Origin: a virus | Taxonomy: Duplodnaviria > Caudoviricetes | Virus record (IMG/VR): IMGVR_UViG_3300035156_000168 | Span: 1-63,934 of that record | Reading direction: 5' to 3' (one strand) | Length of the DNA: 63,934 bases | Shown: positions 1-63,934 of the stretch, in pieces | How the letters are laid out: the number at the start of each line of letters is the position of its first letter | Position numbering within the stretch: position 1 is the stretch's first letter | Translations under genes and position numbers: made by a program | The notes under the pieces: model-generated | Seen by the model: only the letters and a program-made list of their open reading frames with translations | The model's database searches: none | What the model was told of the DNA's origin: nothing

Positions 1-117
1 CGACCATGTGCGAGCGAAAAGTCTCCGAGGGGTGCCGTGGCGGTACGCGCTCCGCTGCATCGACGACCTCGGGCTCATCCTCCGCGCCGAAGTCATCTGG
101 GCGAAACCCAACGGGCT
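1..117 (+). repeat. 117-bp exact repeat of 62771-62887 (circularisation/assembly overlap)
   Basis: Base-by-base identity up to position 117, first mismatch 118 vs 62888, then diverged homology. Confidence 0.9.
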
Positions 118-1471
118 GCCGGAGTCGGTGACCGACCGGGTGCGGCGCAGCCACGAACAGTGGTTCCACTTTACGAAGGAGCCGCGCTACTTCTCGGCGG
201 TAGACGAAATACGGGAGCAACACAGCGCGCACTCACTGCGGTACGAGGCAAACGGTCGTGGCGCCAAGTACCAGACGGATGCTGTCGATGCCCGCCGCGG
301 AGTTCAGGGATTCGGCGGCAACGGTAACCCCGCACACTCTCTCAACCCTCTCGGCAAGCTCCCCGGCTCAGTATGGACGATCGACGGCGGCGAATCGCTG
401 ACCCGTTCCGTTCTCAACGCCGTCGCAGCAGGCGGCATCACACCCGACGAAGGCGAAAGGATTCTGCTGTGGACGCAGGATGGTTCATGGAGCACGTTGC
501 TCAATCAGACGGCGGCTGCTAGGTCTGGAAAGGGTGGAAAGACAGCAGGGGATACGCCAAAGTCTCCGTCGGTGGAGGTGTCAAGCAGCTCGTCCATCGC
601 GTCTCCTACGAACTTTTCGTCGGACCCATCCCCGCAGGGCTCACCATCGACCACCTCTGTCGCAACACATCCTGCGTCCGACCGGACCACCTTGAACCAG
701 TCACCCTTCGCGAAAACATTCGCCGCGCCAACCCCGAGCGGACAACCTGCAGACATGGACACAGCCTGGCCGACGCCTACATCGACATCACCGCCGCCGG
801 TTTCCACCACAAGAAATGCCGGACGTGCGTCCTCGCCCGAGTCCGACGCAGGCGAGAGCGTTTGGGTGGTGCCAACGCAGCCGCTCAAGGTTCCGGCTGA
901 GCTTGGCATCGACCATTTCGCAGCATTCAGTATGGAGTTCCCGAGGCGGATCATTCAGGGCTGGTCGCCGGCGGGGGTGTGCAGCGCATGCGGCCAGGGA
1001 CGGCGGCCGGTGGGGACCCGTGAGCATGTCGTTGAGGACATGTATCCCGATGCGGCGGTGCCGGGATTGAACAACAGGAACCGCACCGAGTACCGGGGGC
1101 GACGCAGCGTGACCGTGACGCTCACCGGCTACGCCTGCGCCTGCACCGAAGGAACGTACGAGTGGGAATCGCCTAACGGCGTCCCCCATCTGGTCATCAG
1201 AGGCTTGTGCGCCACATGTGGCAACGGTCCACACCCGCTACCACCGACGACACCTTCGACCGTGCTGGACCCGTTCGGCGGCACCGGCACAACCGCGCTA
1301 GTGGCGAAAGCGCTGGGTCGCCACGGCATCTCAGTCGACATGTCCGCTGACTACTGCCGTCTCGCGGAGTGGCGGACCACCGACCGCGGCCAGCTCGCGG
1401 CGGCGATGCAAGTCGAGAAACCCGCCGCAGTGCACCCCGACCAACTCGACCTGTTCGGCGGTGCAGCATGA
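1..1471 (+). CDS. DNA methyltransferase (N4/N6 family), allele A, 5' part missing
   Basis: IWAKPNGLPESVTDRVRRSHE, DHFA and SAM-binding DPFGGTGTT motifs; carries a ~160 aa Ser/Thr/Pro-rich insert and a Cys-rich insert; N-terminus is found at 62418. Confidence 0.9.
   Translation, partial: DHVRAKSLRGVPWRYALRCIDDLGLILRAEVIWAKPNGLPESVTDRVRRSHEQWFHFTKEPRYFSAVDEIREQHSAHSLRYEANGRGAKYQTDAVDARRGVQGFGGNGNPAHSLNPLGKLPGSVWTIDGGESLTRSVLNAVAAGGITPDEGERILLWTQDGSWSTLLNQTAAARSGKGGKTAGDTPKSPSVEVSSSSSIASPTNFSSDPSPQGSPSTTSVATHPASDRTTLNQSPFAKTFAAPTPSGQPADMDTAWPTPTSTSPPPVSTTRNAGRASSPESDAGESVWVVPTQPLKVPAELGIDHFAAFSMEFPRRIIQGWSPAGVCSACGQGRRPVGTREHVVEDMYPDAAVPGLNNRNRTEYRGRRSVTVTLTGYACACTEGTYEWESPNGVPHLVIRGLCATCGNGPHPLPPTTPSTVLDPFGGTGTTALVAKALGRHGISVDMSADYCRLAEWRTTDRGQLAAAMQVEKPAAVHPDQLDLFGGAA
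469..900 (+). pseudogene. HNH endonuclease nested in an alternative frame of the methyltransferase, with internal TAG at 520-522
   Basis: Manual translation: GC*VWKGWKDSRGY...HRVSYELFVGPIPAGLTIDHLCRNTSCVRPDHLEPVTLREN...TCRHGH...CRTC; AAAGGA RBS 7 nt before GTG 469. Confidence 0.88.
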
Positions 1472-1806
1472 CCAACTACGACAACGGCCGCCGCTTCGAA
1501 TGGGCTGTCCGCGACCACCTCATCGCCGACGGATACGACGTGTTCCGCTCAGCCGGCAGCAAAACCAAAGTCGACATGACAGCCGTAAAAACAGGACAAC
1601 TGCTGTTCGTTCAATGCAAACGCGACGGCAAAATCAGCCCCGCCGAACGCGCCAAACTGCTGCAACTCGCAACGCTCATCGACTGCGCTGTGCCTGTTCT
1701 CGCGTGGAAAGAGTTCGGCAAAGCGCAAGTGCTCCTCGCCGTGCTGACTGGGCCGGGGCCGAAAGACCGACGCCCGTTCCACACCGACCAGGTTGTCGCC
1801 GCATGA
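1468..1806 (+). CDS. Holliday junction resolvase-like PD-(D/E)xK nuclease
   Basis: GRRFE...GY.VFRSAGSK..VD...LLFVQCK, Hjc-like pattern; ATGA overlap. Confidence 0.75.
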   Translation: MTNYDNGRRFEWAVRDHLIADGYDVFRSAGSKTKVDMTAVKTGQLLFVQCKRDGKISPAERAKLLQLATLIDCAVPVLAWKEFGKAQVLLAVLTGPGPKDRRPFHTDQVVAA

Positions 1807-1967
1807 AAGGCCACGACCCCACCTTCTACCGCAAATACCGCCCCAACTGCCAACCCCTCCACTGGATCGTGTGCGAATGCGGCTGGGAATCACCACGCAG
1901 CGGCTACGCGCGGAACGTCCGCATCCACCACCGCAACCACGCCACCGACGCCGCCAAACCGGCATGA
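1803..1967 (+). CDS. small hypothetical (CxCGW)
   Basis: ATGA overlaps on both sides. Confidence 0.55.
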   Translation: MKGHDPTFYRKYRPNCQPLHWIVCECGWESPRSGYARNVRIHHRNHATDAAKPA

Positions 1968-2101
1968 CGCTCGCCGAATGGCAGACCACCGAACTGTTCC
2001 ACTACCTCGCCGCCAAACCCGGCAGATGCTCAAAATGCGCCTGGCACGTAGCAACCCAAACCCACCGACCCGACTGCCCAAAACGAAAGCTCACACCATG
2101 A
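1964..2101 (+). CDS. small hypothetical, Cys/His motif
   Basis: ATGA overlaps on both sides. Confidence 0.5.
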   Translation: MTLAEWQTTELFHYLAAKPGRCSKCAWHVATQTHRPDCPKRKLTP

Positions 2102-2400
2102 TTACAGACCCGCTGGACCCCGCCGCCATCATGGCCGAGCATCAGCCAAATGTGGCGGGTGACCTAGAAGATGCATGGTGCCGTTACTGCGCCGACGCAT
2201 GGCCCTGCGAGCCGCACCGTCTAGCCGCCGACCTCGCCGCTCAACGGCAGACAACAGCCAAGATCGCAAGCCTTTACCTGTCGCTGCTTATAAAGCAACG
2301 ACTGTCAGATGGAACGCCAGTGCTGAAACTCGTCTTTGACCTCGACCCGCGTCTCGCTGACCAGTTCCGCGCCGCTCTGGCCGGTGAGGGTGCAGCATGA
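2098..2400 (+). CDS. hypothetical, partial paralog of 59211-59690
   Basis: TDPLD.AAIMAEH, RLAADL, AALAGEGA shared with the other gene. Confidence 0.6.
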   Translation: MITDPLDPAAIMAEHQPNVAGDLEDAWCRYCADAWPCEPHRLAADLAAQRQTTAKIASLYLSLLIKQRLSDGTPVLKLVFDLDPRLADQFRAALAGEGAA

Positions 2401-2662
2401 CCATCACAATCCTGCCTGCCGGAACCATCCCGACCTTGACCCCGAAGACTGGTTCCCCAACGAACTCACCGGCTTCAAATCGAAACTCAACGACGACAAC
2501 ATTGCCGCCCTGAATGTGTGCCGAAACGAATGCCCCGCCATGTCGCAATGCTTAACGGTCGCCCTCCAAAGCAACCAACAGTTCGGCATTTGGGGCGGCA
2601 GCACAGCAAACGACCGACGGTCGATGCGACGAAAGGGCACGAAACTCACACGCGTCCAGTGA
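2390..2662 (+). CDS. whiB: WhiB-family transcription factor
   Basis: Four Cys, DPEDWFP and GIWGG motif; start uncertain. Confidence 0.85.
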   Translation: MQHDHHNPACRNHPDLDPEDWFPNELTGFKSKLNDDNIAALNVCRNECPAMSQCLTVALQSNQQFGIWGGSTANDRRSMRRKGTKLTRVQ

Positions 2663-2779
2663 CCACACAGACTGCACGTAGGGTACATAATGATTGGACG
2701 CACCAAGACAGAAAAAGGCCCGCTAGCGCTGGAACGCCCGGGCCGGCCCACCGACGAAAGACTTTGAGGAGATCAGCCA

Positions 2780-3130
2780 GTGGACACCACCAGAATGCAG
2801 CCCGGTGCTGACACGCCAGCACCAACACGAACCTGCGACCACTGCGCCGGCACGCTGCAACGCCGACCAAGCGAGAACAGGCGCGACTGGGAAGCCCGTC
2901 GCTTCTGCTGCATCACATGCCGCAACCGCCACGTCAGCGCCAACGGCCGCCGCGAAACCGAAGGGCGGTACGAAGATCTCGTGTGGCTACTCGAATGTGG
3001 AGAGTCACTTCACCGCATCCCCGACAGGCTCGGCACCACACCACTCGCCCTGTCCCGCTGGCTCCGCCGCAACGGACACCCGCAGCTCGCCGCCCGATTT
3101 GAGCGCGCCGATGTTGTCCGAGCGGCCTAG
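2780..3130 (+). CDS. Zn-finger plus HTH DNA-binding protein
   Basis: CDHC...FCCITC and C-terminal HTH-like segment; GAGGAG RBS. Confidence 0.55.
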   Translation: MDTTRMQPGADTPAPTRTCDHCAGTLQRRPSENRRDWEARRFCCITCRNRHVSANGRRETEGRYEDLVWLLECGESLHRIPDRLGTTPLALSRWLRRNGHPQLAARFERADVVRAA

Positions 3131-3136
3131 GTTCTT

Positions 3137-3934
3137 ATGCCCCGCGACCAGCGCACGTACATCACCGTGCACGACGGCATGCCCGAGCACCCCAAAGTGG
3201 AACCGCTATCCGACGCCGCGTTCAGGCTTCTCGTGACCACCTGGTGCTGGTGCTCACGTCAACTCACCGACGGTCAGGTGCCGAGCGCGGTCTGGCTCAA
3301 ACGAGGGACTGCGAAGACTCGCGCCGAACTGCGGAACGCGGGGCTTGTCGAAGACACTCCTGGCGGCGTTCTGATGCACGACTACACGGAGCACCAACGC
3401 ACAGCTGACGAGGTTGCGGAGTTGCGCGAGAAGCGCGCCGAGGCTGGCCGGAAGGGTGGGCTAGCCAAGGCAGCAGCCCAAGCAACAGCTAGCAAACCCG
3501 TAGCAAGTGCTAGCCCAGTTGCTAAGCAAACGGCTAGCAAACCTCTAGCAGAGTCAGAGACAGATACAGATACAGACAAAAGCAACCCTCCGGGGGGCGG
3601 ACAAGCCGCCGCCGAAAGCACCCAGCATCTGATCGCTCGATGGATAGATCACCAAGAACGCCGACCACCCGGAGCCGTCATCGGCCAGGTGTCCAAGCAG
3701 TTGAAAGCCATGCTCAACGAAGGCATTCCCATCACGGACTTGGAGTTCGGACTGGCCGCATGGCAAGCCAAAGGGCTACACCCCTCGACGCTTCCCTCCG
3801 TCGTGCACGAGATGCGCACAGCACGACCACAAACACCGAGACGTCAGCAAGAGACTGACGACCTGTTCGACCGAGCACTTCGACGCAACGGCGTCACATC
3901 CCCTGTCGTCGACCAGAAAGCGTTAGGCGCATGA
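3137..3934 (+). CDS. replication initiator protein
   Basis: N-terminal DGMPEHPKV..LSDAAFRL...TDG pattern, central low-complexity linker with DNA repeats, followed by a loader-like gene. Confidence 0.75.
   Translation: MPRDQRTYITVHDGMPEHPKVEPLSDAAFRLLVTTWCWCSRQLTDGQVPSAVWLKRGTAKTRAELRNAGLVEDTPGGVLMHDYTEHQRTADEVAELREKRAEAGRKGGLAKAAAQATASKPVASASPVAKQTASKPLAESETDTDTDKSNPPGGGQAAAESTQHLIARWIDHQERRPPGAVIGQVSKQLKAMLNEGIPITDLEFGLAAWQAKGLHPSTLPSVVHEMRTARPQTPRRQQETDDLFDRALRRNGVTSPVVDQKALGA
3460..3552. repeat. iteron-like cluster, probable replication origin
   Basis: GCTAGCAAAC at 3488 and 3533, further TAGC(A/C) copies at 3460, 3501, 3509, 3545, palindrome TTGCTAAGCAA at 3519; CTAG is otherwise scarce. 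Confidence 0.65.
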
Positions 3935-4434
3935 ACATCGCCGAAGTCATCACCCTCCTCCGCAAAGTCAAAGCTCACTGCCCATCTCAGTTGATCGACG
4001 AGTACACACCCGAAGCGTGGAGCGAAGTGCTCGACGACATCAGTTGGGTTGACGCTAATCAGGCGTTGATCAAGATCTGCAAGATGGATCTCGAGCCTGG
4101 CAAGTCTCGCTACATCGAGCCTGGTCACATTCGAGGCGAAGTCAGACGTCTACGGCTGAAGCGCCTGAACGATTACGGCTTGATTGAGACGCCGCGAGTT
4201 CCTGCGCTGGACGGTGAGGATGTTTGGAGTCCTCGCATCATGCTGAGCGAGTTGCGTTACATGCGGCAGATGCGCGAGCTGATCGCAGATGGGAAGTTGG
4301 GTGCTGGCGAAACCATCCCGCTTGTGGCAATGACGCAGCAGGAAGCTGACGAGCAGGCGCAGCAGAAGGAAGCTTTGCGCGCGAAGCGGGTGCCGACCTG
4401 GTATCAGGCTGAGGTAGAAGCTGGACGGATGTGA
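3931..4434 (+). CDS. helicase loader/inhibitor-like replication protein
   Basis: Directly after the initiator; EAW.EVLDDI...A.QA pattern. Confidence 0.55.
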   Translation: MNIAEVITLLRKVKAHCPSQLIDEYTPEAWSEVLDDISWVDANQALIKICKMDLEPGKSRYIEPGHIRGEVRRLRLKRLNDYGLIETPRVPALDGEDVWSPRIMLSELRYMRQMRELIADGKLGAGETIPLVAMTQQEADEQAQQKEALRAKRVPTWYQAEVEAGRM

Positions 4435-4709
4435 CCCAGCTCGAGCGCGCGTTGCGGGTGGTGCAGGCGGTCCGTGACGAGCGGTCGACCGGCGACCACG
4501 TTGTGTGCGACTGGGCGCCCTGCGGCCCCTGTGAAGCCCTGGCAGCGTTCGACGCAGCAGAACTACCCGCCGACACTCCTGAGCCCGCAGACGGCGTTTT
4601 TGGGCTTGGTGAGTTCCCGCCAATCGACGTGTGCATCACCGGCGGCATTCACGTGTGGAACGACGCCGGCCGCTGCTCCCGCTGCGACAACTGGAAAGGC
4701 AACCCATGA
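4431..4709 (+). CDS. hypothetical
   Basis: Coupled ORF, 4-nt overlaps. Confidence 0.5.
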   Translation: MTQLERALRVVQAVRDERSTGDHVVCDWAPCGPCEALAAFDAAELPADTPEPADGVFGLGEFPPIDVCITGGIHVWNDAGRCSRCDNWKGNP

Positions 4710-5164
4710 CCGAACCGCGCATCATCCCACCCGAGGCGATGCCACAGCACCGGCGAGACGCCCTCCGCGAGGAGCATGCCGCCGGACTCTGTCAGCGATG
4801 TCGCAATCCGCTCAACGGGCCGTGTGACTCGCTCGTTGCCCTGAACGCGCTAGAGGCTGCTGAGCACACCGCCGCCGTGCTGGGCGAACAGGTGTTGGAG
4901 TTTCAGAAGACTCAGGACGCGATGTGCCGCGACATGGACTACTTCGAGACCCAGATGGAGAAAGCCCGTGCTGATCGGGACGCGTTGGGTGAGCAGCGAG
5001 ACGCCGCCCTGGCGCTGCACTGGCCGGTACAGGCGCCAGGGGTCAACTTCGCTGGCGACCCTTGGGACCCGTACTGCGGCGGTTGCCACGAGGAGTGCGG
5101 CTACGACGCGGCTCCGACCTACCCGTGCCGAACCGCCCGCGCGCTCGGGGTCACCGATGTCTGA
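4706..5164 (+). CDS. hypothetical, coiled coil plus Cys motifs
   Basis: Coupled ORF; ends YPCRTARALG. Confidence 0.55.
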   Translation: MTEPRIIPPEAMPQHRRDALREEHAAGLCQRCRNPLNGPCDSLVALNALEAAEHTAAVLGEQVLEFQKTQDAMCRDMDYFETQMEKARADRDALGEQRDAALALHWPVQAPGVNFAGDPWDPYCGGCHEECGYDAAPTYPCRTARALGVTDV

Positions 5165-5357
5165 CCACGAGTACCTGTCAACGGCGTGCGTCCACGATCG
5201 GCACCCGGAGTGTCGTCTGGCCTGCAAGTTCTGCCGGCAGGGGTGCAGCTGCGGCTGCCACGCCGACCCGACTGACCCAGCGAACGCCATCCTCGACGCA
5301 CCCGCCCACGCCACCAGCCAACCCGCGCAACCCATCCGACCGGAGACACCGCTATGA
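5157..5357 (+). CDS. small Cys-rich protein
   Basis: HEYLSTAC.H..H..C...CKFC...C.C.CH. Confidence 0.6.
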   Translation: MSDHEYLSTACVHDRHPECRLACKFCRQGCSCGCHADPTDPANAILDAPAHATSQPAQPIRPETPL

Positions 5358-5524
5358 GCCCGCTCGCAATCGTGTGGCTCATAGCGGCCGCCGCCAACAT
5401 CGCCTTAGTCGTCACGGGCACCGACCGATGGGACAACGCAATACAAGCAGGCATGTCGGCTCTGTTGGCGCTGTACGCCCAAGAGGTTCACCGCAGCAGG
5501 AAAGCCAAGGAGCGTCAGCCGTGA
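5354..5524 (+). CDS. small membrane protein
   Basis: MSPLAIVWLIAAAANIALVV; GGAG RBS; coupled. Confidence 0.5.
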   Translation: MSPLAIVWLIAAAANIALVVTGTDRWDNAIQAGMSALLALYAQEVHRSRKAKERQP

Positions 5525-5976
5525 CCGACCATCCCTGCCTCCGCTGCGGCTCACCCGTCCCGAACGGTGCACAAGCGTGCCTGTACTGCGGCACCTACCT
5601 GATCGACCGCGACAAACCCACCCCACCTGCCGTGACGCCGCCGCCGATGGTGTCACCCGGCCCCGGACTCACCTGGGACCCCAACCCAAACGACCGCATC
5701 CACCGCGGCTACGCCACCGCCTACACCGTCGGCGGGCTCATCATCGGTGTTGCTGAGTTTGTTGCGTTGCGGCGCGAAAAACTGAACCACGACAACGGCA
5801 CCGCCGACAGGGTGAAAAGGACGTTGACCGCGTGCATTCGGTGGGTGTTCGCCACAGACTCCGTCACCGGCGTCCCACTCCGAGTCAAACTCGGCCGCAC
5901 CCGCCGGTTCCTGCTGTCCTGCCTCATCGGACCCGGCTGGCTCTCAGGACACTTCAAAAGAACCGAGGAAATGTGA
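5521..5976 (+). CDS. hypothetical with N-terminal Zn ribbon
   Basis: CLRCG...CLYCG; AAGGAG RBS. Confidence 0.55.
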   Translation: MTDHPCLRCGSPVPNGAQACLYCGTYLIDRDKPTPPAVTPPPMVSPGPGLTWDPNPNDRIHRGYATAYTVGGLIIGVAEFVALRREKLNHDNGTADRVKRTLTACIRWVFATDSVTGVPLRVKLGRTRRFLLSCLIGPGWLSGHFKRTEEM

Positions 5977-6164
5977 CAACGAACGATCCAGTGTTCGGCC
6001 CAAGATATGCAGTGCCGCTCCCGCCGCTGCACATAGACATTCGTCCCGACGAAAGCGTTGACCCCGAAGCGTGGCGCGACTTCCGAGATGCGGCAACCCA
6101 GGCGGTCTACGACCTGTTCGAGGAGCACGGTCTCGCTGCTCGGGTTGAGGACGGTGCAGCGTGA
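5973..6164 (+). CDS. hypothetical
   Basis: GTGA coupling, GAGGA RBS. Confidence 0.5.
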   Translation: MTTNDPVFGPRYAVPLPPLHIDIRPDESVDPEAWRDFRDAATQAVYDLFEEHGLAARVEDGAA

Positions 6165-6382
6165 GCGATGAGCGAGCCCGCAAATTCGAAGAAGCGTTGA
6201 TCGAAGCGCTCGAAGGCGTACTAATCACCAAGTACGTCATCATCGCCGAAACCATCGATGCTCAAGGCGTCAAGACGCTCGAAACAGCCACATCGGAAGA
6301 TTTGCCCATCTGGGACGAGATGGGGATGCTGCGCTTCCATCTGACGATCCGAGACAAGTCAGTCGAAGGCCAGCAGCAATGA
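6161..6382 (+). CDS. hypothetical
   Basis: Coupled ORF. Confidence 0.55.
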   Translation: MSDERARKFEEALIEALEGVLITKYVIIAETIDAQGVKTLETATSEDLPIWDEMGMLRFHLTIRDKSVEGQQQ

Positions 6383-7104
6383 CCCAGTCCTGTGCCGCGT
6401 GCGGTGCCGAAGTCCGCGACCAGCGCATCTGCGGCCGCTGCCAAGCCGTGACGAAAGTGGACCTCGGGAACATGCCCGAGCTGGCCCGCGAACTCCTGAC
6501 GGTGATGGTGAAGCAAACCAACTACCAGGCGAAGTCTGACGGCGGCCGATCCACCGACCCGGCTTTGGCGTGGGCCGGGGTCGGCGACCAGTACCTGACC
6601 GACCACATCATCGACGGGAAGCCCGTGCCAGGGCTCGACAAATACCTGGAACTGAACCCAATCGCAACCCCATACGGCAAAGCGGCAGCGGCCAGTCTGC
6701 GGGAGGTGCGAGCCACGTTGGTGTCGTGGACACGGCTGCTCGCGGAGGAGATGGGGATACCGCTGCCACGGAGCAGCATCGGCGCCCTGTCAGCGCACCT
6801 GCGGCGCCATGTGCATCTGCTCGGCAACCATGAAGCGGCTGGCGATTTCGTGGTCGAGGTGTCGAAGTTGGTGAAGCGGATCATGGTGGTGATCGACTCG
6901 CCGACGTTCCGGTCGAAGATCCCAGTCGGGCCGTGCATCGAGCAGGTCGACGAACTGCCGTGCACAGGGACGGTGATTGCGTACACGTACGCCGACCAGG
7001 ATGTGGTGGGGACAATGGCGTGTCAGCGGTGCAAGAAGGAATGGCCGCCGCGTGAGTGGCTACGGGTCGGACCGCAGATACTGGCCAAGCGAGAAGCGGC
7101 ATAA
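6379..7104 (+). CDS. Cys-motif protein at end of early operon (possible late regulator)
   Basis: CxxC pairs at both ends, position before packaging module. Confidence 0.5.
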   Translation: MTQSCAACGAEVRDQRICGRCQAVTKVDLGNMPELARELLTVMVKQTNYQAKSDGGRSTDPALAWAGVGDQYLTDHIIDGKPVPGLDKYLELNPIATPYGKAAAASLREVRATLVSWTRLLAEEMGIPLPRSSIGALSAHLRRHVHLLGNHEAAGDFVVEVSKLVKRIMVVIDSPTFRSKIPVGPCIEQVDELPCTGTVIAYTYADQDVVGTMACQRCKKEWPPREWLRVGPQILAKREAA

Positions 7105-7236
7105 CCTGTGCCTGTTGTGTCCTCAATGACTGCACCGCCTGACCATAATGACGCGACGCTGCAAGGTAAACTTAGTCACATGAAAGCCCCGCGACTGCGG
7201 CGAACAGTCCGGGGCTACGGTCCAACTATCTAGGAG

Positions 7237-7725
7237 TTGAACGTGTCCGATCCTACCTTGACGCGCAGTGATCTGGAATCCGTCATCGACAGGGATGACC
7301 CACGCCTTCTGTACTTCCTGCGGCTAGTCCTGGGATTCGAGCGCAGGAAGTGCGACGCGCTCACCAAGCCCGAGTTGGAAGCCTTATGGGAGGCTGCGGA
7401 GCGCAGTCGACTGATCGCGATCAAGGCCAACCAAGTCGACGATGCAAGCCGCAACGCTGACAACTACGGCGTCGGGCTGTCGGTCGTCTACTACATCCGA
7501 CTCGGCAGCCGCATCAAGATCGGCACCTCGACGTGCGTGCGGAAGCGGATTAAGACGTTCAACCCTGAGTCGATCCTCGGCCTTGAGCCAGGCGGCATCA
7601 GCGAGGAACGTGCGCGGCATCGGCAGTTCGCACATCTGCGTACGCGTGGTGAATGGTTCCGCGCAGAACCGGAGCTGGTGGAGTTCGCAGCGTCGCTGCC
7701 GTCCAGGTGGAGGCAATACTTGTGA
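7237..7725 (+). CDS. GIY-YIG/T5orf172-like nuclease domain protein
   Basis: VVYYIR...IKIGTS...E...H.QFAHLR.RGEWF. Confidence 0.75.
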   Translation: MNVSDPTLTRSDLESVIDRDDPRLLYFLRLVLGFERRKCDALTKPELEALWEAAERSRLIAIKANQVDDASRNADNYGVGLSVVYYIRLGSRIKIGTSTCVRKRIKTFNPESILGLEPGGISEERARHRQFAHLRTRGEWFRAEPELVEFAASLPSRWRQYL

Positions 7726-7728
7726 GCG

Positions 7729-7899
7729 ATGCATTCATACGCGACAGCCGAGCAGATCGCCACGGTGTACAGGGATTGGTCGGTCGCCTACGTGCGGAAG
7801 CAGGCGCATAAGTACCAGTGGCGGCGAGTGATTCTCGACCGACGAGCGCATTATCTATGGGCGGATGTTGACGCGACGTACTGGGCTACGCGTCAATGA
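7729..7899 (+). CDS. small HTH-like DNA-binding protein (56 aa, not in ORF track)
   Basis: MHSYATAEQIATVYRDWSVAYVRKQA...YLWADV. Confidence 0.5.
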   Translation: MHSYATAEQIATVYRDWSVAYVRKQAHKYQWRRVILDRRAHYLWADVDATYWATRQ

Positions 7900-7959
7900 G
7901 TGACCAGGTATCGATTCCGTGTTACGCTACCCGCGTCACGCCACAATTGAACTATCACT

Positions 7960-7992
7960 AGCCCGCCGTCTTCCGAGAACTGGCGGGCTTTT
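7960..7992 (+). terminator. hairpin with T tract
   Basis: AGCCCGCC...GGCGGGCT followed by TTT. Confidence 0.5.
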
Positions 7993-8007
7993 CCGTGCGG
8001 GAGATAC

Positions 8008-8400
8008 ATGCCGACTCTGCCGTACGTCTTCCGCGTCGTCGAAGTCGTCAAGGTCACCGATGCGGACACCTTCTGGTTGAAGCTCGACGTCGGGCTCAGG
8101 TTCGCTGTACTCGCCAACGTGCGGCTGCTCGGCTACGACGGACCCGAACGCCACCGAGGCAGCACCCGCGAGAAGAACCTAGCCGTTGTCGCATCCGTCT
8201 TCGCTGAGGCGTTCCTCAAGTCGGAGCACTCGCTGTGGGTCCGCACCGAACCTGACCCTGATTCGTTCGGCCGTTGGCTCGGTGAGATATGGCGGGAAGA
8301 CAACGCAGGCAAGAAGACGTATCTCGGCGCTGAGCTGCACGAGGCAGGGCTCGCATCGGTGTGGCCGACTCGCTGGGCTGAGGAGTACGACCAGGCATGA
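8008..8400 (+). CDS. thermonuclease (SNase-like)
   Basis: KVTDADT, VRLLGYDGPE, DSFGRWLG, L..AGLA. Confidence 0.8.
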   Translation: MPTLPYVFRVVEVVKVTDADTFWLKLDVGLRFAVLANVRLLGYDGPERHRGSTREKNLAVVASVFAEAFLKSEHSLWVRTEPDPDSFGRWLGEIWREDNAGKKTYLGAELHEAGLASVWPTRWAEEYDQA

Positions 8401-8488
8401 AACTCCTATACGCCGTCGTCTACCTGGCAGGCGCGCTGCTCGTCGTCGCCGTCATAACAGGAACCGTCTACATACTCACGAGGTGAGC

Positions 8489-8701
8489 ATGACCGACACC
8501 CTGACCGTCCACACCAAAGCCCACGGTATGGCGTGCTTTGTCTGTGCTACGACCGACGAATGCTGCCTCGCCCTAGCCAACGACGAAACATGCTGCAAAC
8601 GATGCGCAACCACAGCAGGAGTCACACACTCCCGACAACTCGGACGCGACGGCAAATGGGTAGCAGTCGACGGACTACCGAGAGAGGTGGCATGTGGCTA
8701 A
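8489..8701 (+). CDS. small Cys-rich hypothetical
   Basis: GAGGTGA RBS, six Cys. Confidence 0.45.
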   Translation: MTDTLTVHTKAHGMACFVCATTDECCLALANDETCCKRCATTAGVTHSRQLGRDGKWVAVDGLPREVACG

Positions 8702-8852
8702 AGGGAAGCACGGCAACCTCACAGGCAAGGCGAGCAGAGTGTACGAAGCCTTACGTCGAGGTGGGATGGGCAAGACGAAGGCAGCGAAGATAGCGAACGC
8801 AAGCAAGGCAGGCACCATCAACTACAAGCGCAAGGGTGGCAAGAGAAAGTAG
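8694..8852 (+). CDS. small basic protein (52 aa, not in ORF track)
   Basis: VYEALRRGGMGKTKAAKIAN; GAGG RBS. Confidence 0.6.
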   Translation: MAKGKHGNLTGKASRVYEALRRGGMGKTKAAKIANASKAGTINYKRKGGKRK

Positions 8853-8854
8853 CG

Positions 8855-9112
8855 ATGGCACATCGGGCATACCGAGGTGCACACCAACGCACCCGAGCCA
8901 AGCTGTTGCCCGCTGCCATAGGTACACCATGCCCCATCTGCGGACTCACCATGCATGCATGGATGGCACTCGACCTCGACCACAGCAACCCCGAAGACAA
9001 ACAACGCGGGCTGCCCGGTGACCGCATCGTGTGCGCCAAGTGCAACAGGTCACGAGGCGGAGGACCAACACTCGTCGCACCGAAGAACCACACACCATCG
9101 CGGAACTGGTGA
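8855..9112 (+). CDS. packaging-associated HNH endonuclease
   Basis: CPICG, LDLDH, CAKCNRSRG immediately upstream of the terminase genes. Confidence 0.8.
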   Translation: MAHRAYRGAHQRTRAKLLPAAIGTPCPICGLTMHAWMALDLDHSNPEDKQRGLPGDRIVCAKCNRSRGGGPTLVAPKNHTPSRNW

Positions 9113-9190
9113 AGTGGTGGGGGAGGAACCCCAAACCCGATCGCCCGCCGGGACCGCCGCCGTCCTGTCGTTTCTCTCTCCGCAGGATGT

Positions 9191-9445
9191 TTGGGGGTTG
9201 CTGTGGTTGGTGAGCCGTTGGATGTGGTGGCTGAAAGTGGTGATAGGGGTGCTGCTTTGGCTGCGTTGAGGGATCTGTTGGCGCGTGAGTTGGTGGCTTC
9301 TGATGGCCGTGGGACGGCTGCTTTGGCGCGTGAGTTTCGGGACACGCTGCGGGATTTGGCGGCTGTTGCGACACCTGAGGGGGATGCGGTTGACGAACTT
9401 GCTCAGGAGCGAGCTAAGAGGCGTTCAGCAGCCTCGGCTCAGTAG
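9191..9445 (+). CDS. terminase small subunit
   Basis: Short helical ORF ending DAVDELAQERAKRR, overlaps TerL start; start uncertain. Confidence 0.7.
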   Translation: MGVAVVGEPLDVVAESGDRGAALAALRDLLARELVASDGRGTAALAREFRDTLRDLAAVATPEGDAVDELAQERAKRRSAASAQ

Positions 9446-10877
9446 TTGTCCCCCGGTTTCGTCGTCGGCTGGCGACGACGCGATTCGGTTGGCGGCTTCT
9501 GCTGGTTTGTTTCTGGATGAGTGGCAGCAATTGGTGTTGCGGCGGTCGTTGGGGGAGCGTCCTGACGGTAAGTGGGTGACGCCGGACGTGGCTTTGGTTG
9601 TCAGCCGACAGAACGGCAAGAATGCGGTGCTTGAGGCCCGCGAGTTGGCTGGGTTGTTCTTGTTCGGCGAGGAACTGATCATCCATACGGCGCATGAGAT
9701 GAAGGCGGCGGCGGTGACGTTCCGGCGCATTGTGTCGCTGATTCAGGGAACCCCGTCGCTGTTGAAGCGGGTGCGGAACATCGCGTACAGCAAGGGCGAT
9801 GAGGGTGTCGAGCTGCACAACGGGAACCGCCTGCGGTTCATGGCTCGCACGGGCGGTTCCGGTCGGTCGTTTTCGGCTGACACGCTGATTCTCGACGAGG
9901 CGTACAACCTGCCTGACCACGTCATGAACGCTTTGACGCCGACGTTGGCGGCTCGTCCGAACCCGCAGGTCTGGTACACGTCGTCGGCTGTGAACCAGAT
10001 CGAGCATCCGCACGGGTTGACGTTGGCGCGGGTGCGTCGGCGGGCGTTGGCTGGCGGCGACCCGCAGTTGGCTTACAGCGAGTGGTCGGGTGACGAGTCG
10101 GCTTACGCCGCCGACCCGAAGGCATACGCGCAGGACCGTGCCGCGTGGGCGGTGGCGAACCCGGGGCTGGGGATTCGCATCCCCGAGGAGTTTTTGGAGT
10201 CGCAGCTGCGGCGCATGGGCCCGACGGGGTTCGCGACGGAGCACATGTCGATCGGCGACTGGCCGGACGAGCCGGACACCGACAAGCATTATGTGGTCGA
10301 CCCTGAACGGTGGTCGGAGTTGGTGGATCGGCTGTCGGAGCCGACTGACCCTGTGTCGTTCGGCATCGCAGCATCGCAGGACCGTTCGTCTGCCGCGATC
10401 TGTGTGGCTGGGCAGCGGTTAGACGGGTTGGTGCACGTCGAGGTCGTTGATCAGCGCAAGGGCGTGGCGTGGGTTGTGGACAGGATGGTCGAGCTTGATC
10501 GCCGGCAGCGTCCGTGTGCGGTGGTGGTTGATCCTGGCGGGCCTGCGGGTTCGCTGATTATGCCGTTGGAGCAGGCTGGTGTGGCGGTGCAGAAGGTGAC
10601 GGCCCGCGAGTACGCGCAGGCGTGCGGCAGGTTTTTTGTGGCTGCTTCGGAGCGGTCGGATGAGACGCCTGCCGGGGGTTTGCGGCATCAGGACGACATG
10701 CGTCTCAATCTGGCGTTGGAGAACGCGCACACCCGTCCGCTGTCTGAGGCGTGGGCGTGGGACTCGAAAGCGGGAACTGTCGACATCAGCCCGTTGGCTG
10801 CTGTGACGCTCGCAATGCGCGGCTTGGACACTTACCTGGCGACCTCACGCAACAACGGATGGATGGTGTCGCTGTGA
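9384..10877 (+). CDS. terL: terminase large subunit
   Basis: Walker A SRQNGKN, Walker B LILDEA, ANPGLG, C-terminal DISPL. Confidence 0.95.
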   Translation: MRLTNLLRSELRGVQQPRLSSCPPVSSSAGDDAIRLAASAGLFLDEWQQLVLRRSLGERPDGKWVTPDVALVVSRQNGKNAVLEARELAGLFLFGEELIIHTAHEMKAAAVTFRRIVSLIQGTPSLLKRVRNIAYSKGDEGVELHNGNRLRFMARTGGSGRSFSADTLILDEAYNLPDHVMNALTPTLAARPNPQVWYTSSAVNQIEHPHGLTLARVRRRALAGGDPQLAYSEWSGDESAYAADPKAYAQDRAAWAVANPGLGIRIPEEFLESQLRRMGPTGFATEHMSIGDWPDEPDTDKHYVVDPERWSELVDRLSEPTDPVSFGIAASQDRSSAAICVAGQRLDGLVHVEVVDQRKGVAWVVDRMVELDRRQRPCAVVVDPGGPAGSLIMPLEQAGVAVQKVTAREYAQACGRFFVAASERSDETPAGGLRHQDDMRLNLALENAHTRPLSEAWAWDSKAGTVDISPLAAVTLAMRGLDTYLATSRNNGWMVSL

Positions 10878-12391
10878 CCGCTGAACTGATGGCGGTCATG
10901 GCGGGCGACATCGATCGGCGTTGCCAGGGGCGGAACGGCGAGCCGGGTTACACGCTGCTCGGGCAATATCTGTCGGGGTCGCAGCCGTTGCGGTTCCTGC
11001 ACCCTGAGGTTGTGTCGCAGGTCGGGGACCGGTTGACGTCGCTGGTCATCAACTGGGCGCGGGTTGTGGTTGGTGCAGTCGAGGAACGTCTGGACGTTGA
11101 GGGGTTTCGGCTGCCGGGTGTTGACGGCACGGATGACCTGTTGTGGGAGCAGTGGCAGGGCAACAATTTGGACGAGTGGTCGCAGCTCGGGCATGTGGAT
11201 GCGATGACGAACGGACGCGCGTTTGGGTTGGTTTGGTCCGACCCTGACCAGCCGGACATGCCGCGTATCACTGTCGAGTCGGCGACGCAGATGACGGTGA
11301 TGTACCGTGCGGGTTCGCGTCGGATTGAGTCGGCGGCGAAGGTGTACGCCAACCCTGACCTGGGCCCGAACCGTGTGGGTGGTGGGCGGATCGGCTGGCT
11401 GTATCTGCCTGACCGTGCCGAGCAGTACGTGTCGACGGGCAGTTACGGCGCGTGGGAGTTGCAGGACGTCAAACCGAACACGCTCGGCGTGGTGCCTGTG
11501 GTGCCCTTGGTGAACCGCCCGAAGCTGACGGACCTGTCGGGTGAGTCCGAGCTGGTGGACGTGCTGCCGTTGGTGGATGCGGTCAACAAGCTGGGCACCG
11601 ACATGATGGTGTCGTCTGAGTTCCACGCGATGCCGCGCCGATACGCGACGGGCATTGAGATTCCGCGCGAGGTGTTGGCGAACGACCGGTTGCGGTCTGA
11701 GGTTGCGGCGAAGTGGGACGACGCCACGAAGGGTAAGACGTGGCTGGCTGGCCCGGGCGTTCAGTTCGGGCAGTTCCCTGAGGCGACGCTCGACAACTTC
11801 ATCAACGCCATCAAAATGTTGGAAGGCGCGATCGCCGCCATCGGCGGGCTGCCGCCGCACTATATGGGTTTGGCGTCGGACAACCCGGCGTCGGCTGACG
11901 CGATCCGTTCCGCTGAGGCCTCTTTGGTGAAGCGGGCGTTGCGGAAGCAGACAGCGTTCGGTGGGTCGTGGGAGGAAGTGCAGCGGCTCGGTGTGTGTGT
12001 CCGTTTGGGCATTCCGCGCGCTGACCTCGACCCGGCGTTTGAGCGGCTTGAGACGCAGTGGAAGGACCCGACGACACCGACGCCGGCGCAGAAAGCTGAC
12101 GCTGCCGTGAAGTTAGTGACCGGGGAACGTCCGATCATCGACGTCGACCAGGCCCGTGAGGATTTGGGTTACACCCCGGCGCAGATTACGGCGATGAATG
12201 CCCGCGCGGACCGGGCTCGTGCTGAGGCTGTGACAGCTGATGTGCGTGCCCGTGTCGACCAGGCGGACGAGTTGATGGCGTCGCAGGGTTTGTCGCAGGC
12301 GTCGGCGTTTGCCGCTGTCGGTTTGTTGGCTGCTGCGCAGCAGATTACGACGACGCCTTCCGTGGCGTCCGGCGGTCAACCCGCCGCATAG
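10874..12391 (+). CDS. portal protein (SPP1 gp6-like)
   Basis: NWARVVV...ERL, VPVVPLVNRP, G.SEL, NPASADAIR; follows TerL. Confidence 0.92.
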   Translation: MTAELMAVMAGDIDRRCQGRNGEPGYTLLGQYLSGSQPLRFLHPEVVSQVGDRLTSLVINWARVVVGAVEERLDVEGFRLPGVDGTDDLLWEQWQGNNLDEWSQLGHVDAMTNGRAFGLVWSDPDQPDMPRITVESATQMTVMYRAGSRRIESAAKVYANPDLGPNRVGGGRIGWLYLPDRAEQYVSTGSYGAWELQDVKPNTLGVVPVVPLVNRPKLTDLSGESELVDVLPLVDAVNKLGTDMMVSSEFHAMPRRYATGIEIPREVLANDRLRSEVAAKWDDATKGKTWLAGPGVQFGQFPEATLDNFINAIKMLEGAIAAIGGLPPHYMGLASDNPASADAIRSAEASLVKRALRKQTAFGGSWEEVQRLGVCVRLGIPRADLDPAFERLETQWKDPTTPTPAQKADAAVKLVTGERPIIDVDQAREDLGYTPAQITAMNARADRARAEAVTADVRARVDQADELMASQGLSQASAFAAVGLLAAAQQITTTPSVASGGQPAA

Positions 12392-12457
12392 TTCACCGTT
12401 TCGGCGTGATGCCGTGACGGGCACCTATCGAGGGCGTGACGCCCGAGGAGGAACAGC

Positions 12458-13063
12458 ATGTCCGAAGGAAGCACGGAGCAGAACACCGAAACCGTTGTCA
12501 CTGCGGTCGAGGAGAAGAAAACCGAAACGCCGAAGCCTGAGGTCAACCTAGACCTAGTGAAGGTGCAGGCGGCGCTCGACAAGGAACGCGAGCTGCGCAA
12601 GGCGGCCGAGAAAGAGGCGAAGACGCGCGGCTCCCGGCTCGATGAGTTGGAGTCGGCTGGCAAGTCGGACCTGGAGAAGGCGATCGACGCGGCTCGGCGT
12701 GAAGCTGAGGCGAAGGCCGACGAGCGGGTCACTGCGGCGCAGCAACGCGTCAATGCACGTCTGGTTGCTGCTGAGGTGCGGGCGATTGCTGCCGAGAAGC
12801 AGTTCCGCAGCCCCGGTGTGGTGTCCAAACTTCTCGATCTCACCGCTATCGACGTCGACGAGGACGGCACGGTCGACGCGGGCGCGATCGTCAAGCAACT
12901 CGACCAGTTGGCGAAAGAACACGACTACCTGCTCATCGACAACGGCCCGAAACGCCCACAGGGAGATGTCGGGCAGGGTCCGCGCACTGCTGTGACCCCT
13001 GAAACAACCCCTGGCCTAGGTCGGCTCCGCGCTGCTTACGCCGCCTCACCCACCAACAAGTAA
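12458..13063 (+). CDS. scaffolding protein
   Basis: Charged coiled coil between portal and capsid; GAGGAGG RBS. Confidence 0.8.
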   Translation: MSEGSTEQNTETVVTAVEEKKTETPKPEVNLDLVKVQAALDKERELRKAAEKEAKTRGSRLDELESAGKSDLEKAIDAARREAEAKADERVTAAQQRVNARLVAAEVRAIAAEKQFRSPGVVSKLLDLTAIDVDEDGTVDAGAIVKQLDQLAKEHDYLLIDNGPKRPQGDVGQGPRTAVTPETTPGLGRLRAAYAASPTNK

Positions 13064-13114
13064 CACTCCCCTGCGGCTGTCGCTGGCGGGGTAAACCTGA
13101 AAGGAAGACCCCCA

Positions 13115-14062
13115 ATGGCCGTAACCCTGGCCCAAGCCGCTGTTCTTTCGCAGAACACGCTCGCTCGCGGCGTCATGGAGACGTTCGTCATCGAGTCGAC
13201 CGTGCTCGACCGCATTCCCCTCATGCAGATTGAGGGCAACGCGTACGCCTACACCAAGGAGCTTGCGCTTCCCGGTGTCGCGTTCCGGTCGGTGAACGAG
13301 GCCTACGTCGAGTCGACCGGCACGTTCGTGCAGGCGACTGAGGCGCTGGTCATCCTCGGCGGCGACGCCGACGTGGACCGGTTCATCGTCCAGACCCGCG
13401 GCAATCTGCAGGACCAGCGCGCCGCTCAGACCCGCGCGAAGGTGAAGGCAGCTGCCTACAAATTCCAGGACACGTTCATCAACGGCGACGTGACCGTGGA
13501 CACCAAGAGCTTTGACGGGCTCAAGAAGCGCCTCACCGGCGCTCAGGTCATCTCGTCGGGCACGAACGGCGCACCGATCGTCGGCAACGGCGGCACGGAC
13601 GCGATGTCGTTCCTCGACCGTCTCGACGACTTGTTCGGCGCTGTCGCTGGCGGCCCCGACGTCGTCTACGCCAACTCGGCGGTGCGTTCGCGTATCCGTG
13701 CGGCAGCTCGTCGTGTCGGCGGGTCCGATGTCGTCGAGAACGACCTGAACGGCAAGCGGCAGCTCGTCTGGAACGGTGTGCCGATTGTGGACATCGGCAC
13801 CAAGGCCGACGGGTCGCTGATCATCCCGCAGACCGAGGTGCAGGGTTCGTCGTCTGTCGCGTCGTCCATCTACGCGGTGAAGTTCGGCAACGACGAAACC
13901 GACCAGGCCGTCACCGGTCTGACCAACGGCGGCGTGCAGGTGTACGACCTCGGCGAGGTGTCCGACAAGCCTGTCTACCGCACCCGGCTGGAGTTCTACT
14001 GCGGCCTCGCGACGTTCGGCGGTCAGGCCGCCGCCCGTCTCACCGGCGTCCTCGCCTCCTGA
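13115..14062 (+). CDS. major capsid protein
   Basis: 315 aa, FRSVNE, GGDADVDRFI, FINGD, FDGL; GAAAGGA RBS; strong codon bias. Confidence 0.9.
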   Translation: MAVTLAQAAVLSQNTLARGVMETFVIESTVLDRIPLMQIEGNAYAYTKELALPGVAFRSVNEAYVESTGTFVQATEALVILGGDADVDRFIVQTRGNLQDQRAAQTRAKVKAAAYKFQDTFINGDVTVDTKSFDGLKKRLTGAQVISSGTNGAPIVGNGGTDAMSFLDRLDDLFGAVAGGPDVVYANSAVRSRIRAAARRVGGSDVVENDLNGKRQLVWNGVPIVDIGTKADGSLIIPQTEVQGSSSVASSIYAVKFGNDETDQAVTGLTNGGVQVYDLGEVSDKPVYRTRLEFYCGLATFGGQAAARLTGVLAS

Positions 14063-14093
14063 CCGACCCAACTCGACGACAAGGAAAACTGAC

Positions 14094-14474
14094 ATGGCTG
14101 TAACCAACGCTCAGGCCGAGCAGAAGCCCCCAGTGGCTGCTGCGGCGCAGAAAACCACCCTCGACAGTGATGTGTCGAAGCCCGGTGTTGTCGCTCCCGG
14201 CGACGCCCCGTTCGACACCGTCGACGCGACCGAAATCGCCACGTCGGTCCGTGGCGACAAGATGTCCGCCGGCTTGGCCGGGTTCGGCGTCGTCAACGCT
14301 GTCGTCAAGCTGGACCGGATTCCCGGTCACCTCAGCCCCGAGGACGTCGCGAAGTTCAACGGCGGCCCGGACGGCGGCGGTGAGCGCTCGGAGACGTACC
14401 AGGCTGTGAGCCCGGACGGCAAGATCGTCACCGTCAACCACAACATCGACACCGGCGAGACGTCGGTTTCCTGA
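14094..14474 (+). CDS. hypothetical virion protein
   Basis: AAGGA RBS, directly after capsid gene. Confidence 0.6.
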   Translation: MAVTNAQAEQKPPVAAAAQKTTLDSDVSKPGVVAPGDAPFDTVDATEIATSVRGDKMSAGLAGFGVVNAVVKLDRIPGHLSPEDVAKFNGGPDGGGERSETYQAVSPDGKIVTVNHNIDTGETSVS

Positions 14475-14478
14475 CCTC

Positions 14479-15039
14479 ATGGAGCCGTTCGCTTCTCCCG
14501 CCGAGCTTGCCACCTATCTGCAGTCGGCGACGCAGGCTGAGGCGGACGCTGGTAGTGGCGACGTTCTGGAAACAGGCGTCGCCACGCAAGCCCTTGCGGC
14601 GGCGTCGGGTGCCATTCGTGCGGCGTGTGGCTGGTCTATAAGCCAGGAGACGGTGTCCGGCAGCGTGACGTTGGCGTCGGGGTCGTGTGTGTTCCTGCCG
14701 ACGTTGTATTTGACGGCGGTGTCGTTGACGTCGGGTGGGTTGGCGTTGGTGGACGGCGCCGATTTCACGTGGTCGCGGAATGGGTTGTTGCGGCGTTCGG
14801 CGTTGACTCGGTATTGGTTGGGGTCGGTGGAGATCACCTACACCCACGGCTACGTCACTGTGCCTGATGCTGTGAAGGCTGTGTGTCTCGAGCGGGCGGC
14901 TCAGCAGGTGGTAAATCCGTTGCAGATGGCGTCGGCGACTGTCGGCGGTGTGGTGGATGTGTATCGCCGTGCTGAGGCTGGCAGCGATTTGGCGTCCGAT
15001 CCGCGTTTGGCGCCGTTCATGCTCCCGGCCATCGGATGA
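14479..15039 (+). CDS. head-to-tail adaptor
   Basis: FASPAEL, ASGAIR..CGW, TYTHGY..VPD. Confidence 0.8.
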   Translation: MEPFASPAELATYLQSATQAEADAGSGDVLETGVATQALAAASGAIRAACGWSISQETVSGSVTLASGSCVFLPTLYLTAVSLTSGGLALVDGADFTWSRNGLLRRSALTRYWLGSVEITYTHGYVTVPDAVKAVCLERAAQQVVNPLQMASATVGGVVDVYRRAEAGSDLASDPRLAPFMLPAIG

Positions 15040-15365
15040 GGCTGAACGACAAGGTCAGCATCCTGTCGGCTGGCGACCTCGCGGAGGACTCTCACGGCAA
15101 CCCTGTTGTCGACTGGGACAACGCTGCGGTGAAGGTGGAGCCGGCGCAGGTGGTGCCGGTGTCCAGTTCGGAGAACGTAAGTGCTCAGGACACGGTGACG
15201 ACTAGGTGGCGGGTGTTCCTGTTGCCGATGACGGCTGCCGGGTCTGAGTCGCGGATTCTGTGGCGCGGGCTCACCTATGAGGTGGACGGCGACGTGGAGT
15301 TGCACACCGACTCGCGCAGCCGTCCGCATCACCGGGAGGCGTTGCTGCTGCGGGTGTCGGGATGA
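15036..15365 (+). CDS. head-to-tail stopper
   Basis: D.HGN...DW, TYEVDG, HHREA.L.RVSG. Confidence 0.8.
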   Translation: MRLNDKVSILSAGDLAEDSHGNPVVDWDNAAVKVEPAQVVPVSSSENVSAQDTVTTRWRVFLLPMTAAGSESRILWRGLTYEVDGDVELHTDSRSRPHHREALLLRVSG

Positions 15366-15589
15366 TCGGCCGTTCTGGCGGATACGTCGGCCCCGGCTCG
15401 CCGACCGACGATCGGGTGCCCGGCGGGTTCTTCGGCTGTCACTACGCGCTGCCCACGCCGGTGAGCAAGGGTGAGTACTTAATGCCGATGACCGTGCGGT
15501 GCCCGAGGCGGAACCATCGCCATCGCATCTGGCGCCGATTGGCGTTGCCACGACTGCCTGACCGAACGGCTGACGATGCTTCTGCCTGA
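15362..15589 (+). CDS. small ORF carrying a tape-measure-like motif
   Basis: GGYVGPGSPTDDRVP...SKGEYLM. Confidence 0.4.
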   Translation: MIGRSGGYVGPGSPTDDRVPGGFFGCHYALPTPVSKGEYLMPMTVRCPRRNHRHRIWRRLALPRLPDRTADDASA

Positions 15590-15968
15590 CGCCGAAGCGT
15601 TGCTGATTGCGGCGTTGAAAGCGCAGCCGTCGGTGACTGCACTGTGCGGCGGCAGGGTTGGCACCCGCCTATCAGGCACCTACCCCGCCATTCGTGTCAC
15701 AACCCTTGGTGGCGGCGAGTCTGTCACCGACACCGGTTCACCTGATTTGCAGGTGGAGTGCTGGGGTGACGGCACCGGCTCCGCAGCCGAAACACAGGCG
15801 TCGGATCTAGCACGGACGGTGCATTCGGTCGGCGGCAGTCTTCGCGGCACCTATGGGCCGGGGACGGTTGTCGGGTCGTGGACGTACGGCCTGCCGCTCC
15901 ACAGTCCTGACGGGGCCACGTCGAGGGAACGCTACATCGTCACCGTCGGCGTCACCCTCCAACCGTGA
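15576..15968 (+). CDS. tail terminator
   Basis: LPDAE.LLI..L, LQVECWG; synteny. Confidence 0.7.
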   Translation: MLLPDAEALLIAALKAQPSVTALCGGRVGTRLSGTYPAIRVTTLGGGESVTDTGSPDLQVECWGDGTGSAAETQASDLARTVHSVGGSLRGTYGPGTVVGSWTYGLPLHSPDGATSRERYIVTVGVTLQP

Positions 15969-16174
15969 ACCGGCCACGCCAGTACACCGACGAAGTTTTG
16001 GCGGCGCAACGGCAGATGGCCGCTGAACGCGGCGACGACCCACCGCCTGCACCCGAAGGCCAGGTCCGCTACCACATCGCCGTCGACCCGAAACATCTGC
16101 ACCAAGGCACCGCCGACCGTTACACGGTGGCGTCCATTTTGCGCGCCATCGCCGACCAGCTCGACCACATCTAG
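15965..16174 (+). CDS. hypothetical
   Basis: GTGA coupling; ends LRAIADQLD. Confidence 0.5.
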   Translation: MNRPRQYTDEVLAAQRQMAAERGDDPPPAPEGQVRYHIAVDPKHLHQGTADRYTVASILRAIADQLDHI

Positions 16175-16414
16175 CCGCGGAGACTGATCCGCTTCAACGT
16201 CCCGTCGCCGGCTCGTTCTGTGACGACTTCGATCTTGGCGAACGTGTGCCCGCACGGCCACAGCGTGTGATCCAGCCCTAGCGCCGTTTCAATGCTGCCC
16301 ACACGCTCCTCGCACTGCGGGCAGCGCGCACCGAAGTCCCATAAATCGCTTTGGAGTGAGGCGTCTGTCGTCTCTAATTTCATCCGTCAATCGTCCCACA
16401 ACAAGGAGAACCCA

Positions 16415-16729
16415 ATGGCTGAGAAGTCAGCAGCAGCACCGATCGCGACGCCGGACGAAGTGGCGAAGCTGGCCGAAGCCCAAGACGCCGAGTACGGGAC
16501 ATTCATTGCCGCCGCACCGATCGCGTTCAACGGCGCCAACGCCTACAACGCGGGCGACATTGTGCCGGTGTCGAACGTCAAGAAGTACGGCTATGACACC
16601 ACAGGTCAGGTCGTGAAGATCGGATCCGCTGCCGCGCAGAAGATCGTCGGTGCCGTGCACTCTCAGAACGCCACCGTCCAGCAGGTCGAAGTGCCCGTCG
16701 TTTCGCTCGGCGTCCCCGTCAAAGACTAA
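16415..16729 (+). CDS. hypothetical virion protein
   Basis: AAGGAG RBS; AYNAGD.VPVSNV. Confidence 0.6.
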   Translation: MAEKSAAAPIATPDEVAKLAEAQDAEYGTFIAAAPIAFNGANAYNAGDIVPVSNVKKYGYDTTGQVVKIGSAAAQKIVGAVHSQNATVQQVEVPVVSLGVPVKD

Positions 16730-17507
16730 GAAGCTTCTTGGCGGCACGTTGGCGAGCAACCTTTTCACGCTGACACTGTCGACAAGACCTGCCGCCACGA
16801 GGCATTCTCTCGTTTGGCGGAATCCGGTAGGTGTTCTCCTCGGTGAACTCGTGACCTCGCTTGCAGTGCGTCTTGCCGATGTTTGCGAGTACGGGGTTCG
16901 GCTTTCCTGTTGGTGGCTTTCGCTTGAGTTGGTGCATCCGCTCGCATTCCAAGCAGGATCGCCCACCGTTCGGTAAGCGGTCGCTGACTGGAATGACGCG
17001 GGTGTTCCCAGGTGTGAACTCGTGACCTCGCTTGCAGTGAGTCTTCAAGACGTTCCTGTTGATGCCTCGGTTGGTATTGATCTTCTGCGTCACAGGCTCA
17101 AGATGATCGGGCCGAACACACGCTCTATGTGGGCAGGCATCACCGCCAACGCACTCTGTCTTCGCGCGAGTGTGACAAAGATGGTCAAGACCGAGCCCCT
17201 CTGGCACGGGTCCAACGAGCGATTCATACGCATATATGTGCGCGATCACCTGTTGCCTCTTGTCGCCTTCCTGGCGGTGGAAACTTCCGTAGCCATGTGA
17301 CAGCCCGCCCGTCCAGATCCAGCAGGTGTCTGTCTTGGTGACGTGACTCCAAAAGCGTGTCGTCTCGTCTTGCTTCCACCTGTTGTCCGTGAACGTGGGG
17401 TCTCCCCACTTTTTCCACCGCTGGTAGTGCTTCCCGCACATCCCGCGCGCGAGCAGGGCGCCCATGCAGTACCTGCCGTTTTCGTACACTCCGCAACCGC
17501 GTGCCAT
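16719..17507 (-). CDS. HNH homing endonuclease, antisense in tail operon
   Basis: CWIWTG, LDHLC, CVRPDHLEPVT..N, two KTHCKRGHEFT repeats; extended -10 TGCTATAGT 6 nt before ATG (leaderless). Confidence 0.9.
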   Translation of the reverse strand: MARGCGVYENGRYCMGALLARGMCGKHYQRWKKWGDPTFTDNRWKQDETTRFWSHVTKTDTCWIWTGGLSHGYGSFHRQEGDKRQQVIAHIYAYESLVGPVPEGLGLDHLCHTRAKTECVGGDACPHRACVRPDHLEPVTQKINTNRGINRNVLKTHCKRGHEFTPGNTRVIPVSDRLPNGGRSCLECERMHQLKRKPPTGKPNPVLANIGKTHCKRGHEFTEENTYRIPPNERMPRGGRSCRQCQREKVARQRAAKKLLSL

Positions 17508-17542
17508 AGGACGACTATAGCACACCTGAGAGGATCAGTTTA

Positions 17543-18124
17543 ATGGCTCCTGCCGCCGTAGTTACACCTAACTTGCTTGTGGACCCGGGCTTTTTGTTCT
17601 GGGCTCCGCTGGGGACCACCCTTCCCACGAACACTGTGACTGCCTCAGTGTTTAGCGACACTTGGCCGGTGGCCTGGCTGCCACTCGGGGCCACAACTGA
17701 GGGTTCCACCCTGTCGTACGAAACCTCTGTGGAGGCGATGTCGGTTGCGGAGTTCTTCGACCCCATCAAGTACGCCACAGTGTCCCGCACCGGCACCCTG
17801 TCGTTCTCGCTGGCGAACTTTTCGCTGACCAACCTAAAGCGGGCTTTGAACGGCCCCAGCCCGACCGTCAGCGGCGCGACGACCACCACCATGAGCACCC
17901 TGGTCCTGCCGACACCAGGCGCTGAGGTTCGATCGATGATCGGCTGGGAGTCGTCCGACTCCACCGTCCGCGTAGTCGTGCATCAGGCGCTCAGCTCGGG
18001 CACGATTGAGATGGCGTTCCAGAAGGCACCGGACTTCGCTTCGATTCCGTTCGAGTGGAACATGGAGGTGCCCTCGTCGGGTCAGCCGTTCTCCATGTGG
18101 ACCGCTGGTGTGGCGCGGGGCTGA
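17543..18124 (+). CDS. major tail protein
   Basis: APLGT..P, W.PLGAT.EG; GAGAGG RBS; synteny. Confidence 0.85.
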   Translation: MAPAAVVTPNLLVDPGFLFWAPLGTTLPTNTVTASVFSDTWPVAWLPLGATTEGSTLSYETSVEAMSVAEFFDPIKYATVSRTGTLSFSLANFSLTNLKRALNGPSPTVSGATTTTMSTLVLPTPGAEVRSMIGWESSDSTVRVVVHQALSSGTIEMAFQKAPDFASIPFEWNMEVPSSGQPFSMWTAGVARG

Positions 18125-18127
18125 CCT

Positions 18128-18649
18128 GTGGCGTCGATCGGCAAGTTCGGGAAGCCGCGTCCGCAGTCGGAGCAGGCTGACCCTGACACGTTCGAGTGGT
18201 ACGGCTCGGACATTCGGTTGCAGTCGGGCATCAACCAGGTGCGGCTCATCAACTTGATGGCGACTGCACGGTCGGTGGATTCCGACTCGCCGGCGGCTGC
18301 GGCGATCATCCGCGACCTGTTTGAGATGGTGGTTGAGCGCGACGACTTCGCCAACTTTTGGCAGCTGGCGGAGGACAACTGGGTCGAGACAGAAGACCTA
18401 GTTGAACTGTCGCAGGTGTTGATGGAGGCGGTCACGAACCGCCCTACCAGGAGGCGGCCCGACTCCTCAGTTGGGCAGCCGCAAACACCGGTGAACTTGC
18501 AGGCAGGCTCCTCCTCGCAGGTGTCGCCTGGTCCCGTGGAGGAGACGACACCGGTGGCGCATCGCCCGGATTTGGTGCTGTTGCAGCAGAACGGGAAGGC
18601 GACGCGCGAGGAGATGGAACGCAAGGTCCGTCAGGCGATGGTCAGCTGA
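18128..18649 (+). CDS. tail assembly chaperone
   Basis: Between major tail and TMP; RPT motif followed by low-complexity tail. Confidence 0.7.
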   Translation: MASIGKFGKPRPQSEQADPDTFEWYGSDIRLQSGINQVRLINLMATARSVDSDSPAAAAIIRDLFEMVVERDDFANFWQLAEDNWVETEDLVELSQVLMEAVTNRPTRRRPDSSVGQPQTPVNLQAGSSSQVSPGPVEETTPVAHRPDLVLLQQNGKATREEMERKVRQAMVS

Positions 18650-18891
18650 CGCTCGCCGAGATCGCGAACGCCGCCTATGTGGTGTTGCTCGACGAGGTGT
18701 TGGCGCGGGCGATGTCTGAACGTCAGGTGACGGCGACGTTGGCGGCGGCTGGGATGAAGGATAAGTCGGGTAAGCCGATCAAGATCATTGACCCGGACGA
18801 GGAGCGTAAGTCCTTCCATGAGCGGCTGCGGCGGCCGTTCGACTTTGAGCAGCGGCAGGCTGCTGTGTTGAAGGTGGTGGGTTCGGCGTGA
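18442..18891 (+). CDS. -1 frame extension of tail assembly chaperone
   Basis: -1 frame open 18406-18891, reads PYQEAARLLSWAAAN..ELAGRLLLAGV from CGCCCTAC. Confidence 0.55.
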   Translation, partial: PYQEAARLLSWAAANTGELAGRLLLAGVAWSRGGDDTGGASPGFGAVAAEREGDARGDGTQGPSGDGQLTLAEIANAAYVVLLDEVLARAMSERQVTATLAAAGMKDKSGKPIKIIDPDEERKSFHERLRRPFDFEQRQAAVLKVVGSA

Positions 18892-19190
18892 CGGTCAAAA
18901 ATTACAAGGTCGACTTGAAGCAGGACCCGGTCGTCGCGCGGGAGCTGTTGAAGGACGGTTGGCTGATTGCTGAGGAGGCGTCGCGGGTTGCGGCGGGGCT
19001 CGGGTTGGTTGGCCGTCCGTCCAAGGGAGGCGCGGCGTCGATCGGTGCTGAATTGGTGACTATCGACGGCGAGCCTGAGGTGCGTATCTCTTGGGCTCGC
19101 GAAAAGTTTTGGATGTACTTCGCGGAGACAGGCACGGTGCATCAGAACGCGACCCCGTTCCTGCGCACGGCTTTCAACCGCTTCCGCTGA
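18888..19190 (+). CDS. HK97 gp10-like tail completion protein
   Basis: YFAETGT....ATPFLR motif. Confidence 0.6.
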   Translation: MTVKNYKVDLKQDPVVARELLKDGWLIAEEASRVAAGLGLVGRPSKGGAASIGAELVTIDGEPEVRISWAREKFWMYFAETGTVHQNATPFLRTAFNRFR

Positions 19191-19218
19191 CACCGTTCGC
19201 GATGTCAGCGGCTTTTTC
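19184..19218 (+). terminator. intrinsic terminator-like hairpin before TMP
   Basis: CCGCTGACA...TGTCAGCGG then CTTTTT. Confidence 0.6.
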
Positions 19219-19241
19219 TATGTCTAAGCGAGGGGGTTGAC

Positions 19242-22200
19242 ATGCCGAAGCTTGCGGAAATGTATGTCGCCCTCCGCGCGGATGATGGGCCAGCTAATAA
19301 GGTCATCGCCGGTGTTCGGTCGTCGTTGCAGAAGTTGGACTCGACGAGGGTTCAGCCGAACATCACGATGTCGGAGAAGCCTGTCGCTGACATTGCGGCG
19401 TTGGAGAAGCGGCTCGCTGGTTTGGCGAGCACACGCGTCCGGCTGAATGTTGACTCGACGGTGGCTGCCTCTGAGGTTCGCACTTTGGGTCGGCAGTTGG
19501 AGGCGTTGCAAACGTCGCGGCATTCAATCCCGGTCGAGTTGCAGGGTCAGATCAACGGGCAGATCGCTGAGGTTGAACGGGCCCTCGCTGTTGCGACAAA
19601 GCGGCAGAACCAGATTCCGTTGCGGTTGGAGCGGATCACCGACCAGGTTGCGGCGGTGCAAACCCAGCTTGAGGGTTTGGGCGGCGTCGAGGTTGACGTG
19701 CCGGTCAAAGAGTCGGGGCTGGAACGGGTCAAGCAGCATTTGGCGGCGATGGCTCGGGACCGCTACGACGCCACCATCTATGTGAACGCGAAGAACAGCG
19801 ACGGCGGCGGCGACTTCGACCCGGGCGCGTTGTTGAAGACTCCGGCGTTGCTTGCAGCTGTGAATGTGGCGGCGTCGGCTATGGCGTCCCTCGGGGCTGG
19901 CGGCATTTCGTTGGCCGCCGCTATGGCCCCGGCTGCTGGTGCGATGGCGGCTGTTCGGGTGGGGATGGTCGCGGTTCAGCAGGGTGCTGCTGTGGCGAAC
20001 ATCGCAATGATGGGTGTCAGCGACACCATGAACGCGATGGCTGAGATGGAAGCGAAGGTCGCTTCCGGGGCGAAGATCAGCAAGCAGGAGCAGGCCGAGT
20101 ACAACGCCATGCTGAAAGCGGCGGGCCCTGCGGTCGTCACTTTTGCTGGTCAGTTGAAGACGTTGCAGGACGGCTTCGACGGGCTTCGGAAGCCAATCCA
20201 GAACGTGCTTCTGCCCGCGTTCGGGGCGGCTTTGCAGACGATCTCGACCACGTATCTGCCGTTGCTGCGGACCCAGCTTGTCGGCACTGCGACTGTGCTG
20301 GCTGGGGTGACCGCCGCGTTCACTGAGTGGCTGTCGTTCCCGAGCACCGTCGGCAAAGTGAACACAGTCCTCGGGGCCAACAACAGGATTCTGAGCCTAC
20401 TCGGCCCGGTCGCGCTCAACCTGGCCGACATTCTGCTCAACATTTGGGTTGCGGCGCTGCCCATGACGATCCGCTTCGCGGAGTGGCTGGGCATTGTCAC
20501 CACCAAGTTGGCGCAGATGGTGGAGAGTGCGGCTGGCAGCGGGGCGCTGGTTGCCTATTTCAAGCTGGCCGGCGACACCGCCGCGCAACTTGGTGCCATC
20601 TTCGGCAATCTCGCGGTCGGGTTGTTCCGCGTGTTTCAGGGCGGCGCCGCACAGGGACGCACTTTCCTCGACCTGTTCCAGACGTTAACAGCCAGGTTCG
20701 CCGCGTGGACGGGGTCGCTCGCCGGCAAAAATGCAATCGCTGATTTCTTCGCGCGTGCGCAGCCGGTGCTGAACGAGGTCGGGTTGTTGGTTCGGGACAT
20801 AGCGAAGGCGTTCGGCGAACTGTCGACTCAGACTGGGTTGGCTCCGGTGATCGCGCAGGTTCGGACCCAGTTGCTGCCGGCGCTGCTGTCGATTGTGACC
20901 GCCACGTCGAGCCAGCTGTTGCCGTCGCTGGTGGCGCTCGCGACGAAGGCAGCCGACTTCTTCAACGTCATGTCCGGTCACGGCGGATCTTTGGTGCTCA
21001 CCATCGACCTGTTGACCAAGTTCGCTAACTCGGCGCTGTGGTTGTTGAACAACATTCCTGGCGCGACGACTGCGCTGGGTGCGTTCTTCGCGGTGATGGC
21101 AGTCAAGCAGGCGTTCTCGATCATCGGTCAACTCAGCGGACTTACGTCCACCATCCCGATTCTGGTGTCGGCGTTCGGCGTTTTGCGGGGGACAGTCGTT
21201 GCGACTCAGGCGCCGTTGGCGGCGCAGGCGTTGGCGTGGGTCGCGTTGAAGGTGCAGATGCTGGCGCAGGCTGCGGCGAGTGGGATCGCGACGGCCGCAA
21301 CGACTATCTTCGCGGGTGCCGCGCGGGCTGCTGGTGTGGCGATGCGGTTCATGCTCGGCCCTGTCGGGCTCATCATCACCGGCATCGGGCTGCTGGTCGC
21401 AGGCGTCATCTACGCGTACAAAAACTTTGAGCCGTTCCGAAACATTGTGGACACGGTCGGTCGTGCGCTGCTCACCGGTTTGGTGGCTGCCGTCGATGCT
21501 GTGGTGGCAGCGTTCCGCAGGGTTGCTGTTTCCGCGACGGCGGACTGGGCTGCGGTGAAGGCGGCTGTCACGGCAGCGTGGAACGGCATCGTGTCGTTCT
21601 TCTCGACGGCGGGCGCGACGATCGTCGCCGCTGTGTCGCGGGTGTGGACGGCTGTCGCGACCGACGTGTCGAACGCATGGACTGCCATCAGGACCGCCGT
21701 GTCGAACGCCTGGAACGGGATCGTCGCGTTCTTCACCACCGGAGCGGGTGGTCAGATTGTCGCCGCCATCGGGACGATATGGACAACCGTGCGTAACGCT
21801 GTCGCGGGAGCATTCGCCGCCATCTGGGGTGCCATCAAAGTAGCGATCGGCGCTTGGGTGACGCTCATCAAGATTGAATTGGCGATCATCGGCGCTGTGT
21901 TCCTGCTTGCCTGGCAGGGCCTGTCTGCGGTGGCGCGTACGGCATTCGGCGCTGTGCAAGCAGTGATTGCGACGGTGTGGGGGGCTATCCGCTCCGCGTT
22001 CACCACTGCCCAGTCAGCTCTGTCTGCGGCGTGGTCCGCGTTCTGGAACACCATCAAATCGGTCGTTAGCGCGGCTTGGAACTTTGTGTATAGCGGGATC
22101 ATCGCGCCGGTCATCACGACAATCAGGAACGCGTTCAACGCCTTCATAGCGTACGAGGTTCAGGTGTGGACGAACTTCTGGAACAACATAAAGGCGGTCG

Positions 22201-24431
22201 CGTCGGCGGCCTGGACGTTCGTGCGTGACAACATCATCACCCCAATCTGGAACGGCATCAGAGCCGTCTTCACCGCAGCGCACACCTTCGTCCGCAACGC
22301 CTGGAACACGTTCTGGGAAGCAATCAAGACAGCGGCTCGGGTGGCCTGGACGTTCGTCAAAGACAACATCATCAACCCGATCTGGAACCAGGTAAAGGCG
22401 ATCTTCGCAGCGGCGCACACCCTATTGCGGAACGCCTGGACGGTGTTCTGGAATGCCGTGCGCACCACAGCGAGCACGATCTTCAACGCCATCCGCACCC
22501 TCGTTAACACAGTGTGGAACCAGATCAAGACATTGTGGTCGGCGGCGCAGGGTGTGGTGACAAGGGCTTGGGACACGTTCTGGGGGACTATCAAGAGGGT
22601 CGGTGCTGCGGCGATCGAGTGGGTGCGGGCTCAGATCAACGAGAAACTGAACGCGGTCAAGGGCATCGTCAGCCGTTTCGTGTCGGCGGTCGGTGGCATC
22701 TGGGGCGGCATTCAGGGCAAGTTCTCTGGGCCGTGGAACTGGGTGAAGAACAACGTTCTAGACAAGCTCGCTGCCGCTTACAACGCGGTCGCGAAAGTCG
22801 TTGGCGCGCCGACGCTCAACTTGGCCGACGGCGGCCCGGTGGGGAATGCTGGCGGTTCCCCAACTGAGGGTGCGGTTGGTCGGGCTGACGGCGGGCCGAT
22901 CGACAAGCGCGCCGCCGGTGGGCGTATCCGCGGCAGGGGCGGGCCGCGTCAGGACAACATTGCGGGGATTGACCGGGCGACGGGTGTGCAAACGTCGTGG
23001 GTGTCCGCCGGTGAGTATGTCGTCAACGCGAAGCAGTACCAGAAGAACAAGCAGGTTGTGGAGTCCATCAACTCGGGCCTCGACTTTAATGAGGCTGTCG
23101 GGCGCAGGTTAAATCGTGAGTACGTCGCGCGGGCGTTCGGTGGGGAGATTCCGCGTCTGTGGATCGGCGGCGGCACGAAACCTGCTGCGGGTTCTGTGAG
23201 TCAGCACAGCGGCTACGGGTGGGCGCGGTGGGCTGGCGACATCAACGAGCCAGGCGCTGCCGATATGGGTAAGCCGGTGAGTGCGTGGAAGTCGGGCATT
23301 GTGGCGGCGACGACAACAATGTCGGGGTCGTACGGCAAGCACATCCGCATCAACCACCCCGGCAATGAGCGCACCCTGTACGCCCACCTGTCGCAGTTCT
23401 CGGTCAGCCCGGGGGCCCGGGTGCGACAGGGCCAGAAAATCGGCGAGAAGGGCAACACGGGAAACTCGTCTGGGCCTCACTTGCACTTCGAGTTGGCGGG
23501 CGGCAGTGATTCGATTACCGGCAAGATAGGTAACGCCGTCAAGGGTGCGGTCGAGTCGGTAATAGAGATGATTAAGCCGCGGGCGATGTTCACTGCGGCG
23601 TCGAACCCGATCCTTGGCTTGGTCGAGAAGGGGTTGGGTGCGCTGCCTGGCGGCGACACCCCGTTCTCGAAGATGATGGCCCGGTTCCCGCGAAAACTGC
23701 GTGACATGTTGGCGTCCAAGCTGCCGGAGTCGTTCGGCATTGAAAGCAGCGGCGGTGGAACGGACGGCGTCAATGTGGGCGCGGGCTCGGGCGACCGGAT
23801 GAAGAACGCGTCAGTTATTGCTCAGGTCGGCAAGGGCGGCGGCAAGAGAGCGCAAACCATCGGTTTGATTACCGCGCTTGTGGAGTCCGGTCTTCGCAAC
23901 GTCAACTACGGCGACCGCGACTCTCTAGGCTTGTTTCAGCAGCGGGCGCCGTGGGGTCCGGCGTCGGCTCGGATGAATCCGCGCACGTCGGCGGGCATGT
24001 TCTACAACGGCGGCCGCGGCGGGCAGCGAGGGCTGTACGACATCTCAGGTTGGCGCAGCATGAGCATGGGCGCCGCCGCGCAGAGGGTTCAGGTGTCAGC
24101 ATTCCCGGGCCGCTACCAAACCCGGGTCAAAGAGGCTGAGTCGATTCTTAGTGCGCTCAAAATGGCGGACGGCGGGATTGTGCAGGGCGGTCGTGGTGGG
24201 ACTTTGGCGCACATCGGTGAGGGTGCCCGCGATGAGTTGGTGACTCCGTTGCCGCGCGGCTGGAAAGCGGCGGACTCGGGTGGGGATATGCGGCGGTTGA
24301 TTGCGTTGTTGGAGGAGCGCGGGTTGGGTGAGACGCATTTGACGATGAACGCGTACAACCCGGTGGCGGAGCCGACGACGGTGTCTACGAACAAGCAGTT
24401 GCAGCGCGTCGGCGCGCTGGGGATTGTCTGA
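19242..24431 (+). CDS. tape measure protein with M23 peptidase and transglycosylase-like domains
   Basis: 1729 aa, 11-residue W/F periodicity, YAHLS...GNSSGPHLHFE, TALVESGLRN...GDRDSLGLFQQR. Confidence 0.95.
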   Translation: MPKLAEMYVALRADDGPANKVIAGVRSSLQKLDSTRVQPNITMSEKPVADIAALEKRLAGLASTRVRLNVDSTVAASEVRTLGRQLEALQTSRHSIPVELQGQINGQIAEVERALAVATKRQNQIPLRLERITDQVAAVQTQLEGLGGVEVDVPVKESGLERVKQHLAAMARDRYDATIYVNAKNSDGGGDFDPGALLKTPALLAAVNVAASAMASLGAGGISLAAAMAPAAGAMAAVRVGMVAVQQGAAVANIAMMGVSDTMNAMAEMEAKVASGAKISKQEQAEYNAMLKAAGPAVVTFAGQLKTLQDGFDGLRKPIQNVLLPAFGAALQTISTTYLPLLRTQLVGTATVLAGVTAAFTEWLSFPSTVGKVNTVLGANNRILSLLGPVALNLADILLNIWVAALPMTIRFAEWLGIVTTKLAQMVESAAGSGALVAYFKLAGDTAAQLGAIFGNLAVGLFRVFQGGAAQGRTFLDLFQTLTARFAAWTGSLAGKNAIADFFARAQPVLNEVGLLVRDIAKAFGELSTQTGLAPVIAQVRTQLLPALLSIVTATSSQLLPSLVALATKAADFFNVMSGHGGSLVLTIDLLTKFANSALWLLNNIPGATTALGAFFAVMAVKQAFSIIGQLSGLTSTIPILVSAFGVLRGTVVATQAPLAAQALAWVALKVQMLAQAAASGIATAATTIFAGAARAAGVAMRFMLGPVGLIITGIGLLVAGVIYAYKNFEPFRNIVDTVGRALLTGLVAAVDAVVAAFRRVAVSATADWAAVKAAVTAAWNGIVSFFSTAGATIVAAVSRVWTAVATDVSNAWTAIRTAVSNAWNGIVAFFTTGAGGQIVAAIGTIWTTVRNAVAGAFAAIWGAIKVAIGAWVTLIKIELAIIGAVFLLAWQGLSAVARTAFGAVQAVIATVWGAIRSAFTTAQSALSAAWSAFWNTIKSVVSAAWNFVYSGIIAPVITTIRNAFNAFIAYEVQVWTNFWNNIKAVASAAWTFVRDNIITPIWNGIRAVFTAAHTFVRNAWNTFWEAIKTAARVAWTFVKDNIINPIWNQVKAIFAAAHTLLRNAWTVFWNAVRTTASTIFNAIRTLVNTVWNQIKTLWSAAQGVVTRAWDTFWGTIKRVGAAAIEWVRAQINEKLNAVKGIVSRFVSAVGGIWGGIQGKFSGPWNWVKNNVLDKLAAAYNAVAKVVGAPTLNLADGGPVGNAGGSPTEGAVGRADGGPIDKRAAGGRIRGRGGPRQDNIAGIDRATGVQTSWVSAGEYVVNAKQYQKNKQVVESINSGLDFNEAVGRRLNREYVARAFGGEIPRLWIGGGTKPAAGSVSQHSGYGWARWAGDINEPGAADMGKPVSAWKSGIVAATTTMSGSYGKHIRINHPGNERTLYAHLSQFSVSPGARVRQGQKIGEKGNTGNSSGPHLHFELAGGSDSITGKIGNAVKGAVESVIEMIKPRAMFTAASNPILGLVEKGLGALPGGDTPFSKMMARFPRKLRDMLASKLPESFGIESSGGGTDGVNVGAGSGDRMKNASVIAQVGKGGGKRAQTIGLITALVESGLRNVNYGDRDSLGLFQQRAPWGPASARMNPRTSAGMFYNGGRGGQRGLYDISGWRSMSMGAAAQRVQVSAFPGRYQTRVKEAESILSALKMADGGIVQGGRGGTLAHIGEGARDELVTPLPRGWKAADSGGDMRRLIALLEERGLGETHLTMNAYNPVAEPTTVSTNKQLQRVGALGIV

Positions 24432-25318
24432 TGGCTACCTATTCCGCGTTTCCTGTTTTCGTCGACGGCGTCCGTCTGGACTCGTCGGCGTGGAATGTGG
24501 AGTCGAAGGTTCGGCAGTGGGCTGGCGCCCGGTCGGCTGACGTGGTGCTGCCTGGGGTCGACGGTGTCGCCGCCAGTTTGAACGACGACCTCGAACCGAC
24601 GTTGATGACGCTGTCGATGTGGGTGGTTGGCACTGATGAGAACGGGTTGATCCCGAACGGGTCGAACGGGATGGCGCAGTGTCGCGCGAACCTGGACCAG
24701 CTGTCGGCTTTGTTCGGTGTCCGGCATCGACTGCTGTCCATCATCGAGGTGGTGGACGGGGGCGGCACGCAGCGGCAGGCGAACGCGAAAGTCGTTGACT
24801 CGATCTCTCCTGAGATCCGGGCAGGTGGGTTGGGTCGGTTCACGGTGACGTTGCAGCTGCCGGAGGCGATGTGGCAGGACCCGGCGACGTCGGACTGGTC
24901 GCAGGCATCAGTGGTGGCCGGCAACACCTATGAGGTGACGTCGTTGCTCGGGTCGACGGCGCCTATAGCTGACGAAATCTTGACATTCACTGGTCCGGCG
25001 ACGAACCCGCAGATCACCGACTTCACGACCGGCGCCTACATTCGGCTCAATGCGGCGTTGCCTGCCGGTCAGGTGTGGCGGGTCAACTGCGCTAGTTGGA
25101 CGACCCGCTACGGGGCGGGGTTGACGTTCGGGTCGCTGGACACGGCGGGCACGGACGCGCAAGCGGTGACCGTGTACGGCGGCGGGACGGCCCGGTTTCT
25201 GCGGCTGCAGCCCGCGTTGACGGGCGGTGCGCGGCGGGTGTCGGTGACTGTCGCCGGCACCGGGTTCACATCGGCGACGGCTATCGGTGTCCGAGCGAGA
25301 CGCAAGTACATCCAGTGA
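24431..25318 (+). CDS. distal tail (Dit-like) protein
   Basis: Directly after TMP, GPATNP motif. Confidence 0.75.
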   Translation: MATYSAFPVFVDGVRLDSSAWNVESKVRQWAGARSADVVLPGVDGVAASLNDDLEPTLMTLSMWVVGTDENGLIPNGSNGMAQCRANLDQLSALFGVRHRLLSIIEVVDGGGTQRQANAKVVDSISPEIRAGGLGRFTVTLQLPEAMWQDPATSDWSQASVVAGNTYEVTSLLGSTAPIADEILTFTGPATNPQITDFTTGAYIRLNAALPAGQVWRVNCASWTTRYGAGLTFGSLDTAGTDAQAVTVYGGGTARFLRLQPALTGGARRVSVTVAGTGFTSATAIGVRARRKYIQ

Positions 25319-25334
25319 CTGACGGGGGTGACTG

Positions 25335-28300
25335 ATGCCCGTCGCCTACGTCTCCGGCAACTCGACCACAAGAGTCAGCACCACCGACTCGACGTCGTTC
25401 ACGATCACAGTTAATGCCCCGCCGACGATCACCGCCGAGAATCTGCTGCTGGCGTTCGTCTATCAAGCAGACACCGACGCGGCGATGGCGACTTTGGCCG
25501 GGTGGACCCGCGCCGATTTCATCGCCCCGGCGACGGGCGGCGGCGGTTGCCAGTACGTCCTGTGGAAGTACGCCACCGGCTCGGAACCTGCCTCGTACGT
25601 GTTCTCATGGACCGCGCCGACGGCGTCGCCGTGGTTCCTGTCAGCTGTCGTCGTCCAGTACAGCGGTGTTGCTGCCAGCGACCCCGTCAACGCTGTCGAG
25701 GTTGTAGCCAGCACCGCCAACTCGACGAGCATCGTCGCACCGTCTATCCCAGCCACCGCTGCTGGTGTGCTGGTGTGCGGGTTCGCGTCGTGGCTGGGAA
25801 ACACCACCACCGTTCCTGCGGGGATGACGGCACGCCAGAACCCTGTCAACGCCACCAACACGTCGCTGCGGGTTGTCGATCAGCCGATAGCGGCTGAGAC
25901 GACGGGCACTCGGACGTCGACTCAGTCTTCGTCGACAAGGTGGAGCGCGTCATCGGTTGTCCTAGCCGAAGCTGCTGAAAACCCTACGACGACGGTCGGG
26001 AACACTCGCACGGCGACGTGGCAGGTTGCGGCGAGTCCCGACTTTTACTCCGACGTGTACTCCGACGTCTACGGCGCCAACCCTGCGCCGCCGTTGACGA
26101 CGGTCGGGAACACCCGCACCGCGACATGGCAGGTTGCAGCCACACCCGATTACTACTCCGACGTGTACTCGGACACGTACGGTGCGGGGCCGCCGCCACC
26201 TGCACCGTTGGTGACTGTCGGCAACACGAGAACAGCGACGTGGTCGGTTGACACCATCGGTGTGGTCACCGTGTCGAGGTCGGCCTCATGGTCCGTGGGC
26301 CGTATCGTCACGGGCAGCCGCGCCGCGAGCTGGTCGGTGTGGAACGGCCCGATCGCCAACACCCGCACCGCGTCGTGGGCTGTGTTCGGGTTGGCGTTGC
26401 CGACGACCGCCATCGCGACGCCCGGCATGCGGCTGCGGGTGTTCCTGCCGAACGGCGCCGACCAGGGAAACCTGCCAACACCTGAGTCCGGGAACGTCGC
26501 CTACCCACTGAACGACGTCGGTGCGCTCACTTTCTCGTATGCGCTGCGGGCGCCGCGTGCGTCGCTGTTGGGGCAGCCGTGCGAGATATCGGTTGAGGTC
26601 ACACCCGATGGTGGCTACACGTGGTTGGAGCCGCCGAACTCCCGGTTTGTGTATGTGACGGACGGCGCTGACCCGCTGGACCCGGCGAACAAGTACAGCG
26701 TGCAGTGCAAGTCGTTGGTGTGGCGGCTGTCGAAGTCGGTGGTGCTACCCAACAATCTGCTGAATGCGGACGGCAAGCGGGCGTTCCTGTCCGCCAATGT
26801 CGGCATCATTTTGAAGACGCTGTTCACTGAGGCGCAGGCCCGCGGGTCGATGACCGGCATCGACCACGCCTCATTTTCGACGGTGCTCGACTCGGGCGGT
26901 CAGGCGTGGGGGACGACTCTCACGAAGTACTACGAGCCGGGCATCAACTATCTGGCGGTGTTGCAGGACTTCGCCGACTCCGGTCTGTGTGACTTCAAGA
27001 TGCAGGGCCGCAGCTTGTACGTGTACCGCGCCGACACCACTCTCGCTGTGGACCGCACGGTCGGCGGTTCGCAGGTGACGTTCCGCGCCGGCCGCGATTT
27101 GACAGATGCGCCGTTCACCCGCACCTGGGAAGGGCTCGCGAACTACGCCTATTTTGCGGGCGACGGCGTCAACTACGAGTACACCGAGCCGACCGCGATC
27201 ACGCCGTGGGGTCGCCAGGAACTGTTCATCTCCAACGGGTCCGTATCCGACCCGGGCACGATGGCGGTCCTGACGCAGAACGAACTCGCGCAGCACGATG
27301 TGGAGCGTACGCAGTACACACGCGGCTTGGATTTCACGCGGGCGACGCATCGGCCGTTCTGGGATTACGGCGTCGGTGACTACGTGTGGTCGACGGCGGA
27401 CGGTTCGCAGCCAGCCCGGTTGCGGATTCGTCAGCTGACGCTGCAGGTCAACGCGCAAGGCATCCTCGCCGGCAATGTGGTCCTCAATGACCGGTTCATT
27501 GAGTCGGACGTGCGGGCTGCTCGTCGCATTCAGGGCATCACGAACGGAGCCCAGTCGGGCACGGGTACGGGCACCCCGCCGGTCACGGACAACCCTGACG
27601 GCACCGCAGACAGCAAAGCGCCGGCGAAGGTGCTCGGCTTGTCTGGGGCGAGCACCGCCTACATGGGGCCCGGTGGTTTCCCGCAGGCGCAGGTCACCCT
27701 GACGTGGGGTGCGGTGACGACGAACGTCGACGGCACCCCAATCACCGACCTCGACCATTACGAGATCCACCGCCGGCCTGTCGGATCGATTCCGCCGACG
27801 CAGCCGAACACCGATCTGCGGCACTTCGCGACGACGACCAACAACACCTACGACTCGTCACCGTATATTGTCGGCTCGTCGTGGTTCTTCTCCGTCAAAG
27901 CGGTCGACACATCCGGCAACCGGTCCGAGTTGTCCGCTGAGCATTCGGTGGGGATGGCGACCGACAACACCGCACCGCAGGCACCCGCCGCCCCAGTCCT
28001 GACCGCGAAACTAGGGCTGATCCAGATTTTCTGGTCCGGCCTGCCAGCGACGGGTGTGTGGCCGCCCGACTTCGCCTATGTCGAAGTGCACGTCTCGACG
28101 GTCAACAACTTCACCCCGACCGACGCGACCTTGTTCGACACCTTGTACGGCGAAGGCAGCTCCATCTACACGGCGGGCGCCTACGGGGTGCCCGTCTACG
28201 CGAAGCTGGTCGCGGTCGATAAGACGCCGCTCAAGTCGGGCGCCTCGACTCAGGGCACGGCGACGCCAGTGCAACTCGTCAACACCGACCTCATCACGGG

Positions 28301-29498
28301 CATCGTCAACGAGCGGCTGCTAGCTGCGGATGCGGTCACGTCGGCGGCTATCGCTGACCTAGCGGTGGGCACCGCGAACATCATCAACGGCTCAATCGTG
28401 AACGCGAAGATCGGCAGCCTAGCGGTCAACGACGCCAACATCGCCGCGATGAATGTCGGGAAACTGTCGGCGGGCACGTTGAACGCTGAGGTGCTGGTCG
28501 CGAACCGGCTTACCACGTCCATGTCGGGCAGCCGCGTGCAGATGGACTCGACTGGTCTGCGAATGTTCCGCGGGTCGGAGACGCAGCCGATCGTGTTCCT
28601 CGACCCGACCCCGGGTCAGCTCATCATCCGCAACACGACGGACGCGTCTCACACGTCGAGCGGTCACGGCATTCAGTTCGGCGAGTCGAACAACCTGAAC
28701 GTCATCATCGACAACAACGAGATCATGGCGAGAAACAACGCGTTCTACGCCACGCTCGGTGTGAACCTTGAAGGCGGCGGCGTCACCATCGGCGGCCGCA
28801 TGGGCGGCTTCACCGACGCCAACCGCGGCAGCATCCCGAACAACGACAACCACCACATCTTGATGCGCGGCAACATTGAGGTGCAGAACATCGGGTCAGG
28901 TAACTATGACGATCCGTATTCGCCGTTCATTGTCGGGTGGCGGGCGTCGACGCACCTTTTTATGACCAACAACAAGATCGGCGCATCGGGTGGTTTGGGT
29001 GCGAACCCGCTCTACATCAACCCGCGCTCGACTTCGGGCGAGGACCATTTCCAGCCGGTGTGGATGGGTTGCGACAGCATCGCCATCCGTCGGATCGGTC
29101 CGGCGCAAGGCGGGGTTATTTCCACCGAGGCTGGTGTGGCGTTGCAACTCGTCAACGGGCAGGTGAACTCGCGAAGCGCATCCATCGTCGGCAACTGCTC
29201 GATGGGTGCGTCCGCGTTCAACGTGCTGTCGCAGTCAGACACGAAGCACATGGTTTCCGATTTGGCGGGGGCACTGGAAACAGTCCGTGGCGTCAAAAGC
29301 AAGCGTTGGCAGTTCCGCGACGAGATCAACCCCGAGGATCAGTGGCACTACGGGCCGATGCTGGAAGACCTACCTGACGAACTGCGAACCCGGGTCGGCG
29401 ACGACCAGCAGGGCTACAGCATCAGCTCGCTGGTCGGCCTGTTGTGGGAAGCAGTGCGCGAACTAGCGGCGGAGGTGGAGCGTGGCAAGGAACGCTGA
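25335..29498 (+). CDS. large minor tail/host-specificity protein
   Basis: 1387 aa; FN3-like segments (VKAVDTSGNRS), AxIxxL-type repeats, C-terminal chaperone-like segment. Confidence 0.8.
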   Translation: MPVAYVSGNSTTRVSTTDSTSFTITVNAPPTITAENLLLAFVYQADTDAAMATLAGWTRADFIAPATGGGGCQYVLWKYATGSEPASYVFSWTAPTASPWFLSAVVVQYSGVAASDPVNAVEVVASTANSTSIVAPSIPATAAGVLVCGFASWLGNTTTVPAGMTARQNPVNATNTSLRVVDQPIAAETTGTRTSTQSSSTRWSASSVVLAEAAENPTTTVGNTRTATWQVAASPDFYSDVYSDVYGANPAPPLTTVGNTRTATWQVAATPDYYSDVYSDTYGAGPPPPAPLVTVGNTRTATWSVDTIGVVTVSRSASWSVGRIVTGSRAASWSVWNGPIANTRTASWAVFGLALPTTAIATPGMRLRVFLPNGADQGNLPTPESGNVAYPLNDVGALTFSYALRAPRASLLGQPCEISVEVTPDGGYTWLEPPNSRFVYVTDGADPLDPANKYSVQCKSLVWRLSKSVVLPNNLLNADGKRAFLSANVGIILKTLFTEAQARGSMTGIDHASFSTVLDSGGQAWGTTLTKYYEPGINYLAVLQDFADSGLCDFKMQGRSLYVYRADTTLAVDRTVGGSQVTFRAGRDLTDAPFTRTWEGLANYAYFAGDGVNYEYTEPTAITPWGRQELFISNGSVSDPGTMAVLTQNELAQHDVERTQYTRGLDFTRATHRPFWDYGVGDYVWSTADGSQPARLRIRQLTLQVNAQGILAGNVVLNDRFIESDVRAARRIQGITNGAQSGTGTGTPPVTDNPDGTADSKAPAKVLGLSGASTAYMGPGGFPQAQVTLTWGAVTTNVDGTPITDLDHYEIHRRPVGSIPPTQPNTDLRHFATTTNNTYDSSPYIVGSSWFFSVKAVDTSGNRSELSAEHSVGMATDNTAPQAPAAPVLTAKLGLIQIFWSGLPATGVWPPDFAYVEVHVSTVNNFTPTDATLFDTLYGEGSSIYTAGAYGVPVYAKLVAVDKTPLKSGASTQGTATPVQLVNTDLITGIVNERLLAADAVTSAAIADLAVGTANIINGSIVNAKIGSLAVNDANIAAMNVGKLSAGTLNAEVLVANRLTTSMSGSRVQMDSTGLRMFRGSETQPIVFLDPTPGQLIIRNTTDASHTSSGHGIQFGESNNLNVIIDNNEIMARNNAFYATLGVNLEGGGVTIGGRMGGFTDANRGSIPNNDNHHILMRGNIEVQNIGSGNYDDPYSPFIVGWRASTHLFMTNNKIGASGGLGANPLYINPRSTSGEDHFQPVWMGCDSIAIRRIGPAQGGVISTEAGVALQLVNGQVNSRSASIVGNCSMGASAFNVLSQSDTKHMVSDLAGALETVRGVKSKRWQFRDEINPEDQWHYGPMLEDLPDELRTRVGDDQQGYSISSLVGLLWEAVRELAAEVERGKER

Positions 29499-29841
29499 CG
29501 GCACCGCCACCTGTGACCGGTGCGGCGCTCGGTTGGCTGGCTACGGGGTGTTGTACGGGATGGTGTGCACCGACCTCACTCCGGGCGGCGCTGTCCGGGA
29601 CTTGATCTACTGCTACGCCAACCAGTGCCGCAGCGTCGTCCTCGACGGGTTCCTGCGCAGTCTCGGCACGGACCCGCTGCGGTGCACCGACGACAACACA
29701 CGCCTCAACTCGCGGGCAGTGAGCGACGCGATGCTTGCCGTCGATATGCAACCAGCCTCAGGGGAGGCGCGACTGATGCAGTTCTGCTATGCGACCGGGT
29801 CACGTGACCGGTTCCTGACCCATGTACAGGAGACACGGTGA
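29482..29841 (+). CDS. Cys-rich hypothetical
   Basis: GGAGG RBS; internal two-fold repeat. Confidence 0.55.
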   Translation: MARNADGTATCDRCGARLAGYGVLYGMVCTDLTPGGAVRDLIYCYANQCRSVVLDGFLRSLGTDPLRCTDDNTRLNSRAVSDAMLAVDMQPASGEARLMQFCYATGSRDRFLTHVQETR

Positions 29842-30269
29842 CGCTGCAACGGGTGTGCAATTTGGACGGCACGATTATTGACACGTCAGGCGACGACTTT
29901 TTCACGGTCACGCACGGCCGGACCGGGGAGACGAAAGATATCTGCCCGCGCTGTTCCAGGTCGGCGTACTCGGTGGACGTTTGGGCGCCGACGGTCGGTA
30001 AGGATGTCGGTGCTCGGGTGAAGCCGACCGTGTATGCGATGGACAACAACATTCCGTTCGCGTACGACGCGATCGTTGGGGGGACGACGGGCGTGACGGA
30101 GCCGACGTGGCCGACGGTGCCTGGTGAGACGGTGGTCGACGGTGACGTGACGTGGGTCACCCATGAGGGGCCGACCGGTAACTCGGCGGTGTTCCAAACG
30201 ATTCCGGCGCCGCCGAAGTACATTTCGCTGTGGGGTTGGATGACGGGCACCAATGAGTCAGCCGACTGA
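29838..30269 (+). CDS. hypothetical with carbohydrate-binding-like motif
   Basis: GTTG..EPTWPT..GETV.DG.VTW. Confidence 0.55.
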   Translation: MTLQRVCNLDGTIIDTSGDDFFTVTHGRTGETKDICPRCSRSAYSVDVWAPTVGKDVGARVKPTVYAMDNNIPFAYDAIVGGTTGVTEPTWPTVPGETVVDGDVTWVTHEGPTGNSAVFQTIPAPPKYISLWGWMTGTNESAD

Positions 30270-30447
30270 CCCGATCCAACTGGACCCGAACGGGGTGGCG
30301 CGTCGGGCAGCCGCCCGCTATCAGCGGATCATCGCCGACTTGGTCGATGAGAACGCCCGCCTTGAGACGTACATCGCTCAGCTGCTGACCCAACAGCAGC
30401 CGGCAGCCTCTGCGCCTGACGCGTGGGGCGACACAGCCCCCCAGTAA
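30253..30447 (+). CDS. small coiled-coil protein
   Basis: IADLVDENARLE, after tail fibre-like gene. Confidence 0.5.
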   Translation: MSQPTDPIQLDPNGVARRAAARYQRIIADLVDENARLETYIAQLLTQQQPAASAPDAWGDTAPQ

Positions 30448-30518
30448 GTCCGTCACCACCTATTCAGTCCCCAGCGCTTCGCGTGTGGGGCTTCAACCCA
30501 TGCCCGAAAGGAAACCCC

Positions 30519-30836
30519 GTGGCCGACAAGAAGGTGAAGCTCGTCACGTCGTACAAGACCGACGACGGGCAGACGATGTACGAGTTCCGCTGCCCATACC
30601 CGACGGGGTGCGGCGAGAACGCACTGGACCCAGACGCGACGCCGTATCGGGCGTTCAACCTCGCCGACCGTGAGTGGGCTGTCGCCCGCGGCAAGCAACA
30701 CCTCGCGGAACACGAAAGCACAGCCGACCCGAACCGCGACAACGAACTCACACCTGAGATGCACGAGTTCAGGGTCGCTCTCGGCATCGCCGCCGCTGCC
30801 GCACCAACCGTAAACCCCGACGACTGGGAGCTGTGA
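30519..30836 (+). CDS. hypothetical
   Basis: GAAAGGA RBS. Confidence 0.6.
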   Translation: MADKKVKLVTSYKTDDGQTMYEFRCPYPTGCGENALDPDATPYRAFNLADREWAVARGKQHLAEHESTADPNRDNELTPEMHEFRVALGIAAAAAPTVNPDDWEL

Positions 30837-30839
30837 GTC

Positions 30840-31388
30840 ATGGCCGCTATCACTGCTGGCGAAATCTTGTGGAAACTGACGACCTCGGCTGTTGTTGCTG
30901 GCAACAGCACGAGCAACACCACCCCTGGCACGTATCTGGGTGGGCATGTCACGTCGAACAACTACGCCGACAACGGACCGCTGTTCCCTGACGTGACTGG
31001 TGCGCAGAACGCCGCGAACCAGGTCGATTACGCCGGGATGGCTATTCACAACAGCAACGGCGCGAACAACTACGTAGGTGCGGTTGTGTACATCTCGTCC
31101 GACGACGGTTTGGGTGCGTCCATCGCCATTGGTGTGGACACTACGGCGCAGACGGCGGTCGGTGCTGCGTCGGGCACGCCGCAGCTGGTGACTATTGCGA
31201 ACAGCACAACGGCTCCGGCTGGTGTGACGTTCTCGGCGCCAACCACGGCCGCTGGCGGGATTGCGCTCGGAACCATCAACTTCGGGAACGTGCGCGGGTT
31301 CTGGGTTCGGCGTACGGCAGCGAACACCGCCGCCCGTTCCGGCGACACGGTCACCCTCGCAGTCAGCGGCGACACCGGCTCACTGTGA
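30840..31388 (+). CDS. minor tail/virion protein
   Basis: LFPDVTG..N, FWVRRT, VSGDT. Confidence 0.65.
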   Translation: MAAITAGEILWKLTTSAVVAGNSTSNTTPGTYLGGHVTSNNYADNGPLFPDVTGAQNAANQVDYAGMAIHNSNGANNYVGAVVYISSDDGLGASIAIGVDTTAQTAVGAASGTPQLVTIANSTTAPAGVTFSAPTTAAGGIALGTINFGNVRGFWVRRTAANTAARSGDTVTLAVSGDTGSL

Positions 31389-31507
31389 CCGTCCGTCGGC
31401 GGACAGTCCTCGGATTCACGGCGGCTGTCCCGCTCGACCGTCTGACGCGCCGCAAACCGAAGCCTCGCCGCGGCGTCTACAACAACCGCTACTCCGACAC
31501 CTACTAA
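31385..31507 (+). CDS. 40-aa basic peptide ending YNNRYSDTY (not in ORF track)
   Basis: GTGA coupling, fills the gap before the next RBS. Confidence 0.45.
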   Translation: MTVRRRTVLGFTAAVPLDRLTRRKPKPRRGVYNNRYSDTY

Positions 31508-31519
31508 GGGAGTCCGCCC

Positions 31520-31918
31520 ATGCCCACAGCGCCGAACCTGCCGACAAGCGGCCTCACCTCGGGTGTGTCGTCGGGTGCGCTCACCAACTGGTACACCCTC
31601 AACGGGATCGCGAACAGCATCTATCTCGCGTCGATCGGCACGACCCGCACTGGGGCGTACACGTTGACGCAGGCGAACTCGGGCGAGTTAATTCCGGTAA
31701 ACGCGGCAGGGTCGGTGGCGATCACCGTCCCCGTCCTCGCCGTCGGCACCAGCGTCGAGCTGTTGCGGCAGGGTGCGGGTGCGGTGACGTTGACGGCGTC
31801 GGGCACGACGTTCCTGGTGCCGGCCGGGTCGACAGCAACCCCGCGTGTGCAGGGGTCAGTAATGGCGCTGCTGTGGCTGACAACGACGTCGGTGTTGGTC
31901 AGCGGGGACCTCACCTGA
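31520..31918 (+). CDS. minor tail/virion protein
   Basis: AAGGGAG RBS; YTL...G.L, Q.GAG.VT, ends GDL. Confidence 0.65.
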   Translation: MPTAPNLPTSGLTSGVSSGALTNWYTLNGIANSIYLASIGTTRTGAYTLTQANSGELIPVNAAGSVAITVPVLAVGTSVELLRQGAGAVTLTASGTTFLVPAGSTATPRVQGSVMALLWLTTTSVLVSGDLT

Positions 31919-33492
31919 TGGCTCTCCGCAAAGCGCGCCGCCGCGGCATTCAACGCATCGGCATCCCAGTGTCGGCCCCGGTCGCCTACGTCAACAACGC
32001 GTCGGTGATCGACGCTTTCACCGACCCCGTCCTGGTTGTCCCGACTGGGGTGGCGGCGGCGCACACATGCATCGCGATCGTGACCGTGCAGAACCGTGCA
32101 GCGGTGTTCACCACCCCAACCGGGTGGACGGCTGGCGGGACGAGGGTGGCGACTGGTGCGTTGCAGTTCACGTCTGCGCTGTTCTACCGCAGCGGCTTGT
32201 CGGCGGGGCAGTCGGTGACGTTTGTGACGTCGGACACCACCAGCAACCGAGGCATCGCCTTCCTGGCGTTCTCGGGTGGCGACGGCACCCTCGACGGGGT
32301 CGCGTCGTCAGCGGAGACAGTGTGGGGCACAACCCACACTGCACCCAACATCACCCCTGTCAACGCTGGCACTTTGCCGGTGACGATTTGTGTGGACCCG
32401 GGTGCGTCGTCGTTCACCGTCCCCGCTGGTTGGACGGAGCGGCTGGACACCGGCAACGTCAACTTCAACAACGGCGCTGTGGCGGCGACCCGCGACACCG
32501 CCACCACAGCAGCGAACCAGGTCGTCACCGGCCCCGTCGTCACAGCCGGGTCGGCGTCGGACTACTCGCTGATGTGGACGATCGGCATCAAGAAGACCGG
32601 CGGGGTTGGTGGCGGCACGCCGGGTGCGACCCGAGTCCTCGACTTGGCGGCTTGGTTGTACGACCCGATTCCCGCGAACCCGGTGTTGGACAGCCAAAGC
32701 GCAGCGATTTCGGCTGCTTTGGCTGGCGGGTCGCACATCGCGAACATGGTCGACTTTGGGACGACGATGGTCCGTACCGGAGTGACAGCGGCGACACCTC
32801 GCTACGACGTCCAGTTTGAGTATGTGCCCGAGTGGGGTTCCGATCCGTTCGGCACTGAGACGATGCCGATCCCGGCTGGAACGGTGGTGCCGCCTGGCAC
32901 GGACGGGCATGTGTCGATTGTTGACCCGACCACCCAGCAGATTTATTCGTTGTGGGCGGCGAACTTCAACGGGACGGTGAAGACGGCGGGGTTCGGCGCG
33001 AAGGTTGCGTTGTACGGCGACGGTCGGGAGATTACTGGGTCGTCGACGGGTGCGAACTTGTGCCGGTACGCCGGTGTCGTCGGTGAGGACGAGCTGATCG
33101 CGGGGAACATCAACCACGCCCTGTTCTTCTCGACCGACATGGCTCGCTTGACGACGTTTAGGTATCCGGCGGTGAAGACGGACGGGTCGAACTTGGTGGG
33201 TAGTTCGGTGACCATCGAGGAGGGCGCCCGGGTGCAACTGAACCCGGCTGTCAACGTCGACGCCATCCCCGGCATCACCGCAGGCGAACGGACTGTCGCG
33301 AAGGCGCTGCAAACCTACGGCGCGTATTGCGGCGACAACGGCGGTGGGCGTATGGCGTTCATCTTCGAGTACACCGCCGCGACGATCCAGCAAACTCGGT
33401 ATCCGAGCGTCGGTTTGGCGTGGGACTACTTCGACATGTCGCACATTCCGTGGAACCAACTGCGGGTCCTCAACTCTTGGAACGGAACCTGA
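31918..33492 (+). CDS. minor tail protein, two domains
   Basis: PTGWT/PAGWT beta-rich N-terminus; C-terminal DGH...HAL...EGAR.QL...ALQTYG..D.GG domain. Confidence 0.65.
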   Translation: MALRKARRRGIQRIGIPVSAPVAYVNNASVIDAFTDPVLVVPTGVAAAHTCIAIVTVQNRAAVFTTPTGWTAGGTRVATGALQFTSALFYRSGLSAGQSVTFVTSDTTSNRGIAFLAFSGGDGTLDGVASSAETVWGTTHTAPNITPVNAGTLPVTICVDPGASSFTVPAGWTERLDTGNVNFNNGAVAATRDTATTAANQVVTGPVVTAGSASDYSLMWTIGIKKTGGVGGGTPGATRVLDLAAWLYDPIPANPVLDSQSAAISAALAGGSHIANMVDFGTTMVRTGVTAATPRYDVQFEYVPEWGSDPFGTETMPIPAGTVVPPGTDGHVSIVDPTTQQIYSLWAANFNGTVKTAGFGAKVALYGDGREITGSSTGANLCRYAGVVGEDELIAGNINHALFFSTDMARLTTFRYPAVKTDGSNLVGSSVTIEEGARVQLNPAVNVDAIPGITAGERTVAKALQTYGAYCGDNGGGRMAFIFEYTAATIQQTRYPSVGLAWDYFDMSHIPWNQLRVLNSWNGT

Positions 33493-33881
33493 TGGCTGCC
33501 ACCACCACCCGCCTGCACATCATCTGCACCGACGCCGCCCGGCAGTTGGTTAACGACACTCTGCGGAACGTTGACCCGACGTCGGTGGGCGACCCGATCA
33601 CCGTCCCCCTGAAAATGGCTGACGACCCGACGGATGCGGTGGTGGCTTGGGGTGCGTCGTGGGCGATGGACGGCGCAACCAACAATGCTTTCCGTAACGC
33701 AGTCCGTGATGCTGGATGGTCGCCGCGCCCCACCAACGCCGAACGCACCGTCTACGGCCCCACGTCGAACGTGCCCGCGTTCGGCACACAAAGGCTGTGG
33801 CTGTGGGACGGCTACACCGTCGACTTCTGGGCTAGCGTGACCGACCTCGGGCTGTCGCGGATCGAAGACAACAGCCACTAA
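33492..33881 (+). CDS. hypothetical
   Basis: TGATG coupling. Confidence 0.55.
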   Translation: MAATTTRLHIICTDAARQLVNDTLRNVDPTSVGDPITVPLKMADDPTDAVVAWGASWAMDGATNNAFRNAVRDAGWSPRPTNAERTVYGPTSNVPAFGTQRLWLWDGYTVDFWASVTDLGLSRIEDNSH

Positions 33882-35293
33882 TGGCGTTACCGACACCGAC
33901 GTTTCGGTGGCGAGCCGGGAACGTCACCGGGTTAGCGGACGGTGCAGCGGTTGACACCGTCCCCGGCGAAGGAACCGTCACCACGTCGATGGTGCAAACG
34001 GTGAGCACGAAGCGTCCGTTGTGGCGGGCTGCCGGTTTGAACGGGCAGCCGTCGTTTGAGTTGGACGGCGTCGACGACGCGTTCAGCACATCGGCGACGA
34101 TCACGAGACCGCAGAACGCCACTTGGATTGCGGTGCTTCGACCCAGCAACGTCAACACGTTGCAGCCGCTGCACATGTCGTCTCAGGAAATGTTTCAGGA
34201 CACCGGGCAGCACGGCATTTACGTCGCAGCTCCTTGCACCATCCCGGGCGCGGCGTCGGCTAACGTGTCGCAGGCGTGGACAGGTTTGTATGCGGGGGCG
34301 GCGTCGCAGTTCCGGAAGAACGGGACAACGGTCGCGTCGGCTTCCTTGACGTCACCAGCGACGGCGGCGGTGACCGCGTTCATGGGGACAACTGCCACCG
34401 CGACGCGTCCGTTCGCTGGGCAGTACGCCGAGTTGATCGGCTGGAACTATGTGCTGTCGGCCGCCGAACTCGTCGACGCCCACATCTATGTGCAGGACAC
34501 GTACGGCATCACGATGGCCGGAACTGCCCCGCCGACCATCGAAATCACGCTGCGAGCGGTCGGTGCGCACACCGCCGCCGCTGCCGCTGTCACCCCTTTG
34601 GCACCGGGGGTCCCGGCTGGGGTGGTGGCCGGCGACATGTCCATTTTGACGGTGCAGGGGAAACGGACGGCTGCCGCGACGGCTCCGACGGTCACGACGC
34701 CGACCGGTTGGACGTTGATCTCAACCACCCACGCACCTGGGGTTGTGGCGGGCGTCGACACCGGCTCGAACACGGTCGCGAACTTTTACCGCACAGACAC
34801 CTACACAGCCCCGTCGATTGTCACCTCAGGGTTCGACTCGGCGGGTGCGGTCATCACCGCCTACACGACCGCTGGGACGAGTTGGGCGGCCCCGGTGGTC
34901 ACGTCAGGGTCGGACACCGTCTCAGGGGCGGGCGGGTCGATCACTGGCGCGGCTGGGTTGGATGTGGCACCGCTCGATTTGGTGCAAGTGTCGGCTGGCC
35001 TGTCGGGGGACATCGGCGCCGTCACCGTCCCCACCATCGGTGGGATGGGCGGCGCGACGTTGGGTGGCACGTCGTCGCGGGTCAACTTTGCTGTGACGAC
35101 CGGCAACGACTCGCGCACGCTGGTGGCGGACTGCCAAGTCGACTCGGGCACGTCGAATGCGTCGCCGACGTTCACGTTCACCAACGCATCCGCAACCACC
35201 TCCCACGCCCAGTTCGTGCGGTTGCGGGGGATCGCCGCCGGTGGCGGACAAACCGAACCAGCACTCCCGATCATCGTTCTCCGCACCCGCTAG
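33881..35293 (+). CDS. minor tail protein, LamG/ConA-like N-terminus
   Basis: LNGQPS...DGVDD, F.G..AELI. Confidence 0.65.
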   Translation: MALPTPTFRWRAGNVTGLADGAAVDTVPGEGTVTTSMVQTVSTKRPLWRAAGLNGQPSFELDGVDDAFSTSATITRPQNATWIAVLRPSNVNTLQPLHMSSQEMFQDTGQHGIYVAAPCTIPGAASANVSQAWTGLYAGAASQFRKNGTTVASASLTSPATAAVTAFMGTTATATRPFAGQYAELIGWNYVLSAAELVDAHIYVQDTYGITMAGTAPPTIEITLRAVGAHTAAAAAVTPLAPGVPAGVVAGDMSILTVQGKRTAAATAPTVTTPTGWTLISTTHAPGVVAGVDTGSNTVANFYRTDTYTAPSIVTSGFDSAGAVITAYTTAGTSWAAPVVTSGSDTVSGAGGSITGAAGLDVAPLDLVQVSAGLSGDIGAVTVPTIGGMGGATLGGTSSRVNFAVTTGNDSRTLVADCQVDSGTSNASPTFTFTNASATTSHAQFVRLRGIAAGGGQTEPALPIIVLRTR

Positions 35294-35302
35294 GAGTCAC
35301 AC

Positions 35303-35740
35303 ATGGCACGGTTCTCTGCTGGCGGTATCACAACCGCCGGTTCGACCACGCTGCCCGTTTCGTCGCTGTACTCAACTGCCACGATGCGAGCCCGGGTCCG
35401 GGAAATCGGCGTGTTCAACACGACGACGACTGCTGTCGCGTTGCGGCTGGTTCGGTTGACCACCACCGGCACACGAGGCGCAGCTCTCACCGCAGGAGCC
35501 ACTTACGCAGAGGACCCCACTCCTCCTATCTGTATCGCCTACAACACGCACACTGTCGCTCCGACAATGACCGACCTCGGGTTCCGGGTCCAACTGGGGG
35601 CTGCGATCGGGTCCGGTTTTGTGTGGACGTTCGACGACTTCGTCCTCACTATCGGCGCGGTAGCGAACTCTGGTATCGGCATTGTCCCTGACACCGGCAC
35701 CGGGCAAGCACTCTCGATCTATTGGCACTGGACCGAGTGA
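35303..35740 (+). CDS. virion protein
   Basis: AGGAG RBS; ends WTE. Confidence 0.6.
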   Translation: MARFSAGGITTAGSTTLPVSSLYSTATMRARVREIGVFNTTTTAVALRLVRLTTTGTRGAALTAGATYAEDPTPPICIAYNTHTVAPTMTDLGFRVQLGAAIGSGFVWTFDDFVLTIGAVANSGIGIVPDTGTGQALSIYWHWTE

Positions 35741-35763
35741 CCTCAACGGGACAGAGGTAGGCC

Positions 35764-37683
35764 ATGTCCTCTCTCGTCCGGTATGGCGTACCGCGCGGCA
35801 GCGATGTCGGTGGCCGATCCGCCTCGCGGATCGTCGCCGTCCCTGTTACACCGGAAGCGGAACTCACCCCTGTCGGGAATAGCCGCACTGCGACGTGGGG
35901 AACCGCGCAGCAGGTGCAAAACACCCGCACGGCGTCGTGGGCGACGCTGGCTGCCCTACTGGTCACCAGGTCGGCGTCGTGGGTGACACGCACATCGGTG
36001 GTCAACACCCGCACCGCCACGTGGGTCACCGCCGCTTCGGTTCTGGGCACGCGGTCGGCGACGTGGGCGACCCGCACAAGCGTCGTCAACTTGCGCGCCG
36101 CGACGTGGGCTGTTCTGACCCCGACGGCCAGTGCCCGCACCGCTACATGGGTCACCCGGTCGGTGACCACCGCCACACGCCTTGCGTCGTGGGCTGTGCT
36201 CACTCCCACCACCAACACTCGCAGCGCGACGTGGGCGACGCTGACCGCTGTCGGCAACACACGCAGCGTCATGTGGGCTGTCCTCACACCAACCACCGCC
36301 ACGCGTACTGCCACGTGGTCGGTGCTCACCGCCACCACAAACACCCGCGCCGCCACATGGGTGACAGCGTTCGCTGTTCTCACCACGCGCTCCGCGACAT
36401 GGAATGTTGCTGGGTCGCTGTTCACCGTGGCCTCCGCCCGCACCGCAACTTGGACCGTTCTAGCCGCTGCCAGCAACACACGGGCAGCGACATGGACGGC
36501 CCTTCGTGCTATTACGGCGAGCCGCAGCGCGACGTGGGCGACACTCGCTGCTGTCGTCGGCACCCGGTCGGCGCTGTGGGCCACAACCTCCGTCGTCGCT
36601 GGTAGCCGTTCAGCAACGTGGGCGACATCCACCGTCACCGTCACGACCCGCAGCGTCACCTCGCACACCGCAGCTATCGTCACCGCGACGCGAACAGCCA
36701 CCTGGCAGATACTCACCCCGACCACGAACACACGCTCCGCGACGTGGGCTGTCCTGTCGACGCGCGCCAACACCCGCAGCGCCACATGGCTGACAGCTGC
36801 CGCAGTCGTAGTCACCCGCTCAGCGACGTGGAACACCGCCGGGTCGCTGTACACAGTCGCCGGTCAGCGCACCGCAACTTGGACGACCCGGGCCGCTGTT
36901 GTCGTCACCCGCTCCGCGACGTGGGCAACCACAACTGCGACAACGAGCAGCCGCACAGCACTGTGGGTCACCCGCCAAACGTTGACAGCAACCCGCTCCG
37001 CGACTTGGACCACGCGCACAGCAGTCAACGCCAATCGCACCGCAACATGGCTGACCGCGACAGCCATCACAGGCAGCCGCACAGCCACGTGGCAGGTCGC
37101 TGGCGTCCAACTGACCGTCACCGGAACCCGCACTGCCACTTGGCAGGTGCGGTCCCTCACAACGGCATCCAGGGCCGCCACGTGGCAAGTGCTCACCGCC
37201 ACCACCGGCAGCCGCACAGCGACTTGGGCGGTGCTGAGCAGCCGCAGCAACACCCGCACAGCGACGTGGCTTACACGTGCGTCCGTCACCGGCAACTGCA
37301 CGGCGTCTTGGGCGACAGCCGCCGCCCTCACCGACAGCCGTGCCGCGACGTGGGCTGTCCTCACGGCAACCACAGACACCCGCTCCGTCAGTTGGAACGT
37401 CAACACTGGCATCACCAGCAGCCGCGACGCGACCTGGACTGTCTACCGCAGCATCGTCTCCACACGCATCGCGCTGTGGGTCGTTGCCGTTCTCATCCCC
37501 GAATTCACATATCGCGAAGACGCCGGACGCACCCACAGACCTTCGTCGCTCATCACACCCCGACCCATCGCCACCGACACATACGAAGACGTCTACTGCA
37601 ACAACTACACGACGGTTTACACCTTGCGGCCCGCTATCAGTACAACGCCCCGCGAACTGACGGGCGTGACTTATCGCCCATGA
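35764..37683 (+). CDS. 11-residue TRxATW repeat protein
   Basis: About 48-50 tandem copies of (T/S)R(S/T/A)A(T/S)W; GAGG RBS. Confidence 0.8.
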   Translation: MSSLVRYGVPRGSDVGGRSASRIVAVPVTPEAELTPVGNSRTATWGTAQQVQNTRTASWATLAALLVTRSASWVTRTSVVNTRTATWVTAASVLGTRSATWATRTSVVNLRAATWAVLTPTASARTATWVTRSVTTATRLASWAVLTPTTNTRSATWATLTAVGNTRSVMWAVLTPTTATRTATWSVLTATTNTRAATWVTAFAVLTTRSATWNVAGSLFTVASARTATWTVLAAASNTRAATWTALRAITASRSATWATLAAVVGTRSALWATTSVVAGSRSATWATSTVTVTTRSVTSHTAAIVTATRTATWQILTPTTNTRSATWAVLSTRANTRSATWLTAAAVVVTRSATWNTAGSLYTVAGQRTATWTTRAAVVVTRSATWATTTATTSSRTALWVTRQTLTATRSATWTTRTAVNANRTATWLTATAITGSRTATWQVAGVQLTVTGTRTATWQVRSLTTASRAATWQVLTATTGSRTATWAVLSSRSNTRTATWLTRASVTGNCTASWATAAALTDSRAATWAVLTATTDTRSVSWNVNTGITSSRDATWTVYRSIVSTRIALWVVAVLIPEFTYREDAGRTHRPSSLITPRPIATDTYEDVYCNNYTTVYTLRPAISTTPRELTGVTYRP

Positions 37684-37745
37684 CCCTATGTGAGAAGGGC
37701 CTGCCACTTGACTACCCAACCCTGACGCAGCGAAAGCGGCACGCA

Positions 37746-38204
37746 ATGACCCGCACACCCAAACGGCAGCAGGAATATGAGATCGTGCGCAAGATCGACG
37801 AAGCCTCCCCCTCGGCGCTGTTTGCCACGCAAGCGTGGGCGTGGGCCGCCATCGTCTACGGCGCCATCACCATCGCATCAGGGCCCAGTCGTTACACCAG
37901 TCCCACGTTTGTCGCCCTCAACCAAGTCCCCGGCTCCCCCTACATCTGGGGCGCACTGTTCATCATCGCCGGTGCCACAGTCAAAGTCGGATGCACCACG
38001 GCGCGCTGGAAGCTCCGCGACACCGGGATCTGGCTGCTGACTGTCATGTTCCTCGGATTCGCTGGCTGCTTCGTCTACGCCGCTGTAGTGAACCCTCACG
38101 CGCCCATCGGCGGAGCTGTCATCTACGCCGCCATAGCACTGCAACTGATGGTGCTCCGCCGACTCAGAGGAAAGCCGCCCACTCATGATGCGACGAATCG
38201 TTGA
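37746..38204 (+). CDS. membrane protein (about 4 TM)
   Basis: Hydrophobic helices, lysis region. Confidence 0.65.
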   Translation: MTRTPKRQQEYEIVRKIDEASPSALFATQAWAWAAIVYGAITIASGPSRYTSPTFVALNQVPGSPYIWGALFIIAGATVKVGCTTARWKLRDTGIWLLTVMFLGFAGCFVYAAVVNPHAPIGGAVIYAAIALQLMVLRRLRGKPPTHDATNR

Positions 38205-38583
38205 CGCTTCCCTGCCCGCCGGCTGCCTGTTCGCCATTACCCCCGCCGCTGCTGGTTGGCAGAAGCTCCCCGACAGCCTGGAAGCAACCCTCGGTCACTT
38301 CTGGGGGCAGACATGGGCGGCCACCCTCGCCGCGTCCATGCTCGCCATTCTCGTCGGCATCTGCCTCCGCCGCCCCCGTCCCTCTCTCGCCTACCTCATC
38401 GAATGGCCGGCGCTCATCTTCGCAGCCATCATCTCCACCATCTACGGTTCCGCAATCTGGCTGCGGTTCGGCACCCCGTCGTGGATCGCGATCTGGTTTG
38501 TGTACGCCATCGGCCTCCACTTCCTTGCCCGGTTCGCGGAACTCGCCTACGCGCACCAAGTGGTGGCTAAGAGGGGCGAATGA
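38185..38583 (+). CDS. membrane protein
   Basis: Hydrophobic helices. Confidence 0.65.
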   Translation: MMRRIVDASLPAGCLFAITPAAAGWQKLPDSLEATLGHFWGQTWAATLAASMLAILVGICLRRPRPSLAYLIEWPALIFAAIISTIYGSAIWLRFGTPSWIAIWFVYAIGLHFLARFAELAYAHQVVAKRGE

Positions 38584-39023
38584 CTACCGGCGGCGCGTGG
38601 ATAGCGATCGTGACTTCGATCATCGCCGGACTCGCAGGGTTCGCCGCCCTCATCCGCACCTTTCTTGAACGGCCCAAATATCGCGCGGACGCGATGACGC
38701 TCGTCACCCAAGCCGCCACCGATCAGATGGCGACATTGAAAGGCGACAACGACGACGTGCGGAAACGACTGAGTGCTGTCGAAGCGAAACTCGAAGTGGC
38801 GCTGGAAAAGGTCGACGCCGCCGAAAGCAAACTCGAAGACTCAGAACGGCTCAACCGGCAATTACGACAGCAACTGCGGGTGCTGATGCAGCACGCCCGC
38901 CGCGCGCAGGAATGGTCCGACAAGTACTACAACGCCGGACACCCACCGGGTATGCAGCCGCCGCCGCGCATCCCCTACTTCGACGACAGCCTGTTCGACG
39001 CCGACGACAAGGAGTCACCCTGA
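38580..39023 (+). CDS. N-terminal TM plus coiled-coil lysis-cassette protein
   Basis: TM helix, coiled coil, PPP tail. Confidence 0.65.
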   Translation: MTTGGAWIAIVTSIIAGLAGFAALIRTFLERPKYRADAMTLVTQAATDQMATLKGDNDDVRKRLSAVEAKLEVALEKVDAAESKLEDSERLNRQLRQQLRVLMQHARRAQEWSDKYYNAGHPPGMQPPPRIPYFDDSLFDADDKESP

Positions 39024-39958
39024 TGGCCGACAGAACCAAACGACTCGCGTCGGTAGGTGTGGCTGCGGTGCTGATCGCATCCGGCGCCGTGTACGCCGCC
39101 GCCGATGCCCCTGCGAACGCGTGCGACTCGGTGTCGTCGTCGGCGATCGACACCATCCGGGAGTTGAAAGCCTACGAGGATTGCAGGTTTGATCGGGTCG
39201 AGGCGCAGCTGTCGCGAATCGAAGGTGGCACGCCGTCTCCGACTCCGACGGCGACAACAACCGCATCACCGACACCGACCGCCACCTCCACCACGTCCCC
39301 GCTGGCGGGCCCGACCGGCGTGGCCGGGACGTGGACGCGCAGGTTCACCGACGAGTTTTCCGGCACCGCAATCGACCGGAGCCGGTGGACCACCCTCGAC
39401 GGGTGGCGGATGAACAACGTCACTACCCGCGACCGGAACGTCACCGTCACCGGCGGCAACGCTGTCCTCACCTTGTCGTCAGCCACCGAAGGCGCCGAAC
39501 TCGACAGCGCACCCTACGACGGCGCCGGAGCGAACGGCTACCTGCTGCCAGTGGGCGGGTTTGTTGAAGCGCGGATCATGTTCCCGGGTGATGGCACCGA
39601 CCTGTACAACTGGCCCGCGTGGTGGGCGTCCGGCCCCAACTGGCCGGCAGCCGGCGAACACGACATCGCTGAAGTGTTGGGCGGCGACCTGACCGTCAAC
39701 TACCACTCACCGAACGTCAACCACAACCTCGGCGAACCAACCGGCTACTGGGGCGACGCATTCCACACCTACGGGCTGCACCGCAAAGCAGGATCAGCCG
39801 ACGTCTACTTCGACGGACGCCTCGTCGAGACGTACCGCACCGAAGACAACGGACAAGGCGAAGCGCTGCTCATCAACATTGGTGTCGGGCAAGGGTCACG
39901 CACTGTCACCGGTGCCGCTGGTGCTGTGAAGGTCGACTACGTGAGGGCATGGCAGTGA
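39023..39958 (+). CDS. secreted GH16 glycoside hydrolase
   Basis: Signal peptide, P/T linker, F.DEF.G, WPAWW, catalytic GEHDIAE, VDYVRAWQ. Confidence 0.85.
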   Translation: MADRTKRLASVGVAAVLIASGAVYAAADAPANACDSVSSSAIDTIRELKAYEDCRFDRVEAQLSRIEGGTPSPTPTATTTASPTPTATSTTSPLAGPTGVAGTWTRRFTDEFSGTAIDRSRWTTLDGWRMNNVTTRDRNVTVTGGNAVLTLSSATEGAELDSAPYDGAGANGYLLPVGGFVEARIMFPGDGTDLYNWPAWWASGPNWPAAGEHDIAEVLGGDLTVNYHSPNVNHNLGEPTGYWGDAFHTYGLHRKAGSADVYFDGRLVETYRTEDNGQGEALLINIGVGQGSRTVTGAAGAVKVDYVRAWQ

Positions 39959-40680
39959 CCGACCGTGTCCTCGACCGTGTGCCGTCCGTCCCCGACCGCC
40001 GCCGCCAAGTCGAGTTCAACCTCGCCGATGCGATCGTTGGGCTCACCCCACGGTCATACACATGGGCTGTTCCGTTCTGCCTTGACCAGCGAGCTGAAGG
40101 CGCATGCGTCGCACATGGGGCCACGCACGAGGCAGTGGCTCGTCCGGTGATGATCGACTTCGCCAAGCACCCACTGCCGGACTGGGCGGTGCGTGCTAAC
40201 CGCGTTCGCACCGCTGGTGGCAGCGCGCAGCAGATCGCGCAGGCGTACGCGTTCGACGCCTACGACTGGTGCCGCCGCAACGACGAATGGAGCGGCGAAG
40301 CGTATAGCGGAACCAGCGTCGCGGCTGGCGCGAGGTCGATGGTCGTCTCTGGCTTCTGGGGCCAATACCGGTGGACCATCGACGTGAACGATATGGCCGT
40401 GGCGGTCAGCCGCACCGGACCGGCAGTCATCGGAGTGGATTGGATGACGGGCTTTTTCGAGCCCGACCGGAACAACTTCCTCAACCTCACCGGTCGCGTC
40501 GAAGGCGGGCACTGCGTCCTCGTCAACGGCTACAGCACCACGCGGCGTGCGTTCAAGATCACGAACTCGTGGGGACCTGGCTTCGGTCGTGACGGGACTG
40601 CGTGGATACGCCACGACGACATGGCCCAGCTGCTCCACGATGGCGGCGAGTGCTGTGTGCCTATGCGGCGAAGTGTGTAG
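39955..40680 (+). CDS. papain-like (C1) cysteine peptidase
   Basis: DQRAEGAC, GGHCVLVNGY, NSWG. Confidence 0.85.
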   Translation: MTDRVLDRVPSVPDRRRQVEFNLADAIVGLTPRSYTWAVPFCLDQRAEGACVAHGATHEAVARPVMIDFAKHPLPDWAVRANRVRTAGGSAQQIAQAYAFDAYDWCRRNDEWSGEAYSGTSVAAGARSMVVSGFWGQYRWTIDVNDMAVAVSRTGPAVIGVDWMTGFFEPDRNNFLNLTGRVEGGHCVLVNGYSTTRRAFKITNSWGPGFGRDGTAWIRHDDMAQLLHDGGECCVPMRRSV

Positions 40681-40987
40681 CGGCGCGCCATTGGCGTTTC
40701 TCCCGCGTCCGCTGCGTCTGGCTGTCAGGTGTCAGGTCGCATTCTTCACAGGTGCAGCGGCGGCGCGCGCCTGTCGGGCCCGCCAGCATTCGCCGGGTGC
40801 CCGACTTGCCCAGCATTCGCGCCATGCCGCTCACTCTACTGAACAAACATTTCGTCTGCTCGCCGATGGCGCGGTCTCCCTACCTGTCAGGCGCGTCCTC
40901 TAACTAGCAACACTCCCCACCCCTCCCCCACCGGACGAGGGGTGAATTCTGCACGCCCTCCCCCACCACAAGTGACACAGGAGAAGC

Positions 40988-42625
40988 ATGGCGAAAGACG
41001 TACCCGACGTTGCGAGTTGGAACCCGTACTGGGAGAACAGCGTCGCCAACATCAAAAAAGGAATGCAAGCACTCATCGACGTCGGCTCCGACGTGATCGG
41101 CATGCAGGAAATGTCCCACGACCCAACCTGGGACGCGATAGCGGCATGGACGCCAACAATCGGCTGGTGGACGACCCCGAAGTCGAACGCCATCCCCATC
41201 CACGTCAACACCAAAACGTACGAGATCGTCGACTGGAAGTCGGTGCTGTACGACGACAGCGACCGCACCGTCGAACCGGGTGCGGGCGGCAACACGACCC
41301 CGACGAAAAGCATCATGCGGGTGTCGGTCCGTCACCGCGAGCAGGGCACCGTGTCGCACCACTTCAACATGCACCTGATCGCCACGATTGAGAGCGGCGG
41401 GCAGGTTGGTGGGAACCCGTTGCGGCTGGCGTTCGCGCAAGGCCACCTCGACCTGTTCAAACAGTTGGCGGCGCCGTACCTCGCAACAGGTGAGCCGGTG
41501 ACGGTCTCCGCCGACTGGAATGTGTCGTCGTCGACTTCCGCAGGGAAGTGGCTCCGCGACCAAATGACCCCGCTCGGGTTCGTGTCGGCGCAGCACAAGC
41601 TGGGCCCGTTCAACACGCACGGCGTCCGCGAAATCGACGACGTGTTCTACGCCAACTGTGAGGCGACGAAGTTCCGCCGGCTCGACGAGTTCGGCTCCGA
41701 CCACAGCCCAATCGAGGTGGACCTGGGCCCAAAAGCAGAAGAGGAACCCGAATTGGCTACCTGTCAGAACGGCTACCCGGTCGCGTTCAGCCGCGAACAG
41801 ATTAAGCCCAGCCCCGCCACCGTCACCATCGCGGGTCTGCGGAAGTTCACCGTCCGCTCCGACCACGCCCCCGCGTGGCAGATCCTCGGCGACCATTTGC
41901 ACGAGTACGTGGAGGCCGTCAACGAGGGCTACAAGGACATAGACGACTGGTCGTACACCGTCCGTCCGGTGCGCGGTCAAACGTCCGGCTACAGCAACCA
42001 CTCCGGCGCTTGCGCGTGGGACTGGAACGCCACCCAGCACCCGCTCGCCACATCCCCAGCCGCCAACTTCACGACACGGCAGATCACCCGCATCCGTGAG
42101 CTGATGTCGAAGTTCGTCGGCAACGGTCAGCGCATCTTCCGTTGGGGCGGCGACTACTCGGGCCGCAAGGACGGCATGCACTTGGAGGTGGTGGCGTCGT
42201 CGGCGGACGTGGCCGCGTTCGTCCGCGACTTCAACGCCGGCAAAATCCGCCTGTCGTTCGTCGCACCACCACCAGAGCCGGTCGTCGTTAAGCCCGCCGC
42301 GGTCAAACCGAAGGTGTCGCTGAAAGCGGTACAGGCTGGGTTGCGGTCAGGGTCCGAACTCGTCGAAGGTCCCACCGGCAACGACGGCGCCGAGTATCAG
42401 CGGGCGTTGAACAAGTTCACCGGGTTCGAGTTGGTCACCGACGGCGTGCTCGGCCGCAACAGCCGCGTCGTCACCGCACAAGCGCAACTCAAGGTGGCAC
42501 GCGGAAACGGCGCGAACCTGACAACCGCTGACTGCTGGCCGAACTCCGGCTACAACACGGACCTCGACGGCATCGTCGGTGCGGAAACGTTCAAAGCGCT
42601 CGGCCTGGACAACACCGACATCTAA
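40988..42625 (+). CDS. endolysin: EEP domain, M15 peptidase, peptidoglycan-binding domain
   Basis: GMQE/ADWN/IDDVF/SDH; SNHSG..A.D, WGGDY...D.MH.E; DGVLG/DGIVG. Confidence 0.85.
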   Translation: MAKDVPDVASWNPYWENSVANIKKGMQALIDVGSDVIGMQEMSHDPTWDAIAAWTPTIGWWTTPKSNAIPIHVNTKTYEIVDWKSVLYDDSDRTVEPGAGGNTTPTKSIMRVSVRHREQGTVSHHFNMHLIATIESGGQVGGNPLRLAFAQGHLDLFKQLAAPYLATGEPVTVSADWNVSSSTSAGKWLRDQMTPLGFVSAQHKLGPFNTHGVREIDDVFYANCEATKFRRLDEFGSDHSPIEVDLGPKAEEEPELATCQNGYPVAFSREQIKPSPATVTIAGLRKFTVRSDHAPAWQILGDHLHEYVEAVNEGYKDIDDWSYTVRPVRGQTSGYSNHSGACAWDWNATQHPLATSPAANFTTRQITRIRELMSKFVGNGQRIFRWGGDYSGRKDGMHLEVVASSADVAAFVRDFNAGKIRLSFVAPPPEPVVVKPAAVKPKVSLKAVQAGLRSGSELVEGPTGNDGAEYQRALNKFTGFELVTDGVLGRNSRVVTAQAQLKVARGNGANLTTADCWPNSGYNTDLDGIVGAETFKALGLDNTDI

Positions 42626-42826
42626 TTGACCGTGGCTCCGCCGTTCTCGGGGATTCACCATCAAACTCCCAAATAGTTGGGTTGGGTTGGGGTTTATCAC
42701 GGCGGGCCACGGATTCAGTTGTACATCCAGAGTAGACGAGAGGACCACAAAACGTGGACGACAGCCCGTTCCAACCGACACGGAGTCGGCGATGATTCGA
42801 CAATCTTCTGCTTCGAAAGGCGTGCC

Positions 42827-43285
42827 ATGCCCATTGTGAACGCATCTGTGCTGAAAGCCGACGCCAGCAACCGCGCCCTACGCACCTTCCTGCAAGGGCT
42901 CGCCTACGTTGTGCTGTTCGCTGTCGGGCTCGTCCTGTACAACGCGTTCAGCACCGCAACCCGCTGGTCCGACTTCGACTGGTCCGCGCTGCTGTTCTCA
43001 GCGCTGCAGGCCGCGGTCATGGCCGGGTTTGCGTACCTCATGAGGTCTCGCCTTGACGCGTCGTCGGTGCCGACACCGCTGCCGCCCGAATACCCCGGCG
43101 AACCCAACGAAGAACCGCAGATCATCAACGTAGACGCGGATAAGTTAAGGGAAGGCACTTTGGGGGCCACCAACGTAAAGGAAGGGACGTTGGGCGGCGC
43201 GCAGATCATCTCGAACCGCACCGGCAAGGTCTACGACGACCACCCCGACCGAGGCATGCGAGACGACGGGACGCCGATCGTCTGA
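42827..43285 (+). CDS. holin
   Basis: RALRTFLQ, two TM helices; GAAAGG RBS. Confidence 0.75.
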   Translation: MPIVNASVLKADASNRALRTFLQGLAYVVLFAVGLVLYNAFSTATRWSDFDWSALLFSALQAAVMAGFAYLMRSRLDASSVPTPLPPEYPGEPNEEPQIINVDADKLREGTLGATNVKEGTLGGAQIISNRTGKVYDDHPDRGMRDDGTPIV

Positions 43286-43299
43286 CTGCGACATCCGAT

Positions 43300-43677
43300 T
43301 CAGGTGCCTACCAGTTGGTGAGCGCGTTGATGTGACACCCCGAGCAGAGCCCCGATGTCCCGCAAGGGAACATCCGCAGAGGCGAGCCCCTTCGCCAACT
43401 CGGCAGCTTCATGAGCAGCCTCGGCCTCGAGCTGAGCGGCGGCTTCCTTGTCGTGGCGGATGAGCGCCACCTTTTCCCCGACCGAGATCCCTCCCACGTC
43501 CCCGTAGCTGAGGGACACGTCCACGTCGCTAAGTTTCACGTCGAGAGTGACCGCGATGTACTCGCGGGCCATGAGTTCGATCTCGGACACGCGTCGAGCT
43601 TGAGTGACCCCGTCTAGTTCGGGGATGTGGATCATCCACCAGCGGCCTTCTCTGGTCACTGTTACGTCGTACCTCAT
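43300..43677 (-). CDS. hicB: HicB-like antitoxin
   Basis: YDVTVTREGRWW.I.IPEL...TQA plus C-terminal HTH (DIGALLGVSHQRAHQL). Confidence 0.8.
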   Translation of the reverse strand: MRYDVTVTREGRWWMIHIPELDGVTQARRVSEIELMAREYIAVTLDVKLSDVDVSLSYGDVGGISVGEKVALIRHDKEAAAQLEAEAAHEAAELAKGLASADVPLRDIGALLGVSHQRAHQLVGT

Positions 43678-43874
43678 TTGCCCCCCTGGGCGCTCTTGAT
43701 TGCAGCCATGATTTGACGGACTACCCCTGGCGAGATGGTGCGGTGGCCGTCGGGCACCGACACACTGACTGACCCTGCCTGCCAAACGGTGTGGCTTCCC
43801 ACGGTCCGCACCGGCAGGAAGCCTGCGTCCCGGAGTTGCTTCACCATTTTGCGGGTGGGCTGCTCGCTAACCAT
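43674..43874 (-). CDS. hicA: HicA toxin
   Basis: L..AGF...R..GSH, VP.H..I.PG. Confidence 0.88.
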   Translation of the reverse strand: MVSEQPTRKMVKQLRDAGFLPVRTVGSHTVWQAGSVSVSVPDGHRTISPGVVRQIMAAIKSAQGGK

Positions 43875-43938
43875 GACTATAGTCTAGCGCCGTAGACGCT
43901 TTCTAGTCAAGCGGCATAGACACTTGCTGCGCTAGACT
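43875..43938 (-). promoter_or_regulatory. hicAB leaderless promoter with operator-like inverted repeat
   Basis: TTGACT-N18-TAGACT-N6-ATG on minus strand; AGTCTAGCGC (43881) / GCGCTAGACT (43929). Confidence 0.65.
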
Positions 43939-43950
43939 CAGACAGCACTC

Positions 43951-43978
43951 CGCCCCGCGCCCTAACCGGCGCGGGGCG
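43951..43978. terminator. GC-rich hairpin
   Basis: CGCCCCGCGCC-N6-GGCGCGGGGCG. Confidence 0.55.
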
Positions 43979-43990
43979 ATTCTTGCGTTG

Positions 43991-44254
43991 TCAGGAGGTC
44001 CGCGACATAGGCCAGTCATCATGGTCATGCAGATACTGAGATACGTCAGCGACGAGGCAATCAGCAACTGTGAGTCGAGGGTTGTGAGCGTGCCACTGGG
44101 CTTCTTCGACGACCGCTTCAAGGCAGTCATTGATGGTCTCGCCGTCGCCCGCATTCACCCACTCGGTCTTCCACCAGTCGTCGCAATCGCAAGTCGCCCT
44201 CACGCGCTTCTCGTTTGAAACGATGCCGACGTACACGTGATGCCCCATCGTCAT
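43991..44254 (-). CDS. hypothetical
   Basis: GGAGG RBS, ATGA-coupled to upstream small ORF. Confidence 0.5.
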   Translation of the reverse strand: MTMGHHVYVGIVSNEKRVRATCDCDDWWKTEWVNAGDGETINDCLEAVVEEAQWHAHNPRLTVADCLVADVSQYLHDHDDWPMSRTS

Positions 44255-44388
44255 GCCTCCGGTTCTGGGCGCTTGCCCTTGATGATCTTCGCCACCGATT
44301 CGTACCCGATGCCCTCGCCGCGCAGCTGCTCCGACGTCAGACCCGCGGCGCGGAGTGCGACCCGATCAGGTGTCCACTTCGGCCCCAT
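44251..44388 (-). CDS. small HTH-like protein (45 aa, not in ORF track)
   Basis: LRAAGLTSEQLRGEGIGYESVAKIIKGKR. Confidence 0.45.
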   Translation of the reverse strand: MGPKWTPDRVALRAAGLTSEQLRGEGIGYESVAKIIKGKRPEPEA

Positions 44389-44633
44389 GTCGGCAGCCTA
44401 ACAAACTACTGAGCGGAAGGGGTGCCCTGTCGAGGGAGCGGCGTCGCACGCGAGCGAAGCGAGTGGAGCGACGCCGAGCCTACCGGCTTTGTCAACTCTG
44501 ACGCAACAAAAACTGGACATCCCGTGCAGTCTCTGTGGAGTTACGCGCCGCATCCGTTAATGTGTGCGTAGCAGTGTTTCCCCCACCAGAGAGGTCAACG
44601 CATGAACATTTTCGGAGTGGCGACGTGAGAGGC

Positions 44634-44867
44634 ATGTTGCACAGCCTGTTCGCTGGGCCGTTCAAAACGGCGGTGCTTATCGGCGCAGTGTTGATGCTCG
44701 TCGTCGGCATCGGCCAAGCCGCGACAGCCATGTATGTCGGCGGTCGCGCTATCGGCGGCGGTGTCGGTGTCACCGTTTACGACTTCATCCCTGGCATGGC
44801 TGACGGCTTCAACCAGGCGAAGGCTGACGCGGTGAAGATCCGCCAGCAGTACCAGGCGCAGAGCTAG
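44634..44867 (+). CDS. small membrane protein
   Basis: Hydrophobic, coupled to the FtsK-like gene. Confidence 0.55.
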   Translation: MLHSLFAGPFKTAVLIGAVLMLVVGIGQAATAMYVGGRAIGGGVGVTVYDFIPGMADGFNQAKADAVKIRQQYQAQS

Positions 44868-46720
44868 TGGCGAAGATGGCGGCGAAGCGGCGGCGTAAGG
44901 CGTCGTCATCTGTTGAGCAGTGGGTTGTTTCGCATGTGCTGACGAAGTGGTGGTTTTGGCTGTGGGCGGCGTTCACGTACGTCACTTACAGGTTCTTCGG
45001 TGACATGTGGTCGGTGTTGAAGGTGGAGGCGGCGATTGTCGGCGTCTCCACCTGTGTGTTTGTGTCGCTGTGGCGCCGGGAGCGTCTGCGGCTACTGGCG
45101 GCGAAGGGTTTGCCGAACCCTGGCTTGTTGGGGGTGGTGAAGGACGCCGGGAAGGTGGCCGTCGCCATCCCCAGAACCCGTGAGGGTTGGGTTAACGCGT
45201 GGGCGTCGCTGCCGGCGTTGAAGGGCCGCAAGATGCCGCCGTTGCGGAACATGACGATGACAGCGGACGGTGATTTGGAGACGTTGGTTCATGCGTCGAA
45301 GTACGGGGTGACGGTTGAGCTGATCCAGGCGAACGCCGCCGACATCGCGCAAATCTGCAACTCGCCTCGGCTGGTGGTGCGCAGGACGTCTATCGGCTGG
45401 GCGAAGCTCACGTTCCGGTTCACGGAGCCGTTGGAGCGGGTGCTGCCCATCGCCGAGCTGCCGCTGCCGAAGACGCGCGGGAACATCGTCATTGGCGTGA
45501 CCGAAGACGGCGACCCGATGGAACTGCCCGGCGATCAGTGCATCCTCGACGGCGGCGTTCAAGGGTCCGGGAAGTCGAACGACCTGTGGTGCTTGTTGGC
45601 GTCTCTGAACATGCAGGGCATCCCGACGCGGGCGCGGTTCATCGACTTGAAGGACGGCATGGAACTCAGCCGCCTGGGTGCGAACCCGCTCGGCGAATGG
45701 GTGGGGTTGGGGAACCTTTGCGTCGCCGGGTACACCACCGACGCCGACGAGGGTTTGCAGATCGTTCAGGACGCCCTCGACGACATGCGGGAGCGCGCGA
45801 AGCGGTTGGGTGAGGACAAGGTGCGGAAGTTCCGCGAGTACACCCAAGACGACCCGTTCTTGCTGTTGGTGATCGACGAGGCGCTCGACTACAACGACGA
45901 GTTCAAGAAGGGCACTTCCCGTCCTTTGGGCCAGTTCAACCGGAAGGTGCGGGCGGTGGGCGGGCTGACGATGGCGACGGTGCAGTACGCGCACGCGCAG
46001 GACATGGGTGTTGGTAGGAAGCCGTTCGGCACCCGCATCTGCCACCGGGCGGAGAAGGAAACCGGCGACACCATCCTTGGGGCGGGTGCTGCGTCTCGCG
46101 GTGCGGAGGTCGACAAAATCCCACAGTCGATGCCTGGCGTCGGGTTCTACGTGGACCCGGACAGGGGCGAGCAGACCCCGTTCCGGTCGGCGTATGTGAC
46201 GGACGCAGACGCGGACCGCATCGCCTCCGGTCTGCTGCCGGAGGGCATCGAGTTCGGGACGCCCGCCGAGGAAATCGCACCCGAGTGCGCGGTCTATTGG
46301 CTGCGGTCGTCGGACGGTGAGTCGCTGTACATCGGGAAGGCGCTCGACCCAGCCGCCCGTTGGGACCAGCACAAGTCGCCCAGCAGCAGCGACTACAAGC
46401 CGTGGATCGACGAAGTCGACTGGACGCAGACGAAGGTGTTCTGGAAGGACAACGAGGCGGCGGCGCTCAAGTACGAGAAGCATCTGACGGAGAAGTTCGG
46501 GTCGAAGTACAACGACCTGAACAACCGGAAGACGCCGTGGCGTGTTGACTGGCGGGCTGAGCACAAGGCGAAGAAAGCCGCGGAGGCTGCGGATGCTGTG
46601 CCGGAGCCGTCGAACGAGGAGTTGGCTGGGCGTCGCCCGTTGCAGCTGGTCGTGAACGACGACGTGGACGATGACGGTCTGATGCCTACCGGTACTGATT
46701 CGTACTACGGCAGCGAGTGA
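44867..46720 (+). CDS. FtsK/SpoIIIE (TraB-like) DNA translocase with C-terminal GIY-YIG domain
   Basis: Two N-terminal TM, Walker A GVQGSGKS, IDLKDG.E, Walker B LLLVIDE, PGVG; AVYWL...LYIGKA..P..RW.QH. Confidence 0.85.
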   Translation: MAKMAAKRRRKASSSVEQWVVSHVLTKWWFWLWAAFTYVTYRFFGDMWSVLKVEAAIVGVSTCVFVSLWRRERLRLLAAKGLPNPGLLGVVKDAGKVAVAIPRTREGWVNAWASLPALKGRKMPPLRNMTMTADGDLETLVHASKYGVTVELIQANAADIAQICNSPRLVVRRTSIGWAKLTFRFTEPLERVLPIAELPLPKTRGNIVIGVTEDGDPMELPGDQCILDGGVQGSGKSNDLWCLLASLNMQGIPTRARFIDLKDGMELSRLGANPLGEWVGLGNLCVAGYTTDADEGLQIVQDALDDMRERAKRLGEDKVRKFREYTQDDPFLLLVIDEALDYNDEFKKGTSRPLGQFNRKVRAVGGLTMATVQYAHAQDMGVGRKPFGTRICHRAEKETGDTILGAGAASRGAEVDKIPQSMPGVGFYVDPDRGEQTPFRSAYVTDADADRIASGLLPEGIEFGTPAEEIAPECAVYWLRSSDGESLYIGKALDPAARWDQHKSPSSSDYKPWIDEVDWTQTKVFWKDNEAAALKYEKHLTEKFGSKYNDLNNRKTPWRVDWRAEHKAKKAAEAADAVPEPSNEELAGRRPLQLVVNDDVDDDGLMPTGTDSYYGSE

Positions 46721-48699
46721 TGGACGAAGACGAGGTCGGTCACAGTCTGACCGCCGGTCACGTTGTGATGGCTGGCGTCCTGGCGTTGTTCCTTGCCGGA
46801 GGGCACGCATATCAGGCGTCGGACGACCCGCCGGAGGTGGCGTGCGCCAACACTGTCGTCACGCCGTCAGCGGCGGGTGTCGAGATCGCGGCGAGCATCG
46901 GTCGAGGGATCAACGCGTTGGCTCACGGTCGTCCGTCGGAGGAGACGGTGCGCGACTACACCCTCGGCGCGTGGGGCCAGGTTGGGCTGTGGGTCGGTTC
47001 GGGGATCGCTGCGGCTCGCGGTCAGGAGTTGCCGAAGTCGGCGCTGATTGAGCAGCGGAAAGCGGTCGCGCAGGCGGTCGCTTTGCAGGATGCGTGCACC
47101 CCGAAGGCGGTGTGTGAGGCGCCGTTGCCGACCGCGGCGGCGGCGATTAGCACGTCTCGGCTGAGTCTCACTGGCGCTCCGCAGGCAGCGGACGCAGCAC
47201 GCAAGGCAGGGTTCACTGGTGAGGATCTTGTGGTGGCTGTTGCTGTCGCCGCCGCCGAGTCGGGCTATCGCAATGTGCGGTCGAAGCCGAACAGCAACGG
47301 CTCCTACGACCACGGCTTTTGGCAGATCAACAGTGTCCATCGCGGACTGTTGGCGGGCGGCGACTGGCGCGACCCGTACGACAACGCGCAGATGGCGTAC
47401 CAGGTGTGGGAGGACGCCGGGTGGCGGGCGTGGACGACCTACAAGAACGGCTCCCACCGACGCCACATGGATGCGGCCCGCGCGGCCGGCCAGGGCGCAC
47501 AGCAGACCCCGGCGGTGCCCGATCAGCCGACCTGCGAAGCGGGGAACCTGCAGGGCGTGATTTCGTCGGTGGCTGAGTTGAACCCGTCCGGCGCCGGCAA
47601 CTGGCAGGGCATGGTCCACGAGGGCCGCTGGTGGTATGTGGCGCACGCCACCGCTGGCGACCGGGCGCAGATCATCCACCGACTCGACGCCGACGGCAAA
47701 GAGGTCGACCAGATGACACTGGCAGGGTTCGAGCACGCCACCAGCTTCGGGGTGCGGCGCGGGGTCGTCTACGCCACCGACGGCCAACGTCAGGTCGTGA
47801 CCGTCAAGTACCAACCAGGCGAGACGGTGCGGTCAGGTCAGCCGACCGGATGGGCAGGGCAGGTGTCGTTCGACCCCGACGGGTCCCGGGCAGTGCTCCG
47901 CAACGGCAACCGATACAAGGTTATGGACCTCGCGACAGGTAAGCCGGTTGGCCGGCAGATTGTCACCCCGACCGGGCCGAGGCAAGGGTTCTCGGTAAAG
48001 GGCGACACCGTCTATGTGCTGTCGGGGTCGACGAACGAGAAGGCGCGGATCGACGCCTACTCGGTGCAAACCGGGTTGCAGAGCGGCACCCGTGATGTGA
48101 CAGGGGTCGGCTACAAGCAAGGCGAAACAGGTCGGTTCCGCGAGCCGGAGGGCATGTTCGGCAACCTGGTCGGCGTCAAGGTGCACACCGGCGACAAGCG
48201 GCGGCTGCGGGTGTTCCGCATCGACGCAGCTCGCACTGGCACACCTGCGGCGTTGACGTCGACGCAGATCGGTGGTGTGCGAACCGTGCAGTCGAAGGGC
48301 CGCACCTGGCAGATCCCGATCCCGAAAGGCCCGCGCGGCGTGGCTATCAACTTCGTGCTCGACCAGATCGAGCAAGGCGACCAGTACATCTACGGCAGCA
48401 AAGGCCCGGACACGTGGGACTGCTCGTCGCTGATCGCCGCCGGCTACCGCAAAGCTGGCATCAGCGTGTACCCACAGTCGGGGGTGATGAACCGCACCCT
48501 CAAACACGTGCCGCTGTCAGAGGCGCAACCGGGCGACATCTTCTGGCACCCCGGTCACGTCCAGCTGAACTTGGGCCGGATCAACGGCAAGAGAGTTGTC
48601 CTGGAAGCGGCAAACCCGCGCGACGACCTGCGCATCGACGACTCCGGCTGGGCCAAAATTGACGCAGTGCTTCGACCCACAGACGGAATCCCGACATGA
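46717..48699 (+). CDS. membrane-anchored cell-wall hydrolase: lytic transglycosylase, beta-propeller-like, NlpC/P60
   Basis: AVAAAESG, DHGFWQIN, AWTTY; Y.YG..GPD..DCSSL, PGDI.....HV. Confidence 0.85.
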   Translation: MMDEDEVGHSLTAGHVVMAGVLALFLAGGHAYQASDDPPEVACANTVVTPSAAGVEIAASIGRGINALAHGRPSEETVRDYTLGAWGQVGLWVGSGIAAARGQELPKSALIEQRKAVAQAVALQDACTPKAVCEAPLPTAAAAISTSRLSLTGAPQAADAARKAGFTGEDLVVAVAVAAAESGYRNVRSKPNSNGSYDHGFWQINSVHRGLLAGGDWRDPYDNAQMAYQVWEDAGWRAWTTYKNGSHRRHMDAARAAGQGAQQTPAVPDQPTCEAGNLQGVISSVAELNPSGAGNWQGMVHEGRWWYVAHATAGDRAQIIHRLDADGKEVDQMTLAGFEHATSFGVRRGVVYATDGQRQVVTVKYQPGETVRSGQPTGWAGQVSFDPDGSRAVLRNGNRYKVMDLATGKPVGRQIVTPTGPRQGFSVKGDTVYVLSGSTNEKARIDAYSVQTGLQSGTRDVTGVGYKQGETGRFREPEGMFGNLVGVKVHTGDKRRLRVFRIDAARTGTPAALTSTQIGGVRTVQSKGRTWQIPIPKGPRGVAINFVLDQIEQGDQYIYGSKGPDTWDCSSLIAAGYRKAGISVYPQSGVMNRTLKHVPLSEAQPGDIFWHPGHVQLNLGRINGKRVVLEAANPRDDLRIDDSGWAKIDAVLRPTDGIPT

Positions 48700-48721
48700 A
48701 CCGGCGAGAGGGCAACTGACA

Positions 48722-49213
48722 ATGTTGATCGACTACTTCGGCTTCAACGAGGTGATGAAGTCGCTGGCCGTGTTCGGGCTCATTCTGTCCGGGTTCCTAA
48801 CCGTCATCGTGCTCATTTTCGTCCGGCCGCCGCTCACCACGCAGACGAACGCCAGAACAGGCGAAACGCGGCACGGCATCTTCCGCTGGTTCGCGGTGTT
48901 CACCGCCATCTTCTCAGGCGTACCCCTGCTCATGATCGTCGTCCGGGCTGCGGCGACACCAATCGCATGGCTGGCGGCGCACTGGGTGTGGCTGGGGTTC
49001 GCCGCCATCGCCGCTGCGGCCGCGTGGGGTGCTTTAACGTGGTGGATCAACCGCCCCCGCATCGTCAAGGATGAACCTGTGCAAGTGCTGCCGCCACCAA
49101 CCAACCACAACCCGGGACCGTCGCTGCCACAGCCGCCACGCCCGCACGCGGCGCCGTCGCAGTACTACTACGGGCAATGGTCACAGTCCCCCGACACCAC
49201 CCCGCGCGGGTGA
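48722..49213 (+). CDS. membrane protein with Pro-rich tail
   Basis: Three TM helices. Confidence 0.6.
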   Translation: MLIDYFGFNEVMKSLAVFGLILSGFLTVIVLIFVRPPLTTQTNARTGETRHGIFRWFAVFTAIFSGVPLLMIVVRAAATPIAWLAAHWVWLGFAAIAAAAAWGALTWWINRPRIVKDEPVQVLPPPTNHNPGPSLPQPPRPHAAPSQYYYGQWSQSPDTTPRG

Positions 49214-49452
49214 CCACGGAAGACGACGACGTGCAAGCTGTCGTGGACGCAGTGCTCGCGAAAGATGTGTGGCGGGTCCAACGCGACCAACACATTTGGG
49301 ACCTGATGCACGTCCACGGCTGGAAGGTTCCACGCATCACCGCCACACTCGCCGTCGCTTTGGACCGAGCTGGGGTGCCCGCAGCGGAGCAGCGCGGGCT
49401 AGGCGTATCCCACGACAACATCCGACGAGTCACCGAAGGGCCGCGGCCATGA
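49210..49452 (+). CDS. hypothetical, possible HTH
   Basis: Coupled; GVSHDNIRRV. Confidence 0.45.
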   Translation: MTTEDDDVQAVVDAVLAKDVWRVQRDQHIWDLMHVHGWKVPRITATLAVALDRAGVPAAEQRGLGVSHDNIRRVTEGPRP

Positions 49453-49847
49453 CACTCACCGAGTTCCTGCTGGCGCGGATCGCGGAGGATAAGGCCAGTG
49501 CGTCAACGCACGCTTACTCTACAGTCGTCGGTGATGTTGCGCTCGGGGACGGTCGGCGCGCCCCTTTAAACAGTTGGGTGAGATTTAACCCCGCTCGCGT
49601 GCTAGCGGAGTGCGAAGCCAAGCGGCGGATTGTGACCGAGGTGCACTACGACCGCAACGCCGAGAGTGTGGCCGAGGCGAAGGCTGACCACGAGCGACAC
49701 GGGTGGCCCGTCTTGGTGGAGTCGGAGTGCGCCTCTTGCAGTTGCTACTCGGACTGCGTCGTCTCAATTGAGGACTGCCCCACACTGCGGCTACTCGCAC
49801 TGCCGTACGTCGACCACCCATCATTCCAGGATGAATGGCGGGCTTAG
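49449..49847 (+). CDS. DUF6221-like protein
   Basis: EFLLARIAED, PARVLAECEAKRRI, LRLLALPY.DHP. Confidence 0.75.
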   Translation: MTLTEFLLARIAEDKASASTHAYSTVVGDVALGDGRRAPLNSWVRFNPARVLAECEAKRRIVTEVHYDRNAESVAEAKADHERHGWPVLVESECASCSCYSDCVVSIEDCPTLRLLALPYVDHPSFQDEWRA

Positions 49848-49875
49848 TCGGATGACACGCTGTAGGATAGGTGAC

Positions 49876-50391
49876 GTGACGGTTTGGCTTCCTATACCTG
49901 GGTACGAGCGCACTTACGAAGTGTCCGATATGGGCGAGGTTCGGAGCAGGCCGCGGCCGAGAACCCGAGGCGGAACCCTTAAGACATGGATCGGACGCCG
50001 CGGCTACCCGGTTGTATCGCTCGTGCAAAATGGCCGACAAGCAACTCGCGTGGTTCATGGACTTGTGGCCTTAACGTTCCTCGGGCCAAGACCCGAGAGC
50101 CAGGAAGTGCGTCACCTGAACGGTGACCCCACGGACGCGCGCGCCTCAAATCTCGCTTACGGCACCCGAGGCGAGAATGTTCGAGACAAACGTCACCACG
50201 GCAGTGACCACAACGTGAACAAGACTCACTGCCCACAAGGGCATCCTTATGACGAATCCAATACCTACGTTCTGCCTTCGCGGCCGGGCGCTCGTTACTG
50301 CCGCGAGTGCGCCAGGGTGAGAGCTCTTGCTCGTTACCACGCAAAGCGCACCCCCGACTTTGACGAGGCGTGGCGTCCCGATGCCGGTTGA
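49876..50391 (+). CDS. NUMOD4-HNH homing endonuclease
   Basis: W.PIPGYE..YEVSD.G.VRS, VRHLNGD......NL.YGT..EN, KTHCPQGH. Confidence 0.9.
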   Translation: MTVWLPIPGYERTYEVSDMGEVRSRPRPRTRGGTLKTWIGRRGYPVVSLVQNGRQATRVVHGLVALTFLGPRPESQEVRHLNGDPTDARASNLAYGTRGENVRDKRHHGSDHNVNKTHCPQGHPYDESNTYVLPSRPGARYCRECARVRALARYHAKRTPDFDEAWRPDAG

Positions 50392-50580
50392 CTTCGTCGC
50401 GGAGCGGCGGTGCCCCGAGTGCGGGCAGGAGTCCGTCGACGACTGGCTGCCGTTCTGCTCGGAGGAGTGCCGCGCCGCGTTCGCTGCGGCGACGGTCCGT
50501 GCAGGCGAAGTGGACGGCACGTAAAGAAACTCTGGCCGTAGGTATTGCCAGTGGCAAGGCAGGTGTGCCACAGTTGAGAC

Positions 50581-50916
50581 ATGAGCACAGCAACCACATA
50601 CCGCACCTTTGACGCCATGACCGACGACCCGAACTGGCTCGGCTTCGGCTACCTCGGGGGACGCAGCAACTACCTCCACGAATACGACCCGGAATGCCTG
50701 GCCGAGATGAGCAGCACAGACAGGGCCATACACGTCGCTCACATTGACGGTGTCATCGTCCGCCATGCAGCCGCTCGCGGTTGGACCGATGTTGAGTTGT
50801 TCGCCTGGGCCAACAGCAAGAACGGCCGCTGGTTCGCTGACACCGCTTTCGGTGGCACCGACGCCGACCTCGACAAGGCGCGCGAATGGCGGCTGCTGGA
50901 GTTGCCGCGTGACTGA
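50581..50916 (+). CDS. hypothetical
   Basis: Leaderless-type promoter TTGCCA...CACAGT-N6-ATG. Confidence 0.6.
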   Translation: MSTATTYRTFDAMTDDPNWLGFGYLGGRSNYLHEYDPECLAEMSSTDRAIHVAHIDGVIVRHAAARGWTDVELFAWANSKNGRWFADTAFGGTDADLDKAREWRLLELPRD

Positions 50917-51085
50917 CCAGCACAAGATCCCGAACCGCGGCCTGCGCGTCCCCGACGACGAGTGGCAGCCCGCCCTCGCGGAAGCTGCACGGCGCCGCGA
51001 ACCCCTGTCCGCGTACCTGCGGCGCGCCATCCGGCACTACAACGCAGGCGGCGACATCCCAACCAAGAAACGAGCACCGAAATGA
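50909..51085 (+). CDS. ribbon-helix-helix protein
   Basis: RGLRVPDDEW..A...A......LSAYLRRAI. Confidence 0.7.
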   Translation: MTDQHKIPNRGLRVPDDEWQPALAEAARRREPLSAYLRRAIRHYNAGGDIPTKKRAPK

Positions 51086-51396
51086 CCGACCAGTGCCAAG
51101 AGCAAGTCAGTGACGGTGGCCGGTGGCCGTCCTTCCACACCTGCGGGCGGCCGATCAAACGCGACGGACTTTGCGGGCTACACGCCGCAGCAAAGGATCG
51201 AGCCGCGCAACGCGACCGCGACATGGCCGCCAAGCGGGACGGGCAGAAACGGGCTAAGGCCAGTGCCGAAGCTGCCCTGACTGAACTGGGGGTCAAGGGC
51301 CGCGCGGCGTACGACTCAATCGCTGCCGCCTACACCGGCGAGGTTGTGGTGTCGGTGGACGAACTGCGGCGTCTGATGGCGAGGGCCGACGCATGA
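51082..51396 (+). CDS. hypothetical
   Basis: Coupled; C...C...C..H. Confidence 0.5.
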   Translation: MTDQCQEQVSDGGRWPSFHTCGRPIKRDGLCGLHAAAKDRAAQRDRDMAAKRDGQKRAKASAEAALTELGVKGRAAYDSIAAAYTGEVVVSVDELRRLMARADA

Positions 51397-51725
51397 CCGA
51401 CGACGAACTGGCCGCCATCCGCGAACGGGACTCTGAGCTTGCTGAGTTCGCGCCGAGAATGGACGCCGTGTACGCCGACCGCCGCGCCCTGCTGGCTGAG
51501 GTGGTGCGGCTCCGCGCCCAACTCGCCGAAGCACTCGCCGACTGCGGGGATGAGTATGCAGGGTCAGCCGGTGAGCAGTGGAACCGCACAACAGCCGCGG
51601 TGCCGAGGGCGTCAGTCGAAGCCGCCCGCGTCGCCGTCCAACGCGACCAGGACCGCGGCCGAGACAGCGACCCTGCCACCATCCGACTCGCCAACGCCAC
51701 AACACAGACAGGAAACAAGACATGA
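51393..51725 (+). CDS. hypothetical
   Basis: DELAAIRER...D..ALLAEV.RLRA. Confidence 0.55.
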   Translation: MTDDELAAIRERDSELAEFAPRMDAVYADRRALLAEVVRLRAQLAEALADCGDEYAGSAGEQWNRTTAAVPRASVEAARVAVQRDQDRGRDSDPATIRLANATTQTGNKT

Positions 51726-51847
51726 GCGACACACAGATGTTGCTGATACTTGGACTAGCAATGTTGACATTGGTCGGGTTCGTCGTCTGGTCCGTATGGG
51801 ACATGCGCCGATCCGCGAACCGCCAACGGGCAGGAGACAAGACATGA
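51722..51847 (+). CDS. small single-TM protein
   Basis: AGGAAACAAGACATG start, hydrophobic helix. Confidence 0.5.
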   Translation: MSDTQMLLILGLAMLTLVGFVVWSVWDMRRSANRQRAGDKT

Positions 51848-52017
51848 CCACATCGGGGTGGCTGATCGTTCTGCTCACAGTGGTCGTGCTGTTCGCGTCT
51901 CGCTCCGTCACTGTGCTCCTCGACTACCTCGAAGCGGTGGACCGCGAAAAACAGCAGCGAAGGCCAGTGCCGGACCACGCGCGCATCGCCGAACTAGAGC
52001 GCGAACTGGGAATGTGA
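51844..52017 (+). CDS. small single-TM protein
   Basis: AGGAGACAAGACATG start, hydrophobic helix. Confidence 0.5.
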   Translation: MTTSGWLIVLLTVVVLFASRSVTVLLDYLEAVDREKQQRRPVPDHARIAELERELGM

Positions 52018-52086
52018 CGTTGTCGGGTTCTGACATGCACCCTGAACGGGCCTAGTTCGACGACCCGGCGAACACGTCCTTCTGTC

Positions 52087-52327
52087 GGGCACATACGAGG
52101 GCACATGGGCGGGCGAGCTTACGCTCAGATGGCTCAGTGAAGGCACATGTTCAGACAGGATCAGCACACTCAGCGGCAGGATTTTGGAGGGTCTGATTGT
52201 GGTTTTGACTAGGGATTTTAGGCTGCGCCCCCGAGTGGATTCGAACCACTGACCGACAGATTAGAAGACTGTTGCAATGTGCTCCCCACTAGGGGAAATG
52301 CTGGCGTCGGGCACATCTAAGGCACAT
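52087..52327. other. attP: tRNA-Arg(TCT) 3' half core (52224-52267, minus strand) with arm-type repeats
   Basis: Reverse complement CTTCTAATCTGTCGGTCAGTGGTTCGAATCCACTCGGGGGCGCA; RGGCACAT at 52087, 52099, 52141, 52309, 52320. Confidence 0.88.
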
Positions 52328-52408
52328 CGTCGCCAAAACTTGCAATGTTTCGCCTAGTCAGCGTCCACTTCGACTGGCTACAACGTCCACAATACATGTA
52401 AGGAAGCC

Positions 52409-53071
52409 ATGCAAACCAAGAGACGGACAGTACGCGACGACCAGCACGGGACCATAACGGGTTACACCTACGGCTGCCGATGTGACACCTGCACAGAAGC
52501 CAACCGCGTCAAACACGAGTCGATCAGACAAGCGATGCTGGCCGACCCCGAGGACCGTCGTCATGCCACCGCGACTGGCTACAAGTACGGGTGCCGGTGC
52601 GAGGCGTGCTCACGCGCGAACAGCCTGGCAGACGCTGCCCATGACGCCGCGTTTCGTCGCGACCTTACCGACCAGCGTCATGGCACGGCGGCTGGCTACG
52701 CGTACGGCTGCGCATGCGACGGTTGCCTGCGCGCAGGCAAGGCGTACCGCGCCGGAATCGTTCAGCTCTTGGCTCAGGACCCCGACGACCCTCGGCATGG
52801 CACGTCAACGGGCTATACGTACGGATGCAGATGCGAGCCTTGCCGGGAAGCGAAGATGGATTCCAACGCCACATCAGCGCGGTTGGAGTACCACTCGGAA
52901 CGCGCCACGCACGGCGACCTCCGCCTATTCGCACATGGGCTAGGACTCAGCGTGCCCCGCAGCGGGGCACGTCGTGAAGCGCTCATTAAGCGGTACAACC
53001 GAGAGCACCCCGATCGTCCGTACACCGACGAATCGGATCATGAGTACAAAGAACGCCAATGGCAGCGTTGA
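52409..53071 (+). CDS. protein with four HGTxxGYxYGCxCxxC repeats
   Basis: Four ~37-aa repeats; AAGGA RBS. Confidence 0.75.
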   Translation: MQTKRRTVRDDQHGTITGYTYGCRCDTCTEANRVKHESIRQAMLADPEDRRHATATGYKYGCRCEACSRANSLADAAHDAAFRRDLTDQRHGTAAGYAYGCACDGCLRAGKAYRAGIVQLLAQDPDDPRHGTSTGYTYGCRCEPCREAKMDSNATSARLEYHSERATHGDLRLFAHGLGLSVPRSGARREALIKRYNREHPDRPYTDESDHEYKERQWQR

Positions 53072-53074
53072 CGC

Positions 53075-54151
53075 CTAGCGTTCGTACCCGCCCATCCGCT
53101 TAGCCACGTCGTCAACACCCTGCTCCCACGCGTGGCCGTACAAGTCGACCGTCATGGTGGCGCTGGCGTGCCCGAGCATCCGTTGCACCACTTTGACGTC
53201 GGCACCGGATGCGATGGCGAGGCTGGCGGCGGTGTGGCGTAGGTCGTGTGGCCGCAGCCCGTCCAGCCCGACTTGTGCGGTGGCGTCCTGGAAGCGTTTG
53301 TAGAAGCGGCTGTGACGTCTCAGCCCACCCCGAGCGGCCGGCAGCAGTGGCTCATCCGGCCCGCGCCCGCCGGCCAAGTTGATAAGTTCAATTAGCAACG
53401 CGGGTGGTACACCAACTTCGCGCGCCTTCCCCGTCTTCGTGTCCCCGACAGTGAGCACTCCCCCGCGTTCCCCCACCGACCTCGACACCGTCAACCTGGC
53501 CCGGGCCGCATCCAAGTCGCGGACCCGCAACCCCGCCAACTCACCCCAACGCAACCCGGTGAACGCCAACGTCCTCACCGCGATCCCGTCCGGGCCGCAC
53601 GCCTCCGCCAACTCATGAATCTGCTGCTGCGTCAACGGCCTCCCCTGCCTACGGGCCGGCATCTTCACCGACACCCCCGCAGTCGGATCAGCAATCACCA
53701 AACCGTCGCGGACAGCCAAAGCGAACACACCGGACAGAATTTGTAGAGCCTGACGAGCCACAGAAGGGGACGTGCGCGCAGCCTTCTCCGCAACCCACCC
53801 AGCAACCTCCGAATGCCGCACATCTGACAGCTGCCGGTCCTCCCACTCCGGCGCCACATGAATCCGCCACTTCGACTCATAGTTCCCGACATGCCCCGCC
53901 GACAGCCCCCGCTTCGTGCGTATCCACGCCGCGTACTGCTTCCCGACCGTCGCCTGCGACGCCAACTGCTGCGGTGTGACCCGCAGCTCCGCCAAATGCC
54001 GCTCCGCCTCATCCTTAGTGGTGAAGTTCCGCTTCCGCTGGTTCTCGTCGGAGTCCCGCCACCGCGCCTGCCAACGCTGCCCGCGACCGTTCAACGCCGT
54101 CGGCACCTTACGGCCACCGACCTTACGGAACCACAAATCGTAGACAGCCAT
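53075..54151 (-). CDS. int: tyrosine integrase
   Basis: TGLRWGE, HDLRH, LGHAS..MT.D.Y. Confidence 0.95.
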   Translation of the reverse strand: MAVYDLWFRKVGGRKVPTALNGRGQRWQARWRDSDENQRKRNFTTKDEAERHLAELRVTPQQLASQATVGKQYAAWIRTKRGLSAGHVGNYESKWRIHVAPEWEDRQLSDVRHSEVAGWVAEKAARTSPSVARQALQILSGVFALAVRDGLVIADPTAGVSVKMPARRQGRPLTQQQIHELAEACGPDGIAVRTLAFTGLRWGELAGLRVRDLDAARARLTVSRSVGERGGVLTVGDTKTGKAREVGVPPALLIELINLAGGRGPDEPLLPAARGGLRRHSRFYKRFQDATAQVGLDGLRPHDLRHTAASLAIASGADVKVVQRMLGHASATMTVDLYGHAWEQGVDDVAKRMGGYER

Positions 54152-54174
54152 CAGTTCCTCTTGTGTCTCGTCGG

Positions 54175-54789
54175 CTACTTCACGGACCCGGAGAACACCG
54201 CAGACTCGTGCTCGCCGTCGCCGATACTGAACTCCATCACCACGTCATCCTGATACTTCGGCGGGATGAAGAACGGCCAGCCAGCGGAGCGCGCTTTTCC
54301 GGGAATCAACTTGCCGCTCATATCGCCCAAACTTTCCGATACCACCGGGGCTTCGGCTGGTTCGCCATCCGGACCGTACGCAACGTCGGGCACCCCGATC
54401 AGGTTGAGAGTGCGCTTCGAGTTGTTGCGGACCCGGATGGTGAACACCACGTAGTCCTGGCCCAACTTCTGATTGAACTCGGCGTCCTGCTTACTGATCT
54501 TGGCGTGGCGAATCTTGATGACCTCAACCTGCACCCCGTCGTCCCACGTGTACTTCTCCTTGAACGAAGCAACCATCGGCTCAGCTTCCTCAGTTGGCCC
54601 GTCCGGCTCAAGGTCCGCGCACTCCTCCTGCTCCGCCTCTGTCGTCGCGTTGTCGCAGTCCAGCTCCGACTCCGAGGCAGTGGCCGCAGGACCGTCGCCT
54701 GGGGCGACACCAGTCGCTGGGGCCTGCGTACAGCCCGTCACGAGCAATAGGCAGAACAGCAGTGTGAGTCGTCGTAGCGTAGCGATCAT
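54175..54789 (-). CDS. lipoprotein (possible superinfection exclusion)
   Basis: Lipobox LVTGC; between repressor and integrase. Confidence 0.75.
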   Translation of the reverse strand: MIATLRRLTLLFCLLLVTGCTQAPATGVAPGDGPAATASESELDCDNATTEAEQEECADLEPDGPTEEAEPMVASFKEKYTWDDGVQVEVIKIRHAKISKQDAEFNQKLGQDYVVFTIRVRNNSKRTLNLIGVPDVAYGPDGEPAEAPVVSESLGDMSGKLIPGKARSAGWPFFIPPKYQDDVVMEFSIGDGEHESAVFSGSVK

Positions 54790-54847
54790 GAAGCAGCCCC
54801 CCGGTTGCGTTTGGTGGTGACGTCGACTGTCGGCCGTGACCCGTTCA

Positions 54848-55534
54848 TCAGTTCCTCTCAGCAGCTCTAAACGGTGCCTTAGGCGCAGGCGGCGGCGTGT
54901 AGTCACCTCGAAGCCACTCCGCGTCCGCGCCAGTTCGCTGCGCCCACAACTTCACTATGTCATCGACGGGAACCGCGATCCGACCGCTCAAAATGTCTTC
55001 GAGCTGATCGACGTTCACGCCAAGAAAACTCGCCATCTCATCCTTCGCAACACCCGACTGCTCAAGGGACTGGGAGAGGCGAGCTAGCACGTCAGAGTCA
55101 CTCCCCCGCGCCTCAACTTCCTCCTCGACCTCAGACTCCTCAACTTCGATCGAGGCAGCCTCAGCCTCGACGGCCTGACGCAACTTCCGGCGACGCAACA
55201 TAGACCGATGCAAGGCCAGCAGGTTCTCACGGTCGTCAACGGACAGTCGCTCGTCCAGCCGGATCGCACGCTCCGTTGTGATCTTCACCTGCGGCAGCGG
55301 ATACCCCATCGCCTCAAGGTAGGCGGCAACCACTCGCTCAATCGGCACGTCCAGGGCGGCTGCCAGCGCCTCGACGTTCTTGCTGCCAAAAAACACTATG
55401 TCGTTCAGCATCAGCTGACTCCATCGCGCTTCGCTGATCGGGTGACCAGCGCGCTTGGCGCGCCGCACCATCTCTGCGTTCGACCAGCCCTCCTTTGTGC
55501 GAACTTGTTCAACTAGACGCGCGATCGCGTGCAT
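54848..55534 (-). CDS. immunity repressor, two HTH-like domains
   Basis: N-terminal GWSNAEMVRRA...ISEARWSQL; C-terminal EMASFLGV...LWAQRTGADAEWL; divergent from cro. Confidence 0.75.
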   Translation of the reverse strand: MHAIARLVEQVRTKEGWSNAEMVRRAKRAGHPISEARWSQLMLNDIVFFGSKNVEALAAALDVPIERVVAAYLEAMGYPLPQVKITTERAIRLDERLSVDDRENLLALHRSMLRRRKLRQAVEAEAASIEVEESEVEEEVEARGSDSDVLARLSQSLEQSGVAKDEMASFLGVNVDQLEDILSGRIAVPVDDIVKLWAQRTGADAEWLRGDYTPPPAPKAPFRAAERN

Positions 55535-55614
55535 GTACTTGTGTGTCCCTTCGTCGCCGAACTCCCCCGAGTCCTGTGGCGTACACCGGCTACGGTACGT
55601 CGCGCCGTTCGCTC

Positions 55615-55746
55615 TGTCCACTCTTTGTGGACATGTCGCACCGTACCGTTTGGGCCTGTCAGAGCGCAGTTTGACGCGCACAACGCGACGAAGCACCCCG
55701 CATTCCGTACACCGTGTTCCAAACTAACATTCACACAGAGTGGACA
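55615..55746. promoter_or_regulatory. operator-like sites in the repressor/cro switch
   Basis: TGTCCACTCTTTGTG (55615) and inverted CACACAGAGTGGACA (55732), 14/15 match. Confidence 0.55.
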
Positions 55747-55818
55747 CCGTCCGCATATCGCGTTACGGTTTCAAACAGAGCAAGAAGCACGACGACCCCC
55801 GCAAAGAAAGCACAGGCG

Positions 55819-56079
55819 ATGATCCACGTGAACGGTACAGAGTTGCAGCGGGTGATGGCAGAACGTCGCATGTCGCACCGTCAACTCGCAACCGCGATTG
55901 GTTGGGGAGCTCACTCGCGAGTGAGCCGTCTTGTTCACGGTCAAGCGAAGTCGGTAACTGCTGAGCAGGCTCAGAGAATCGCGGACGCCTTGCAGGTAGA
56001 GGTGCCGTTCCTGTTTGTGCCCGCAGCGTCCACAAAGCCTTCAGGCGACGCGCACAAGGATTCGAGGATCGCGGCATGA
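55819..56079 (+). CDS. Cro-like HTH protein
   Basis: MSHRQLATAIG...VSRL..G...AQRIADALQV. Confidence 0.8.
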   Translation: MIHVNGTELQRVMAERRMSHRQLATAIGWGAHSRVSRLVHGQAKSVTAEQAQRIADALQVEVPFLFVPAASTKPSGDAHKDSRIAA

Positions 56080-56351
56080 CCGCGCAACCCGACGTGTCGC
56101 TGGACTGCGGTGCGCGAATCCTCGCCGCGCTTGCATCGTCATTTGAACAGCGCACAACTCGCGCGCAGTACGTGCAGCGGGTGCTCGAAGCGGTCGCCTC
56201 TGAGTTGCTAGTGGCAGTCATGGAAAGCGCCGGCGACGACGTGTCCGAGCGTGTCGCGGACAACGCGTTTCATGCGGCTTCTAAGTGGGCGACTGAAGCA
56301 GCCGGGAGTCTCGAAGCTGTATTCGCAACGACGGACCGGGCGGCTGTCTGA
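56076..56351 (+). CDS. hypothetical
   Basis: Coupled ORF. Confidence 0.5.
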   Translation: MTAQPDVSLDCGARILAALASSFEQRTTRAQYVQRVLEAVASELLVAVMESAGDDVSERVADNAFHAASKWATEAAGSLEAVFATTDRAAV

Positions 56352-56548
56352 TGCCTGAGCGCTACTACAAGTCCGCCGAAATCAAAGAGATGTGGAACAT
56401 CGACCAGGCGCTCTACACCGAGTGGTGCCGCGCTAGGGAGATCGAGCACGTGAACCTCGGCAGGAAGGGTGCGAGGCGTCCTACCTACGCCTCGACCGAA
56501 CGTCAGATCAAACGCTTCCTCGAATCCCGCACCAAGCGGGCGAGGTAA
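56351..56548 (+). CDS. excisionase-like protein
   Basis: Small basic wHTH pattern, QIKRFLESR. Confidence 0.6.
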   Translation: MPERYYKSAEIKEMWNIDQALYTEWCRAREIEHVNLGRKGARRPTYASTERQIKRFLESRTKRAR

Positions 56549-56621
56549 GGACTCCCCCGCCCCTCCGGTCAAAGACGGGGCGAGGGAACCAACAACCACC
56601 TTCAAGACAGGAGTTTACTCA

Positions 56622-57236
56622 ATGCCCGATGCACAGGTAAGTATCAGCAAGATCGACACCGAGCACATGCTGGTGCCGATTGTGGGGACGTCGCCGCTGA
56701 TCGTTCACAAGTTCAGCGAGAAGGCGAAGCGTCAGATGCTCGACGCTCAGCAGGGACGCAAGTCGCCGAAGGTGGCGCGTGACCCCGAGGCTGACTATCA
56801 GGCCGCGTTCTACCGCACCAAAGAGGGCTACGGCTTCCCGGCTGTGGCGTTTAAGGCGTGCACGATCGGCGCCGCACGGTTCTACGGCAAAGACGTGAAG
56901 ATGACCGAGCTGCGGCAGTTCCTGTTCTTCAAGGGCATTGTGTCGGAGAAGGACCCGCAGTCACTTGTCGAGATCGTCGGCGAGCCGCATATGCGCGAAG
57001 ACGTCGTGCGGCTCGGGATGAGCGGCACAGACCTCCGTTACCGGCCCGAGTTCACCGAGTGGTCGGCGACGTTGGAGGTCATATACATCCGGTCGAGCCT
57101 CACGTCTGAGTCGGTGCTGTCGCTGATCGATGCGGGCGGCATGGGTGTCGGCGTTGGCGAATGGCGCCCTGAAAAACGCGGTGACTACGGCACATTCCAA
57201 ATCGACCCGACGCGTGACGTCGTGGTGACGAAGTGA
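56622..57236 (+). CDS. RAMP/Cas7-like protein (204 aa)
   Basis: IVGTSPLIVH, FPAVAFKA, RYRPEF.EW, Gly-rich loop GGMGVGVGEWRPEKRGDYGTF; AGGAG RBS. Confidence 0.7.
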   Translation: MPDAQVSISKIDTEHMLVPIVGTSPLIVHKFSEKAKRQMLDAQQGRKSPKVARDPEADYQAAFYRTKEGYGFPAVAFKACTIGAARFYGKDVKMTELRQFLFFKGIVSEKDPQSLVEIVGEPHMREDVVRLGMSGTDLRYRPEFTEWSATLEVIYIRSSLTSESVLSLIDAGGMGVGVGEWRPEKRGDYGTFQIDPTRDVVVTK

Positions 57237-57240
57237 GCAC

Positions 57241-57716
57241 GGCAGGCGAGGCAAGGCAAGGCGGGTTGAGGCTTGGTGGGGCACGGCTTGGCATGGCAGG
57301 TCTGGCACGGCTAGGCGTGGCAAGTTCTGGCGAGGTCAGGCGCGGCAAGGCAGGCATGGCGAGGTTGGGTAAGGCTAGGCGCGGCCGGGCATGGCACGGT
57401 ACGGCTCGGCTCGGCAGGCACGGTTTGGTTTGGTGCGGTCGGGTCAGGCGCGGCTTGTCTGGGCTAGGCACGGCTGGGCAGGTTGGGCACGGCGTGGCAC
57501 GTCACGGTTCGGCCAGGCTTGGCGAGGCGCGGCAGGCAGGGCTACGTCTGGCAGGGTGCGGCGAGGTCGGGCACGGTTGGGCAGGCTTGGCTTGGCACGG
57601 CGCGGTTTGGTCGGGCGGGGTTTGGCAGGGCATGGCCCGGCAGGCGAGGCGTGGTGAATCGCGGTTGGGCATGGCGACGCGCGGCCAGGCTTGGCGAGGC
57701 GCGGCAGGTCTGGCAT
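57241..57716 (+). repeat. GGYNN pentamer array, 8 units delimited by GGCA (candidate guide-RNA array)
   Basis: Parsed by hand without gaps: GGCA at 57241, 57295, 57349, 57413, 57477, 57531, 57580, 57639, 57703. Confidence 0.92.
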
Positions 57717-58134
57717 GAACCTCCGCGACGCATTGCAGTCCGTCTACGACCAGCGTGGGCTTCTCACGCCTGCGTTGGTCGTAGATGAGGCCCGACCCGA
57801 TGACCACCCCCTGCATAACCGGTTCGAGTGGGACGACTCCATCGCTGGCGAGGCGTACCGCCACCAGCAAGCCCACCGGCTGATTACGTCGGTGCGGGTC
57901 AACATCGGCCACGACAAGCACGGCCCCAAGGACGTCCGGGCATTCGTAGCTGTGCCGACGTCGCTGCCGCAACCGAACTACATGCCGATCGCCGACGCGT
58001 TCGCCGACGACATGACCCAGCGCATCGTGCTCGCCGAGTTCGAGCGTGCGCTCAAGCAACTGCACCGACGCTACGGACACCTCAAGGAGTACGCGCAGAT
58101 GTTGAGAACGCATTTGACAGAGGACGCGGCATGA
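57715..58134 (+). CDS. accessory protein downstream of the array
   Basis: LTP..VVDEAR..DHPLH..FEWDD..A...YR..QA..LI; ATG lies in the last pentamer. Confidence 0.75.
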   Translation: MNLRDALQSVYDQRGLLTPALVVDEARPDDHPLHNRFEWDDSIAGEAYRHQQAHRLITSVRVNIGHDKHGPKDVRAFVAVPTSLPQPNYMPIADAFADDMTQRIVLAEFERALKQLHRRYGHLKEYAQMLRTHLTEDAA

Positions 58135-58352
58135 CCGGCCCGATGGTGTGGGCGAGTGACGGCGAGTTCTACATCGCTGACACCGAAACCCCGCGCGACG
58201 GCTACTCCTCGCCGCGACTGGCGCGGTGCGACATCGTGCAAACCCCCGATGACCGCACGGGGGAAGCGCTTTGGCGGCTGATCGTCGCCGCTGTGGAGTC
58301 GCACGCGAAGGACCGGGCGGCGGTGCCTTTCGGAGGAGCACCGCCCCCTTAG
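58131..58352 (+). CDS. hypothetical
   Basis: ATGA coupling, GAGGA RBS. Confidence 0.5.
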   Translation: MTGPMVWASDGEFYIADTETPRDGYSSPRLARCDIVQTPDDRTGEALWRLIVAAVESHAKDRAAVPFGGAPPP

Positions 58353-58520
58353 ACGGGTGCCGCCGCACCCCCCCGGTGGCGGCACCTCAATCGTCAGGCG
58401 GCGGGTTGAGTCCCCCCAACTCCCCGCCGTCTGACCCCCAACCGCAGGCAGGACACAAGGCAGGGCGCCGGGCCGCATTCCGCGAGAGGACCCGACGCCC
58501 TAGACGAAAAGGAGTATCGC

Positions 58521-58814
58521 ATGACTGGACCCGAAGACTTCCCCGCCACCGATGTGCTGCGGTGGGAGCAAGTCACCGTCGACAAGGCGTTCGCCGAGAT
58601 GGTGATGGTCGACGACAACGCCCGCAACGCCGCCGACTGGGAGCAGCGCCTCGCCGACAACGAAGACGTGACCGACTGCGACCTGGGCGTCATGTTCGTC
58701 GAGGAGCCGCGGTTCCAGTGGGAGTTGCTGCTCATCACCGCGACAGCGCTCGCGTTCTGGGTCGGCATCGGCGCCGCTGGTGTTGCGGCGTGGAACTGGC
58801 TGGTGCCGCGATGA
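58521..58814 (+). CDS. hypothetical with C-terminal TM
   Basis: AAGGAG RBS. Confidence 0.6.
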   Translation: MTGPEDFPATDVLRWEQVTVDKAFAEMVMVDDNARNAADWEQRLADNEDVTDCDLGVMFVEEPRFQWELLLITATALAFWVGIGAAGVAAWNWLVPR

Positions 58815-58899
58815 GCGCCACGGGAACCCTGAACGCACTCGCCGTCGTCGGGTTGCTGCTGCTCGTGTGTGTCGCGGCGTTCTGGTTCGGCGGCCGGCG

Positions 58900-59214
58900 A
58901 TGACGATGCACCTCGACCCCCGTTTCGTTCAGCTACTCGGGTTGCCGACCTGTGCGTGTGGCGGCACCGGCACGGTGCAGGTCACAAACTTCACCGCCGA
59001 CGGCCTGCTGCACACCAGCGAGCCGTGCGACTGCGTCGACAACGTGGTGGCGCTCCGCAAGGTCACCCCCGCTGTCATGGCCCGCCCCCGCAAAACGGTG
59101 TGCAGGACGTGCGGCGGAACCCGGCGCTATCTGTGGACGAAGGTCGGCGCGGCTGGCGGCGAAATAGTCGACCGTTACGGCGACTGCCCCGACTGCGCAG
59201 GCGGTGCCGCGTGA
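58900..59214 (+). CDS. DnaJ-like Zn-finger small protein
   Basis: CACGGTG, CRTCGGT, CPDC. Confidence 0.55.
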   Translation: MTMHLDPRFVQLLGLPTCACGGTGTVQVTNFTADGLLHTSEPCDCVDNVVALRKVTPAVMARPRKTVCRTCGGTRRYLWTKVGAAGGEIVDRYGDCPDCAGGAA

Positions 59215-59690
59215 GCACCGATCCGCTGGACCTTGCCGCCATCATGGCCGAGCACGCCGATGTCGAGGCTCGCTGGCGTCGCTCTGGCGCCGACAGTGGC
59301 TTCCAAACTAACGAGTGCCAGTGCGAGGACGCGCCGCACGAGAACGCGTTACACGATCTCGCCGCCGAAGACGTCCCCGCCTTGCTGGATCAGGTCAAAC
59401 GTCTGGCTGCTGACCTCGGCGCCGAACGGGACAAGGTGCGGCGGGTGGAATGGCTGCGCGACCATTGGGCTTTCTGGCCCAGCATGTCTAAAGAAGTTGC
59501 CGAGCTTGACGCCGCTCTGGCCGGTGAGGGTGCAGTCGGCCAGCCCGTGTGCCTCTGCCCCAAAAATCTCATCGGGTCAGTAGCGGGGTGCCCTCGGCAC
59601 AAATCGCACCCGTTCGACAACGGCCCACAGTGGGAGGGCTACGAGGGCACCAGTTTCGGACTGCACAGCCCGACCGGCGGTGCCGCATGA
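59211..59690 (+). CDS. hypothetical, partial paralog of 2098-2400
   Basis: Shared blocks TDPLD.AAIMAEH, RLAADL, AALAGEGA. Confidence 0.6.
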   Translation: MSTDPLDLAAIMAEHADVEARWRRSGADSGFQTNECQCEDAPHENALHDLAAEDVPALLDQVKRLAADLGAERDKVRRVEWLRDHWAFWPSMSKEVAELDAALAGEGAVGQPVCLCPKNLIGSVAGCPRHKSHPFDNGPQWEGYEGTSFGLHSPTGGAA

Positions 59691-59854
59691 CCGCCGTCAT
59701 CGCCATGTTCACCAACGATCAATGGCTCGCCATCGTCAAGGGCGTCGGCTTCCTCATCTTCTGGTGGATCACCCTCAGCCCAGTCCGCAAGTTGTGGACG
59801 TCGCCGCGCCACATTCACCACCACACCGACGCCCGACGCGCCAAGGACAACTGA
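59687..59854 (+). CDS. small membrane protein
   Basis: Coupled, hydrophobic. Confidence 0.5.
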   Translation: MTAVIAMFTNDQWLAIVKGVGFLIFWWITLSPVRKLWTSPRHIHHHTDARRAKDN

Positions 59855-60102
59855 TGCCTTTCAACCCGTACGAACCCGAATCCGAAGCAGAACGCAACAG
59901 CAACGCCAAGTCCTACACGCGGGCGGAAGTGAACGCCGGCGCCTACCCGGCCGGGACACCCGCCCACTACACCAAGATCCGGTCCGCCGGCGGTCTGTAC
60001 GTCGCCGTTTGCAGCTGCCTCTGGCGGTCGAACGCTGTCTGCTACACACCCGGCATCGCGCAAGCGGAAGCCGAACGACACATCAAGAGGTCGGCGGCAT
60101 GA
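59854..60102 (+). CDS. hypothetical
   Basis: AAGGA RBS; CSC.W. Confidence 0.5.
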   Translation: MPFNPYEPESEAERNSNAKSYTRAEVNAGAYPAGTPAHYTKIRSAGGLYVAVCSCLWRSNAVCYTPGIAQAEAERHIKRSAA

Positions 60103-60683
60103 GCATGTCACCGGAGAAAGCTGCTCAGCTGCGTAAGCCGTTCGAGCCTGCACAGATCGGCCGCCTACCCAAGGGCGGCGTCATGCTCGACTACGTCGGG
60201 CACGCCGCGACAACCGACCGTCTGCTGCAAGTTGACCCGTCGTGGACGTGGGAGCCACTCGCTGTAGACGCCCAAGGTCTGCCGGCGGTCGACCAAGCCG
60301 GAAACCTGTGGATCAAACTCACGGTCTGCGGAGTAACCCGGCTCGGCGTCGGCGACGGCAAGAACATGAAGGAACGCATCGGCGACGCCATCAGGAACGC
60401 CGCGATGCGGTTCGGTGTCGCCTTGGATTTGTGGGCGAAGGAAGACCTCAACCCAGAACACCGCGACGAAACGCCGAAGGCAGCGCCCGTTGTCACACGC
60501 GGCAACTCCGACGTTGCAGAGGCCCAAGCGCGCGTGTGGGCGGCGTCCAATATCCCGCTCAAAAACGGAAACGACGACACCCGCCGCGAGTTCATCCGCA
60601 AAGCCATCACCGACCGCGGCTACGACCGCCTCAAAGTCAGCGACCTCAACGACCTCGCATCAGAGTGGGAGTTAGCCAAATGA
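60099..60683 (+). CDS. Rad52/Sak-like single-strand annealing protein
   Basis: LDYVGHA..TDRL..VDP.W, K..IGDAIRNAAMRFGVALDLW. Confidence 0.75.
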   Translation: MSMSPEKAAQLRKPFEPAQIGRLPKGGVMLDYVGHAATTDRLLQVDPSWTWEPLAVDAQGLPAVDQAGNLWIKLTVCGVTRLGVGDGKNMKERIGDAIRNAAMRFGVALDLWAKEDLNPEHRDETPKAAPVVTRGNSDVAEAQARVWAASNIPLKNGNDDTRREFIRKAITDRGYDRLKVSDLNDLASEWELAK

Positions 60684-61171
60684 ACGCAGCAGAACGCCTC
60701 ATGGCACTCAAAGCCCTACAGGTTGGCGTCAACGCCGCCGTCGAAGAAGCGACCCGCGAAGTCGACGCTCTGCGGGAAGCGACGTCGAGCAAGTCGTTCG
60801 ACACCCGGTTTGGGACGTTGGTGCTGACAGCTCCGAAGCCGACCATCCAATTCGCTGTCGTCGACCTACACCGCTGGGTGAAAGACAACCTGCCGCACGA
60901 GTACATCCCGGCCCACACCGAAACCGTAACCGTCGAGCATCCGGCCAGCATCCACCCAACCGCTGAGGCGACGCTGCGGAAGCGGTGCAGCATCGCCAAG
61001 GACGGCAGCGTTGTCGACACCGAAACGGGTGAGTTGATCGAGTTCGCGTCCGTCACTCAACGCAGCCCCTACTGGACCGGCAGGCTGTCGGACGAAACCA
61101 AGCAGGAAGCCGTCGAGACGGTGCTGTCCAGGGTTGATGCGGTGACCGGGTTGATGGTTGTCGAATCATGA
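60680..61171 (+). CDS. hypothetical recombination-module protein
   Basis: VVDTETGELI; coupled. Confidence 0.55.
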   Translation: MNAAERLMALKALQVGVNAAVEEATREVDALREATSSKSFDTRFGTLVLTAPKPTIQFAVVDLHRWVKDNLPHEYIPAHTETVTVEHPASIHPTAEATLRKRCSIAKDGSVVDTETGELIEFASVTQRSPYWTGRLSDETKQEAVETVLSRVDAVTGLMVVES

Positions 61172-61512
61172 TGACACTGACTCAGACGTTGGATTCGGTG
61201 GTCGCCATGTACCACGAGCAAGCCATCGAAGCAGCAAAGTCCGAAGCGGAACACAAGCGTGTTCGTGCGAAACGTTTTCTGAAAGCCCGCCACGACGGAG
61301 ACGCGAAGTCGATCGCGGAAGCCGACGCAATCGCCGAAGCCGACGACGTTGTCGCCGACCTGTACAGCAAGCGGCTGATTGCTGCCGCTATCGCTGACTC
61401 TACCAAGCAGAAGATCCTCAGCCTGCGCGAAGAAATCGGGTGGCAGCGCTCGTTGATGGCTAACCGTCGCGAAGCCGACCGCATTCACGCGATGGACGGA
61501 TCGGTCACATGA
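61168..61512 (+). CDS. helical hypothetical
   Basis: Coupled, coiled coil. Confidence 0.55.
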   Translation: MMTLTQTLDSVVAMYHEQAIEAAKSEAEHKRVRAKRFLKARHDGDAKSIAEADAIAEADDVVADLYSKRLIAAAIADSTKQKILSLREEIGWQRSLMANRREADRIHAMDGSVT

Positions 61513-61889
61513 GAACCACAGGACCAACCGCCGACCTGCGGATACAAGCCGTCGAACGCACCAACGGTTTATGCCAGAAGTGCTGGCGGCCGGGCAGCCA
61601 ACTCCATCACCGCAAACCACGCGGTGCGGGCGGGACCAGCGACCCGACCATCAACGCCCTGCCGAACTTGGTGTGGCTCTGCCTCGCCTGCCATGCACAC
61701 ATCGAGCAGCACCGGCTGGCGAGCTACGAAACCGGCTGGCTTGTGCGGCGCAACGCCAACCCAGCCGAGCAATATCTGATCGACAACCTGGGCCGGATGT
61801 TGATGCTGCTACCCGACGGCTCCGTCACCTACTCGGACGTGTTGCCGGACGTGTTTCTGCCGTCCGGTGACCTCACTCCACCTTTCTAA
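61509..61889 (+). CDS. HNH endonuclease
   Basis: CQKC, HHRKPRG.GG, NL..LC..CH. Confidence 0.8.
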   Translation: MRTTGPTADLRIQAVERTNGLCQKCWRPGSQLHHRKPRGAGGTSDPTINALPNLVWLCLACHAHIEQHRLASYETGWLVRRNANPAEQYLIDNLGRMLMLLPDGSVTYSDVLPDVFLPSGDLTPPF

Positions 61890-61900
61890 CAGGAAGTGCC

Positions 61901-62236
61901 ATGACCAAACCCCCTGACTTGTTCGCCCGGGCGGCCGCGTCCGACGACAGCGCCACCCGCCAGTTAGGCGCCGAAATCGAAAAGTCGACCGCCGACCTGA
62001 AACAACGCCTGCGAAACGAAGCGGAAACCGAACTGGCGGCGTTGGAGAAGCGCCGCGCCGAACTGCGCGCCGTCATCCACCGCCGCACCGAACAGAAGGC
62101 CACCAAGGAAGCCGACGACAGCCGACCCGCAGCCATTCGCGCCTGGGCGATCGAGCAGGGCATGGGCGTCAAAAAGCGTGGGCGGATCGCCGCTGAAATC
62201 GTCGAACTGTACGACGCATGGCACGGACAGCTATGA
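61901..62236 (+). CDS. Lsr2-like DNA-binding protein
   Basis: IRAWA...G..V..RGRI...IV..Y C-terminal domain. Confidence 0.8.
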   Translation: MTKPPDLFARAAASDDSATRQLGAEIEKSTADLKQRLRNEAETELAALEKRRAELRAVIHRRTEQKATKEADDSRPAAIRAWAIEQGMGVKKRGRIAAEIVELYDAWHGQL

Positions 62237-62421
62237 CCGTCACCTACGCCCCGCCCGCAGCGTGGCGCACCATCCGCTACGACTACCGAATCCGGCTACC
62301 CCAACAGCACAGTTGGATACGCGCCACCGACCGGCAAGTCGTCGAAGCCGACAAAATCAACCGACGCTACGGCGACCGGATCGTCGGCGTCAGGTACAGG
62401 ACACGGCAGGTGCCGCTGTGA
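62233..62421 (+). CDS. hypothetical
   Basis: Coupled both sides. Confidence 0.45.
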   Translation: MTVTYAPPAAWRTIRYDYRIRLPQQHSWIRATDRQVVEADKINRRYGDRIVGVRYRTRQVPL

Positions 62422-63934
62422 CCGGCTCAGCTCAAATCATCCGCGGCAACGCCCTCGACCTGCCGCTGGCGGACGCGTCCGTCGATCTCATCTGCACGAG
62501 TCCGCCTTATTTCGGTTTGCGCTCGTACACCGACGCAGGGGAGCACTACGCCGGCCAGATCGGTGCGGAAGCAACACCCACCGAGTTCGTCGACGCGCTC
62601 ATCCAGGCGACCCGCGAAATGGTGCGCTGCTTGAAACCGTCCGGGTCCATCTGGATCAACCTCGGCGACTCGTACGCAGGCGCCGCTCCCGGACCGCAAG
62701 GCAAGGCAGGCCAGCGCGCCGACCGGGCCAGCGCTAACGAACCGTCTCGAGCGGCGGTCGCGCGCGGCGGCGACCATGTGCGAGCGAAAAGTCTCCGAGG
62801 GGTGCCGTGGCGGTACGCGCTCCGCTGCATCGACGACCTCGGGCTCATCCTCCGCGCCGAAGTCATCTGGGCGAAACCCAACGGGCTACCAGAATCGGTG
62901 ACCGACCGGGTGCGGCGCAGCCACGAGCAGTGGTTTCACTTCACTCGGGAGCCGCGCTACTTCTCGGCGGTAGACGAGATACGAGAGCCCCATGCACCAT
63001 CGTCGATGGCTCGGTACGCCAGCGGATTCGGACAGACAAAGCACAGCGCAGAACTAGACAAGCGGTACAAGGCTGACACGCTTGAGGCCAACCCGCTCGG
63101 CAAGCTCCCCGGCTCGGTGTGGACGGTGCCGACGCAGCCGTTGCAGGTGCCGCCCGAACTGGGCGTCGACCACTTCGCATGCGTTGACACTGACACGGAG
63201 ATGCTAACCAGTCGCGGCTGGTTGCGCTGGGACGAAGTCAAGGTCGGCGATCTAGCCGCCAGTTACGACGTGACCACCGGCCGATCGCGCTGGACCCACG
63301 TCCAAGCGGTCAACACCTACGACTACGACGGCGACTTGGTGTCCGTCGAATCGCGCGACCTGTCCATGCGTCTCACACCCAATCACCGCACCGTCGTCCA
63401 GCGCACTCGGGGACGGAGCAAGCAGCGCGGTCCGGTCGAGATTGTGGAAGCGCGGCAGCTCGACCGATACCACTCCATCCCCCGCTCCGCCCCGTGGACG
63501 CACACCACCGACGACAGCGTCGGCACCGGATGGGCGAGCATCCTCGGATGGGTCGCGGCTGAGGGTTGGTATCAAGGCCGCTGCGTGTACCTGTCGCAGT
63601 CTGCAACAGCCAACCCCGACAAGGTGAAGCAGATCGACGCGCTACTACCTGACGCGACGTGGCGGCGGGAGCGGCAACGCGAGTGGCGCGGCACACCGTG
63701 GCTCGACGTGCAATGGCGCCTGTCAGACACTGACGCGATCGCGGTCCAGAAGGCGATGCCGGACAAGCTGCTGCCTGCGTCGCTCATCACCGCCACCACG
63801 TCCGAGCGGTGGGCTGTGCTCAACGCCTTCATCGCTGGCGACGGTCACGTGCGCCTAGACGATGAGCGCATCTCGATCTTCCAGAAGTCGCGGCACAACT
63901 TGGACGTGTTGCAAGCCATCGCGGTCACGTTGGG
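62418..63934 (+). CDS. DNA methyltransferase allele B with intein, runs off the window (not in ORF track)
   Basis: SVDLICTSPPY catalytic motif, LKPSGSIWINLGDSY; frame open to the end. Confidence 0.9.
   Translation, partial: MTGSAQIIRGNALDLPLADASVDLICTSPPYFGLRSYTDAGEHYAGQIGAEATPTEFVDALIQATREMVRCLKPSGSIWINLGDSYAGAAPGPQGKAGQRADRASANEPSRAAVARGGDHVRAKSLRGVPWRYALRCIDDLGLILRAEVIWAKPNGLPESVTDRVRRSHEQWFHFTREPRYFSAVDEIREPHAPSSMARYASGFGQTKHSAELDKRYKADTLEANPLGKLPGSVWTVPTQPLQVPPELGVDHFACVDTDTEMLTSRGWLRWDEVKVGDLAASYDVTTGRSRWTHVQAVNTYDYDGDLVSVESRDLSMRLTPNHRTVVQRTRGRSKQRGPVEIVEARQLDRYHSIPRSAPWTHTTDDSVGTGWASILGWVAAEGWYQGRCVYLSQSATANPDKVKQIDALLPDATWRRERQREWRGTPWLDVQWRLSDTDAIAVQKAMPDKLLPASLITATTSERWAVLNAFIAGDGHVRLDDERISIFQKSRHNLDVLQAIAVTL
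63180..63934 (+). mobile_element. intein with LAGLIDADG endonuclease, truncated by window end
   Basis: CVDTDTEMLTSRGW (block A), LTPNHR (block B), LGWVAAEG and LNAFIAGDG. Confidence 0.9.

Follow-up and report, generated by a model that had tools for sequence, protein, structure and literature searches.

A probable hidden out-of-frame HNH homing-endonuclease cassette in a phage DNA methyltransferase gene

Introduction

Homing endonuclease genes in group I introns or inteins place a site-specific nuclease inside a conserved gene, from which it spreads to empty alleles while the host gene is spared. Another arrangement is reportedly found in Aeromonas phage Aeh1, where the free-standing homing endonuclease gene mobE splits its host gene nrdA into two working pieces.

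[quoted passage not shown] 2023, PMC9957025). According to the 2025 paper, the first 11 residues of the domain repeat the host segment downstream of it; the domain carries no intron or intein signature, is predicted to form a loop and has a disjunct distribution. Its HNH frame starts 18 nt into the insert; the authors report no ribosome-binding site (RBS) and suggest that initiation is leaderless. The same paper describes another nuclease ORF hidden out of frame, in the methylase-containing gene Pacc40 gp60, which has an intein elsewhere in the gene, as well as homologous HNH genes that are free-standing just upstream of the methylase in the Pacc40 relatives Sashimi and Tiff81. Its repository and supplements list additional inserts with a hidden HNH “in other phages and prokaryotes”. 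Out-of-frame nucleases in inteins are treated in a 2025 preprint, and such a methylase is mentioned in a genome announcement (PMC12613952).

We analyzed a 63,934-base stretch of viral DNA, the whole of one IMG/VR virus record (64% G+C, classed linear, ~88% complete), which is referred to as the window. A sequence-only reading had proposed that a homing endonuclease gene is hidden in a second frame of one of its methyltransferase genes. Our results indicate that this gene most probably harbors a ShiLan-like cassette, of the kind in which an HNH homing endonuclease is hidden out of frame, placed in a phage N4/N6 methylase gene just before the codons for SVWxVPTxPL.

Results and discussion

The methylase gene and its insert

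The window contains two alleles of the methyltransferase gene. Allele A (2..1471, + strand), taken from the list of open reading frames, was assigned to the Pfam family N6_N4_Mtase (PF01555, E=2.8e-20, 73.6 bits). It comprises 489 codons in frame 2 and is stop-free over 2-1471; its 5′ end is cut by the contig start, and a Logan contig reaches 513 nt upstream of window position 1. Allele B (62178..63932, + strand; N6_N4_Mtase, E=7.2e-19) is cut by the contig end, as is an intein-like insert that it carries after DHFA, from nt 63180. Motif I (FGGTG) is present in allele A, and the motif I residues D, F, G, T, G and T are invariant in 15/15 aligned methylase rows. Motif IV (SPPY), which is present in allele B and in relatives of allele A, is located upstream of the contig start in allele A. 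A megablast search of window positions 1-1500 against phage records gave no match.

Allele A differs from allele B by a 480-nt insert (380..859, + strand), which is also absent from most close methylase homologues. Allele B, with no insert at the SVW site, reads PGSVWTVPTQPL across it (longer stretch: LGKLPGSVWTVPTQPLQVPPELGVDHFA), and allele A reads LGKLPGSVWT, followed by 160 extra residues (nt 380-859) and then SVWVVPTQPLKVPAELGIDHFAAF. The sequence-only reading had noted ~160 extra residues between PGSVWT and a second SVW that were missing in allele B, and this was borne out by the allele comparison. In the methylase frame the insert begins with (T)IDGG, ends with AGE, contains no stop codon and matches no Pfam family. 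Its Ser/Thr/Pro-rich character, also claimed earlier, was evident as well, with 48% Ser+Thr+Pro after the first 30 residues.

The insert is flanked by imperfect direct repeats of a host segment. The 5′ remnant copy (SVWT) lies at 368..379 (+ strand), and the 3′ copy, SVWVVPTQPLKVPAE, lies at 857..900 (+ strand), where the methylase resumes and the last 14 codons of the HNH frame described below are overlapped. The start of the insert repeats host residues from past the insertion site, as SVWT / SVWV in the window and over 4 to 27 residues in relatives. The 5′ remnants of the relatives include SVWD, SVWEI, SVWTIA and SVWEIPTEP, and the protein P0012 has a remnant of 27 residues (SVW...HFAAFPSE). 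On the 3′ side, the restart is at SVWxVPTxPL in every case. With the insert bounded in this way, recombination between the repeats would restore an empty allele.

An HNH endonuclease frame within the insert

Nearly the whole insert is filled by an ORF in the -1 frame relative to the methylase (469..900, + strand), with GTG469 as the start, TGA898-900 as the stop and an interrupting TAG. Positions 523-897 in frame 1 matched Pfam HNH_3 (PF13392) with E=2.7e-15 and 56.2 bits, against a cut-off of 24.8. The D, H and N of the DH...N core are invariant in a 5-row HNH alignment. A Shine-Dalgarno-like sequence, GAAAGGA (455..461, + strand), is located 7 nt before GTG469. The HNH_3 match and this sequence confirm the earlier claim of an HNH reading frame inside the insert, in a second frame and with its own RBS. 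A C-terminal Zn finger had also been suggested, and the zinc-binding loop family zf-His_Me_endon scored 26.8 bits, slightly below its cut-off of 27. The predicted likeness to the HNH gene at 16719 held too: when aligned with this free-standing paralogous gene of the same phage (16719..17525, - strand), the insert HNH showed 37% identity over 116 residues (E=7e-16). The closest free-standing HNH, L004, is 48% identical and lies directly upstream of an uninterrupted homologous methylase, the start of which it overlaps.

The HNH frame had further been described as complete, which it is not. An in-frame TAG at 520..522 (+ strand), which the methylase frame reads within GCT AGG (Ala-Arg), replaces a conserved Trp. 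This is the Trp of a C-W-x-W motif that reads CWIW in the window’s other HNH and CWEW in L004, the best outside relative. Downstream of the TAG there is no start codon until close to the end of the HNH ORF. The TAG is also present in the sample’s own contig, at a depth of 15.6 and with no alternative letter listed. Reading of TAG as a sense codon is unsupported, since TAG terminates 8/35 long window frames by a crude count. The nuclease of the window has recently been knocked out by a TGG to TAG change, with the methylase frame still open. As the nuclease is broken, there is no homing here now.

Relatives carrying the insert

The insert, in its methylase-frame reading, was searched against 5.8 billion proteins. 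It is carried in the methylase frame by 14 other metagenomic methylases (447-675 residues), which form a biased sample, as protein matches could only be open frames. BLASTP identity was 39-62% in 12/14 of these proteins, each with 99-100% coverage of the queried region; in P0014 and P0015, with coverage of 22% and 36%, the inserts are shortened or diverged.

DNA loci were fetched by pattern scans with the insert alignment, for which methylase-frame patterns outside the overlap of the two frames were used. The full insert was found in two IMG/VR records (L084, L085) and two metagenomes (L087, L088), and a further metagenomic copy (L089) is cut by the contig end. Insert-free relatives were returned by the same scans (L090 and L091, as well as L092 and L093 from Planobispora and Kribbella genomes). 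Both frames are open and the HNH is intact in L084, L085, L087 and L088, and L089 is open as far as its sequence goes. The HNH frame has the same -1 offset in all related loci, and HNH_3 was matched with E = 7e-8 to 2e-16 in the four complete relatives. Insert lengths in the family are 480, 489, 540, 480 and 483 nt, all multiples of 3. A locus search with the window insert as a single protein query yielded no confirmed locus. Long open alternate frames over the HNH in L118, L132, L155 and L177 were rejected as ordinary neighbouring or spurious frames, not embedded copies.

The open methylase frame

A methylase frame broken in insert-bearing relatives had been named in advance as the observation that would speak against the proposal. 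The frame was found open in 4/4 complete loci and in the 14 proteins. The same +1 frame of free-standing HNH homologues (L004-L083) served as a baseline and was stop-free in 1/80 genes, or 1/43 at GC>=0.6. These 80 genes had a mean of 2.7 stops per 100 codons in this frame, from which ~4 stops are expected per HNH gene. In a second sample of 80 loci, obtained with HNH-frame patterns alone, the aligned +1 frame was stop-free in 4/79 free-standing genes, the 80th being the locus of L084. The embedded copies, window included, had an open methylase frame in 5/5, at just 31-46% identity in that frame, where the five loci (four complete ones apart from the window) share ancestry and are not independent. 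A broken frame would have been found, because the patterns of the DNA scans lay outside the overlap and a partial match sufficed, as in the case of L089. Chance as the source of the open frame is excluded, and the inserts form a conserved family.

Synonymous-codon resampling, based on a codon table from all long window frames, gave a probability of 0.017-0.069 per locus for an open +1 frame. For the +2 frame it gave <1%, vs 9/80 in real free-standing genes. As the resampling was poorly calibrated for the +2 frame, the empirical baselines were relied on instead.

An open frame could also persist if the insert had killed the methylase. The gene would then be dispensable, and high GC together with shared ancestry would account for the open frame. 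PMC11855218 describes methylases of this sort as non-essential in related mycobacteriophages, which counts for this explanation. So does the composition of the loop, which is rich in Ser/Thr/Pro largely as a by-product: in 41 high-GC free-standing HNH genes, the +1 frame averaged 35% S+T+P, with a range of 23-50%. However, the frame has stayed open despite its low identity among the embedded copies, against the baselines of 1/80 and 4/79. The C-terminal catalytic motifs are moreover invariant across 15/15 aligned methylase rows, and shortened inserts have also remained in frame. We therefore regard a dead methylase as highly improbable and favor a host gene that tolerates the cassette.

Selection in the two frames and predicted structure

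Within the overlap, identity was 40-64% in the HNH frame vs 31-46% in the methylase frame, and it was higher in the HNH frame in every pair. In closer pairs, the differences at HNH codon positions 1/2/3 were 35/40/62 (window vs L084), 36/42/64 and 34/32/63. This pile-up of changes at HNH position 3 demonstrates that the nuclease sequence has been selected, with the methylase frame just kept open. No amino-acid selection was seen in the methylase frame of the overlap.

The structure of P0006 was modeled with AlphaFold2 from a 15-row alignment. The model was poor overall (mean pLDDT 50.9, pTM 0.50), with neither SVW copy placed confidently. Residues 279-416 were without secondary structure at pLDDT<50, and parts of the methylase core reached 80-92. 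The model predicts that the host-frame insert would form a disordered loop.

The leader peptide

Over its first 25-30 codons, the insert encodes a conserved methylase-frame peptide and not filler, a point missed by the sequence-only reading. This leader (392..466, + strand) spans 25 codons in the methylase frame, ESLTRSVLNAVAAGGITPDEGERIL, and has the consensus ES-L-x-R-S-V-L-x-A-V-A-x-G-x-I/L-T-x-D/E-E-G-E-R-I-L. Among 7 loci (21 pairs), the differences at methylase-frame codon positions 1/2/3 were 198/120/368, and in several of the 7 loci there are stops in the other two frames. The excess at position 3, together with these stops, identifies the leader as a real methylase-frame peptide. A GGAG-like run, formed by codons of the conserved (D/E)EGER motif of the methylase frame, was found 5-10 nt before the likely HNH start in 5/5 loci. 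AlphaFold2 of P0006 placed two short helices in the leader (256-265 and 271-280) at low confidence (pLDDT about 45-55).

An insert consisting of the leader only, with no HNH, was found in L086, an IMG/VR record fetched by the same pattern scans, at a second methylase site (between SHEQWF and H), again with a flank repeat. We tentatively raise the possibility that the leader hairpin is a host-frame adaptor under purifying selection, a portable “insertion-tolerance” module that might make the methylase accept the insert. If true, such an adaptor would be a third general way, beside introns and inteins, for a homing endonuclease to reside inside a gene.

At a third site, a look-alike of the leader hairpin was seen by eye in P0075. 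Extension of the leader by tblastn into short mycobacteriophage methylases (Boilgate, Rando14) was rejected as too weak, and the matched segment resembled the helix after motif X.

A proposed mechanism and the search for splicing signatures

The cassette has three parts. The first, ~25 methylase-frame codons, would form a small helical hairpin, with the (D/E)EGER codons doubling as the putative Shine-Dalgarno sequence of the nuclease. The second is the ~140-codon HNH_3 gene in the -1 frame, with codon choices that keep the methylase frame stop-free, and the third is the cassette’s own, slightly different copy of the host segment starting at SVW. We hypothesize that, by read-through translation, the methylase would be made as one chain and would retain its activity, with ~130 Ser/Thr/Pro-rich, presumably disordered residues looping out. 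The nuclease would be made from the same mRNA by internal initiation. It would presumably cut insert-free alleles, and repair of the cut would copy the cassette in, which would amount to homing.

A different outcome would follow if the insert were removed before the methylase works. Removal could proceed by RNA self-splicing that has escaped recognition, by a protein reaction like that of inteins or by ribosomes bypassing the stretch between the SVW copies, and the frame would then be open only incidentally. The flanking SVW copies would permit seamless excision restoring PGSVW-VPTQPL, and phage introns carrying HNH genes are well known and are discussed in PMC11855218. An Rfam search at E<=1 found no match in window 1-1600 or in L084, L085, L087 and L088, although a very divergent core could escape it. 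The HNH ORF takes up nearly all of the insert. The host-frame insert lacks intein marks: it matches no Pfam family, does not start with Cys/Ser/Thr and does not end in His-Asn. A spliced element needs no open host frame, yet the frame is open in 5/5 copies vs 1/80 and 4/79 free-standing genes, and the leader peptide is under selection in that frame. In a search of sequencing runs, the stretch was present in one DNA run, probably from the source sample, and in no RNA run. As far as can be told from the absence of known signatures, the insert would thus be neither an intron, an intein nor a bypass element, and we consider its removal very unlikely.

A fusion of methylase and HNH by -1 frameshifting was likewise rejected, as stop codons interrupt the HNH frame 5-12 codons upstream of its start in L084, L085 and L089, and no slippery site common to the loci was seen. 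The proposal that a homing endonuclease is tolerated with neither intron nor intein, by keeping the host frame open as a disordered loop, is supported by the relatives, the baselines, the lack of a splicing signature and the AlphaFold2 model.

Distribution and decay

At E<=1e-20, the methylase subfamily comprised 2,635 proteins. The 120 best homologues by C-flank included 119 other proteins; the insert was present in 7 of these, and the four nearest to the window were without it. A FastTree phylogeny was built from 122 C-flanks, with five proteins left out because the anchoring motif was missing or the C-flank was shorter than 150 residues. The 15 insert-bearing rows in this tree need 13 state changes, at least 7 of which are forced by well-supported branches, and these rows were no more clustered than shuffled labels (92/500 shuffles as low). 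The same sample also contained an insert-free related allele at a depth of 9.8 (joint 383->932). This patchy distribution is consistent with recurrent gain or loss, or with recombination within the gene. Identity was lower in the HNH than in the flanks (40-64% vs 54-75%), unlike what recent sweeps would leave.

Decay with the host frame kept was observed in several copies. In addition to the TAG in the window, the inserts of P0013 and P0014 are shorter and in frame, and P0013 is ~50 residues short of its near-identical sister P0005, with the HNH core among the missing residues.

These data also bear on whether the cassette has been domesticated, either with the nuclease and methylase as a pair (a restriction-modification or addiction module in two frames) or with the loop and hairpin as a working part of the methylase. 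Domestication would agree with an HNH that has long been under purifying selection and has diverged in step with the methylase without sweeping, and with a leader peptide conserved in the host frame. L004, PopTart and Totinger, where an HNH gene immediately precedes a methylase gene, point in the same direction. On the other hand, the insert is scattered among the best C-flank homologues (the 7 of 119 above), copies are decaying through the TAG in the window and the deletions in P0013 and P0014, and the overlap is without amino-acid selection in the methylase frame. Domestication accordingly appears very unlikely, and the homing-endonuclease cassette remains our preferred reading.

Comparison with described systems

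The window insert is a further case of the published kind, in a methylase subfamily and at a site that differ from those of ShiLan and Pacc40. As in ShiLan, the insert lies in a phage PF01555-type methylase with a stop-free host frame and an HNH in the third (-1) frame, and Pfam HNH_3 is matched in both (Totinger copy, E=3.3e-9). Both have a flank repeat, SHEPVVVARKP / AFEPIVVARKP in Totinger gp66 and SVWT / SVWV in the window. They also share the lack of an intron or intein signature and a disjunct distribution, and inteins as well as in-frame LAGLIDADG inserts also occur in the gene family.

The differences from ShiLan are in the host as well as the insert. When the insert-free PopTart_63 was compared with the window methylase or that of L004, BLASTP aligned only the surroundings of motif I and one or two short segments. 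The HNHs of the window and Totinger gp66 share 31% identity over 59 residues. The window cassette starts with a 90-nt leader, a conserved host-frame peptide that supplies the Shine-Dalgarno sequence. Moreover, ShiLan domains are nearly identical across divergent methylases, whereas the HNH of the window family is more diverged than its flanks and has long co-diverged with the host gene.

Pacc40 gp60 resembles our family in that a free-standing HNH is found upstream of the methylase in relatives, as in L004. Unlike the window methylase, it is a 1341-residue helicase-methylase fusion. The window proteins match it at motif I alone and weakly in the intein region, and tblastn of the window HNH against it gave no match at E<=0.01. 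Homology to the ShiLan-family methylases or to Pacc40 gp60 was rejected, with similarity at the motif or Pfam-family level only. With similarity to ShiLan at this level, the window insert is considered to be of the same kind and to belong to a separate family.

Compared with homing genes in introns and inteins, the selfish logic would be the same, but the host product would be kept by an open frame and not by excision, and no splicing element was detected in the window or the four relatives. As in the reported mobE/nrdA case, a nuclease gene is located inside a host gene with neither intron nor intein, and host function is probably retained. Unlike nrdA, the host gene remains one ORF, with which the nuclease gene overlaps.

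Implications

For annotation, the arrangement means that gene callers give the long methylase ORF alone and miss the nuclease. Natural intact members, such as L084, L087 and L088, are available for testing read-through, internal initiation and homing. Beyond what is given in the available parts of PMC11855218, the present analysis adds an empirical baseline for how often the frame is open, and locates selection frame by frame. The “hidden HNH” arrangement described in 2025 is thus not peculiar to a few mycobacteriophages in culture; an independent, long-lived family with this arrangement is found in the methylases of environmental phages.

Two methylase alleles with different inserts

Homologous methylase genes were found at both ends of the record. 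Positions 1-218 align with 62771-62988 (218 nt) at 95% identity, beyond which the two sequences diverge, and a second matching stretch pairs 343-379 with 63089-63125. A contig of this sample reaches 513 nt upstream of window position 1, with a depth of 22 vs 15.6 for allele A, the methylase gene at the left end. A possible explanation is that the record runs round a circular or terminally redundant genome and finishes in the allele of a second strain; alternatively, the phage has two methylase copies.

The gene at the right end, allele B, carries an intein-like sequence after DHFA (63180-63932, + strand), which begins CVDTDTEMLT... and contains TPNHR and two LAGLIDADG-like motifs, and of which the 3' part is lost at the contig end. 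Its sole Pfam match was a weak one to LAGLIDADG_3 (E=0.0011, under the cut-off). Allele B, with this sequence and without an HNH insert, is therefore the reverse of allele A, which contains the HNH insert but lacks an intein. P0018, a close relative, resembles allele B at the N-terminus and is nearly identical to allele A at the C-terminus; its two SVW copies are separated by a 56-residue insert that lacks both the leader and an HNH.

Further HNH genes, some beside methylase genes

Within the same phage, a 268-residue HNH paralogue with repeated zinc-ribbon-like modules at its C-terminus (16719-17525, - strand) and a weaker relative (49981-50322, + strand; 29% identity, E=3e-6) were identified, together with a small HNH ORF directly upstream of allele B (61509-61889, + strand). 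Free-standing HNH genes with a methylase gene immediately downstream were observed at L004 (2929-3372), in PopTart (gp59; L096, 2369-2731) and in Totinger (gp65; L098, 1-198). These phages are unrelated, and the arrangement suggests a standing association of HNH homing genes with methylase genes.

Inserts across the methylase subfamily

The leader hairpin, which precedes the embedded HNH in allele A, was also found without an HNH, at a methylase site other than SVW (L086, IMG/VR 3300018954_000002, 2486-2581). The insertion reads SHEQWF[...ELVRAVLEQVAAGTLTVDEGERLL...THETAF]HLVKSPRYF, and here, too, the host segment is repeated in degenerate form. At this SHEQWF site P0046 carries ~190 inserted residues, and a hairpin look-alike, judged by eye, follows RCID in P0075. 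Other methylases of the subfamily contain an in-frame LAGLIDADG insert with no visible intein ends (P0059, P0097, P0114 and P0122) or classical inteins at AEIIW|C...HN|S (P0051, P0117 and P0125). The methylase subfamily of the window is a hotspot for selfish inserts, and the same has been reported of the ShiLan methylase family (PMC9957025).

What the first reader, a model, noticed from the sequence alone, without database searches (positions are those of the whole stretch)
44634..49213. Conjugation-like module (TraB/FtsK, wall hydrolase, membrane proteins) in a complete tailed phage
Seen: a coupled operon of small TM protein, membrane-anchored FtsK ATPase, TM-anchored transglycosylase/NlpC-P60 hydrolase and a 3-TM protein, separate from the lysis cassette. 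Known: actinomycete plasmids and AICEs move dsDNA with a single FtsK-like TraB plus Spd membrane proteins. Inference: this phage may also spread cell to cell without virions, as a phage-AICE hybrid. No relaxase or VirB4 is visible.
Basis: partly seen in the sequence, partly recalled or inferred. Interest (0 to 1): 0.75.

Follow-up and report, generated by a model that had tools for sequence, protein, structure and literature searches.

The report
Phage membrane DNA pump fused to nuclease
A temperate tailed phage from a soil-crust metagenome carries a membrane-anchored DNA pump related to the plasmid-transfer motors of actinobacteria but fused to a DNA-cutting domain, beside a cell-wall hydrolase; the pump-nuclease recurs in other uncultured phages, so it is probably a phage accessory for handling DNA at the membrane and not proof of virus-free spread.

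Summary
The four genes exist as described (44634-49213, + strand, overlapping stops and starts, apart from the lysis cassette).

The ATPase motor does not group with chromosomal FtsK or EccC. In three trees it lies in a clade sister to the Tra translocases of pSAM2-type AICEs. RepSA was found in 78 of 80 genome loci holding those Tra genes.

That sister clade is phage-associated and nuclease-fused. 137 of 153 retrieved members carry GIY-YIG, 14 lie on IMG/VR viral contigs, and none is RepSA-linked. The window has no RepSA, Spd/DUF2637, VirB4 or relaxase, and I found no clt-like repeat array.

None of 10 other viral loci of this clade holds a relative of the hydrolase or of either small membrane protein. 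The four-gene "module" is therefore particular to this phage and its near kin.

The nuclease domain is up to 47% identical to free-standing GIY-YIG endonucleases of mycobacteriophages. No record among 50,697 cultured-phage records holds the motor part.

My preferred reading (0.38) is a mobile phage "pump-and-cut" gene that intercepts incoming DNA. Verdict: a new variant of a known kind, interest 0.6.

The parts
44389..44633 (+). 245-nt intergenic region upstream of the operon, divergent from small minus-strand genes; presumed promoter region
   Evidence: Sequence read. The sigma-70 consensus scan found no site here. That scan does not cover actinobacterial promoter types, so the blank says little.
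44634..44867 (+). 77-aa protein with one TM helix (residues 12-30); no known family
   Evidence: ORF and TM. No Pfam, PHROG, PADLOC or NCBIfam match. Its stop overlaps the start of the next gene.
44867..46720 (+). 617-aa membrane-anchored TraSA/TraB-like FtsK-type dsDNA translocase fused to a C-terminal GIY-YIG nuclease (motor about residues 115-460, nuclease 470-550)
   Evidence: Domains and relatives. Placement. AF2 model with pLDDT 89.5. Foldseek top matches are TcpA at 6.7e-15 and FtsK at 7.9e-15.
46717..48699 (+). 660-aa exported or anchored peptidoglycan hydrolase: N-terminal hydrophobic helix, SLT_3 lytic transglycosylase, 5-bladed propeller-like domain, NlpC/P60 endopeptidase
   Evidence: Domains and TM. 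PDB sequence hits are Tn916-like hydrolases 9ubf (1.9e-7) and 4hpe (1.4e-6), and EtgA (0.0046). Only 1 of 6 database relatives covers the full length (P0005, 70% identity, 98% coverage).
48722..49213 (+). 163-aa protein with three hydrophobic helices and a proline-rich tail; ORFan
   Evidence: TM segments. The only relative is a 98%-identical copy on a 1,695-nt contig. The Atlas gave no hit at 0.8 or above.

Best explanation
The core of the finding is one gene. It encodes a phage-lineage offshoot of the actinobacterial conjugative dsDNA translocase (TraSA/TraB type) that has been fused to a phage-type GIY-YIG endonuclease.

Shown:
- a two-helix N-terminal membrane hairpin, an FtsK/TcpA-fold motor with intact Walker A and B motifs, and a GIY-YIG domain with the family's signature residues conserved;
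- membership of a clade that is sister to RepSA-linked AICE Tra proteins, is found on phage contigs, and is not found next to RepSA.

Inferred: the protein assembles as a ring at the inner face of the membrane, threads double-stranded DNA using ATP and cuts it. I call this a 'pump-and-cut' enzyme.

I commit to the following role. It is a mobile accessory (moron-like) gene of actinophages. It intercepts and cleaves foreign dsDNA as that DNA enters through the envelope, whether from a superinfecting phage or a conjugating AICE or plasmid. This would be exclusion or competition, not export of the phage's own genome.

In this phage the gene shares a transcription unit with an exported SLT-propeller-NlpC/P60 wall hydrolase and two orphan membrane proteins. 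Their link to the pump is positional only. They may locally remodel the wall or act as an auxiliary lysis set.
For: Molecular identity:
- In the 60-sequence alignment G232, K233, S234, D334, E335, Y474, G487 and R495 are invariant. Y485, H499, E534 and N546 are conserved at 90% or more.
- The AF2 model has pLDDT 89.5. Its best fold matches are TcpA and the FtsK motor.

Placement:
- The family profile scores AICE Tra far above the frames I read as FtsK and EccC-like within 5 of 5 genomes.
- FastTree gives a fusion clade of 164 sequences (support 0.91) that includes 8 viral fused and 6 viral unfused members and 0 of 77 AICE sequences. It is sister to a clade holding the 77 AICE sequences, and the joint node has support 0.97.
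- IQ-TREE on 120 sequences gives the same topology, with SH-aLRT of 91.3, 94.3 and 93.1.

Phage association:
- RepSA lies in the locus for 78 of 80 genome loci and 67 of 80 metagenome loci, but for only 1 of 25 viral loci.
- Fused genes sit in true phage contexts. They are next to TerL and portal in L203-L206, 2 kb upstream of TerL in L208, between a tail fibre and an endolysin in L207, near a capsid gene in L209, and beside tail genes in L178.

Accessory character:
- I count at least five different genomic positions.
- No conserved partner was found. 0 of 10 fusion-clade viral loci have relatives of the window's three other proteins, and no neighbour cluster joins them in the other 25 loci.

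Competition-type nuclease:
- The GIY-YIG part is up to 47% identical to free-standing GIY-YIG or homing endonucleases of mycobacteriophages.

Position:
- The gene lies between the lysis cassette and the integrase, next to HicAB, in its own transcription unit.

Precedent:
- HerA/FtsK ATPases captured from mobile elements and joined to nucleases have been proposed to intercept invading DNA (PMC10853773; I read its abstract and matched passages).
Against: - No function was tested, and no RNA data exist.
- PADLOC has no model for the protein. The only hit is a weak one to mad8 (5.6e-6, 24 bits).
- An exclusion role gives no job to the translationally coupled wall hydrolase.
- In a second, unrelated phage (L207) the fused gene is also flanked by a small TM gene and a peptidoglycan hydrolase gene. 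That hints at a real link with wall opening.
- How such an enzyme would spare the phage's own DNA is unknown.
- I saw the genomic context of only 8 fused genes on IMG/VR contigs besides the window's own. The contigs of the 137 fused metagenome proteins could not be fetched, so 'phage-associated' rests on a small sample.
- A sister relationship to AICE Tra is equally what an export motor would show.
Confidence: 0.38

Rival explanations
1. The four genes form a minimal conjugation-like apparatus. The motor-nuclease linearises or nicks replicated phage DNA and pumps it across the membrane. The hydrolase opens the wall or septal cross-wall, and the small membrane proteins play Spd-like roles. The phage genome would then reach a neighbouring cell or hyphal compartment without virions.
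For: - The motor is sister to AICE Tra and is not FtsK or EccC.
- The best solved sequence relative is the coupling protein TcpA.
- The hydrolase has the two-enzyme, membrane-anchored build of Gram-positive conjugation hydrolases. Its NlpC/P60 domain is closest to Tn916-like hydrolases among solved structures.
- The genes are coupled.
- L207 shows a similar small-TM, pump, hydrolase order.
- In L196 a DUF2637 (SpdB-like) gene overlaps the start of a fusion-clade ATPase.
- In AICEs the Tra gene is almost always next to the RepSA nickase (78 of 80 loci). A DNA-cutting partner may therefore be a general need, which the fused nuclease could supply here. This last point is inference.
- A precedent exists. 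[quoted passage not shown] I saw this only as cited in PMC3583192. The original paper is not held.
Against: - The window has no RepSA, Spd/DUF2637, NUDIX, GntR, VirB4 or relaxase.
- I found no clt-like repeats.
- No relative of the window's hydrolase or membrane partners lies beside the fused gene in 0 of 10 other viral loci. PHROGs scans of 9 of those loci found a peptidoglycan hydrolase only in L207 (L210 was not scanned).
- The passages of Thoma et al. 2015 that I read describe peptidoglycan-binding proteins in TraB/Spd transfer. The words hydrolase and transglycosylase do not occur in that paper (PMC4447253).
- Four related phages place the gene directly before the terminase, where a transfer apparatus has no obvious use.
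- The nuclease is of the phage free-standing endonuclease type.
Confidence: 0.17
2. The pump-nuclease serves the phage's own infection cycle. It might pull the rest of the genome into the cell after partial injection, degrade host DNA, or move phage DNA across a closing septum so that both daughter cells receive it.
For: - The gene occurs in phage contigs among early or packaging genes.
- The membrane anchor and motor are conserved across the clade.
- Unfused AICE-type Tra-like ATPases also sit directly after the primase-helicase in the phage contigs L179, L180 and L182.
- FtsK-like genes of unknown role are reported in Streptomyces phages (bioRxiv 10.1101/2024.02.16.580700, matched passages).
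Against: - The position varies between phages and there is no fixed partner, which suits an accessory gene better than a core step.
- In the window the gene lies far from the packaging genes and from the replication genes.
- Degrading host DNA would not need a membrane anchor.
Confidence: 0.2
3. The apparent module is two unrelated things. One is a second lysis-type set: a small TM protein, a hydrolase with a Gly/Ala-rich N-terminal helix that could be a signal-anchor-release domain, and a 3-TM holin-like protein. The other is the mobile pump-nuclease gene, inserted into that set.
For: - The hydrolase's N-terminal helix is weakly hydrophobic and rich in Gly and Ala.
- Its propeller and NlpC/P60 parts match phage tail or virion protein families (phrog_2810, phrog_287, phrog_25111).
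- In L207 the fused gene lies between a 50-aa TM protein and an endolysin.
- From my own knowledge, overlapping stops and starts are common between unrelated phage genes.
Against: - A full lysis cassette already lies 2 kb upstream.
- Neither small protein matches a holin family.
- This reading is compatible with the best explanation and does not compete with it.
Confidence: 0.15
4. An AICE, or a remnant of one, has integrated into the phage genome.
For: The motor is homologous to AICE Tra.
Against: - The window has no RepSA, which was checked with Pfam and with my own RepSA model. That model found RepSA in 145 of 160 genome and metagenome loci.
- No second integrase or excisionase lies beside the module. 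The G+C of the region is like the rest of the window.
- The protein falls in the phage clade and not the AICE clade.
Confidence: 0.03

Closest known systems
TraSA/Tra translocases of pSAM2-type AICEs (for example the FtsK/SpoIIIE protein of Micromonospora pMR2, NC_006910)
   Same: Both have an N-terminal membrane anchor and an FtsK-type motor. The two groups are sister clades. tblastn identities are 26-34% over about 300 residues, and the family profile gives E-values of 1e-55 to 1e-78.
   Different: AICE proteins are 450-590 aa and have no GIY-YIG domain (0 of 80 genome loci). They lie beside RepSA, xis and int. The window's protein is fused to a nuclease, lies in a phage and has no RepSA near it.
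TcpA, the FtsK-like coupling protein of Clostridium perfringens pCW3 (PDB 6o1w), and the FtsK motor domain (PDB 2iuu, 6t8o)
   Same: They share the motor fold. Foldseek gives 6.7e-15 for TcpA and 7.9e-15 for FtsK. In the sequence-profile search TcpA (1.8e-5) is the best solved relative.
   Different: Identity is only 18%. From my own recall, TcpA works with a VirB4-like ATPase and a relaxase, which are not found here. There is no gamma or wHTH domain; the C-terminus is a nuclease instead.
Free-standing GIY-YIG (homing) endonucleases of mycobacteriophages
   Same: The nuclease domain of fusion-clade members is up to 47% identical to them. The catalytic signature residues are kept.
   Different: Those endonucleases are small stand-alone proteins. 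Here the domain is the C-terminus of a membrane motor.
Two-domain wall hydrolases of Gram-positive conjugative elements (Tn916 Orf14-like CTn1-Orf17 and CTn7-Orf16; CwlT of ICEBs1, the latter recalled)
   Same: Both combine a glycosidase-type domain with an NlpC/P60 domain and a hydrophobic N-terminus. The best solved sequence relatives of the NlpC/P60 part are of this group.
   Different: Similarity is limited to about 60 residues. The window's protein has an extra propeller domain of the phage receptor-binding type. No type IV secretion genes are nearby.
Streptomyces plasmid-phage pZL12
   Same: [quoted passage not shown] I saw this only as cited in PMC3583192.
   Different: I could not read the original paper. 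No record among 50,697 phage records matched the window's motor. From what I saw, pZL12 replicates as a plasmid, whereas this phage has an integrase.
HerA/FtsK-nuclease defence proteins (DndH variants)
   Same: These also join an FtsK-type ATPase taken from mobile elements to a nuclease, and they have been proposed to intercept invading DNA (PMC10853773).
   Different: The nuclease there is of a different type (restriction-endonuclease fold). No sequence relationship was shown, and the window has no Dnd genes.

Membership tests
FtsK/SpoIIIE-HerA superfamily of pumping ATPases | P-loop motor with Walker A and Walker B motifs and the FtsK alpha/beta fold | tested here: met
   G232, K233, S234, D334 and E335 are invariant in 60 sequences. 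Foldseek matches TcpA and FtsK at about 1e-14. The Pfam score alone is under its cut-off (18.3 against 24 bits).
Actinomycete conjugative translocases (TraSA/TraB) and the AICE transfer module | The motor groups with Tra proteins and not with chromosomal FtsK or EccC | tested here: met
   The protein's clade is sister to RepSA-linked Tra, with joint support 0.97 (FastTree) and 93.1 (SH-aLRT). Within-genome scores agree. It is not nested inside the AICE clade.
Actinomycete conjugative translocases (TraSA/TraB) and the AICE transfer module | Linkage to the AICE backbone (RepSA or RepAM, xis, int, GntR/Kor, NUDIX/Pif, Spd proteins) | tested here: not met
   No RepSA, DUF2637, NUDIX or GntR was found in the window. 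The one integrase belongs to the phage immunity region.
Actinomycete conjugative translocases (TraSA/TraB) and the AICE transfer module | A cis-acting clt site of short direct repeats recognised by the translocase | tested here: inconclusive
   No array of 7- or 8-mers lies in or next to the module. Repeat arrays exist elsewhere (57237-57705 and 52086-52330), but nothing ties them to this protein.
Actinomycete conjugative translocases (TraSA/TraB) and the AICE transfer module | Contact-dependent transfer of double-stranded DNA | not testable with these tools
   This needs mating assays.
Gram-positive type IV secretion-like conjugation (Tcp, ICEBs1, Tn916) | A VirB4-like ATPase and a relaxase | tested here: not met
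   Six-frame searches with PF12846 and PF03432 found nothing in the window, while both models matched control genomes.
Gram-positive type IV secretion-like conjugation (Tcp, ICEBs1, Tn916) | A membrane-anchored wall hydrolase with two catalytic domains | tested here: met
   SLT_3 and NLPC_P60 domains with an N-terminal helix. Tn916-like hydrolases are the best solved relatives.
GIY-YIG endonucleases | The signature Tyr, Tyr-x-Gly, Arg, His, Glu and Asn residues (their catalytic roles are recalled, not tested) | tested here: met
   PF01541 at 1.4e-10. Y474, G487 and R495 are invariant, and Y485, H499, E534 and N546 are conserved at 90% or more.
Known anti-phage defence systems (PADLOC-DB 2.0) | A match to a system's protein models | tested here: not met
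   The only hit is mad8 at 5.6e-6 and 24 bits for the ATPase. The other seven proteins scanned gave no hits.
Phage holin-endolysin cassette | Membership of a holin family, and a hydrolase used for lysis | tested here: inconclusive
   The two small membrane proteins match no family. The hydrolase's domains are of types also seen in lysins and tail proteins.

The most novel reading that the evidence does not exclude
The fused protein is a 'membrane terminase'. It is a self-contained machine that cuts replicated phage DNA with its GIY-YIG domain and pumps the linear duplex through the membrane. The co-transcribed hydrolase opens the wall, so a tailed phage gains a second, virion-free route to neighbouring cells or hyphal compartments.

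The complementary pattern across lineages would then mean that every TraSA-type pump needs a DNA-cutting partner. AICEs pair Tra with the adjacent RepSA nickase, and phages fuse Tra to GIY-YIG. That would bear on the open question of how circular dsDNA is made ready for TraB-type transfer.
Probability: 0.15. Interest if true: 0.9.

Novelty: new variant of a known kind. Interest (0 to 1): 0.6.

Why it matters
Conjugative dsDNA pumps of the TraB/TraSA type are known from actinomycete plasmids and AICEs. This analysis finds a diversified sister lineage that lives in phage genomes and always carries a nuclease.

- 138 representatives score at E <= 1e-30 in a library clustered at 50% identity.
- The motor part is absent from 50,697 cultured-phage records with three different queries.
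- My six full-text searches turned up no description of such a fusion.

If the protein excludes incoming DNA, it is a new kind of phage-borne barrier against rival phages and conjugative elements. If it exports DNA, it is a new way for a virus to spread. Either way it gives a testable handle on how ring motors deal with DNA at the Gram-positive envelope.

Tried and rejected
Searches that found nothing:
- Megablast of the module against the phage collection gave no match.
- Single-protein pattern scans of viral contigs with the window's ATPase, P0013 and P0018, and of genome contigs with the ATPase, found no relative.
- A degenerate DNA pattern for the KPW..EVDW motif had no match in viral contigs.
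- Alignment A5 found no relative in viral contigs.

- Alignments A2 and A3 were too diverse for the locus finder.
- The tool for fetching encoding contigs is closed. The neighbourhoods of the 137 fused metagenome proteins therefore remain unseen.

Searches that found only the unfused type:
- The metagenome scan returned only unfused, mostly RepSA-linked genes. 0 of 83 domain rows reach the nuclease region.
- The C-terminal 176 residues found nothing in 401 sampled Actinomycetota genomes at E <= 1e-6. This was a single-sequence query on a sample, so it does not show absence.

Other dead ends:
- tblastn of a Streptomyces 740-aa FtsK-like frame against phages did not find pZL12 or any actinophage.
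- Sequencing runs: two DNA holders, both biocrust metagenomes. One holds 0.97 of the sampled words and may be the source sample. No RNA holder is listed. I did not lay reads.
- No sigma-70-like promoter or terminator stands out around the operon.
- I did not run the complex-prediction tool, because I make no binding claim. I did not fold the hydrolase, because it has too few relatives for a useful alignment.
- Supplementary files of papers were not consulted.

Reading rejected:
- A nested AICE is rejected; see the rival explanations.
Full report
**What is there.**
The window is an IMG/VR virus record of 63,934 bases. It is classed as linear and 88% complete. Its nearest holder is a biocrust metagenome.

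It reads as a temperate siphovirus-like genome:
- terminase large subunit, 9285-10877;
- portal, 10751-12391;
- scaffold, capsid, and a 1,729-aa tape measure;
- tail proteins;
- a lysin, 40988-42625, and a 2-TM protein, 42827-43285;
- HicB/HicA on the minus strand, 43300-43874;
- an integrase, 53075-54151 on the minus strand;
- repressor-like and Cro-like HTH proteins, RecT, Lsr2, WhiB and a large DNA methyltransferase.

The four genes of the finding lie between the lysis cassette and the integrase. A 245-nt gap follows two small minus-strand genes and precedes the first of the four.

**Check of the observation.**
Two things were missed.
- The ATPase ends in a GIY-YIG nuclease domain (PF01541, 1.4e-10, residues 475-549).
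- The hydrolase has a propeller domain of the phage receptor-binding type between its SLT_3 and NlpC/P60 domains.

The Pfam FtsK_SpoIIIE score is under its cut-off (18.3 against 24 bits). The assignment instead rests on three lines:
- phrog_1358 at 2.7e-13;
- invariant Walker A and B motifs in 60 relatives;
- a confident AF2 model (pLDDT 89.5), whose best fold matches are the coupling protein TcpA (6.7e-15) and the FtsK motor (7.9e-15).

**Relatives of the ATPase.**
- A word-index search found only 4 proteins, the query's own among them.
- An exhaustive profile search of 1.84 billion representatives found 2,126 proteins at E <= 1e-3 and 138 at E <= 1e-30.
- Of the 153 family proteins I had in hand, 137 carry the nuclease domain.
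- In a 60-sequence alignment the GIY-YIG signature residues are invariant or nearly so. The fusion is therefore old and under selection.

**The unfused sister group is the AICE transfer protein.**
- A pattern scan of one genome per prokaryotic species gave 397 confirmed relatives among the first 600 pattern matches. The best 80 loci were kept, and all but one bear actinobacterial titles.
- Their ORFs are 186-592 aa. They cover only the membrane and motor parts of the profile and lack the nuclease (0 of 80).
- In 13 of 14 loci annotated with Pfam, the next gene or next but one is RepSA, the pSAM2 replication initiator. Xis-like and integrase genes follow in most of them. GntR and NUDIX genes lie upstream in several. 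This is the published AICE layout (PMC2440964, matched passages).
- A RepSA model that I built from 12 of these proteins found RepSA in 78 of 80 genome loci. The other 2 lack downstream sequence. It also found RepSA in 67 of 80 metagenome loci; the other 13 lack sequence.
- The plasmid collection gave 7 records. One is the characterised AICE pMR2, with its int-xis-rep-DUF2637-Tra layout.

**Placement.**
Within five actinobacterial genomes the family profile gave the following scores.

| Target | Score (bits) |
|---|---|
| AICE Tra genes | 191-246 |
| Frames of 800-953 aa, read as chromosomal FtsK | 70-80 |
| Frames of 1,195-1,597 aa, read as EccC-like | 25-58 |
| Frames of 575-829 aa matched only in the GIY-YIG part, read as UvrC | 25-36 |

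A 1,320-aa frame scored 74.7 bits; it groups with the EccC-like rows in the trees.

Trees were built on 246 motor columns and rooted on chromosomal FtsK.
- The first FastTree run has 241 sequences. The second has 275, with the viral-contig proteins added.
- In the second, the fusion clade has 164 sequences and support 0.91. It holds 135 fused metagenome proteins, 8 fused and 6 unfused viral-contig proteins, 15 unfused or truncated metagenome proteins, and 0 of the 77 AICE sequences.
- That clade is sister to a clade holding all 77 AICE sequences and 14 viral-contig proteins. The joint node has support 0.97.
- IQ-TREE (LG+G4, SH-aLRT) on a 120-sequence subsample gives the same picture, with supports of 91.3, 94.3 and 93.1.
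- The window's protein sits in an 11-member subclade with support 1.00.

Nor is the protein an AICE Tra.

**The fusion clade lives in phages.**
Scans of IMG/VR with alignments A1 and A4 gave 34 loci. Eight carry a fused gene. Their contexts are phage contexts.

| Locus | Position of the fused gene |
|---|---|
| L203, L204, L206 | Directly before the terminase large subunit and portal |
| L205 | Before TerL and portal, with two small ORFs between |
| L208 | About 2 kb upstream of TerL, divergent from repressor-like genes |
| L207 | Between a tail-fibre gene and an endolysin-like gene, with a 50-aa TM gene just upstream |
| L209 | Between an excisionase-like gene and a capsid gene |
| L178 | Among HNH, NUDIX, WhiB and zinc-binding early-type genes, next to tail genes |

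- In L201 the motor and a GIY-YIG ORF are separate neighbours.
- RepSA accompanies only 1 of the 25 viral loci of the A1 scan.
- None of 10 fusion-clade viral loci has a relative of the window's hydrolase, small TM protein or 3-TM protein at tblastn E <= 0.01.
- Clustering the neighbours of the 25 A1-scan loci joins none of them to those three proteins.
- The 80 genome loci also lack hydrolase relatives.
- The 3-TM protein is an ORFan.
- The hydrolase has one full-length relative, at 70% identity.

**Origin of the nuclease.**
Two other fusion-clade proteins, searched against 50,697 cultured-phage records, matched 199 and 188 records.
- No record covered 80% of either query.
- The rows listed match only the nuclease part, at up to 47% identity.
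- They fall on free-standing genes annotated as GIY-YIG or homing endonucleases of Mycobacterium, Gordonia and Arthrobacter phages.

The window's own protein matched no record. So no cultured phage in that collection holds the motor, and the nuclease is of a phage type. Among solved structures the nearest sequence is the UvrC N-terminal domain, and only weakly (0.06).

**What is absent from the window.**
- Six-frame searches found no RepSA, DUF2637, AAA_10 (VirB4-like) or relaxase. For RepSA and DUF2637 the tool's own controls did not ring.
- My RepSA model, which does ring on the AICE loci, also found nothing.
- Pfam scans of 55 window ORFs showed no NUDIX or GntR.
- No array of short repeats lies in or beside the module.

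**Reading.**
The secure part is molecular. This is a membrane-anchored FtsK-type dsDNA motor of conjugative ancestry with an intact nuclease at its C-terminus.

The role is inferred. I favour interception of incoming DNA (0.38) for four reasons.
- The gene behaves as a mobile accessory gene in phages, with varied positions and no fixed partner.
- Its nuclease is of the type that, by my own recall, phages use against one another's genomes.
- It lies in the moron region next to a toxin-antitoxin pair.
- Joining a captured HerA/FtsK ATPase to a nuclease has been proposed as a way to intercept invaders (PMC10853773).

Several points tell against this reading.
- The hydrolase is left without a job.
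- L207 repeats the small-TM, pump, hydrolase order.
- PADLOC has no model for the protein.
- I saw only eight other fused-gene contexts.

- the conjugative ancestry of the motor;
- the conjugation-type build of the hydrolase and its best solved relatives;
- a DUF2637 gene beside a fusion-clade motor in L196;
- the pZL12 precedent, as cited in PMC3583192.

It lacks every other AICE or T4SS feature that I could test. In the passages I read, the TraB/Spd system uses peptidoglycan-binding proteins and no hydrolase is mentioned (PMC4447253).

A role in the phage's own DNA handling (0.2) and a split reading of the four genes (0.15) remain open. The split reading is compatible with my preferred one.

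**Novelty.**
FtsK-like genes are known in some actinophages, with no assigned role. TraB-like genes are known in plasmids and AICEs. A phage clade of TraSA-type motors fused to GIY-YIG did not appear in six full-text searches. I read only listings and matched passages, and supplements were closed. I rate the finding a new variant of a known kind.

Noticed in passing
window 57237-57705: A degenerate short-period array of about 470 nt, with units such as GGCAC/GGCTA and TRF periods of 5, 10, 15 and 25. It lies inside a nominal ORF (57233-57718) that would encode an 'ARLG'-rich repeat protein. It could be a non-coding iteron or origin-like region of the early operon.
   Followed up: partly
window 52086-52330: Five copies of GGCACAT within 250 nt, in the non-coding stretch upstream of the integrase end of the genome. 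They are candidate arm-type or operator sites near attP.
   Followed up: no
window 52409-53071: An ORF of 220 aa with three 117-nt-spaced repeats (71-77% identical over 66 nt). The repeats appear to encode a Cys-rich motif, possibly a zinc-binding repeat protein; I did not translate it. No Pfam family matches.
   Followed up: no
window 62178-63934 and 1-1471: Read across the two ends, one frame stays open for 1,075 codons and both halves match DNA methyltransferase families. This suggests a circular or circularly permuted genome cut inside this gene. Bases 1-218 are also 95% identical to 62771-62988, so an assembly or paralogy effect is possible.
   Followed up: partly
window 43300-43874 (minus strand): A HicB-like antitoxin and a HicA toxin pair lie between the lysis cassette and the module (phrog_8245 at 3.3e-33; PF07927 at 1e-7).
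   Followed up: no
window 49666-50391: A free-standing HNH endonuclease with a NUMOD4 motif lies just downstream of the module (phrog_1492 at 1e-59).
   Followed up: no
L201 829-2301 and 2748-3227: A split form on a 35-kb viral contig. A fusion-clade motor gene is followed by a separate 159-aa ORF that matches the nuclease part of the family profile (5.1e-9).
   Followed up: partly
L196 2738-3622 and 3619-5091: On a 71-kb IMG/VR contig, a DUF2637 (SpdB-like, 1.7e-17) membrane protein gene overlaps the start of a fusion-clade motor gene. This is a tra-spd-like pair without RepSA.
   Followed up: partly
L179 6985-10825, also L180 and L182: On phage contigs, unfused AICE-type Tra-like ATPases lie just after a Toprim/AAA_25 primase-helicase gene. 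L179 also has a Mu-like portal and a ClpP-like protease. Phages therefore seem to have taken up this motor more than once.
   Followed up: partly
window 19242-24431: The tape measure protein carries internal matches to endolysin and metallo-endopeptidase families at residues 906-1433. The virion therefore already brings its own wall-degrading activity.
   Followed up: no
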